Positions 1 through 41,427 of a DNA stretch of 41,427 bases are shown piece after piece. Within the stretch, counting starts at the first letter, position 1. Every line of letters starts with the position of its first letter. The notes under the pieces are model-generated. The model was given only the letters and a program-made list of their open reading frames with translations. It had not been told where the DNA came from and did no database searches. Position numbers and translations under genes: made by a program. The stretch is from contig JAYZQJ010000147.1 of NCBI GenBank assembly GCA_036149055.1, forward strand, positions 1-41,427, written 5' to 3'. The DNA is from Myxococcota bacterium (GTDB lineage Bacteria > Myxococcota_A > Polyangia > Polyangiales > Sandaracinaceae).

Positions 1-162
<162 letters not shown>

Positions 163-207
163 CGAATCCAGCCGGGCCCGTCTTCTCGAGGCGTCTCGGG
201 TGACAAG

Positions 208-573
208 TAATTTCACGCAAAGACGCAAAGACGCAAAGGGCCGCGGGATGGCGGGTGGCCGGTTGTGGCCGGGCGGTCGGTGGCTCGGCGTGGGTCGGAT
301 GGACGCATGGATGTCTCGCTCAGAGGCTGAGAGTTTTCTGTGTCTCTGCGCCTCTGCGTCTCTGCGAGAGATAAATTGCAGTCCGGTACCCGGCGACCAG
401 CCCCCATCCCGCCGCCGCCCAACCCCCTTTGCGGCTTGGCGGCTTTGCGAGAGTAATTGCCCTCTTCGATGTCTCTGCGAGCGATGAAGTTGCAGTCCGG
501 TACCCGGCGGCGAGGCCCCATCCCGCCGCCACCCAGCCCTTTGCGGCTTTGCGTCTTTGCGAGAGTAATTGCC
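208..573. repeat. Composite intergenic repeat element: (ACGCAAAG)x3 arm, two ~113-bp direct repeats and a terminal inverted arm (REP/MITE-like)
   Basis: 215-238 is ACGCAAAG x3. 358-461 and 471-573 are near-identical copies. The reverse complement of 208-240 (CCCTTTGCGTCTTTGCGTCTTTGCGTGAAATTA) matches 537-569 (CCCTTTGCGGCTTTGCGTCTTTGCGAGAGTAAT). Confidence 0.75.
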
Positions 574-586
574 TCCCGAAGCTGCC

Positions 587-1429
587 TCAATCGAGGCGGG
601 AGAGGACGCTGGCGAGGGCTTCGGGCCAGGGGAGGAGGGGGCCTACGGCGGCTTCGGTCTTCGAGATGTCGAGCACGCTGTAGGGCGGGCGCTTCGCGGG
701 GCGGGGGAACTCCTCGCTGGTGCACGGGTCGACGACGCAGGTGGGGTCGGCGTGCTGCGCGATCGCCTTCGCGAAGTCGTACCAGGTGCACTCGCCGCCG
801 TCGGTGCCGTGGAAGGTGCCGCGGTGGCCGCCCTCGAGGAGGGCGAGCGAGGTGCGGGCGAGGTGCTCGGCGCTCGTCGGCCGGCCGCGCTGGTCGTTCA
901 CGACCTTCAGGCGGTCGCGCTCCTTCGCGTACTTCGCGATGGTCTTCACGAAGTTCTGTCCCCACGGCGCGTAGAGCCAGCTCGTGCGGATGATCAGGTG
1001 TGGGCCGTCGGAGCGCTCGACGTGCGCCTCGCCGACCCGCTTGCTCCGCCCGTAGGCGTTGATCGGGTCGGTCGGGTGGTCGACCGGGTAGGGCGCGGTG
1101 CCCTGACCGTCGAACACGTAGTCGGTCGAGTAGTGGACCAGGGGCGCGCCGACCTCGTCGCAGCGGGCGACGAGCAGCCCGACGCCCTCGCCGTTGACCT
1201 TCGTCGCCAGCGCCTCGTGCTCCTCGGCGCCGTCGACGTTGGTGTAGGCGGAGCAGTTGATCACCGCGCGGGTCTCGCCGTCGACGAAGCGCGCGATCGA
1301 CGCCGCGTCGGTGATGTCGAGCTCGGGCTCGGTCGCGGGGCGGGCCGGGATCTTGCGCTCCTCGAGGAGCCGCATCCAGGCCGTGCCGAGCATGCCGTCG
1401 GCGCCGAAGACCACGATGGGGTGGGTCAC
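587..1429 (-). CDS. rfbD: dTDP-4-dehydrorhamnose reductase (RmlD)
   Basis: Motifs GADGMLG, NCSAYTNVDGAE, HYSTDYVFDG, YGRSK and VVNDQRGRPT. GTG start at 1429 overlaps the rfbC stop (GTGA), with a GGAGG SD upstream. Confidence 0.95.
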   Translation of the reverse strand: MTHPIVVFGADGMLGTAWMRLLEERKIPARPATEPELDITDAASIARFVDGETRAVINCSAYTNVDGAEEHEALATKVNGEGVGLLVARCDEVGAPLVHYSTDYVFDGQGTAPYPVDHPTDPINAYGRSKRVGEAHVERSDGPHLIIRTSWLYAPWGQNFVKTIAKYAKERDRLKVVNDQRGRPTSAEHLARTSLALLEGGHRGTFHGTDGGECTWYDFAKAIAQHADPTCVVDPCTSEEFPRPAKRPPYSVLDISKTEAAVGPLLPWPEALASVLSRLD

Positions 1430-1989
1430 GCGCCCTCCCATCGGGGCAGGCGATCTTCGGGGATGTCCTTCAGGCGCTGGGCCGCGCGGTCCTTGTCGGA
1501 GAGCTTCGGCGCGTCGATCGGCCAGTCGATGCCGAGGTCCGGGTCGTCCCAGAGCACGCTGAGCTCGTGCTCGGGCGCGTAGATCGCCGTGCACTTGTAG
1601 ACGAAGGTCGCCGGCGCGTCGCCGAGGACGCAGAAGCCGTGCGCGAAGCCGGGCGGGATCCAGAGCTGGTTCTTGCGCTCGGCGTCGAGCACCTCGCTCA
1701 CGTGCCGGCCGAAGGTCGGCGAGCCGACGCGCACGTCCACCGCGACGTCGAGCACGCGACCCTCCACCACCGAGACCAGCTTGCCCTGGCCGTTCGGGTG
1801 CTGGAGGTGCAGGCCCCGCAGGATCCCGGGCGCCGAGCGGGACATGTTGTCCTGCACGAACGGCCCGGTGACGCCGCGGTCCGCGTAGCGCTCCGCCTGG
1901 AACGTCTCGACGAAGAAGCCTCGCGCGTCGCCGAAGACCTTCGGCTGGATGCGCAGGACGCCCGGGAGATCGCTCTCGAAGACCTCCAT
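1426..1989 (-). CDS. rfbC: dTDP-4-dehydrorhamnose 3,5-epimerase (RmlC)
   Basis: Motifs FGDARGFFVE, QDNMSRS, LRGLHLQ, DVAVDVRVGSPTFG and IPPGFAHGF. ATG at 1989. Confidence 0.96.
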   Translation of the reverse strand: MEVFESDLPGVLRIQPKVFGDARGFFVETFQAERYADRGVTGPFVQDNMSRSAPGILRGLHLQHPNGQGKLVSVVEGRVLDVAVDVRVGSPTFGRHVSEVLDAERKNQLWIPPGFAHGFCVLGDAPATFVYKCTAIYAPEHELSVLWDDPDLGIDWPIDAPKLSDKDRAAQRLKDIPEDRLPRWEGA

Positions 1990-1990
1990 G

Positions 1991-2875
1991 TCAGCGGCTC
2001 TCACCCTTCGCGAGGTCCGCGAGGTACTGCCCGTAGGCCGTCTTCATCAGCGGCTCGGCCAGGCCCATGAGCTGCTTCTCGTCGATCCAGCGCTTGCGGA
2101 ACGCGACCTCCTCCGGGCAGGCGACCTGCAGGCCCTGGCGGGTCTCGATCGTCTGGATGAAGTTCGCGGCCTGGAGCAGCGCCTCGGGGGTGCCGGTGTC
2201 GAGCCAGGCGACGCCGCGGCCGAGCTTCTCGAGCCGGAGGTCGCCGGTCTCGAGGTACTTGCGGTTGAGGTCGGTGATCTCGAGCTCCCCGCGGGGCGAG
2301 GGCTTCAGCGCCTTGGCGTACTCGACCACCCTGGCGTCGTAGAAGTAGAGGCCGGCCACCGCGTAGTGGCTGCGCGGCTTCTCCGGCTTCTCCTCGAGGC
2401 CGATCACGGTGCCCGACTCGTCGAACTCGGCGACGCCGTAGGCGCTCGGGTTCTTCACCCAGTAGCCGAAGACGGTCGCGCCGCTCTCGTGCTTGGCGAC
2501 GTCCTCCATCAGGCCCTGCATGCCGTGGCCGTAGAAGAGGTTGTCACCCAGGACCAGCGCGCAGGGATCGCCGGCGATGAACTCCTCGCCGATGAGGAAG
2601 GCCTGCGCGAGCCCGTCGGGGCTGGGCTGCACGGCGTATTCGATCTTCATGCCCCACTGCGACCCGTCGCCGAGCAGGTTCGCGAACGCGTCGCGGTCCT
2701 GTGGGGTCGTGATGACCAGGACCTCGCGGATGTTCGCGAGCATCAGCGTGGTCAGCGGGTAGTAGATCATCGGCTTGTCGTAGACCGGCATCAGCTGCTT
2801 GCTGACGCTCTTGGTCAGCGGGTGCAGCCGGGTGCCGGAGCCGCCCGCCAGGATGATTCCCTTTTGCACGCCCAT
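1991..2875 (-). CDS. rfbA: Glucose-1-phosphate thymidylyltransferase (RmlA)
   Basis: Motifs [47 protein letters not shown] and WLDTGT. The ATG overlaps the rfbB stop (TGATG). Confidence 0.97.
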
Positions 2876-3933
2876 CAGCTCGCCTCCCGATCGCCGTAGT
2901 TGGCTTCGATCCAGTCCTTGTAGGCCCCGCTCCGTACGTCGCGAACCCACTCCTCGTTCTGCAGGTACCAGCGGACCGTCTTGCGCATGCCCGTCTCGAA
3001 GGTCTCCGCCGGGGTCCAGCCGAGGTCCTTCTCGATCTTCGAGGCGTCGATCGCGTAGCGCATGTCGTGGCCCGGGCGGTCCTTCACGAACTCCTTGAGC
3101 CCGAGCAGCTCCGCCGGGTCGGCGCCGGTCTCCTCCGCCACCAGCTGGCAGATGCGGTCGACCACGTCGATGTTCATCACCTCGTTGTGGCCGCCGATGT
3201 TGTAGGTCTCGCCGGTGGCCCCCTCCTGGATGACCTTCCAGATGGCCTCGCAGTGGTCGGTCACGTAGAGCCAGTCGCGGACGTTCTCGCCGGTCCCGTA
3301 GATGGGCAGCTTCTTCCGCTCCACCGCGTTCAGGATCATCAGCGGGATGAGCTTCTCGGGGAACTGCAGCGGCCCGTAGTTGTTGCTGCAGTTGGTGAGC
3401 TTGAACGGCAGCCCGTAGGTGCGGCCCCAGGCGCGGACGAGGTGGTCGCTCGCCGCCTTGCTGGCCGAGTAGGGGCTCGACGGGTCGTAGCGCGTCTCCT
3501 CGGTGAACATCCCGGTCGCGCCGAGCGAGCCGTAGACCTCGTCGGTGCTCACGTGGTGGAAGAGCTTGCCGTCGGTCTTGCCGCCCCAGTGGCGGCGACA
3601 CGCCTCGAGCAGGGTGAAGGTGCCCTCGACGTTGGTCCGGACGAACTCCCCCGGGCCGAGGATGCTGCGGTCGACGTGGCTCTCGGCCGCGAAGTGCACG
3701 ACCAGGTCGGGCGCGTGGGCCTCGAAGAGGCGATCCACCGCCTCCGCGTCGGCGATGTCGACCCGCTCCAGGACGTAGTTGTCGCCCTCCTCGAGCGCGG
3801 CGAGGCTCTTGGGGTTCGCCGCATACGTGAGCTTGTCCACGTTCACGAAGCGGTGCTCCGGGTGACGGGGCACGAGGAGGTTGAGGAAGTTCGCGCCGAT
3901 GAAGCCGGCGCCGCCGGTGACCACGATGTTCAT
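2875..3933 (-). CDS. rfbB: dTDP-glucose 4,6-dehydratase (RmlB)
   Basis: Motifs [55 protein letters not shown]. Confidence 0.97.
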
Positions 3934-4109
3934 GTGCTTGCGCCCTTAGGCTCCCGCGCCGAGGCCGAAAGTCGCGGCGGAGGCGCGAATCGATGGGAGG
4001 TGCGGTGAGGAGGTGCGGTGGGGGGTTGGGATCGGTTGCGGGGTGCTATAGCAGCCAGGGCGGGTTGGTACAGCCGTGCCCCACCCCACGCCGAGCTCCG
4101 GCCGGAACC

Positions 4110-5537
4110 ATGCCCGTAGGCGAGCCGAACATCATCGCGTACCTGGCCCTCTTCCTGTGGGCCCCGGTCACCGCCGTGCTCTTCTGGCGCTTCAAGGCGC
4201 CGATGGCGACCATGCTGAGCCTGCTCGGGGGCGCGATGTTCCTCCCCGAGCAGACCGCGATCGACCCGCCGCTCCTGCCGCCGATCGACAAGGAGTCCGC
4301 GGCCGCCTTCTACTGCCTCATCGGCTGCCTGCTGAAGGACCGACGCCGCCTCGCCGAGGCCCGGCCGCTCCGGGGCATCGAGTGGCTCTTCGTCGTCGTC
4401 CTGGTCGGCAACGTCGGCACCGCCCTGACCAACCCGGATCCGATCATCACCGGCCCGGTCGTGCGCGAGGGCCTCGTGCTCTACGACGCGCTCGCGCTGA
4501 GCATCAAGGACACCCTCTCGCTCTACCTGCCCTTCTTCCTCGCCCGCGCGATGCTGCGGACGTCGAAGGATCTGCGGGACTTCATGCGGGTGCTGGTGAC
4601 CGGTGGCCTGATCTACAGCTTCCTGGCGCTCATCGAGATCCGCCTGAGCCCGCAGCTCCACAACTGGATCTACGGGTTCCACCAGATGGACTTCAGCATG
4701 ACCATGCGGTTCGGTGGCTACCGGCCGATGATCTTCATGCTGACCGGCCTGGCCACCGCGATGTTCATCCTCGGCACCGCGATCGCCGCCGCCGTCCGCT
4801 GGCGCGCCGGGATGAGCAAGCCGTGGGCGATGCTCTGGCTCTCCTTCATTCTCCTGCTCTGCAAGAGCACCGGCGCGATCATCTACGCGGTCTTCGTGAT
4901 CCCGCTCGCCGCCTACGTGAAGAAGCCGCGCATGTGGCTGCCCCTCGGCCTCGCGGTGATGGTCATCTCCTTCCCGCTGCTCCGCGGCACCGACATCTTC
5001 CCCACCGACACCCTGGTCGAGTGGGCCCACAACATCTCCGAGGAGCGGGCGCTCTCGCTCTGGTTCCGCTTCGACCAGGAGGACCAGCTCCTCGAGCGGG
5101 CCCGCGAGCGCATGATCTTCGGCTGGGGCCTCTACAGCCGGAACCGCGTCTTCGACCCCGAGACCGGCGAGGACCTCTCGATCACCGACGGCGACTGGAT
5201 GATTCAGTTCGGGACCCGCGGGGTGGTCGGGTTCGTCGCCCTCTACGGCATGCTGGTGTTCGCGATCTTCGTCGCCCAGCGGCGCCTGAAACGCATCCCG
5301 GACCGCCGGGAGCGCCTGCTCCTGAGCGGGCTGGCCCTGATCAGCGCGCTCATCACCGTGGACCTGCTCCCGAACGGCCTGTTCAACTACCTGCCGTTCT
5401 TCTTCGCCGGGGCCCTGGTGGGGCTGGCGGAGGGCATCTCCAAGCGCGCCGATCGCGAGCGACGGCGCCTCCGACGGCAGCGGGCGGCGAAGGGCCGGGA
5501 GAAGCGCACCTCTCTCCAGATGCGGGCCGTCCGTTGA
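4110..5537 (+). CDS. Wzy polymerase / O-antigen-ligase-family polytopic membrane protein
   Basis: About 10-11 hydrophobic segments. Has LLCKSTGA and a periplasmic loop 'SLWFRF...ARERMIFGWG', as in Wzy_C-type proteins. Lies in a polysaccharide locus. Confidence 0.75.
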   Translation: MPVGEPNIIAYLALFLWAPVTAVLFWRFKAPMATMLSLLGGAMFLPEQTAIDPPLLPPIDKESAAAFYCLIGCLLKDRRRLAEARPLRGIEWLFVVVLVGNVGTALTNPDPIITGPVVREGLVLYDALALSIKDTLSLYLPFFLARAMLRTSKDLRDFMRVLVTGGLIYSFLALIEIRLSPQLHNWIYGFHQMDFSMTMRFGGYRPMIFMLTGLATAMFILGTAIAAAVRWRAGMSKPWAMLWLSFILLLCKSTGAIIYAVFVIPLAAYVKKPRMWLPLGLAVMVISFPLLRGTDIFPTDTLVEWAHNISEERALSLWFRFDQEDQLLERARERMIFGWGLYSRNRVFDPETGEDLSITDGDWMIQFGTRGVVGFVALYGMLVFAIFVAQRRLKRIPDRRERLLLSGLALISALITVDLLPNGLFNYLPFFFAGALVGLAEGISKRADRERRRLRRQRAAKGREKRTSLQMRAVR

Positions 5538-5599
5538 GGACGTTCACCTTGAACGCGCCCCCACGGCAGCTATCTGTCCCGTCAACGGATCCGCGAAGG

Positions 5600-6844
5600 A
5601 TGAGCGCACTCAGCCCCAGCACCGAGCCTTCCGTCGCGGCGCACGCCGAGCCGCCGCCGATCGATCGCCGCTACCTGCTGCTGACGTTCATCCCCTGCTA
5701 CGTGGACGACGACGGCGCGCTCTGGCTCGAGCAGCTCTGGCACCGCGACTTCATGCAGCACCTGCGGTACCTCCCGCGGCTGACGCTGGCCGCGCCCCGG
5801 CTCCACGTGAGCGAGGGGCCGGAGGACCTGATGCGGGTCGAGCCGCCCGAGGGCGTCGAGATCGAGCTCTGGCCGCTCCCGCACGTGCAGACCACGCTCT
5901 CGGCGGCCGCCCGGCTCCCCCTGACCGCCGCCCGCCTCTGGAGGGCGATCGGCGAGCACGACATCCTCCACTCCGGCGTCGCCGGCTGGCCGATCCCGAT
6001 CGGCTGGGTGGGCAACGCGGTGGCGATGCTGCGCAAGCGGCCGATCGTGCTGATGGTCGAGTCGGCCCCCTGGCGCCCGAGCACCGGGGAGGAGGGCGTG
6101 AAGGACCACCTCCGGGCGGCGATCACCGAGGCGCTGGCGCGCTTCTTCGTGCGGCGCGCGGACGTCGTCTTCTTCACCCAGCCGAGCTACGAGCGCACCC
6201 TGGCCCGGGACGGACAGCCCGGCGCGCACGTCACCCCGGCCACCTGGATCGACGAGAGCGACATCCTCCCGCGCGAGGTCGCCGAGCAGCGCTGGCGCGA
6301 CAAGGGCGACCGGGTCCGCCTGCTCTTCGCGGGCCGCCTGGTCGCGGCGAAGGGCGTCGATCTGCTGCTCGGCGCGATGCGGGATCTGCACGACCGCGGG
6401 GTGCGGGTCGACGTCGACGTCATCGGGGACGGGCCCCGGCGCGAGCGCTGCGAGGCGGTGGCCGCGCAGGTCCCCGGCCTCCGCATGCTCGACCCGGTGC
6501 CCTACGGCGCGCCGTTCTTCGAGCTGCTCGAGGGCTACCACGGCGTGCTCGTGCCGAGCCTCGGCGACGAGCAGCCGCGCATCGTCTTCGACGCCTACGC
6601 GCGCGCCGTGCCGGTGCTCGCGTCCGACACCGACGGCCTGCGTCCCCACGTGCGCGAGGGCGAGACCGGCTGGCTCTTCGCGCGGGGGGATCGGGCGGCC
6701 CTCGCCGCGGTCCTCGAGCGGGCGGCGAGCGGCGCGGCCGAGCTGCGGCGCATGGGCCTGCGCGCCCTCGGCGAGGCCCAGGGCTTCACCCACCGCGGCA
6801 TGCACCTGTCGCGCTGGCGCATCCTCCACCAGCGCTTCGGCTGA
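5600..6844 (+). CDS. Glycosyltransferase, GT-B fold, family 4
   Basis: Motifs LLFAGRLVAAKGVDLLL, VIGDGP, LVPSLGDEQPRIVFDAYARAVPVLASD and GETGWLF. ATG at 5600 follows GAAGG. Confidence 0.88.
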   Translation: MSALSPSTEPSVAAHAEPPPIDRRYLLLTFIPCYVDDDGALWLEQLWHRDFMQHLRYLPRLTLAAPRLHVSEGPEDLMRVEPPEGVEIELWPLPHVQTTLSAAARLPLTAARLWRAIGEHDILHSGVAGWPIPIGWVGNAVAMLRKRPIVLMVESAPWRPSTGEEGVKDHLRAAITEALARFFVRRADVVFFTQPSYERTLARDGQPGAHVTPATWIDESDILPREVAEQRWRDKGDRVRLLFAGRLVAAKGVDLLLGAMRDLHDRGVRVDVDVIGDGPRRERCEAVAAQVPGLRMLDPVPYGAPFFELLEGYHGVLVPSLGDEQPRIVFDAYARAVPVLASDTDGLRPHVREGETGWLFARGDRAALAAVLERAASGAAELRRMGLRALGEAQGFTHRGMHLSRWRILHQRFG

Positions 6845-6847
6845 CGG

Positions 6848-6886
6848 AAAAGAGACGGCCGACCCGCGGAGCGCGGATCGGCCGTC
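6848..6886 (-). terminator. Probable intrinsic terminator between convergent genes
   Basis: 15-bp stem GACGGCCGACCCGCG / CGCGGATCGGCCGTC. The single mismatch is a G-U pair on the minus-strand RNA. The stem is followed on the minus strand by TCTTTT. Confidence 0.7.
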
Positions 6887-6904
6887 CTCGCGAGCTCGGT
6901 CGCC

Positions 6905-7513
6905 TCAGACGCCGCCGTCGGGCGCTCCGCCACCGTCGGCGGGCGGCGCGGCCATCGGCACGCAGGAGCCCTCGCCGTCGCACTCCTCACCGTCGAAGCA
7001 GTCGCTCGCGGTGTTGCAGTCGCGGAAGCAGATCGCGAGGTCGTCGCGCAGCGTGAAGCAGCGCGAGCCGCTCGGGCAGCCGCCGGTGGTGATGTAGCTG
7101 CTCGTGTCGGGCGGGCAGACGTAGACGCAGGTGCCCATGCTCGGCATCGCCTCGTCCGGGATGCAGACCGGCTGCGAGTCGCCGCCGGAGGCCATGCAGC
7201 TGCCGGCGCCGGGCGGGTCCATGCCGTCGGGGGTGCAGGTGCCGTCGAGCTGATCGGCGTTCTGGGTCGAGCCGTAGAGGCCGCCGTTGCAGCCCACGGT
7301 GCTGGTCGCGGTCTCGGGCGACGCGGCGCACGAGTCGTCGGGCGTGGTGCCCGAGTCGCGCGGGCCGCCGGTGCCCGAGTCGGTCTCCATCATCATGGTG
7401 CCCGAGTCGGGCGTGGGCGTGGTGCCCGAGTCTTCGGGGGTGGTCTCACCACCGTCGCAGCCGAGCGCGGTGATGAGGGCGCAGGCGCAGAGCGCGCCGA
7501 GAGTTCGAGACAT
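6905..7513 (-). CDS. Cys-rich lipoprotein with DSGT-repeat linker
   Basis: AGGAGG SD, lipobox ALGC, four DSGT repeats (GGTGCCCGAGTC x4 at 7346, 7370, 7397 and 7421) and a C-terminal multi-Cys domain. Confidence 0.8.
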   Translation of the reverse strand: MSRTLGALCACALITALGCDGGETTPEDSGTTPTPDSGTMMMETDSGTGGPRDSGTTPDDSCAASPETATSTVGCNGGLYGSTQNADQLDGTCTPDGMDPPGAGSCMASGGDSQPVCIPDEAMPSMGTCVYVCPPDTSSYITTGGCPSGSRCFTLRDDLAICFRDCNTASDCFDGEECDGEGSCVPMAAPPADGGGAPDGGV

Positions 7514-7573
7514 CGTTTCCTCCTGAATGCGGCGCGGACCCTGAAGGCGAGTCACCGGGACGTCAAGCCGCCG

Positions 7574-9295
7574 TCACCGCTCCGCCCCGTCGAGGCGCTT
7601 GGGCTGTCGGAGCACGTAGACCCGCTCGACCGCGGCCGGGAGCCAGGCGTCGACCTCGAGGATCGCGACCGGCTCGTGGTCGTTCAGGGGGGAGAGGGCG
7701 ACGGCGTAGGGCGCCTTCGGGTGGGCGACGAACTGCCGGTTGGGGTCGCGGTTGTCGACCTCGAAGCCGCCCCGGATCTGGGCGCGCGGCACGCCGCGCT
7801 CCTCGAGGAGGGCGACGCCCTCCCAGCGCGCGCGCTGCCAGGCCAGGTAGTCGTGGGTCGCGGCGGTGGCGTAGCCGAGCGCGAGGGCGAGGCCGGCCAG
7901 GGCGACCCATCGGCCGCGGCCCCGTGCCTCTCGCGGCAGCGCGGCGGCCCACACGAGCGCGATCGCGAACGGGAGCTGGAGCAGCAGGTAGCGGTCGAAG
8001 AACGCGCCGTAGACGATCGAGGTGGGGCCGAACGCGATCACGCCCGACAGCAGCAGGAACAGCCACGCCCACGCCGGGACCTCGCCGGTGCGCGGCACCT
8101 GGCTCCGCAGCCCTCGCCAGATCTGCTCCGGCAGCGCCTTCAGCGCCTTGCGGTCGGTGCGCAGCCCCGCCCGGCGCGCGCCGGAGAGCAGCGCGAGCAC
8201 GAAGAAGCCGGCGCCGAGGCCGGCGAGGGTGGTGAGGATGATCCAGAGCTTGGGGGACGCCGGGCCCACCGCCCCCGGCGCGGTGCGCGGGCCCATGCCG
8301 AGGTCGATCCAGACGTTCTCGGTGAGCGGCAGCCCGAGGTCGTTGCCGGCGAGCAGGGCCGCGATCGACGCGCCGAGCACGGGCAGATAGCGGGCGAGGC
8401 GCTCCCGCTTCAGCGCGTCGAACACGGTCAGCGAGAGGGGGAGGGTGAAGAGGCCGAGGTAGACGAGCGAGATCAGCGAGCGCTGCACCGGGGCCCGGAG
8501 CCCGTGGCCGCGCGCGAGGTCGCCGAGCGCCTCCATCAGCTCCCCGGTGCGGAACGCGTAGAGCGAGGGCAGCCCGAGCGTGGCGTCGAGGACCTTCTGG
8601 TAGACGACGAGGCCGCCGATGACGATCGCCGCCGGGACCAGCGCGCCGGTGATCCAGCGCGGCGATCGCGGCCCGTTGCGCAGCAGCGAGACCACCGTCC
8701 ACGCCATCGGCAGCGCGATCCCGAGCTGCCGGTTCAAGGTGGCCCAGAGCGTCAGCAGCGTCGCCACCGCGAGCCACCCGCGGCTGTCCTTCGACTCCGC
8801 GCGCAGCCAGGCCGCCGCCGCCGCGACGATCACCGCGGTGAACGGCACGTCGGTCATGAACGAGAAGGCGAGCCCGAAGTAGAGCGGGTTGACGAGCAGC
8901 AGGGCGGCCCCGACCCCGGCGGTGAACGGCGGCGCCTTCAGCTGGCGCAGCAGCCCGTACATCGCGAGCACCCCGAGCCAGCCCATGACCAGCGTCGAGA
9001 GCCGCAGCGCCTCGTGCGAGAAGCCGGCGGGCGCCGCGAAGAGCCACCCCCAGAGCACGTGCGTGATCAGCGGCATGCTCTGCCAGTCGGTGAACCGCAG
9101 CGCGCCGTCCTCGACGAGCGCGCGGACCGCCGGCGCGTAGCCCCAGTCGTCGTTCAGCGGGAAGTCGCCGCGGAAGTCGACGATCAGCACTGCCGCCCAC
9201 CACGCGGCCGTCAGCGCGCCCAGCGCGGGGGCCTCCGCCGAGAGGCGCCGCGTGGTCGGCGCGCGGGGCGAGGGCGTCTCGGTCGCGTCGGCCAT
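7574..9295 (-). CDS. GT-C fold membrane glycosyltransferase (family 39 / ArnT / PMT-like)
   Basis: N-terminal loop DFPLNDDWGY, then FMTDVPF and FFDRYLL, with many TM segments. An alternative start lies at 9310. Confidence 0.75.
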   Translation of the reverse strand: MADATETPSPRAPTTRRLSAEAPALGALTAAWWAAVLIVDFRGDFPLNDDWGYAPAVRALVEDGALRFTDWQSMPLITHVLWGWLFAAPAGFSHEALRLSTLVMGWLGVLAMYGLLRQLKAPPFTAGVGAALLLVNPLYFGLAFSFMTDVPFTAVIVAAAAAWLRAESKDSRGWLAVATLLTLWATLNRQLGIALPMAWTVVSLLRNGPRSPRWITGALVPAAIVIGGLVVYQKVLDATLGLPSLYAFRTGELMEALGDLARGHGLRAPVQRSLISLVYLGLFTLPLSLTVFDALKRERLARYLPVLGASIAALLAGNDLGLPLTENVWIDLGMGPRTAPGAVGPASPKLWIILTTLAGLGAGFFVLALLSGARRAGLRTDRKALKALPEQIWRGLRSQVPRTGEVPAWAWLFLLLSGVIAFGPTSIVYGAFFDRYLLLQLPFAIALVWAAALPREARGRGRWVALAGLALALGYATAATHDYLAWQRARWEGVALLEERGVPRAQIRGGFEVDNRDPNRQFVAHPKAPYAVALSPLNDHEPVAILEVDAWLPAAVERVYVLRQPKRLDGAER

Positions 9296-9388
9296 CGGCC
9301 CGCGGTCCATCTCACGCCCGCGCCGCCGCGGCAACCCGAGGCCGCTCGCATCTTTCGCATTGCTACCTCCCCCCGCGGGACGTAGGTC

Positions 9389-10858
9389 ATGCGCCGCAAC
9401 CCGATGACGGCCGACACGGAAGAGGCGCCCTCGCTCAAGAAGCGCGCGGTGACCGGCACGCTCCTGAGCGTTGCCAACGTCGCGGGCATGCAGATCATCC
9501 GGCTCGCCGGCAACCTGATCACCACCCGCCTGCTGTTCCCGGAGGCCTACGGTCTCATGGCGATGGTCCTGGTGCTCAACCAGGGCCTCCAGATGATCAG
9601 CGACGTCGGCATCCTGCCGTCGATCATCCAGCACGAGCGCGGCGACGAGCGCCGCTTCCTCGACACCGCCTGGACGCTCTCGGTGATCCGCGGCGCGGTC
9701 CTGTCGCTGCTCGCGCTCTCGATCGCCTGGCCGTACGCCGAGTTCTACGGGGAGCCGCAGCTCTTCCCGCTGGTGATCCTCGCGAGCACGCAGGGCTTCA
9801 TCAGCGGCCTCGACTCCACCAAGCTCGCGACGCTGAACCGCCGGATCGAGGTCGGCCGGCTCGTGCTGGTCAACATCGGCGGCCAGGTCGTGGTGCTGAT
9901 CGTGATGGTCGCCTGGGCGTATCTGAGCCCGAGCGTCTGGGCGCTCGCGGTCGGCGCGGTCTCCGGCGACCTGGCCCGCATGATCCTCAGCCACGTCGCG
10001 CTGCCGGGGAAGAACAACCGCTTCGCCTGGGATCCCGAGGCGGCCAAGGCGGTCTTCGACTTCGGCAAGTGGATCTTCCTGTCGACCCTGGTGACCTACC
10101 TCGGGCTGCGCTTCGACATCATGGCCCTCGGCAAGCTCGAGGAGATGGACGTCATCGGCATCTACAACATCGGCCAGAGCCTCGCGGGCCTGCCGGTGCT
10201 GGTGACGGGCCAGATCGTGATCTGGGTGCTCTTACCCGCGCTCAGCGAGTCCTTCCGCGACGACCAGGACCGCTTCGGCGAGAACGTGCGCCGCGCGCGC
10301 CGGGTGCTCAACGCCGCCGGCGTCCTCATGGTCACCGCCACCGCGATCGGCGCCCCCGCGTTCTTCTACCTGCTCTACGACCCCCGCTGGCACGACGCCG
10401 GCTGGATGGTCCAGCTGCTGATGGTGCCGACCTGGTTCTACTTCATGCAGGAGACCTCCATCCGCGTGCAGCTCGCGATGGGCGACTCCCGGCATCAGAT
10501 GCTCTCCAACGTGGCCAAGCTCGTCGGCACCGTGCCCGGCGCGCTCCTCGGCTTCTGGATCGCCGACGTGCCCGGCCTGATCATCGGCCTCTCGCTCGGC
10601 TCCTTCATGGGCTACGGCACCGTCTGCTGGGGCCTCAAGCAGAAGGGCATCCCGATCTTCGTGTCGGACCTCAAGTGGACGGTCCTCGGCCTCGTGATCG
10701 GCCTCATCGGCGGCGTCACCCCCTGGATCGTCGGCCCCCTGCTCGAAGTCGATCCCCAGCTCGCCAGCCTCGCCATCGGCCCCCTCGTGCTCCTCCCCTA
10801 CGCCATCTACGCCGGCCGCCTCACGCTCGGCGCCATCCGCTCTCGCCCCCGCTCCTGA
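9389..10858 (+). CDS. wzx: Oligosaccharide flippase (Wzx, PST family)
   Basis: Motifs RLLFPEAYGLMA, SDVGILPSIIQ, TAWTLSVIRG, FDFGKWIFLS and IGIYNIG, with about 12 TM segments. An alternative start lies at 9404. Confidence 0.88.
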   Translation: MRRNPMTADTEEAPSLKKRAVTGTLLSVANVAGMQIIRLAGNLITTRLLFPEAYGLMAMVLVLNQGLQMISDVGILPSIIQHERGDERRFLDTAWTLSVIRGAVLSLLALSIAWPYAEFYGEPQLFPLVILASTQGFISGLDSTKLATLNRRIEVGRLVLVNIGGQVVVLIVMVAWAYLSPSVWALAVGAVSGDLARMILSHVALPGKNNRFAWDPEAAKAVFDFGKWIFLSTLVTYLGLRFDIMALGKLEEMDVIGIYNIGQSLAGLPVLVTGQIVIWVLLPALSESFRDDQDRFGENVRRARRVLNAAGVLMVTATAIGAPAFFYLLYDPRWHDAGWMVQLLMVPTWFYFMQETSIRVQLAMGDSRHQMLSNVAKLVGTVPGALLGFWIADVPGLIIGLSLGSFMGYGTVCWGLKQKGIPIFVSDLKWTVLGLVIGLIGGVTPWIVGPLLEVDPQLASLAIGPLVLLPYAIYAGRLTLGAIRSRPRS

Positions 10859-10898
10859 CTCTGCAGGTCGGGCGGTGCTCGGCGGCGAGGCGAAAGAT

Positions 10899-11047
10899 GG
10901 GAGAGGGGAGGTGGGAGGCGAGGAGGAATACGGGCGGCTGGGTGCCACGCCGTCGGTGCAGTCGCCGCCGCGTCGGCTGATGCGGGCCGTGGGCCATGTC
11001 GACCTGCTGGTCGACATCCTCTCCTCGCCTCCCGTCTCCCCTCTCCC
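10899..11047. repeat. Long inverted repeat with inner hairpin between convergent genes (REP-like or terminator)
   Basis: The 27-nt arms 10899-10925 and 11021-11047 pair at 25/27 positions, and both mismatches are G-U on the + strand RNA. There is an inner perfect 9-bp hairpin ATGTCGACC-TGCT-GGTCGACAT (10996-11017). Confidence 0.75.
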
Positions 11048-11092
11048 TGGGTGCTGGGAGGCAGACGAGGTCCGAACCCAGAGGGAGGGAGG

Positions 11093-11920
11093 TCAGCGGC
11101 CGAGGGCGGCGCGCACGCGGTCGCGGACGGAGCGGACGCGGCGCCTCGCTTCGCGGACGCCGTGGCGGGCGCGCTCGGCGGGCATGAGCACGTACTTCTT
11201 GAAGCGCTCCTCGGGGCGGGCGCGGAAGATGGTGCTGTGGTTCTTGCCGCTGTATCCGGCGGGCGCCTCGCGCGTGTAGTAGTAGGTCGCGAAGGACTGG
11301 CGCACGACGTCGGGGGGGCAGGTGACCGGCTCGACCCCGTGGTAGCTGGTCTCGCTCGTCTCGAAGATGACGCAGCGGTTCATCACCGGCTCGAAGGCGT
11401 GGTGGCGGACCTTCACCTTCTCGTCCCAGAGCTCGACCGCGCCGCCCCAGCGACGCTCCCAGGCAGGGTTGAGGTAGAGGAGGAGGTTGAGGCGCCGGTG
11501 GATCTTCTTCTCCGGGAGGAAGTTGAAGTCCACGTGCACGTCGAGGCGGCCGCGGGGCCCGGTGATGTGGATGCCGCCGCCGGCGAGGGTCGCGTCGGCG
11601 AGCAGCTTCGGCACGCCGGTGATGCGCTCGAGCGCCTCGAGGAACTCCGGCGAGGCCAGCATCGCGTTCAGCTGCGCGACCGGCTCCGGGAAGCGCTCGG
11701 CGTCCGTGATCTGGATCTTCCGGTACTCGTTCACCGCCTCGAACTGGCGGCCGAGGGCGTTGGCCTCGTCGAAGGACGGGTAGCTGGCGGCGACCGCGCG
11801 GGCGAAGTCTTCGTCCAGGAAGCCGTCGATCTTCACGTGCGGGAAGGGCTTCGCGGTCTGGAATTCCCGGGCGAGCCGGTCCACGTCCAGGGATTGCATC
11901 ATGGCGATGGTGCCTACCAT
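11093..11920 (-). CDS. 2OG-Fe(II) oxygenase (prolyl-4-hydroxylase-like)
   Basis: PFPHVKIDGFL, HxD facial-triad motif GRLDVHVDFN, RRLNLLLYLN, distal His in SYHGV and the co-substrate-binding RxS (RQS). The exact start is uncertain (11920, 11902 or 11899). Confidence 0.88.
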   Translation of the reverse strand: MVGTIAMMQSLDVDRLAREFQTAKPFPHVKIDGFLDEDFARAVAASYPSFDEANALGRQFEAVNEYRKIQITDAERFPEPVAQLNAMLASPEFLEALERITGVPKLLADATLAGGGIHITGPRGRLDVHVDFNFLPEKKIHRRLNLLLYLNPAWERRWGGAVELWDEKVKVRHHAFEPVMNRCVIFETSETSYHGVEPVTCPPDVVRQSFATYYYTREAPAGYSGKNHSTIFRARPEERFKKYVLMPAERARHGVREARRRVRSVRDRVRAALGR

Positions 11921-12023
11921 GAAGTGAGGCTACGGGCCCGTCGACGCCGTCTTCCCTGCATTGCGGAGTCGGCACCGATCAGGTACGAGCGCCGTGGCCA
12001 AATGGCACACCGAAGGAGGCGCC

Positions 12024-13172
12024 GTGGCGATCCAGATCGTTCCGCACACCGAGGAGAAGAAGCCGCTCGTGGAGGCGTTCAACGCCAAGATGCACGGCGG
12101 GGGCTCGCCCTACGGCTTCTACGTGGAGCCCACGCCGCGCTGGATCCCGAAGCGCGAGGGTCAGAAGGTCTGGCGTGAGCTCTACCTCGCGGTGAAGCAG
12201 GGCAAGGACGGCGACGAGGAGGTCGTCGGCGGCTACGCGCTCAAGCCCCAGGTCTGGCTCGTGAACGGCGAGGAGCACGTCGTCGCGGACTGGCAGGGGC
12301 CCTTCAGCCTCGGCGCGATCGACAACAAATACGCGGCGATGGGCCTGCGCATGGTGCGCGACATGCTCAAGAAGCAGCCGCTCATCTACAGCTGGGGCCA
12401 CGGCGGCGAGGACGAGCCGATCGTGCAGATGCTCCGGAAAATGGGGTGGCTCCTGCACGAGACGCCCTTCCTGTTCCGCATCTGCAAGCCCAAGAACTTC
12501 CTGACCAAGAACGCCTACCTCCGCGACGACGAGAAGAAGGCGCTCGCCCAGGACTTCCTGGCCTACTCGGGCCTCGGCTTCCTCGGCCTGCACACGCTGC
12601 ACGCCGCGCTCCGGGTCCGCTCGCTCAAGCTGCGCTTCGAGGCCCAGGCCGAGGTGGTGCCGCAGCTCGGCCCGTGGGCCGACGATCTCTGGGAGCGGGT
12701 GCGCGGGGAGTACGCGGCGATCGCGGTGCGCGACGCCGACACCATGAACGCCCTCGCGTCCCCCGAGCACGACCACGACGAGTGGCCCGAGCCGATCCGC
12801 CTGCGGATCCGCAAGGACGGGCGCGACATCGGCTGGGCCATCGTGCTCGAGCGGCAGCAGAAGGGGAACGCCCGCTTCGGCGACATGCGCATGGGGATGG
12901 TGGCAGATTACCTCGCCCACCCCGACGACGCGGCCGAGGTGGTGCACGCTGCGTTTGCTCACCTGCGTGACCTCGGGGTCGACATGGTCATGGCGAACCA
13001 GTCGCACCCGAAGTGGGTCGCCGGGTTCGAGGACGCGGGCTTCCTCAAGGTCGACAAGCGGCGCATCTTCTGTGCGTCGCCCGACCTCGAGAAGGTGCTG
13101 AAACCATGGACGGAGACGCGGGAGGGGCTCTTCTTGACCAACATGGACGGCCACGGCCCGATGGGCATCTGA
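12024..13172 (+). CDS. Conserved-looking protein with a probable tandem GNAT-fold acyl/aminoacyl transferase
   Basis: GTG start after a strong GAAGGAGG SD and coding-like codon usage. Segments resembling GNAT motifs: 'AIDNKYAAMGLRMVRDML..KMGW' and 'GMVADYLA..AFAHLRDLGVDMV..GFEDAGFL'. The family call is tentative. Confidence 0.6.
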   Translation: MAIQIVPHTEEKKPLVEAFNAKMHGGGSPYGFYVEPTPRWIPKREGQKVWRELYLAVKQGKDGDEEVVGGYALKPQVWLVNGEEHVVADWQGPFSLGAIDNKYAAMGLRMVRDMLKKQPLIYSWGHGGEDEPIVQMLRKMGWLLHETPFLFRICKPKNFLTKNAYLRDDEKKALAQDFLAYSGLGFLGLHTLHAALRVRSLKLRFEAQAEVVPQLGPWADDLWERVRGEYAAIAVRDADTMNALASPEHDHDEWPEPIRLRIRKDGRDIGWAIVLERQQKGNARFGDMRMGMVADYLAHPDDAAEVVHAAFAHLRDLGVDMVMANQSHPKWVAGFEDAGFLKVDKRRIFCASPDLEKVLKPWTETREGLFLTNMDGHGPMGI

Positions 13173-13333
13173 GCGGGCCGCGGATCGTCCGAAGGGGTCC
13201 TGGATCACGGAGGGGAGCTGAACCCAGGGTTGCAAGCGTGGAACGTTGCGAGGCGACGATTCCCGTTTAGATTCAACCCCCCGGGGACGCAGCCGCGTGA
13301 CCGGACGTAGGAAGGACCCAGGGAGTCGATACG

Positions 13334-14212
13334 ATGGAGACCGCATCCGAGCTGGCCGTGCGCCTCACCAAGCTGTCGCGCGAGCAATTCTGGAACGTCT
13401 ACACGGAGTTCGACTGGCCGGAGGAGCTGTCGGCCGACCGCTACTGCATGAAGCCGGAGCTGATCTCGATCTACGGGACCGAGCTCTGGGAGCAGCTGGA
13501 CGAGACGCAGCGCAAGCGCCTCAGCCTCTACGAGATCGGGAACTTCTTCAGCCTGACCCTGCAGGGCGAGCGCCCGCTCGTCGCCGGGCTGAGCGACCGT
13601 CTCTACTCGAAGAAGGTGACGGAGGAGGCCACCGAGTACCTCCACCACTTCATCGACGAAGAGAACAAGCACATGATCATGTTCGGGATCTTCCTCCAGA
13701 AGTATCTGGGGAAGGTGTACCCGGAGAAGAAGATCGCGCTCGACCGCGAGTACGCGAAGGGCGAAGAGGAGCTCGCCTTCTTCTGCAAGGTCATGGTCGT
13801 CGAAGAGCTGGGCGACTACTACAACGTCAAGATGATGCTCGATGACGAGATCGAGCCGATCGTCAAGCAGGTGAACTGGGTCCATCACCGCGACGAGTCG
13901 CGGCACCTCGGCTTCGGCCGCCGTCACCTCACGGAGCTCGCCGAGCACTGGCTGCCGCAGTGGGACGATGCGACCAAGGAGCGCTTCAGCGCCTGGCTGA
14001 CCGCCTACACGAAGTCGAGCTGGAGCGACTTCTACAACCCCAAGATGTACGACGACGCGGGCCTGCGCGACGTCACCGGCATGTCCGGCTACCAGATCCG
14101 CAAGATGGCCCTCGCGCACCCGGCCACCGCCGAGCACCGCGCCAAGGCGAGCAAGAAGCTGCTCAACATCTTCGTCCGCCTCGGGCTGCTGCAGGACCGT
14201 CCGGAGATGTGA
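13334..14212 (+). CDS. AurF/CmlI-family ferritin-like diiron oxygenase
   Basis: Diiron ligand pattern LQGE...DEENKH...VEE...HHRDESRH, including the extra His upstream of DExxH that is typical of AurF-type N-oxygenases. N-terminal 'EFDWP..MKPELISIYGTELWEQLDETQR'. Confidence 0.85.
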   Translation: METASELAVRLTKLSREQFWNVYTEFDWPEELSADRYCMKPELISIYGTELWEQLDETQRKRLSLYEIGNFFSLTLQGERPLVAGLSDRLYSKKVTEEATEYLHHFIDEENKHMIMFGIFLQKYLGKVYPEKKIALDREYAKGEEELAFFCKVMVVEELGDYYNVKMMLDDEIEPIVKQVNWVHHRDESRHLGFGRRHLTELAEHWLPQWDDATKERFSAWLTAYTKSSWSDFYNPKMYDDAGLRDVTGMSGYQIRKMALAHPATAEHRAKASKKLLNIFVRLGLLQDRPEM

Positions 14213-14259
14213 ACACGGCGCTTGGAACGTGTGCCCCCGCTCCTAGCTCAGGGAGGACG

Positions 14260-14457
14260 ATGATGACCGAGGAGAACGCACACGTTCGGAAGCTTCAGGA
14301 GCGCGAGGAGAAGCGTCGCCAAGACGCGCCCTCCCGCGACGGCGAGCAAGGCTCCGACTGGTCCGGACAGCCGGCCGAGGACGCGGAGCGCCGGCGTGGG
14401 ACGGGGCGTGGGCTCGACGAGCCCGAGAAGGACGCGCCGCCCGACGCCCTGGACTGA
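14260..14457 (+). CDS. Small hydrophilic, probably disordered protein (65 aa)
   Basis: GGGAGG SD before the ATG. Highly charged sequence MMTEENAHVRKLQEREEKRRQD...PPDALD with GC-rich third codon positions. Confidence 0.55.
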   Translation: MMTEENAHVRKLQEREEKRRQDAPSRDGEQGSDWSGQPAEDAERRRGTGRGLDEPEKDAPPDALD

Positions 14458-14471
14458 GCGGATCGAGCGCG

Positions 14472-14496
14472 TGCGTCTTCCTCATCGGGAGGCGCA
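14472..14496 (+). terminator. Stem-loop after the small ORF (terminator- or attenuator-like)
   Basis: TGCGTCTTCC-TCATC-GGGAGGCGCA forms a 10-bp stem with two G-U pairs. No U tract follows. Confidence 0.35.
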
Positions 14497-14631
14497 GATG
14501 GACGTTGGTAGCTGGCAGACGACCCTCGTGTCTCGCGCGGGCGCGCGATCGGACGGAGGGGCCGACTGATGGAGCAGACCCGTGGCTTGCCCGTCCGGGA
14601 AAATGGTGCACCCTCGCGCATCCGAGGCGAC

Positions 14632-14886
14632 ATGGACGAGCAGAACATTCGAAGGCAGCTCCGTGACTGGGTTCTCGAGCACGCGAAGGCGCCGCCTCCT
14701 GGCGGAGAGCTGACCGACGCGACGCCGCTCCTCGAGACCGGCCTGATCTCTTCGCTCGACATCGTCGAGCTCGTGCTCTTCCTCGAGGAGCTGCGGGAGG
14801 AGGAGATCGATCCGGACGAGATCGAGCCCGAGGTCTTCACCAGCGTCGACACGCTCTGGGGAGCGTTCTTCGCCAACGCCGCGTAG
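14632..14886 (+). CDS. Stand-alone acyl/aminoacyl carrier protein (DltC-like)
   Basis: 84 aa and acidic. The motif TPLLETGLISSLDIVELVLFLEE contains the Ppant Ser. Directly upstream of an adenylation enzyme. An in-frame ATG at 14569 is an alternative start. Confidence 0.88.
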   Translation: MDEQNIRRQLRDWVLEHAKAPPPGGELTDATPLLETGLISSLDIVELVLFLEELREEEIDPDEIEPEVFTSVDTLWGAFFANAA

Positions 14887-14908
14887 AGTCCGGGCAGGGA
14901 GGGAGCGC

Positions 14909-16495
14909 ATGGCGCGCACGTTGAGGGACGGATTCTTGGCGTCGGCCGAGCGCTTCGCCGACCGCGAGGCGCTCACCGTCGGCGAGGACCGGCTGACCTA
15001 TCGCGAGCTGCTGACGCTCGCCCGCCGGGTGGCCGCGACGCTGGACGCGCACGCGCCGCCCCAGGAGGGCAAGCTCACCGCCGTCTTCGGCCACCGCCAC
15101 CCGAGCACCTTCGGGGGCATCCTCGGCGCGCTCCTGCGCGGCCACGGCTACGTGCCGCTCAACCCGGCGTTCCCGATCGACCGCACCCGCGCGATGCTCC
15201 AGCGATCGCGCTGCGGGTGCGTCGTCGTCGATCCGACGGCGATCGATCAGATCGACGAGCTGCTCGAGGGCGCCGAGCGAGATCTCGTGGTGCTCGTCCC
15301 CGACGCCGATGACGTCTCGGCCCACGCGGCGAAGCACGAGCGGCACACCTTCCTCGGCGCGTCCGACCTCGCCCCGGCGGAGCGCTGCGAGCTCGGCGAG
15401 GCGAGCCCGGACGAGGTCGCCTACCTCCTCTTCACCAGCGGGAGCACCGGCCGCCCGAAGGGCGTGATGGTCGCGCATCGCAACGTGACCGCCTTCGTCG
15501 ACTATATGGTCGAGCGCTACGCGATCTCCGAGGAGGATCGCTTCAGCAACACCTTCGACCTGACCTTCGACCTCAGCGTCTTCGACATGTTCTGCGCGTG
15601 GGAGCGGGGCGCGTGCCTCTGCGTGCCCACCGCCGCCCAGAAGATGTTCCCCGGCAAGTACGTCAAGAAGGAGGCGCTGACCGTGTGGTTCAGCGTGCCC
15701 TCGACCGGCGTGCTGATGAGCCGCCTCAAGATGCTCAAGCCGGGCAGCTACGAGAGCCTGCGCTGGGCGCTCTTCTGCGGCGAGGCGCTGCCGGCCGAGA
15801 TCATCGAGCGCTTCGCCGAGGCGGCGCCGAACGCGGTCTGCGAGAACCTCTACGGGCCGACCGAGCTGACCATCGCCTGCACCTACTACCGGTGGGACGC
15901 GGCGCGGTCGCCGGCCGAGTGCCACCTGGGCGTGGTCCCGATCGGCGAGCCGTACCCCGGCATGGAGATCCGGGTGGCCGATGAGGACCTGAACGAGGTC
16001 CCGCGCGGCGAGCCGGGCGAGCTGCTGATGACCGGGCCGCAGATGACGCCCGGCTACTGGGAGGACCCCGAGAAGACGGCGAAGGCCTTCGTGGTCCCGC
16101 CGGGCGAGACGCGCACCTTCTACCGGACGGGCGACCGCGTGCGCTGGCCCGAGGGCGCGCCCGTCGTCTATCTCGGCCGGGTCGACAACCAGATCAAGAT
16201 CCAGGGCTACCGGGTGGAGCTCGGGGAGATCGAGGCGGTGCTGCGCGACGTCAGCGGCGCCGAGGTCGGCATCGCGGTCGGCTGGCCGCAGACCGCGAGC
16301 GGCGCCGACGGGGTGGTCGGCTTCGTCAACGCGGCGGGCGGTGACGCGGCCGCGATCCTCGCCGCCGCGCGGGAGCGTCTCCCCGGCTACATGCAGCCGT
16401 CGGCGGTGCACCTCGTGGACACCTTCCCCCTCAACGCCAACGGCAAGGTCGATCGCAAGGCGCTGATCGAGCGCCTGAAAGGAGCCGAGGTCTGA
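14909..16495 (+). CDS. Stand-alone amino-acid adenylation enzyme (DltA-like amino acid--carrier protein ligase)
   Basis: Core motifs LTYREL, YLLFTSGSTGRPKG, FDLSVFD, FCGEAL, NLYGPTE, YRTGD, GRVDNQIKIQGYRVELGEIE and PLNANGKVDR. No C or PCP domain. Confidence 0.93.
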   Translation: MARTLRDGFLASAERFADREALTVGEDRLTYRELLTLARRVAATLDAHAPPQEGKLTAVFGHRHPSTFGGILGALLRGHGYVPLNPAFPIDRTRAMLQRSRCGCVVVDPTAIDQIDELLEGAERDLVVLVPDADDVSAHAAKHERHTFLGASDLAPAERCELGEASPDEVAYLLFTSGSTGRPKGVMVAHRNVTAFVDYMVERYAISEEDRFSNTFDLTFDLSVFDMFCAWERGACLCVPTAAQKMFPGKYVKKEALTVWFSVPSTGVLMSRLKMLKPGSYESLRWALFCGEALPAEIIERFAEAAPNAVCENLYGPTELTIACTYYRWDAARSPAECHLGVVPIGEPYPGMEIRVADEDLNEVPRGEPGELLMTGPQMTPGYWEDPEKTAKAFVVPPGETRTFYRTGDRVRWPEGAPVVYLGRVDNQIKIQGYRVELGEIEAVLRDVSGAEVGIAVGWPQTASGADGVVGFVNAAGGDAAAILAAARERLPGYMQPSAVHLVDTFPLNANGKVDRKALIERLKGAEV

Positions 16496-17349
16496 TGTCG
16501 CGCTTCCGCTGGGTCGTGAAGAAGGCGGCGCGCCAGGGCATGGCGCTCGGCAGCTGGGCGAGCGGCTCGCTGACCGCGCGCTCGGTGCTGCAGCGGCGTC
16601 CGCGGGTGCGCGCGCTCACCTATCACCGGATCGGCTACGAGTCCCAGGAGGCGTTCTGCGTGACGCCGGAGGACTTCGAGGCGCAGATCGGCTCGCTCGC
16701 CGAGCGCGGCGTGGCCGTGACCCTCGACCAGGTCGAGGCGTTCGTGGCCGGCCGTGAGGCGCTGCCCGACGGCGCCTGTCTGGTCACCATCGACGACGGC
16801 TGCGTCAGCACGATGACCGAGGCGCTGCCCATCCTGAAGCGCCACGGGGTCACCGCGGTGGCGTACGTGACCGCCAGCCTCGTCGGCTCCGACATCCGCG
16901 AGCTGCCCGAGCGCTACCTCGACTGGGACGAGCTCCGCGAGGTCGCGGACACCGGCGTGATCGAGATCGGCAGCCACGCTTACACCCACCGCTCGCTCGG
17001 CCTGATGCCGGCGGACGAGGCGCGGGACGAGGCGCAGCGCAGCAAGGACCTGCTCGAGGAGCACCTCCAGCGGGAGGTCCGCACCTTCGCGTACCCGTTC
17101 GGGACCCGCACCGACTTCGGCCCCGTCACCGAGCGGGCGCTCGCGGACGCGGGCTATCGCATCGCCTTCAACTCCATGCACGGCACGATCAAGTCCGGGA
17201 TGGACCCGATCAGCCTCCCGCGCGTCAAAGTCGAAGGCGGCGAGGGCCTCTGGATGTTTCGATTGCTGAGTCGGGGGGCTATGGATCCCTGGAGAGCGGT
17301 GGATCAGACGTTGTGGAGACTTCAGCGCGAGCGTACCGAGATCTCCTGA
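16495..17349 (+). CDS. Polysaccharide deacetylase (NodB/CE4, IcaB/PgaB-like)
   Basis: Motifs LTYHRI, VTIDDG, IGSHAYTH, FAYPFG and LPRV. TGATG-coupled to the adenylation gene. Confidence 0.9.
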   Translation: MSRFRWVVKKAARQGMALGSWASGSLTARSVLQRRPRVRALTYHRIGYESQEAFCVTPEDFEAQIGSLAERGVAVTLDQVEAFVAGREALPDGACLVTIDDGCVSTMTEALPILKRHGVTAVAYVTASLVGSDIRELPERYLDWDELREVADTGVIEIGSHAYTHRSLGLMPADEARDEAQRSKDLLEEHLQREVRTFAYPFGTRTDFGPVTERALADAGYRIAFNSMHGTIKSGMDPISLPRVKVEGGEGLWMFRLLSRGAMDPWRAVDQTLWRLQRERTEIS

Positions 17350-18368
17350 CCCTCCTGATGGTGGGCCTGCTGGCCGCCTGTGGAGGGGAGGAGCATCCGT
17401 CCCCGCGGCCTCCGACCGTCACGGTCTCCAATCCGCCCGAGCGGGGAGGCGGCGCCCTCGCCCAGAGCGCGCGCGCGTCCTGGGACTGGGGCGCGATCCC
17501 CGACGACTGCGTGGTGGAGCTGCCGAACCCGCCCCGCGTCCGTCGCACCGTGCACGTGCGGCAGCCCCAGCGGCGCCTCGAAGAGGCGGGCACGCGCTAC
17601 CTCATCCACACCGACATCGACGGCCGGCTCGACGTGCTCGCCTCCGACGTCGAGCTGATCGTCGACGAGGGCGTGCGCATCGAGGAGCTGCTCATCCACC
17701 ACGACCTCGAGCGGGTGCGGGTGGCCGGCGGCATCTTCGGCGCGATCGAGATCATGATCCCCGGTCGCTTCGCGCCGCCCCCGGTCACCTGGAACGAGGA
17801 CTGGCTGGTGGAGGACGTCACCATCGACGGCGTCACCGTCGAGTCCGACGACACCGCCTTCGCGATCCGCGGCCGGCGCGTCGCCATCCTCAACAGCCGC
17901 GCCACCGCGCGCAACTACTCCATCTGGCTCGGGGACACGCACACGTTCCAGAGCCACGACCTGCTGGTCGCCGGCAACCGGTTCCGGAGCGCCGGGCCCG
18001 AGTCGACGGTGCGTCTGGTCGCGATCGACGGCGCCATCGTGGTCGACAACGAGCTGGCCAACACCCGCAAGCACGCCTTCCGGATCCACGGCCGGAGCGA
18101 CAACGTCTACTTCGCGCGCAACCGGCTGGTGGACACCGGGGTGATGATCGGCTCGATGGACGGCGACCAGGTCGGCAGCGTCTGGCTCGTCGACAACACC
18201 GTGCACCTCACGGTCCCGAGCCTGCTCGTGGCCCCGCCCGAGCGCATCCGCCGCCTCACCGCGCGGGGCAACCGGGTGTTCTCGGACGAGTGGGACTGCT
18301 TCGTGTGCGCGCGCGGCGACGGCTGGGAGATCGGGGACAACCCGATCCAGTCCTATCGCGCGCCCTGA
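17313..18368 (+). CDS. Lipoprotein with a probable right-handed parallel beta-helix (pectin-lyase-like) domain, paralog 1
   Basis: Lipobox LAAC. Repeating beta-helix-like segments (DVTIDGVTVE, RVAILNSR, DLLVAGNRF, NVYFARNRL, VWLVDNTV). Clearly similar to 18903-19931. The start codon is uncertain (17313 or 17358). Confidence 0.65.
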   Translation: METSARAYRDLLTLLMVGLLAACGGEEHPSPRPPTVTVSNPPERGGGALAQSARASWDWGAIPDDCVVELPNPPRVRRTVHVRQPQRRLEEAGTRYLIHTDIDGRLDVLASDVELIVDEGVRIEELLIHHDLERVRVAGGIFGAIEIMIPGRFAPPPVTWNEDWLVEDVTIDGVTVESDDTAFAIRGRRVAILNSRATARNYSIWLGDTHTFQSHDLLVAGNRFRSAGPESTVRLVAIDGAIVVDNELANTRKHAFRIHGRSDNVYFARNRLVDTGVMIGSMDGDQVGSVWLVDNTVHLTVPSLLVAPPERIRRLTARGNRVFSDEWDCFVCARGDGWEIGDNPIQSYRAP

Positions 18369-18371
18369 GCG

Positions 18372-18815
18372 TCACTCACACGCGCGCTCGGTCATCCACA
18401 TGCACCAGTCCACGCCGCGGCCGGGCTCGTGCACGCACGCCATGCCCGCCGGGCAGACGAGGCCGGGCCCGCACTCGATCACGCAGGTGCCGCCGATGCA
18501 CTCGGTGTAGGCCGTGCCGGTCTCCGGGACCGGGCAGTCCAGCACCGTCTCGCAGCCGTGGCGGCACTGACAGGCCTCCTGGCAGCCGTCCTCCGACGTC
18601 CAGCCGTAGTTGCCCCGGTTGCCGTCGGCGTCCATCGCCGGGCACATCGAGTAGCGGCCGATCATGCACACGGGGTAGGGCGGCCCCGGCTCGACCAGGG
18701 GCTCCTCCGCCGCGCCGGCGTCGGACAGCGCCGCGTCCTCGGTCGCGTCGAGCCCGGGCTCCACGCAGCCGCTCAGGAGAGCCAGGCACGCCATCATCGT
18801 CACGGTTCGGGCCAT
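18372..18815 (-). CDS. Small Cys-rich lipoprotein
   Basis: Signal peptide MARTVTMMACLALLSGC, an acidic linker and a domain with more than 12 Cys. Confidence 0.7.
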   Translation of the reverse strand: MARTVTMMACLALLSGCVEPGLDATEDAALSDAGAAEEPLVEPGPPYPVCMIGRYSMCPAMDADGNRGNYGWTSEDGCQEACQCRHGCETVLDCPVPETGTAYTECIGGTCVIECGPGLVCPAGMACVHEPGRGVDWCMWMTERACE

Positions 18816-18902
18816 CACCCGGGGGGTACGGACGATCGCGGCCAGCCTTGAGCGCCCATCGCATTGACGCGGCGCGCGGGTCCTTCTCACAATGCGTCCA
18901 CG

Positions 18903-19931
18903 ATGCGCATCGCGATCGCCGCACTGCTCCTCGCCGGCTGCGTCGGCACCGTCTCCGGAGACGGAACCGACGGAGGCGGGGCCCACGACGGGCGCCTCCC
19001 GCCGCCGCCTCCGCCGCCGCCCGGCGACGCCCTGTACGATCTCGGCGCGCTCCCCGGGGAGCTCGAGATCCAGTGGCCCGCGCTGCCTGAGACCTCGCGG
19101 GAGGTCACCGTGCGCACCGCCGCCGAGCTGACCGAGGCCGCGAGCCAGCCGGGCACCCGCATCCGGGTCGAGGGCAGCTTCTCCGAGCGCGCCTACGTGC
19201 GCGCGTCGAACATCGACATCGAGGTGGCCGAGGGCATGCGGCTCGGGAGCCTGATGATCGAGCGGGCGAACGGCCGAGTGCGGGTGCGCGGTGGGCAGTG
19301 GACCGAGATCGAGCTCCAGGTGCCGGCGCAGTTCCACCCCAGCGAGGAGTGGCGACCGGAGTGGCTGGTCCACGACGTGGTGATCGACGGCGTGAGCGTC
19401 GACGCGCCCGACAGCGCCTTCCTGATCCGCGGCCGGCGCGTGGCCATCCTCAACAGCTACGCGCACGCGGTGCGCTACTCGATGTGGTGCGGCGAGACCG
19501 ACGACTTCCAGTCGGAGGACATCATCGTCGCCAACGTGATCTTCGAGAGCGACGGCCCGGAGTCGACGCTGCGGCTCGTGCAGGTGCTGCGCTCGGTCAC
19601 CGTCGACTCGCGGCTGAGCAACGGCAACAAGCACAACTACCGGGTGCACGGCCGCAGCGATCTCAACTTCGCCGCGCGCAACACCCTGGTCACCACCGGG
19701 GTGATGCTCGGCACCTTGCCCGGGGACGCGCTCGAGCGGGTCTGGTTCAACGACAACGTGCTGCACCACACGAGCCCCTCGCTCCTGGTGCCCGACCCCG
19801 ACATCGGCCGGTTCGAGAGCCTGGACAACACCATCTACAGCGACGTGGTCGGCTGCTGGCTCTGCGGCACCCCGCCCTCGAGCTGGCGCGCCGAGAACAA
19901 CCAGATCCTCCCCTACCAGCCGCCTCCCTGA
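18903..19931 (+). CDS. Lipoprotein with a probable right-handed parallel beta-helix domain, paralog 2
   Basis: Signal peptide MRIAIAALLLAGC and a poly-Pro linker. Shares IRGRRVAILNS, FQS.D, GPEST.RLV, HGRSD, TGVM.G, PSLLV and a C-terminal CxxC with paralog 1. Confidence 0.7.
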   Translation: MRIAIAALLLAGCVGTVSGDGTDGGGAHDGRLPPPPPPPPGDALYDLGALPGELEIQWPALPETSREVTVRTAAELTEAASQPGTRIRVEGSFSERAYVRASNIDIEVAEGMRLGSLMIERANGRVRVRGGQWTEIELQVPAQFHPSEEWRPEWLVHDVVIDGVSVDAPDSAFLIRGRRVAILNSYAHAVRYSMWCGETDDFQSEDIIVANVIFESDGPESTLRLVQVLRSVTVDSRLSNGNKHNYRVHGRSDLNFAARNTLVTTGVMLGTLPGDALERVWFNDNVLHHTSPSLLVPDPDIGRFESLDNTIYSDVVGCWLCGTPPSSWRAENNQILPYQPPP

Positions 19932-19962
19932 CCGATGCTACCGTCCGACCGTGGAGGTCGGG

Positions 19963-21399
19963 ATGCGTGGAGCGTGCTGGGTGATGGTCGCCTTGATCGG
20001 CGTCGGGTGCGACGGGGGAGGCGAGCCGGACGCGGGGGCCCGTCTCGACGCGAGCGTGGAGGCCGACGCCGGCCTCGCGATCGAGTGCGAGGTGCCCGCG
20101 CCGGTGGTGGCCGGGACGGCGGAGACCGACGCGCTCGCCGACGCGCCCGCGCGCTGCGGGCAGCCGGCCCACGCCTGGCTGCGCAGCGACACCCTCGGCG
20201 CGGTCGTCGACGCGGGGGAGCCGGAGCGCATGTCGCGGCTCGTGCTCGACGGGATCATCGCGGGCGCCGGCCTCACCGCGCCGCGCCCCGCCGGGGCCGA
20301 CGTGACGCTGCGGGTCGTCCGCTACCTCACCCAGGACCGCGGGGCGGAGGTCGAGGCGACCACCCTCGTCGCCTACCCGGACGTCGAGGAGCGCGGGCAG
20401 ACCCTCGACGTGGTGGTCTTCCTGCACGGGACCAGCGGCTTCACCGCCGGCTGCGGCTCGAGCGAGGACACCGCCTACCGCGCGCTGGTCGCGCTCTTCG
20501 CCTCCTACGGCTACCTCGCCATCGCGCCGGACTACCTGGGCCTCGAGGCCGGCGAGGCGAGCTACGGCGAGCTGCACCCCTACCTCTCCGGGCAGGCCAC
20601 CGCGATCGCCTCGCTCGACGCGGTGCGGGCCGCGGCCCGGCTGCCGGTGGAGGCGCGGGGCTGGACCTGCGCCGCGCCCCGCTTCGTGACCGTCGGCGGA
20701 TCCCAGGGCGGGCACGCGGCGCTCTGGGTCGAGCGGCTGCAGCCGTACTACGCGCGGGAGCTCGAGCTCGTGGGCACCGTCGCGACGGTCCCGCCCGCCG
20801 ACCTGATGGGGCAGATCCAGCGCGGCCTGACCGAGGTGGTCTCCGCGACCGGCAACACCATCGCGTTCTACGGCACCGCGCCCTTCTGGTACGGCGTCGG
20901 CGATCGGCTCGACGAGGTCTTCGTCTCGCCCTTCGACGTCGACGTGCCCGCGGCGCTGCGAGCGGAGTGCTCGCCTAGCGAGATCCCGGACGTCACCCGG
21001 CTCGACGAGGTGTTCACCGCGGAGCTGCTCGACGCCGCGGCCGGGGACGCCTTCGGGGCGCTCGACCCGTGGGGCTGCATCGTGCGCGAGAACGGGCTCA
21101 CGACGACCTCGGTCCCGCGCCTCGGCCCCGACGCGTCGAGCTACGGGGTCCTGATGGTCACCGGCGAGGCGGACGCGCTGGTGCACACCCCGATCGAGCG
21201 CGCGGCCTTCGAGACCCTGTGCGAGGCCGGCGTCCCCCTCCGCTACCTCGAGTGCGAGGGCGCCGACCACGGCGAGGGCACGCTCTGGGCGCTGCCGGAG
21301 ATCGTCTCCTTCGCCGAGGCGCGGCTCGCGGGCGAGGCCTTCGAGCCGCCCGCCGACTGCGCTCCCCCGCCCCCGTCTCGGTGCGAGGGGACCCCGTAG
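19963..21399 (+). CDS. Secretory lipase-family alpha/beta hydrolase, lipoprotein
   Basis: Lipobox GVGC, LHGTSG, APDYLGL, HPYL, nucleophile elbow GGSQGG, GEADALV (Asp) and GADH (His). GGAGG SD. Confidence 0.85.
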   Translation: MRGACWVMVALIGVGCDGGGEPDAGARLDASVEADAGLAIECEVPAPVVAGTAETDALADAPARCGQPAHAWLRSDTLGAVVDAGEPERMSRLVLDGIIAGAGLTAPRPAGADVTLRVVRYLTQDRGAEVEATTLVAYPDVEERGQTLDVVVFLHGTSGFTAGCGSSEDTAYRALVALFASYGYLAIAPDYLGLEAGEASYGELHPYLSGQATAIASLDAVRAAARLPVEARGWTCAAPRFVTVGGSQGGHAALWVERLQPYYARELELVGTVATVPPADLMGQIQRGLTEVVSATGNTIAFYGTAPFWYGVGDRLDEVFVSPFDVDVPAALRAECSPSEIPDVTRLDEVFTAELLDAAAGDAFGALDPWGCIVRENGLTTTSVPRLGPDASSYGVLMVTGEADALVHTPIERAAFETLCEAGVPLRYLECEGADHGEGTLWALPEIVSFAEARLAGEAFEPPADCAPPPPSRCEGTP

Positions 21400-21405
21400 A
21401 CCGCG

Positions 21406-22770
21406 TCAGAGCGAGCGCAGGTAGGCGGCGAGGGCGGTCCGCTCCTCTTCGGTGATCGTCGTGCCGAAGGTGTGGCCGCCGTTGTCGTTGCCGGGGGCGG
21501 CGGTGTCGACCTCGAAGCCGTGGCGCTCGAAGGTGACCGGGCGCTCGGCGGGGGGCCGGAGCAGGTCTTCGAGGGTGGGCACGCTCCCGTTGTGGAGGAA
21601 GGGCGCCGTGAACCACACCATGCGCAGGTCGGCGGCGCGGTAGCCGTCCGAGAGGCGCGTGCGGAGGCCGTTTCGGGTGATGAACCGGAAGAGGTCGGCG
21701 AGGCCCTCGTCGGGGCCGCCGCCGCCCATCTCGTCGCCGTCGATCAAGACGCGGTGAAGCCGGCTGGTGCGGATCGAGCCGTTCGGGAAGTCCGGGTGCT
21801 CGCCCGGCCGGCGCTCGGCGCCCACCGGATCGGCGTCGTAGGTCACCACCCCGAGCGCGCTCGGGTCGTCCACGTGGTGGCAGCCGTCGCAGCCCTCGCG
21901 CTCGTAGACGGCGCGGCCCGCGCTCACGCTCGCCGCGTCCTGCGGGGGCGCCGCCGGAGGCTCGAGCGCCGACATGAAGGCGATCATCGGATCGAGGCGG
22001 GCGGCGCTCGGCCACGGCACCTCCGCGTCCCGCGGGTTCGGGTTGCCGGCGCCGGCGCTGTAGACGGAGAGGTAGATCTCGGTGCGCGCGTCTCCGCCGG
22101 TCCCCAGATAGTTCAGCGACGTGCGCTGGCCGAGGCTGAAGTAGGTGGGGTAGTCGGCCGGCACCGCCTGCTCGTAGCTGCTCGACTCCGCGCCCACGCG
22201 CCCCGGCCCGAGCTCGGCCAGCTTCGCGCGGTCGAGCGCGCTCAGGAACGGCGCGTTCCCGTCCGCGGTCCAGCGGTCGTCGGCGAAGAGCAGGAAGGCC
22301 GGCCAGCGCAGCCCCACGTTGGGCGCGCCGAACCACAGCCGCCCATCCGGAAGCTCGGCCACGTGGCAGAGCGCGCAGGTGACGGACACCTGGGTCGGAT
22401 CCTCGAGGCCGCGCTTGAAGCCGACCGGGAAGTCGTCGGCCGGGTCGTCCAGGAAGCCGTAGGCGTCGAAGAGCGCCGGGTCCTCGGCGAGCAGGCCCTC
22501 GAAGAACGCGGCCGGCGGGAGCCCGCTCACCCGCTCGGTGCCGAACGCGTCCCAGAGGAAGCGCTGCTGCCCCTCGTAGAGAGGGTCGGACGGCGGCACC
22601 CCGTTGGCGACCTCGGGGCCAGAGAGGCCCTGCACGTCGGGCGGCGGGGGCCCGGCGTCGGGCGCGGAGTCTCCCGCGTCCGGCCGGCCCGCGTCGCCCG
22701 CGGGGACGGGGCCGTCACACGCGAACGCCGACAGGAGCAGGAGCGAGAGGACGGGCAGGCGTCGGCGCAT
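21406..22770 (-). CDS. Di-heme cytochrome c lipoprotein (RoxA-like / bCcP-MauG superfamily)
   Basis: Lipobox AFAC and heme motifs CALCH and CDGCH. C-terminal YRAADLRMVWFTAPFLHNGSVPTL...GNDNGGHTFG...ALAAYLRSL. TGATG-coupled to the upstream gene. Confidence 0.82.
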   Translation of the reverse strand: MRRRLPVLSLLLLSAFACDGPVPAGDAGRPDAGDSAPDAGPPPPDVQGLSGPEVANGVPPSDPLYEGQQRFLWDAFGTERVSGLPPAAFFEGLLAEDPALFDAYGFLDDPADDFPVGFKRGLEDPTQVSVTCALCHVAELPDGRLWFGAPNVGLRWPAFLLFADDRWTADGNAPFLSALDRAKLAELGPGRVGAESSSYEQAVPADYPTYFSLGQRTSLNYLGTGGDARTEIYLSVYSAGAGNPNPRDAEVPWPSAARLDPMIAFMSALEPPAAPPQDAASVSAGRAVYEREGCDGCHHVDDPSALGVVTYDADPVGAERRPGEHPDFPNGSIRTSRLHRVLIDGDEMGGGGPDEGLADLFRFITRNGLRTRLSDGYRAADLRMVWFTAPFLHNGSVPTLEDLLRPPAERPVTFERHGFEVDTAAPGNDNGGHTFGTTITEEERTALAAYLRSL

Positions 22771-24464
22771 CAGAGCGTCTCCAGGTAGCGGACGAGGGCG
22801 TCGAGCGCGGCCTCGTCGAGGTGGTGGGCGCGGCCGTGGAGGGTGCCGTGGTCGGTGAGCACGCTCCGCAGCGTCGGGGCCCGGCCGTCGTGCAGGTAGG
22901 GCGGGCGGGCGCGCACCCCGCGCAGGCTCGGGGTCTGGGCGGCCTCGAGCCGGGCGAGCGGATCGTCGCTCGGCGCGAGCACCGCGTGGGATCGCGCGTC
23001 GGACAGGAGCGGCCCCCCGTGGCAGCCGTCGCAGCCGGCCGCCTCGAACACCGCGCGCCCCTCCGCGCCGTCGTGGGGAGCGCCCGGCGGGATCGGGGCC
23101 TCCTGCATCCAGGCGGCCATCGCGTCGGTGTCGACCAGGAGGCCGTCGCCCTCCATCAGCTCGCGAATCGTGGCGTGGCTGAGGGTCGCGGCGTCCGGCA
23201 GCTCCCCGTCCCAGTGCAGCGGGCCGAGCCCCTCGCGCGCCGCCCAGGCCGGGGGCGTGCGGCGCACCTTGGGGGCGATGCCCGCGGTGTGCAGGAACCA
23301 GGTGAGCCCGTCCTCGCCGCCGCCCGGGTGGCAGGTCCCGCAGGTCACCACGCCGCTCGGCGTCAGGTGGGTGTCGTCCGCGTCGAAGAAGATCGCGCGG
23401 CCGCGCAGCGCCGCGTCGCTCAGCCGCGCCTCGCCGAGGGCCCGGGTGCGCTCGAGGTCCGCCCCCCGCACCGCGCCCTGCGCGCCCGAAAGCGAGAGCC
23501 GGGCGACCGCGTGGTCGAAGCCGACGTCCACCCAGGCGGTGCGGCCGTCCTCGCTCAGCGCGATCCCGCGCGGCCCGCGCCCGAGCTCGAAGGTGGCCAG
23601 CCAGGGGAGCGCCGCGCCGGGCTCGCAGCGCAGCACCGCCACGTTCCCGGTCTGACGGTGCGCGACCCAGACGAGGTCGCCGGCGGCCGCGATCGCGCTC
23701 GGCCCGCTGAAGACCCGGGCGCCGCCGTCGAAGCGGGCGTAGGCGCCGGCGCAGGCGCCGTGGAGCCGGGGCTCGATGCGGGGCGCGCCGTCGAAGACCG
23801 AGCCGTAGCCGCCGCGCTCGGGCGGCCGTTCGCGATCGCTGTCGTGGTCCACGCGCTGGTAGACCCCGGTGAAGTCGCCCCGGACCGGGGCGAGCGCCTC
23901 GAGCTGCACCGCGGCGACGCCGGCGCCCGGCGAGAGCGCGCGCTCCTCGAGGAGGCGCCCCTCGAGGTCGACGATCCGCACCCGGCCGGTGCGCGACAGC
24001 CCGATGGCGAGCCGGTCTCCTCGAATGGCCAGCGCGGTCGGCCGGCCCTCCGCCGGGAAGACGTCGACCACGCGGCTCCGCGAGACCCGCAGCACGCGCT
24101 CGTCCCAGGGGCAGCTCACGAACGCGCCGCCCCGCCCGTCGGGGACCACCGCCGCGCTGCCGCCGCAGGGCACCGGCACCCGGACCGCGGCGCCCGCCTC
24201 GATCCAGGCGAGCTCGCTGGCCTGCGCGAGGGTCACCAGCAGCGCGTCGCCCACCACGGCGAGCTGCTCGGGCGCGCCCGCCACCTCGACCCGGGCCCGC
24301 TCCTCGAGCGACTCCGGGTCGAGCGCGATCACCGCGTCGTCGTCGGGCGAGGTCAGCCACAGCAGCCCGTCCGGCCCGCGCGCCACCGTGGACGAGGCGG
24401 CCGAGAAGCCGCCCACGTCGGCGCAGCCGAGCAGCACGAGGGCGAGGCCGAAGGCGCGCGTCAC
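22770..24464 (-). CDS. Lipoprotein: YVTN/NHL-like beta-propeller fused to a di-heme cytochrome c peroxidase-like domain
   Basis: GTG start overlapping the upstream stop, lipobox LLGC and propeller blades (GAPEQLAV, GRPTALAI, SGPSAIA, GRGPRGIALSEDG). Heme motifs CGTCH and CDGCH, plus RRTPP, LHWDG and TPSLRGV..PPYLHDG. Confidence 0.82.
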   Translation of the reverse strand: MTRAFGLALVLLGCADVGGFSAASSTVARGPDGLLWLTSPDDDAVIALDPESLEERARVEVAGAPEQLAVVGDALLVTLAQASELAWIEAGAAVRVPVPCGGSAAVVPDGRGGAFVSCPWDERVLRVSRSRVVDVFPAEGRPTALAIRGDRLAIGLSRTGRVRIVDLEGRLLEERALSPGAGVAAVQLEALAPVRGDFTGVYQRVDHDSDRERPPERGGYGSVFDGAPRIEPRLHGACAGAYARFDGGARVFSGPSAIAAAGDLVWVAHRQTGNVAVLRCEPGAALPWLATFELGRGPRGIALSEDGRTAWVDVGFDHAVARLSLSGAQGAVRGADLERTRALGEARLSDAALRGRAIFFDADDTHLTPSGVVTCGTCHPGGGEDGLTWFLHTAGIAPKVRRTPPAWAAREGLGPLHWDGELPDAATLSHATIRELMEGDGLLVDTDAMAAWMQEAPIPPGAPHDGAEGRAVFEAAGCDGCHGGPLLSDARSHAVLAPSDDPLARLEAAQTPSLRGVRARPPYLHDGRAPTLRSVLTDHGTLHGRAHHLDEAALDALVRYLETL

Positions 24465-26035
24465 ACGCCTTCGGGGAGCAGGAGCGCGAATTCCACGGTC
24501 GCCGGCTGCTCGGCGCACTGCAGGGTGTAGCCGCCGATCGGCAGGGTCACGGGGTCGCCCACGTCGGGGTCGCCGCTGGCCTCGCCGTTGCCGTCGATGT
24601 CCATGAAGCCGAGGATCTGGTAGTCGCCGGCCGGCAGCTCGACGTCGACCAGGTAGGACTCGGGCGAGACGCCGCCGGTCACGTCGACGTCGCCCCAGCG
24701 GAAGCTCGCGAGCGCCTCCGCGCCGTCCCGGGGGCCGCTGATGGTCACGTCCTCGGCGCGGTAGACGCTGCCCCGCACGGTGCCGCGCAGCGGGTCGGTG
24801 AGGTTGTCGCTCTCGCGGACCGTGCTCGACGCGTCGAACGAGAGCCGGAACCGGCCGGCCTCCGCGTCCACCGAGCCCAGGTCCTCGCAGGTCGTGTCGG
24901 GCGGGTCCGGGAACTCGTCCGGCACCGGGTCGCCCACGTAGGGCACGAACTCGACGTCGCGCAGCGCGTGCAGCGGCGAGTCCACCGCGTAGGCGATCCG
25001 GAAGCGCCCCGCCTCGCCGGTCGCGATCACGCGCACCACGCCCCCGCCCATCGGGTCGTCGTAGTGGAAGGGCACCGTGAACGGCCGCGACGAGCCCGCC
25101 GCCTCCCGCTCCTGCGCCCGCATGTTGTCGAGCATCCGGAAGACGTTCTGACGGAACTGCTCGCCGGCCACGTAGCTCGCCGGCGCCCGCGCGAAGGGCA
25201 CGCGGCGGCCGTCGAGCAGCACCACGTCGAAGGCGACGTCGACCATGCCGTCCTCGAGCAGCGGGGTGACGGTGATGCGCAGCCAGTCGTGGGGGAGCAG
25301 CTGGAAGTCGTCGAAGTTCTGGTCGCGGCCCGAGCTGATGCCGTACGCGCGCGCGCTGAAGAAGTCGAACTCGTCGCGGCTCAGCTCGAAGTTCACCGTG
25401 CCGCCGATCATCTCGTGCGGGGTCCCCTCGAACGCGGCCGTGTTCACGAGCCCGCTCCGCAGCGAGGTGCGCGGGTTCTCGGTCTGCACCGACAGCGTCG
25501 CCTCCCCGTCGCCCGCGTAGTCGGCGCGGATCATGAGGTAGCCGCCGTTGGCGCTGACGACGTGGTACTCGAGCCGCCACGGGTGCATGCCGTCCGGGAC
25601 GCCCGCCGTCTCGCGCTGGGTGGTGGCGAGCGCGACGCGCACCGTGTCGATGAAGAGGGCGCCGTAGTCGTACGAGACCGGCACCCGGAGCACGGTGCGG
25701 GCCTCGGTCCCGTCGGTCGGCTCCATCTCGAGCGTGACGACCGCCTGCTCGCGGGTGCGCGGATCCTCCGCCGCGCTGAGCAGCAGCCCATGGTCGAGCG
25801 CGTAGCGCCGGTGCCGCGTGCCCTCGCGCGCCTCGGCGCCGAAGAGCGGCCCGACCACCTCGAGGAAGTCGGCCTCGCCGGTGAGCGGGCGCGTGACCGT
25901 GAGGCCGACGAACTCGATGGGCTCGGAGCGCGGCCGGAGCAGGTCCTCTCCCGGGTCCCCGGTCCCCGGCGACGCCTCGTCGCAGCCCAGCCCCGCGACC
26001 AGCGCGAGCAGCGAGATCCCCAACCAGCGTGTCAT
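24461..26035 (-). CDS. Lipoprotein of unknown function with an internal two-fold repeat and a C-terminal DxDxNG motif
   Basis: Lipobox GLGC and a GAGGGG SD. First gene of a coupled three-gene operon. C-terminal YQILGFMDIDGNG. Confidence 0.75.
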   Translation of the reverse strand: MTRWLGISLLALVAGLGCDEASPGTGDPGEDLLRPRSEPIEFVGLTVTRPLTGEADFLEVVGPLFGAEAREGTRHRRYALDHGLLLSAAEDPRTREQAVVTLEMEPTDGTEARTVLRVPVSYDYGALFIDTVRVALATTQRETAGVPDGMHPWRLEYHVVSANGGYLMIRADYAGDGEATLSVQTENPRTSLRSGLVNTAAFEGTPHEMIGGTVNFELSRDEFDFFSARAYGISSGRDQNFDDFQLLPHDWLRITVTPLLEDGMVDVAFDVVLLDGRRVPFARAPASYVAGEQFRQNVFRMLDNMRAQEREAAGSSRPFTVPFHYDDPMGGGVVRVIATGEAGRFRIAYAVDSPLHALRDVEFVPYVGDPVPDEFPDPPDTTCEDLGSVDAEAGRFRLSFDASSTVRESDNLTDPLRGTVRGSVYRAEDVTISGPRDGAEALASFRWGDVDVTGGVSPESYLVDVELPAGDYQILGFMDIDGNGEASGDPDVGDPVTLPIGGYTLQCAEQPATVEFALLLPEGV

Positions 26036-26104
26036 GCGCACCCCCTCGAAAGCTCGGGGGACACGCTAGCGGCCCCAGCCGCGAGTGAACGCAGAGGCGC
26101 CGGC

Positions 26105-27109
26105 TTACATCGAGCTTGCGGCGGCGTGCGCCGGCTGGGCGGGGCGGTCGACCTTGCCCTTCGGCTCGAAGCGCTCGCGGATGCGGGCGTTCTCCCGCTC
26201 GAGCGCGCGCTTCTTGCCCATCATCAGCTGGTTGCGCTCGAAGCGCCGGAGGTAGCGCCGGTACTCCGGGTTGTCGTAGCGCGGGTGGTTCTCGATCTTC
26301 GCCTTCAGGAAGCCCCACGTGATGCCGAGCCCGCCCCAGAGCCACGGCGGCTCCATCGAGCGGTACACCGCCGAGGCGAGCACGTAGTAGAAGGCGCTGC
26401 CCATGAAGTACTTGCCGCGGCCCCAGCGCACGCGGCCGACCTTGATGTTCTGCTGGCTCGAGCCCATCGGCCGCAGGTGCACGATGCGCATCTCCGGGTC
26501 GTCGGTGCTCTGGGCGATCCAGCCGTTCATGCGGCAGACGTGGCCGTCGATGCCGTCCCAGGAGACCTCGCGCACGAAGCCGCCGATGTCCTGGAAGCAC
26601 TCGGTCCGGTAGAACTTCGCCGGGCCGACCGCGTTCTCGTCGCCGGTCCGCTCCTCCCAGAGCTCCCCCGAGTCCTTGCGCTCGAAGAGCTTGCCCGAGA
26701 GGTTGCCGAGGTAGGGGTCGGCCTCCATGCGCTCCATCACCCGCTCGAAGTAGCGGGGCGGCATCTCGAGGTCGCAGTCGAACTTGCAGACGTAGTCGAA
26801 GTCGTCGAGGTCGATGTGACTGAGGCCCTCGTAGAACGCCTCGATCACGCCCGGGCCGACCGCGCGGCCGCCACGGTCCTTGCGGGTGACCACCTCGAGG
26901 AAGTCGTACTTCGCGGCGTACTCGGCGAGGATCTCGGGCGTGGCGTCGGTGGAGCCGTCGTCGACCACCACCCACAGCGCGGGCGGGACGCTCTGCGTGC
27001 AGGTCGTCTCGAGCGTGGTGCGCAGGTACTTCGCCTCGTCCCGGCACGGCGAGATCAGGCAGTACGCGCGGCCTTCGGGGCGGTCGACGGGTCGGAAGGT
27101 CTCTCCCAT
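26105..27109 (-). CDS. Glycosyltransferase family 2
   Basis: Motifs LISPCRDEA, VVVDDGSTDAT and the DxD in KFDCD. Confidence 0.9.
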   Translation of the reverse strand: MGETFRPVDRPEGRAYCLISPCRDEAKYLRTTLETTCTQSVPPALWVVVDDGSTDATPEILAEYAAKYDFLEVVTRKDRGGRAVGPGVIEAFYEGLSHIDLDDFDYVCKFDCDLEMPPRYFERVMERMEADPYLGNLSGKLFERKDSGELWEERTGDENAVGPAKFYRTECFQDIGGFVREVSWDGIDGHVCRMNGWIAQSTDDPEMRIVHLRPMGSSQQNIKVGRVRWGRGKYFMGSAFYYVLASAVYRSMEPPWLWGGLGITWGFLKAKIENHPRYDNPEYRRYLRRFERNQLMMGKKRALERENARIRERFEPKGKVDRPAQPAHAAASSM

Positions 27110-27145
27110 GGGCTGGCTCTCCTCTGCGCTCTCTCTCGGGGGGTC

Positions 27146-29062
27146 TCAGGCCTCGACGCGGTGCTCCTCGCACCACCTCATCAGTACGAATAGGGCCCAG
27201 ACGCGAGACCAGTAGAGGCCGGCGCCTCCCTTTTCGTACGCGCGCCACACGCGGCCGATGGCCTCGCCGTTGAGGCCGACCCGGTGGGCGAGCACGAGGT
27301 CGCGGAAGGTGCCCTCGAGCTTCGGCCCGAGGCCGCGCTTGCACCACACCGCGAGCGGCAGCTCGAAGCCCGCCTTCGGGCGGTCGAAGAGCGAGGGGTC
27401 GAGCTCCTTCGCCATCATCTCCCGGAGGAGCTGCTTGCGCCGCAGCGGCTCGAAGCGTCGCGCGATCGGAACCCGGGCGAGGCTCTCGACCACGAGGTGA
27501 TCGAGCAGCGGCACCCGGACCTCGAGCGAGACGTCCATCGACGCGGCGTCGGTGTCCCGGAGCAGGCGCTCGCCGAGGAACGACGACAGCTCGAGGAGGC
27601 TGACGGCGTGCAGATCCGGCTCGCCTTCGATCAGGTGCCGCAGCTCCGCCGCCCGCGCGAGGTCGAGGCCCCAGTCGAGGGTGCCGCTCGGCCGCAGCGC
27701 GAGCTGGCGGTTCATCTCACGGGTGAAGAGCGCGTAGCTCGTCTGGTAGAGGGCGAGCCGATCGCCTCCGGTCGCGAGCACGTCCGCGAGCTTGCCCCAG
27801 CGGGTCTGCGGCGAGATCTCGCTCGCCTGGCCGGTCTTGGCGGCCACGACCAGCTCGGCGAAGGCGGCCTTGGCGCGCTGCGGCACCGAGGCGAGCGCGG
27901 TGGCGATCCGGCGCGCCTTGGGGATGTCCGAGAAGCTCGCGTAGCCGCCGAAGAGCTCGTCGCCGCCGGTGCCGGCGAGGGCCACGGTGAGCCCCGCCTG
28001 CTTCACCGCCCGGCTGACGAACCAGGTGTTGATCGCGTCGAAGGTCGGCTGGTCGATCGAGCCGAGCGCCTCGTCGAGGTGGCTCGTGAAGTCGCCCTCG
28101 GTGAGCGTGATCTCGCGGTGGTCGGTGCCGAGCCGCGAGGCCACCTCGCGCGCGTAGCGGGACTCGTCGTAGCGCGCCTCCTCGAAGGAGATGTTGAACG
28201 TGGTCACCGGGGCGTCGGCCGCGCGCTGGGCCAGCGCCGCCACCGCGCTCGAGTCGACGCCGCCGCTCAGGAAGATGCCGAGCGGCACGTCCGCGATGAG
28301 CCGCAGCTTCACCGCCTCCTCGAGCCGGGCCGAGAGCTCCTCGACCGCCTCCGCCTCGCCGATGGGCTGGTGCTTCGGCATCGACCAGTAGGCGCGCGGC
28401 GGGGCCGGGCGGCCGGCGAGGGGGACGCGCAGGCAGGTGCCGGCGGGCAGCAGCTTCACGCCGCGGATCAGGGTGCCGGGGCCGGGCACGAAGCCGTGCC
28501 AGAGGAAGCGCTCGAGCGCGCCCGGGTCGAGGCGGCGGGCGATCTTCTCGGAGGCGAGCATCGCCCGGATCTCCGAGGCGAAGATCAGGTCGCCGTCGAC
28601 CTCGGCGTAGTAGAGCGGCTTGATGCCCAGCCGATCCCGGGCCAGCAGCAGCGTCTCGTCGCGCGGGTCCCAGAGCGCGATCGCGAACATGCCGCGCAGC
28701 CGCGCGATCGCCGGCTCACCCCAGCGGGCGTACGCCCTGAGGATCACCTCGGTGTCGCTGGTCGACTTCAGGGAGACGCCGAGCGCCTTCAGCTCCGAGG
28801 CGAGCTCGCGGAAGTTGTAGGCCTCGCCGTTGTAGGCGATGACCACCCCGGTCTCCGCGTCGACCATGGGCTGGCGCCCGGCCTCGCTGAGGTCGAGGAT
28901 CGAGAGCCGACGGTGGCCGAGGACCGCGCCCCGGCCGCCGTCCGCGCTGCGCCACTGCCCGTCCTGGTCGGGGCCGCGGTGGGACTGCGCGTCGGTCATG
29001 CGCGCCACCGCGTCGGGGAGCCCGTTGTCGATCAGACCGACCGCGCCGGCGATGCCGCACAT
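27146..29062 (-). CDS. asnB: Asparagine synthase-type glutamine amidotransferase (polysaccharide-associated AsnB family)
   Basis: Motifs MCGIAG (catalytic Cys), HRGPD, HRRLSILDL, YNGE, RDRLGIKPLY, FLSGGVDSS, GGDELFGGY and EVRVPLLD. Confidence 0.93.
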   Translation of the reverse strand: MCGIAGAVGLIDNGLPDAVARMTDAQSHRGPDQDGQWRSADGGRGAVLGHRRLSILDLSEAGRQPMVDAETGVVIAYNGEAYNFRELASELKALGVSLKSTSDTEVILRAYARWGEPAIARLRGMFAIALWDPRDETLLLARDRLGIKPLYYAEVDGDLIFASEIRAMLASEKIARRLDPGALERFLWHGFVPGPGTLIRGVKLLPAGTCLRVPLAGRPAPPRAYWSMPKHQPIGEAEAVEELSARLEEAVKLRLIADVPLGIFLSGGVDSSAVAALAQRAADAPVTTFNISFEEARYDESRYAREVASRLGTDHREITLTEGDFTSHLDEALGSIDQPTFDAINTWFVSRAVKQAGLTVALAGTGGDELFGGYASFSDIPKARRIATALASVPQRAKAAFAELVVAAKTGQASEISPQTRWGKLADVLATGGDRLALYQTSYALFTREMNRQLALRPSGTLDWGLDLARAAELRHLIEGEPDLHAVSLLELSSFLGERLLRDTDAASMDVSLEVRVPLLDHLVVESLARVPIARRFEPLRRKQLLREMMAKELDPSLFDRPKAGFELPLAVWCKRGLGPKLEGTFRDLVLAHRVGLNGEAIGRVWRAYEKGGAGLYWSRVWALFVLMRWCEEHRVEA

Positions 29063-29065
29063 GGG

Positions 29066-30016
29066 TCAGCGCTCCGCGAACCAGCGAGCCGTCTCCGCGA
29101 TCCCGTCCGCGATCGGCGTGGCGGGGCCCGCGTGCCGGGTGAGCTCGTCGTTGGGCTCGAGCACCGAGCGCTCGAGATCGCCCGCGCGCCGGGTGCCGTA
29201 CTTCTTGTCCGCCTTCACCCCGAGCGCCTGCTCGATCCGCTCGGCCAGCTGCAGGGTGCTGGTGCCCTCGCCGCTGCCGACGTTGATCACGCGCCCCTCG
29301 AGCCGGCCCTGGATGGCGAGCAGGTTCGCCTTCACGACGTCCTTCACGTAGACGTAGTCGCGCACGCAGCCGGGGTCGCCGACCTCGCGCATCGCGTTGA
29401 TCTGGATGCCCTGGCCGCTCACCAGGCGCTGGCAGAAGATGGCGACCACGCCCGCCTCGCCGTGCGGATCCTGCCGCGGCCCGTAGACGTTGGCGTAGCG
29501 CAGGATGGTCGACGTCGTGCCGTGCTCGTGGTGGTAGGCGGCGAGGTAGCGCTCGAACGCGAGCTTGGAGCACGCGTAGGGGCTGATCGGCTGCGGCGTC
29601 CAGCCCTCGCCGGCGCGCTGCCCCTCCGGGATGTCCCCGTAGATCGCGCCGCCGGTGGAGGCGAAGACGATGCGGCCGACCCCGTGGGCCCGCGCCGCCT
29701 CGAGCACGTTGAGCCCGCCGATGACGTTGATCTCGGCGTCCCGGATCGGCTCGCGGGTCGAGACGCTGACGCTGGTCTGCGCGCCCTGGTGGCAGACGAC
29801 GTCGAAGCCGTGCTCGGCGAACGCGCGATCGACGAGCTTCGCGTCGCGCAGGTCGCCTTCGAGGAAGAGCGCCTTCTCGGGCACGTTCTCGGCGCGTCCG
29901 CTGCTGAGATCGTCGAGGACCACCACCTGGTGGCCCTCCTCGAGCAGCGCGTCCGCGACGTGGCTGCCGATGAACCCGGCGCCTCCGGTGACGAGGATCT
30001 TCAAGGTGTCCCTCAC
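29066..30016 (-). CDS. NAD-dependent NDP-sugar epimerase/dehydratase (GalE-like extended SDR)
   Basis: Motifs [45 protein letters not shown] and RDYVYV. Confidence 0.9.
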   Translation of the reverse strand: MRDTLKILVTGGAGFIGSHVADALLEEGHQVVVLDDLSSGRAENVPEKALFLEGDLRDAKLVDRAFAEHGFDVVCHQGAQTSVSVSTREPIRDAEINVIGGLNVLEAARAHGVGRIVFASTGGAIYGDIPEGQRAGEGWTPQPISPYACSKLAFERYLAAYHHEHGTTSTILRYANVYGPRQDPHGEAGVVAIFCQRLVSGQGIQINAMREVGDPGCVRDYVYVKDVVKANLLAIQGRLEGRVINVGSGEGTSTLQLAERIEQALGVKADKKYGTRRAGDLERSVLEPNDELTRHAGPATPIADGIAETARWFAER

Positions 30017-30492
30017 GAGTCGATGAAAGCGGAGATCCGCTCGACGAGCGGGCCGGACGCGAACGGGCCGAGCTGCGGGCTGGTGCGCGAACGGGAGAGC
30101 GTCGCGAGCTTGGCGGGAAGCTCGGCTGCGTTCCAGGCCACGTGCACGCCCGGGAAGCGCGCGAAGGCCTTGGCGGTGGCGATCTGGTGATCGTTGCGGG
30201 TCTCGCGCCGCGCCGCCTCGCGGGGCAGCACCAGGATGGGCTTGCCGCGCTCGAGGGCCGCGAAGAGGGTGCCGATGCCCGCGTGGCCGACGACCACGTC
30301 GGCCTCGTCGTAGGCGCGATCGAAGTCCGGCGGCTCGAGGAAGCGCGTGTGGGTGAGGTGCGCGGGCTTCAGCTCGGAGTCGCCGATCTGAGCGAGCACC
30401 TCGACCCCCTCGGCGTCCGCCGCCCAGGCGTCCACCGCCTCGATGAGCCGGTCGAAGGGCATCTGCGCGCCCACCGTCACGAAGATCTTCAA
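30013..30492 (-). CDS. pssE: PssE/Cps14G (Alg13-like) glycosyltransferase subunit
   Basis: Motifs IFVTVGAQMPFDRL, QIG, VVGHAGIGT and PR...ETRNDHQ. The TTG start overlaps the pssD stop. Confidence 0.85.
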   Translation of the reverse strand: MKIFVTVGAQMPFDRLIEAVDAWAADAEGVEVLAQIGDSELKPAHLTHTRFLEPPDFDRAYDEADVVVGHAGIGTLFAALERGKPILVLPREAARRETRNDHQIATAKAFARFPGVHVAWNAAELPAKLATLSRSRTSPQLGPFASGPLVERISAFIDS

Positions 30493-30995
30493 CGCTCCGC
30501 CTCCGCGAGCTGGGGCGCCGGGGGCGCGGGCTCGAGCGCGTCGAGCACGCTGCCGGCGTACTCGGGGCCGCCCGGCCGGGCGAGCTCCGGCCACTGGGTG
30601 AGCCAGAGATCGGCGTGCGCGCCCACCTTCTGTCCGCTCATCGACATCTCCTCGACGTTCGCCAGGCTGTCGACCCAGACGGTCCGGATGCCGAGCCGCT
30701 TGGCGAGCACGATCCCGAAGAAGCCGGGGAGGGCGCCGGTGCTGATCACCACGTCGGGGCGCTCGGTCAGCAGGATGCGCGCGACCTGCATCGCGCAGCG
30801 CACCAGGCCGAGGCGGTCCCAGCGGGTCACGTCGTCGATCACCCGGAGGGGGCCCTCGACGTGGGCGCGGTAGGCCTCGCTCACCGTGACCCACACCACG
30901 AAGTGTCCCTCGAAGGCGGGCCGGAGGCGGAGCAGCTCGATCCAGTGCCCGCCCCCCGAGCTGATGGCGACGATCTTCTTGCGACGCTGCGGCAT
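30489..30995 (-). CDS. pssD: PssD/Cps14F (Alg14-like) glycosyltransferase subunit
   Basis: Motifs SSGGGHWIEL, RPDVVISTGA, WVDSLA and LTQWPEL. Confidence 0.88.
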   Translation of the reverse strand: MPQRRKKIVAISSGGGHWIELLRLRPAFEGHFVVWVTVSEAYRAHVEGPLRVIDDVTRWDRLGLVRCAMQVARILLTERPDVVISTGALPGFFGIVLAKRLGIRTVWVDSLANVEEMSMSGQKVGAHADLWLTQWPELARPGGPEYAGSVLDALEPAPPAPQLAEAER

Positions 30996-31002
30996 GGGGG
31001 TC

Positions 31003-33030
31003 TCAGCGCGCCGGGGTGGGCTCCCAGAACCGCTCCACCGAGCCCTCGCGGTCCGGGAGCTTCGCGGTGCTCTCGCTCGCGCCGACCAGCACGTAGCCGA
31101 TCGCGCCGTCGCGCCCGAGGCGGGTCTGGGTCTGGGCGAGGTCGGTCGCCTTCATGCCCCCGCTCGTGACCACCACCAGCACGCGCTCGGCGAGGCGGGC
31201 GGCGCGGCGGAGCGCCTGCCCCTCGGGCGGCCCGTTCCAGGCGGTGCAGATCAGGCGGTCGGCCGGGTCGTCGCTGATCGGCCGGGGCGGCGGCGCGTAG
31301 GCGGGCGCGCCCATGGCCAGGGTGTCGTGGGGGCTGCCCGCGAGCACGATCTCGGTCGGGCCGTCGTGGATCTCGCCGCTCAGCACGTCGTCGTCGTCGT
31401 AGTCGGACGGCGGCGTGGTGATCGGGGCGGGGTCGTCTCCGGGCGGCAGCGCGCCGACGACCGGCACGTCGATCAGGGTGGTCGAGCTCCAGTCGTGGTT
31501 GAGCTGACCGGCGATCTCGCTCGCGAGCTCCTGCTCGGAGTCGGTCGCGCCCACCACCAGCATCGTGCCGCGCGCGTCGGGCGCGAAGTCGTCCATGTCG
31601 GCGATGAGGTCGATGAGCGCGCGGGGATCGCGCGGCCAGGTCGTCATGCCGATGACCGGCCCGTTGCCCCACCACGCCACCTCGGACGGGGTGATGACCT
31701 TGAGCCCACGCAGCTCGCGGTAGAGCAGCATGCCGAGCATCACCACCACGAAGAGCAGCGGGATGCCGCCGGCCACCGCGTACTTCTTCTTCGAGGGGAC
31801 CGCGCTCTCGGGCGGCCGCGCCTCGGCGACGGTGCGGAAGCCGGTCTCGATGTCGCGCAGCTGGTCCTCGATGCCGGCCCGCTGCTCGTTCAGCTCGTTG
31901 ACGAGCGCCTGCTTCACGTTGACCTGGGCGAGCAGATTGGCGGCCTGGCCCTCCATCGCGCTGAAGCGGTTGGTGCGCTCCTGCGCGGTCGCCGCGAGCT
32001 GCTCGAGGCTGTTGTGACGCTCGCGCGCCGCCTCGAGCTCGGTCTGCGCCTCGGCGAGGCTGGTCTCGATCTGCTCGTAGAGGCTGCTCCGGGCCTGACG
32101 CGAGCCGCCGCCCCCGCCGCCCGAGCGACGCAGCGCCGCGATCTGACGCTGGAGCGCCTGCACCGTCGGGTGCTCCTCGCTCATGCCCTGGCCGCGCGCC
32201 TCCGCCAGCCGGGACTCGAGCTCCCGCATCCGGCTCGAGCCGCCGCCGCCCGTGCTCACGGTCTCCATGCGCGGGGTGCGCTCGCGGGCGTCGGTCAGCT
32301 GCCGCACCCGGGCCTCGAGGGCCATGATCTCGGCCTGCGCGAGGTCGGCCTGGGAGCGGAGGTCGGCGGCCTGGTCGATGGCCTGCTCCTGCTCCGCCGT
32401 CAGGTCGGTGATGCCGTTGGCCTCACGGAAGGAGTCGTAGGCGCGCCGCGCGGTCGCGGCCTCGTTCTCGGCGGCGCCGATGCGCTCGTCGAGGCTCGCC
32501 ATCTCCGCCCGCAGCTCCTGCCCGCGCCGGTCGCGGTGGTGCTCGAGGAACACCGCGGCGAGCGAGTTCGCCATCTCCGCCGACTCCTCGGCGGTGCCGC
32601 CGGTGGTCGTGAAGGTGACCAGCCCGCTCTGGGCGTCGCTCGTGACCTGCACCTTGCGGCGCATCAGGTCGAGGCTCGCCTCACCCATCTCCATCCGCTC
32701 GCGCAGCGCGATCAGGATGGGATCGGTGTGGGTCACCGCGACGAGCGCGGGCAAGGCGCGCTGCGGCTCCTGGAAGTCGTCGCCGGGCAAGCCCTCGTAC
32801 CGGAGCGAGGTGCTCGCTTCGTACGTGTGCTGCATGACGAACTTGCCGATGACGACGCCGATCACACCGCCCACGGCGGCGGCGATCAGAAGCCACCACT
32901 TGCCTCGCAGGACGGCGCGCAGCACGCGCCGCCAGTCGACCGGGTATCCCGGGCGAGACGGCTTGTTCTCCTCGTCGTCGAGATCCATCTCTCGGCCGCT
33001 CATCGCGGTGCTCCTAGAAATCGCTGCCAT
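31003..33030 (-). CDS. Polysaccharide co-polymerase (Wzc/GumC-like) with a degenerate C-terminal BY-kinase-like domain
   Basis: DWRRVLRAV..KWWLLI TM1, a long coiled coil, the Pro-rich EARPPESAVP, TM2, then a cytoplasmic domain lacking the Walker A GK[S/T]. The start may be 33030, 33003 or 32988. Confidence 0.82.
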   Translation of the reverse strand: MAAISRSTAMSGREMDLDDEENKPSRPGYPVDWRRVLRAVLRGKWWLLIAAAVGGVIGVVIGKFVMQHTYEASTSLRYEGLPGDDFQEPQRALPALVAVTHTDPILIALRERMEMGEASLDLMRRKVQVTSDAQSGLVTFTTTGGTAEESAEMANSLAAVFLEHHRDRRGQELRAEMASLDERIGAAENEAATARRAYDSFREANGITDLTAEQEQAIDQAADLRSQADLAQAEIMALEARVRQLTDARERTPRMETVSTGGGGSSRMRELESRLAEARGQGMSEEHPTVQALQRQIAALRRSGGGGGGSRQARSSLYEQIETSLAEAQTELEAARERHNSLEQLAATAQERTNRFSAMEGQAANLLAQVNVKQALVNELNEQRAGIEDQLRDIETGFRTVAEARPPESAVPSKKKYAVAGGIPLLFVVVMLGMLLYRELRGLKVITPSEVAWWGNGPVIGMTTWPRDPRALIDLIADMDDFAPDARGTMLVVGATDSEQELASEIAGQLNHDWSSTTLIDVPVVGALPPGDDPAPITTPPSDYDDDDVLSGEIHDGPTEIVLAGSPHDTLAMGAPAYAPPPRPISDDPADRLICTAWNGPPEGQALRRAARLAERVLVVVTSGGMKATDLAQTQTRLGRDGAIGYVLVGASESTAKLPDREGSVERFWEPTPAR

Positions 33031-33091
33031 GGTACTCGAACACTCCAGCTAGCACCGGAGGAAGTGCCCACAACCACGACGAAAGCTCGCG

Positions 33092-33756
33092 TCACGCGAG
33101 ATCCTCTCCGCCCGGAATCCAGGCCGCCGCGATCACGTGATCGGCGGCCCGCACGAAGCGCCCGGAGATGGTGAAGCCGGCCTGGAAAGGCGCGGCGCGC
33201 CGCTGGAACACGGCCTCGAAGCGATCCCCTTCGCCGTGCCGGATCACGACGTCCTCGAACTCCAGGAACGTCCCGCTCAGCGGGTACTGACACTTGTAGG
33301 CGGCCTCCTTCGCGCAGAAGGTGCGCCGGGCCCGCTCGCCGGGGCGCGGATCGTCCCGCAGGCTCGCGTGCTCCTCGCGGGTCGTGATCAGGCCCCAGAG
33401 CTCCTCCTCGAGCGCGGCGTCCGGCTCCGCGTCCAGGCCCAGCCCGTCGAGCTCCCGCGCGTCCGCGACCGCGGCCACGCACAGGGTGTCGGTGTGGGTG
33501 ATGGTGCCCACCACGCCCTCCGGCCAGAGCGGCTCCCCGCGATCGCCGCGCCCGATCGACGCGGCCGGGGCCCCGAGCTGGCGCAGGGCGTCCCGCGCCG
33601 CGTCGCGCCCGGCGGCGAGCTCGAGGCGCCGCTTGTCGACCGCGCGCGCGGCCAGGGCCTCCTCCTCGGGCCGGAGCGCCGAGAGGGGGACCTGACCCGG
33701 CACGCGCACCGCGAAGCGCACCCGGGAGCCCAGAAGGGCGCGTAGCGCCTCCTCGA

Positions 33757-33760
<4 letters not shown>
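33092..33760 (-). CDS. 4'-phosphopantetheinyl transferase (EntD/Sfp-type)
   Basis: Motifs KRRLELAAGR..ARDAL, GEPLWPEGVVGTITH, GLGLDAE and FCAKEAAYK. GTG start overlaps the NRPS stop. Confidence 0.93.
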
Positions 33761-38370
<4,610 letters not shown>

Positions 38371-38474
38371 GTCGCTGTCTTCTCTCTTTCGGCGAAGGCG
38401 AAGCCGGAGGAGCCCGCGGCCCCCCCGGCGCGGCGGAGCTTACGCGCTCCGCGTCTCATATGCTCCCGGAGACC

Positions 38475-39512
38475 TCACGGGCCCCCGGACGTGACGATCG
38501 CGGTGACGCCGATCGCCGCGCCCGTGGTGCCGACGCTGAGGATGGGGGAGATCGCGGTCATGAAGTCGCGGAAGTCCGCCATGCCGCTCGAGCCCACGTA
38601 GACGATGTCGCCGGGGGCGAGCACCGGGTCGGCGTAGTGGCCGCTCACCACGTGGTCGATGCCGGCGCGGTAGATCATCGCCTCGTCCGGCCCGCCGCGC
38701 ACGATGCGGATGTCACCGCCGTTCGCGTCACGCGTGATCCCGCCCGCCATCGCGAGGGCCTGCGAGAGCCGGATGCCCGGCTGGAACGGGAGCACCCGGG
38801 CGCCGTTCACCTCGCCGAGCACGCTGATCAGCCCGCGGAGCTGCGGCGGCACGTAGAGGTAGTCGCCGGGCCGCACGTAGACGTTGTGGCGGGGGTCGCC
38901 GGTGATCGCGATCGCGACGTCGATCGGCATCGCCTCGCCGCCCCTCACCAGCCGCGCGCTCTGGAGATCGGCGAGCAGGGTGGTCGTGCCGCCGTCGGAC
39001 GTGCTCGCGGGGCCGCCCGCCGCAGCGAGGAGATCTGCCACGCGCATGCCTGGCGCGATCACCACCCGTCCCTGTTCACCGACCGCCCCGATGACCGAGG
39101 CGACGTGCCCCGCCGGGTCGCTCATGACGATCGTCACCCGGACCGTGCTGATGAAGCGGCGCATGCCCTGCTCGATGCGCTCCTCGGCCTCCACCAGGGG
39201 GAGGCCCGCCACCTGGACGTCGCCCGCGAGGGGCACGTGCAGCATGCCGCGCTCGTCGACGCTCAGGCCCTCGATCGTCTCCACGTCCGCGGCCTGCATG
39301 CGCAGGGACACCACGTCGCCGGGGTGGAGCGCCATCGGTCTGGGCTCGTCGGCGTCCACGCCGGGCGCCGGTGTCGACTCCATCGGGCGGAAGCCCGCGT
39401 TCGCGTCCGGGGTCGTCGGCGGGGTCGGGAGGCTCCCGATGCAGCCGGTCGAGAATGAAAGGATGACCGTGGCGAAAAGCACCGCGGCGTTGTGAGGCAG
39501 ATGTGCGTTCAC
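38475..39512 (-). CDS. wza: Polysaccharide export (OPX/Wza-family) lipoprotein with SLBB domains
   Basis: Lipobox STGC, PES motif LHPGDVV...VDERGMLHVPLAGDVQVAGL, two SLBB repeats (VIGAV..AAAGG and VLGEV..LAMAGG) and a C-terminal amphipathic/hydrophobic helix. Confidence 0.88.
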   Translation of the reverse strand: MNAHLPHNAAVLFATVILSFSTGCIGSLPTPPTTPDANAGFRPMESTPAPGVDADEPRPMALHPGDVVSLRMQAADVETIEGLSVDERGMLHVPLAGDVQVAGLPLVEAEERIEQGMRRFISTVRVTIVMSDPAGHVASVIGAVGEQGRVVIAPGMRVADLLAAAGGPASTSDGGTTTLLADLQSARLVRGGEAMPIDVAIAITGDPRHNVYVRPGDYLYVPPQLRGLISVLGEVNGARVLPFQPGIRLSQALAMAGGITRDANGGDIRIVRGGPDEAMIYRAGIDHVVSGHYADPVLAPGDIVYVGSSGMADFRDFMTAISPILSVGTTGAAIGVTAIVTSGGP

Positions 39513-39800
39513 GATTCGTCGTTACTCCGTGCCACCGCCCCAAGCAAGGGGCGGACCCGGACGCCACGTAACCGCCGCAGTCGCGTCGGGAAGGCACATC
39601 GTCGCGGAACGTAGAAGGGAGCGGCCTCGGACGAGGTGCGGACGCGGGGGACGCGTGGCGGCCGGTCGGCCCCACCCGTGGCTCCTTGTCCCACCCTACA
39701 GACGTACGAAGCGAGCACAGCGATGGGCACGGCGGTTGAAATGGGTCCGGTCGACTCACAGCGGGGACGGACCTCGTCCTCCTTCACCGGAATCATTCCC

Positions 39801-41216
39801 ATGCCTCGTCAGCGCGGCTTCATTCGACCACTCCACAACAAGACCGGGCTCGTCCAGCGGCTCCTCGACGCCACCTGGATCGTGCTCGCCCACGTCCTCG
39901 CCTTCGCGGTCTACGACCACGCCGGCACCTGGGACGCCCACCACACCGTCGCCACCGGCGGCGCGGTGCTCGTCTTCCTCTTCCTCGCGGAGGCGGGCGG
40001 GCTCTACCGCATGTGGCGCGGGGTGCCGCTGCACAAGGAGCTCGTCCGGGTGTGGGCGGTCTGGGGTGGGGTGCTCACCGCGCTCCTCCTCGCGGCCTTC
40101 TTCACCAAGGAGTCGGCGACCTTCAGCCGGGTGGCGACCCTCGGCTGGTTCCTCGGCGCGCCGGCCAGCATCAGCCTGGGCCGCGGGCTGCTCCGCCTCG
40201 CGCTCCAGGAGGCGCGCAAGCGCGGCCGCAACATGCGGCGCGCGGCGGTGATCGGCATGACCGAGATGGGTGAGCGGGTCGCGGCGCACCTCGCCGAGAC
40301 CCCGTGGCTCGGCATGGAGATGGTCGGCTTCTTCGACGACCGCACCCCCGAGCGCCTGCACACGCCCGACGACGATCTGCCGGATCTGATGGGCACGTTC
40401 GACGACGCGGTGCGCATGGCCCGCGAGGGCGAGCTCGACATCGTCTACATCGCGCTCCCGATGCGGGCCGAGCCGCGGGTGCAGAAGCTGCTCCGCGACC
40501 TCGCCGACTCCACCGCGAGCGTCTACGTGGTGCCGGACTTCTTCGTCTTCGACCTGCTGCACGGCCGGTGGAGCGCGCTCGACGACATCCCGGTGGTCAG
40601 CGTCTTCGAGACCCCGTTCTACGGCGTCGACGGCTGGGTGAAGCGGCTCGAGGACATCGTGCTCGGCACGATCTTCCTGACGATCGCGGCGGTGCCGATG
40701 GCGATCATCGCGCTGCTGGTGAAGCTCACCAGCAAGGGGCCGGTCTTCTTCAAGCAGCGCCGCTACGGCCTCGACGGCGAGATCATCCACGTCCTCAAGT
40801 TCCGCTCGATGACGGTCGCGGAGGACGGCGCGAAGGTGAAGCAGGCGAAGAAGAACGACAGCCGCATCACCCCGGTGGGGGCGATCCTGCGCCGCCTGTC
40901 GCTCGACGAGCTCCCGCAGCTCTTCCACGTGGTGACCGGCTCGATGAGCCTCGTCGGCCCGCGCCCTCACGCGGTCGCCCACAACGAGGCGTACCGCAAG
41001 CGCATCCACGGCTACATGCTCCGCCACAAGGTGAAGCCCGGCCTCACCGGCTGGGCTCAGGTGAACGGCTGGCGCGGCGAGACCGACACGCTCGAGAAGA
41101 TGGAGAAGCGCGTCGAGCACGACCTCGAGTACATCCGGCGCTGGGGCCTCTGGTTCGATCTGAAGATCATCCTGCTCACCGTCTTCAGCCCGAAGGTTCA
41201 TCGGAACGCGTACTGA
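39801..41216 (+). CDS. wcaJ: Undecaprenyl-phosphate glucose phosphotransferase (WcaJ/GumD-type priming transferase)
   Basis: Four N-terminal TMs and a CoA-binding-like domain, then KRLEDI, GPVFFKQRRYG, KFRSM, SLDELPQL, SLVGPRPHA, VKPGLTGWAQVNG.RGET and DLEYI. Upstream in-frame ATGs at 39723 and 39741 are possible starts. Confidence 0.93.
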   Translation: MPRQRGFIRPLHNKTGLVQRLLDATWIVLAHVLAFAVYDHAGTWDAHHTVATGGAVLVFLFLAEAGGLYRMWRGVPLHKELVRVWAVWGGVLTALLLAAFFTKESATFSRVATLGWFLGAPASISLGRGLLRLALQEARKRGRNMRRAAVIGMTEMGERVAAHLAETPWLGMEMVGFFDDRTPERLHTPDDDLPDLMGTFDDAVRMAREGELDIVYIALPMRAEPRVQKLLRDLADSTASVYVVPDFFVFDLLHGRWSALDDIPVVSVFETPFYGVDGWVKRLEDIVLGTIFLTIAAVPMAIIALLVKLTSKGPVFFKQRRYGLDGEIIHVLKFRSMTVAEDGAKVKQAKKNDSRITPVGAILRRLSLDELPQLFHVVTGSMSLVGPRPHAVAHNEAYRKRIHGYMLRHKVKPGLTGWAQVNGWRGETDTLEKMEKRVEHDLEYIRRWGLWFDLKIILLTVFSPKVHRNAY

Positions 41217-41224
41217 GGCTTGCT

Positions 41225-41422
41225 GGGAGGGGCTTTCAGCCCCTCCCCCCCGCTGCGCCGGCAGACCTGTCTCCGCTCCGGGTGCTCCGCACCCTCCGCA
41301 GAGAGAGGTCAGCCGGCTCCGCGGGGCCCCCCCACCCAATTGCCGGCGACGTCGCTTCGCTCGTCGCCGGTGTCCCGCGCTCCTCACCCTCGAACAGGGC
41401 GCGTGAGCCACGCGGCTCGCGC
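41225..41422. repeat. Multi-hairpin intergenic element downstream of wcaJ (REP/BIME-like, may include the terminator)
   Basis: Perfect 10-bp hairpin at 41225-41247. 15/17-bp arms at 41257-41273 and 41301-41317 enclose GGGTGC-TCC-GCACCC. A 9-bp stem at 41343-41370 and another at 41401-41422. Confidence 0.6.
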
Positions 41423-41427
41423 TCGCG

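Follow-up and report, generated by a model that had tools for sequence, protein, structure and literature searches.

A conserved carrier-protein cassette in a myxobacterial polysaccharide cluster that may pass N-oxidised glycine to an amino sugar

We analysed a 41,427-nucleotide stretch of a Sandaracinaceae (Myxococcota) genome (contig JAYZQJ010000147.1), here called the window. It holds part of a polysaccharide cluster that is spread over several contigs of this genome. Six genes reported in a preliminary description of the sequence were confirmed at their coordinates, in frames with coding-type GC3. These genes and the features discussed with them are as follows.

9389..10858, + strand: Wzx flippase of the host exopolysaccharide cluster, context gene (PF13440, E 8e-50)
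11093..11920, - strand: 2OG-Fe(II) oxygenase, accessory, outside the conserved core (PF13640, E 2.6e-19)
12024..13172, + strand: tandem-GNAT acyltransferase, core, 382 aa, GTG start (no significant Pfam or NCBIfam match)
13334..14212, + strand: AurF/CmlI-fold ferritin-like diiron enzyme, core, 292 aa (PF11583, E 1.6e-40)
14260..14457, + strand: charged 65-aa ORF with a ribosome-binding site, non-core (from the sequence)
14632..14886, + strand: stand-alone ACP, core, 84 aa, Ser41 in GLISSLD (weak NCBIfam ACP matches below cut-off)
14909..16495, + strand: stand-alone adenylation (A) enzyme, core, 528 aa, pocket DLFFLCLIAK (TIGR01733 above cut-off)
16495..17349, + strand: CE4 polysaccharide deacetylase, frequent partner, 284 aa (PF01522, E 2.5e-22)
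27146..29062, - strand: asparagine-synthase-type amidotransferase, WbpS-like context gene (PF00733, TIGR01536 above cut-off)
33092..33760, - strand: EntD/PptT-type phosphopantetheinyl transferase, PPTase (PF17837, PF01648)
33757..38370, - strand: formyltransferase-A-LLM(MupA/Atu3671)-PCP NRPS (Pfam, and TIGR04020 above cut-off)

The genes from the transferase to the deacetylase share one strand, as had been described, but they are not tightly packed: 161 bp separate the GNAT and AurF-like genes and 419 bp the AurF-like and ACP genes. The latter gap contains the 65-aa ORF, which had been overlooked; it has no Pfam match, and among the compared loci its homologues are confined to 3 distinct close relatives. 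The A and CE4 genes do overlap by TGATG and are translationally coupled, and the 2OG gene beside wzx is indeed divergent from the GNAT gene, while it converges on wzx. The sugar genes found by scanning the window are rml, GalE-like, PssD/E and WcaJ, and no amino-sugar pathway gene was evident among the window genes in the Pfam/NCBIfam scan. A PPTase described as single is so in the window, and likely primes the ACP, but the genome encodes a second one on contig C260. A promoter and terminator scan of the window gave no signal above shuffled sequences. In one RNA library a contig spans 12063-18803 and a separate contig 10900-11946, and another run spans 11956-14940; we do not count this coverage as evidence, because the runs were picked with the stretch itself, contigs do not demonstrate a single transcript and DNA may be present.

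Co-occurrence of these genes elsewhere had been set beforehand as a test of the proposed module. We compared loci anchored on the AurF-like gene (the best 80 of 194 matches plus relatives, so that kin are non-independent), removed 11 duplicates (from 100 to 89) and made the final counts by tblastn on DNA. Four genes form the conserved core, namely those for the tandem GNAT, the AurF/CmlI-fold enzyme, the ACP and the stand-alone A enzyme, and they occur together in 53 of the 89 loci, mostly in polysaccharide clusters of Myxococcota, Beta- and Gammaproteobacteria and Planctomycetota. The carrier-based module is therefore real and conserved. Spirochaetota are not counted as a separate phylum, since records under the title 'Spirochaetaceae' fall among Myxococcota in three trees. 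The ACP and A genes accompany AurF in 62 of the 89 loci, and AurF usually abuts the ACP gene; 20 loci have no partner at all. The GNAT gene is missing from 9 of these 62 loci, and is present in 38 of the 41 whose flanks reach 5 kb or more in both directions. At the genome level, strong AurF and ACP matches fall in the same 17 of 61 related genomes. The GNAT is found in those 17 and in G004, where 219 bp separate the end of the A gene from a contig edge. One of the 17 is an unpublished genome (G023); leaving it out gives 16 genomes and does not alter the pattern.

Next in the argument is what the carrier is loaded with. The ACP has no Pfam match, and its phosphopantetheine serine (S41) and D43 are invariant in 32 orthologues. 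The A enzyme had been named DltA-like, an identity ruled out by its scores: 355 bits against a cut-off of 317 for TIGR01733, but 270 against 476 for NF003417 and 265 against 560 for TIGR01734, the two DltA models. The best matches of its pocket region are 8k4r, 6akd (IdnL7) and 4oxi (AlmE), and its code aligns as DLFFLCLIAK with DLHLFCLIAK of AlmE. The equivalents of AlmE L248 and C316 are retained, which gives a glycine pocket of the D247/L248/C316 type; in the accessible text of PMC11253843, these two residues shut out larger and D residues. The IdnL7 residues C217/A285/T318 given in that same text (PMC11253843) are absent. Among 66 A-domain matches, 45 read DLFFLCLIAK, 8 read DLHFLCLIAK, 3 are single variants and 10 are truncated. 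Judging from its sequence, we predict an AlmE-type, glycine-specific A domain.

These data bear on one alternative, a system of the Dlt/Alm type that attaches unmodified D-alanine or glycine, with the diiron enzyme as a bystander. Leu236 and Cys301 (GrsA numbering) are common to the pocket, DltA and AlmE, and an MBOAT gene lies in 6 of the 62 loci with ACP and A. However, the A domain falls below both DltA cut-offs, and MBOAT and DltD genes are absent from the other 56 loci and from the ORFs scanned in the window, as previously described (an MBOAT query of the genome matched only contigs other than the window's). In addition, AurF and the ACP are co-distributed across the 61 genomes and usually abut. 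We consider this alternative highly improbable. DltABCD, which attaches D-alanine to teichoic acid, resembles the cassette in decorating the cell surface with a stand-alone ligase and a carrier; it differs in its ligase and in DltB/DltD, and the cassette has a predicted cytoplasmic-side transfer and a Gram-negative polysaccharide context.

The AurF-like enzyme scores 139.5 bits with PF11583 (gathering threshold 29.6), and its closest folds are CmlI (Z 20.8, rmsd 3.5, 269 aligned residues) and AurF (Z 19.7), followed by the ribonucleotide reductase R2 family (RNR R2, Z 16.9). E78, E110xxH113, E157 and H184xxxE188xxH191 are invariant in 27 sequences, so that the four-Glu, three-His ligand set, assigned by motif spacing, is complete; the pattern, including the extra His, is one we take from AurF. 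Since identity to CmlI/AurF is 12-15% and a PDB sequence search with the AurF alignment gave no meaningful match, an N-oxygenase role rests on the fold. On this modelled basis, we predict that the enzyme N-oxygenates carrier-bound glycine.

The 12024-13172 protein had been called GNAT-like, with absence of a GNAT fold set beforehand as a second refuting condition, and its AF2 model (pLDDT 94.8) bears the fold out. Two GNAT domains lie in one chain: model residues 1-378 align to NMT (Z 18.2, rmsd 4.8, 305 aligned residues) and Eis (Eis2, Z 15.8), the best folds among the structures compared, while FemX and FemA reach Z 10.5 and 10.1. No membrane segment or signal is predicted. Pfam gave only three stray single matches on 80 family members, none of which matches FemAB/Acetyltransf_6, and NCBIfam, including the VimA/FemAB-type TIGR03019, gave no match to the protein at E<=0.001. 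Look-alikes in the Atlas reach 0.96, and 11-27% of their members carry Acetyltransf_9. With 879 clusters at 50% identity (E<=0.001), this is a large family that has no Pfam model and is still unnamed.

The family travels with carriers, in line with the carrier-based transfer proposed in the preliminary description. Relatives are fused C-terminally to A or A-MT-PCP, and 50 of 80 distant-clade loci encode a carrier or a loader (36 of the 46 that span at least 5 kb). FkbH occurs in 23 of these 80 loci and CE4 in 26. AurF accompanies none of the 80, of which 34 are contigs under 5 kb; the same profile recovers AurF-like controls of 24-25% identity at E ~1e-14. A predicted GNAT-ACP complex scored 0.44 against 0.00 for the best control, its runs sharing at least 94% of contacts with a partner pLDDT of at least 84. 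The mark used was passed by 116 solved pairs out of 157 and by 2 mismatched pairs out of 215; 18 of the solved pairs and both of the mismatched ones lay at <=0.60. The prediction lends weak support to transfer from the carrier. We predict that the tandem GNAT is a carrier-to-amine transferase.

The acceptor of this transfer would be an amine freed by the deacetylase. The deacetylase carries the CE4 motifs TIDDG, HAYTH and FAYPFG, and had been taken as a companion of the module; a deacetylase is indeed present in 44 of the 62 loci with ACP and A (CE4 in 32, DUF2334-type in 12). An acceptor of another kind, for instance a hydroxyl group on a sugar, a lipid, a linker that anchors proteins, or some small molecule, would leave the ACP steps as described and make the deacetylase a separate function. 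In its favour, no deacetylase was seen in 18 of the 62 loci (8 of the 41 with long flanks) and no polysaccharide marker in 8, the other 54 having at least one. A paralogous GNAT forms a module with A, acyl-CoA-dehydrogenase-like and ACP genes outside polysaccharide clusters (loci L121 and L123). The A domain is also AlmE-like, and AlmG acts on a lipid acceptor, lipid A. Against this stand the translational coupling of CE4, its recurrence near distant-clade GNATs and the top folds, which are N-acyltransferases; we regard another acceptor as quite improbable.

Our preferred model, which we give an even chance of being right, is that glycyl-ACP is N-oxidised and then moved to a deacetylated amino sugar ahead of flipping. 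The A enzyme would likely activate glycine and load the ACP, the AurF-fold enzyme would likely oxidise the tethered amine (to an N-hydroxy, oxime or nitro group), and the two-carbon acyl group would likely be passed by the tandem GNAT to a sugar whose amine the CE4 deacetylase would have freed. At that point, ahead of Wzx flipping, the acceptor would be a nucleotide-sugar or else a lipid-linked repeat unit. We place the step in the cytoplasm because the core and CE4 proteins, five in all, have no signal peptides; transfer there before flipping, as proposed, needs no MBOAT or DltD. We infer the substrate, the oxidation product, the order of steps and the acceptor, as all of the chemistry, from the genes, folds, residues and co-occurrence that were observed. 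The preliminary interpretation as a whole is partly supported.

Both parts of the model have already been described. For the Wbp/Vim system of Porphyromonas gingivalis and Tannerella forsythia, the accessible text proposes CE4 deacetylation followed by GNAT-type Ser/Gly transfer to the freed amine (PMC7468200), and 'deacetylate then re-acylate', put forward earlier as an undescribed route, is the same as that of VimE/VimA there. This precedent and the N-acyltransferase folds favour a sugar-amine acceptor. The likeness extends to CE4 next to a GNAT-type transferase with an asparagine-synthase-like amidotransferase (WbpS) nearby, whereas a dedicated A domain, ACP and oxidase are absent from the accessible description (PMC7468200). 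VimA is of the FemAB type (TIGR03019), unlike the window GNAT, which fits NMT/Eis better. The WbpA/B/E/D diacetamido-uronic acid genes are not among the window ORFs; the cluster, as noted, is split over contigs.

AlmF and AlmG serve as carrier and cytoplasmic transferase, AlmG being a lipid A acyltransferase-type enzyme. Their partner AlmE is the stand-alone glycine-activating A domain of Vibrio cholerae LPS glycylation (PMC11253843, accessible text). AlmEFG and the cassette share a stand-alone glycine A domain with a Leu/Cys pocket, a dedicated carrier, a cytoplasmic transferase and a surface glycoconjugate. The window differs in its tandem GNAT, oxidase, deacetylase and Wzx/Wzy polysaccharide context, and no lipid A acyltransferase was matched among its ORFs.

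Pathways for glycine-derived nitronates and oximes share, at gene and motif level, glycine on a carrier and AurF-type diiron N-oxidation. He and Ryan (2021) reportedly described one such nitronate pathway, to enteromycin carboxamide. Diiron N-oxidation of carrier-bound glycine is also reported, in the text accessible, for akazaoxime/A-76356 (PMC9967187) and althiomycin (Alb2/AlmD; PMC3445576). As far as those accounts go, these pathways lead into NRPS/PKS antibiotics and involve an O-methyltransferase, whereas the cassette has no constant methyltransferase neighbour, a GNAT partner and a polysaccharide cluster; nitronate O-methyltransferase and nitronate monooxygenase are absent from the window ORFs and the recurring neighbours scanned. 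We found no description of the combined cassette in the literature, covered mostly through titles and abstract openings, and the cryptic cassettes of the enteromycin study might include it. PMC11350588 proved unrelated, and a palmerolide preprint supplied no more than background on LLMs in general.

Could the oxidised glycyl-ACP instead be a starter that the cluster's one-module PKS and/or the formyl-NRPS-LLM extends, as in althiomycin or akazaoxime, the longer acyl group being transferred or released? The link to the formyl-NRPS-LLM claimed earlier exists at the genome level: an LLM domain occurs in 25 of 61 genomes, which are all 17 cassette genomes and 8 others. A PKS orthologue is found in 15 of the 17 and within 15 of the 62 loci; this genome's own (KS-AT-KR-DH-ACP-TE) lies on contig C62 beside two GT2 genes. 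Of the 20 non-cassette loci, 13 place an AurF paralogue within 4 kb of an LLM or LLM-NRPS, and these fall into two distinct clades. However, 7 genomes have PKS and LLM-NRPS but no cassette, both systems bring carrier domains of their own, the constant neighbour is the GNAT and not the PKS (53 against 15 of 62), and no PKS cluster is among the recurring neighbours of the distant GNAT clade. The formyl-NRPS-LLM is a separate, wider-spread module of the same cluster. We judge the starter role rather unlikely, and the genome-level counts suggest that in the preferred model the acyl group might be extended before transfer.

The nitrogen might also be lost. The glycine pocket lies beside an SsuD-like flavin monooxygenase, an LLM, and not AurF in 6 metagenome loci, accompanied by a flavin reductase in locus L152; distant GNATs of several lineages adjoin this pocket, with a flavin monooxygenase in AurF's place. 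An oxidase slot is thus kept, which favours the oxidation step of the preferred model, but the flavin enzyme in that slot could mean that carbon is oxidised with loss of nitrogen. Either that enzyme alone or the diiron enzyme with an LLM would then give glyoxylyl- or glycolyl-ACP and an N-glyoxylyl or N-glycolyl sugar. The repeated pairing of AurF paralogues with LLMs agrees with this, as does denitrification of glycine-derived nitronates, to which the title of He and Ryan (2021) refers; from the known role of the family, FkbH variants beside the same GNAT family would imply small hydroxy-acyl donors. Yet none of the 62 loci with ACP and A has an LLM closer than 4 kb to AurF, and the recurring neighbours scanned include no nitronate monooxygenase or dedicated reductase. 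Nitrogen loss is, in our view, improbable.

Returning to N-oxidised glycine, we suggest tentatively that the tandem GNAT is the founding member of a widespread group of glycan N-acyltransferases that depend on a carrier and into which different donor modules plug; here the product would be a polysaccharide bearing an N-oxidised glycyl amide. The modules might possibly be FkbH, a proline-type A enzyme with a dehydrogenase, or a glycine A enzyme with a diiron or flavin oxidase, and the amide might, with similar reserve, be oximino-, N-hydroxy- or nitro-acetyl. To our knowledge, no bacterial polysaccharide carries an N-O group of this kind. If present, it could bind metals or cross-link the matrix, and an antibiotic-type carrier-bound N-oxidation would have been transposed to the cell surface. 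An unusual sugar substituent would then be expected in predatory myxobacteria, freshwater Sphaerotilaceae and other groups, and the unannotated transferase family would gain a testable function, its acyl group predictable from the neighbouring loader. Cultured carriers among the matches (Sandaracinus amylolyticus, Piscinibacter sp. HJYY11) make a four-protein in vitro test feasible.

The 2OG enzyme had been proposed as an oxidation step of the core, a role ruled out by its distribution. It is present in 13 of the 62 loci. Close orthologues were recovered from 10 cassette genomes out of 17 and from 5 further genomes; in the remaining 7 cassette genomes, two of which are 100% complete, none was found. 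These close orthologues also adjoin unrelated genes, for example an operon for NADH dehydrogenase or genes for a carbamoyltransferase or pantothenate kinase (loci L134, L136 and L138), and we would regard the 2OG enzyme as an accessory neighbour only.

The window, which is the whole of contig C147 of a 9.9-Mb, high-GC genome, contains most of a Wzx/Wzy exopolysaccharide cluster. Judged by the named best matches, the genome belongs to Sandaracinaceae or lies close to that family. Its sugar genes are rmlDCAB, a GalE-like epimerase, PssD/E and WcaJ. Alongside these are assembly genes (a Wzy-like polymerase, wzx, a chain-length protein and an export protein) and transferases (GT4, GT2, a GT-C-type membrane protein and an asparagine-synthase-type amidotransferase). 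The six genes named in the preliminary description are present as it described them:

11093-11920: 2OG-Fe(II) oxygenase, a neighbour of the cassette
12024-13172: tandem GNAT, cassette core
13334-14212: AurF/CmlI-fold diiron enzyme, cassette core
14632-14886: ACP, cassette core
14909-16495: A domain, cassette core
16495-17349: CE4 deacetylase, a frequent partner

The run that they were said to form does exist, but it is interrupted by spacers of 161 bp and 419 bp. The longer one, between AurF and ACP, holds a charged 65-aa ORF (14260-14457, +) that was seen in three close relatives only. Directly 3' of CE4 lie two related beta-helix, lipoprotein-like genes (17313-18368 and 18864-19931, both +; weak PF13229), possible polysaccharide lyases or binders that few related loci have. 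A non-polysaccharide insert (19951-26041) then interrupts the cluster, carrying a secretory lipase-like gene, cytochrome c peroxidase/MauG-like matches and a 526-aa lipoprotein-like gene.

Outside the cassette, the carrier-related genes of the cluster are a PPTase and a formyl-A-LLM-PCP NRPS (33757-38370, -), LLM being a luciferase-like flavin monooxygenase domain. The PPTase, previously taken to be the only one, is single in the window cluster, but a second is encoded elsewhere in the genome. Contig C62 carries a one-module PKS (4833-11345, L222; KS-AT-KR-DH-ACP-TE) with two GT2 genes, which in relatives are located within the same cluster.

Next, we analyzed AurF-like loci, comprising 20 regions from relatives and the best 80 of 194 in the genome collection (89 after removing 11 duplicates), counting neighbours by tblastn. 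ACP and A accompany AurF in 62/89 loci, and GNAT as well in 53/89, so the genes do co-occur in other genomes, as the preliminary proposal required. Among the 62 ACP+A loci, 44 have a deacetylase (CE4 in 32, DUF2334-type in 12) and 54 at least one polysaccharide marker; 2OG, MBOAT and PKS genes occur in 13, 6 and 15, respectively. Where at least 5 kb was available on each side (n=41), GNAT was found in 38, a deacetylase in 33 and 2OG in 8. Record titles place these loci in Myxococcota/Deltaproteobacteria, Burkholderiales, Gammaproteobacteria and Planctomycetota.

Across 61 related genomes, which are kin and include the unpublished G023, so that no statistics are claimed, strong AurF matches and strong ACP matches coincide in 17 family members; a further strong AurF match, in G048, lies in a different kind of cluster. 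GNAT is present in these 17 genomes and in G004, whose A gene is at a contig edge. In three genomes the GNAT-AurF and ACP-A pairs are on separate contigs, with all four genes present. The 2OG orthologue occurs in 10/17 cassette genomes and 5 others, and was not found in two complete cassette-bearing genomes. The PKS is present in 15/17 cassette genomes and the NRPS LLM domain in 17/17; the two travel together in polysaccharide clusters (23/61 and 25/61 genomes). As both are also present without the cassette, the cassette is an optional add-on nested in a wider PKS/NRPS polysaccharide system.

The diiron enzyme is closest in fold to CmlI (Z 20.8) and AurF (Z 19.7), at 12-15% identity. E78, E110xxH113, E157 and H184xxxE188xxH191 are invariant, and we take them to form the metal-ligand pattern. 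Ser41 of the ACP is invariant too, and in CE4 the motifs for metal binding and catalysis are present. Hydropathy revealed no signal or membrane segment in any protein of the module. The ligase, previously called DltA-like, scores below the DltA cut-offs; its nearest solved stand-alone relatives are 8k4r (VinM), IdnL7 and AlmE. Its ten-residue pocket, DLFFLCLIAK, differs from that of IdnL7 at all three positions through which IdnL7 accepts L-Ala and L-Ser, and shares with AlmE (DLHLFCLIAK) the residues L248 and C316, which determine glycine specificity (PMC11253843). Among 66 orthologue matches, 45 read DLFFLCLIAK, 8 DLHFLCLIAK, 3 are one-position variants and 10 are truncated.

No family model describes the 12024-13172 protein, whose expected GNAT fold was borne out by a predicted model (tandem GNAT, pLDDT 94.8). 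The closest fold is N-myristoyltransferase (NMT; Z 18.2, rmsd 4.8, 305 aligned), followed by Eis (Z 15.8), with Fem enzymes more distant (Z about 10). A C-terminal N-x-D-G-H-G-P motif is among its most conserved residues. The C-terminus of NMT takes part in deprotonating its acceptor amine, so the motif is no more than a hint at a similar role here. Complex prediction scored GNAT-ACP at 0.44, against 0.00 for the best control (contacts at least 94% agreeing; partner pLDDT at least 84). The mark for such predictions was reached by 116/157 solved and 2/215 mismatched pairs, scores of 0.60 or under accounting for 18 of these solved pairs and both mismatches. The prediction thus lends weak support to a GNAT-ACP interaction.

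Genes, folds, residues and co-occurrence are established directly; from them we infer every chemical step of the reading that we consider most likely, to which we give an even chance. Glycine would be activated as Gly-AMP and loaded as glycyl-S-ACP, which the diiron enzyme would N-oxidise. The GNAT would then transfer the acyl group to a sugar amine, unmasked by CE4, on a cytoplasmic precursor, before flipping and polymerisation. Against this, a deacetylase was not seen in 18/62 loci, GNAT in 9/62 and a polysaccharide marker in 8/62; the window shows no evident amino-sugar pathway gene, and no characterised enzyme is close to the diiron enzyme. An acceptor other than a deacetylated sugar amine seems improbable to us.

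In its workings the cassette resembles a cross between three described systems, without belonging to any of them. Deacetylation followed by re-acylation, thought earlier to be undescribed, is already the logic of Wbp/Vim, where deacetylation precedes aminoacylation; in contrast to the cassette, that system uses a FemAB-type enzyme without a dedicated carrier (available part of PMC7468200). With AlmEFG the cassette shares a carrier and a ligase predicted to use glycine. Plain Dlt/Alm-type decoration is highly improbable. The proposed diiron N-oxidation of tethered glycine recalls pathways of the enteromycin and althiomycin type (PMC9967187, PMC3445576 and PMC12154687). Our literature search, which covered sources other than subscription journals and supplements, found no description of this combination. 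The module is real, conserved and uncharacterised, and would add a new form to the known carrier-dependent acylations of surface glycans.

Two rivals concern the fate of the oxidised glycyl-ACP. Among 20 AurF loci without GNAT, ACP or A orthologues, 13 carry a MupA/Atu3671 LLM no more than 4 kb away, either free-standing or as part of a formyl-A-LLM-PCP NRPS and mostly head-to-head (L037, L038, L039, L078, L085, L086, L088, L092, L093, L096, L100, L112, L113). AurF paralogues beside LLM form two separate clades, and no polysaccharide marker was found in AurF loci without cassette partners. This pairing connects the diiron enzymes with LLM chemistry and speaks for both rivals: prior extension by PKS/NRPS, an unlikely course overall, and loss of nitrogen to give glyoxylyl or glycolyl, which we judge unlikelier still. 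The formyltransferase-containing NRPS has a partial glycine-type pocket reading; speculatively, a formyltransferase and an N-oxygenase acting on glycine could yield an N-formyl-N-hydroxyglycyl product. A more distant AurF-like gene lies in a different cluster (L040, 6899-12863) with an acyl-AMP ligase, KAS III, ACP, SerRS-like ligase and reductase.

Finally, GNAT relatives number 879 at the 50%-cluster level, two of them fused behind an A domain or A-methyltransferase-PCP module. We sampled a distant clade in 80 metagenome loci (best 80 of 450). An AurF-like gene occurs in 0/80, a carrier or loader in 50/80 (36/46 among those of at least 5 kb), FkbH in 23 and CE4 in 26; glycosyltransferases, UDP-sugar dehydrogenase and amidotransferase recur. 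In 7/80 there is an A domain with a glycine-type pocket (32-33% identity in six, 45% in one), adjoined by an SsuD-like flavin monooxygenase in six, while the seventh contig begins inside the A gene. In a fast tree their GNATs fall into four or more separate positions, though some loci are near-copies. Donor modules, in this clade or elsewhere, include:

SsuD-like LLM, A (DLFFLCLIAK), ACP, GNAT: L149 1258-5377, L150, L152 2864-8765 (additional flavin reductase), L153, L154, L155, L185
UDP-sugar dehydrogenase, GT4, glyoxalase-fold protein, FkbH, ACP, tandem GNAT, CE4 (recurring operon): L157, L159, L168, L172, L189, L191, L192, L202, L203, L208
Proline-type A, ACP, acyl-CoA-dehydrogenase-like gene beside a GNAT paralogue or hexapeptide transferase: L121 9800-14050; L077 16650-19700; L081 1040-4822

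The FkbH operon is a candidate N-glyceroyl transfer route to polysaccharide. The third module, seen beside a GNAT paralogue in relatives, has an A domain that we take from its code family to be proline-type and is a candidate pyrrolyl-transfer module. The simplest reading is a single family of transferases whose carrier-bound donors are interchangeable, the glycine version keeping an oxidase slot. That an N-O-bearing polysaccharide substituent and a plug-in transferase family both exist is a tentative proposal, which we hold as possible rather than probable. Genes for a flavin reductase, ATP-grasp or carbamoyltransferase lie next to the LLM variant, which lacks AurF. A carbamoyltransferase accompanied by SxtJ-like and SGNH genes is found repeatedly next to this variant and to Burkholderiales cassettes (L058, L060, L064, L065, L075, L076, L106), and the source genome has a 58% match on its contig C240.
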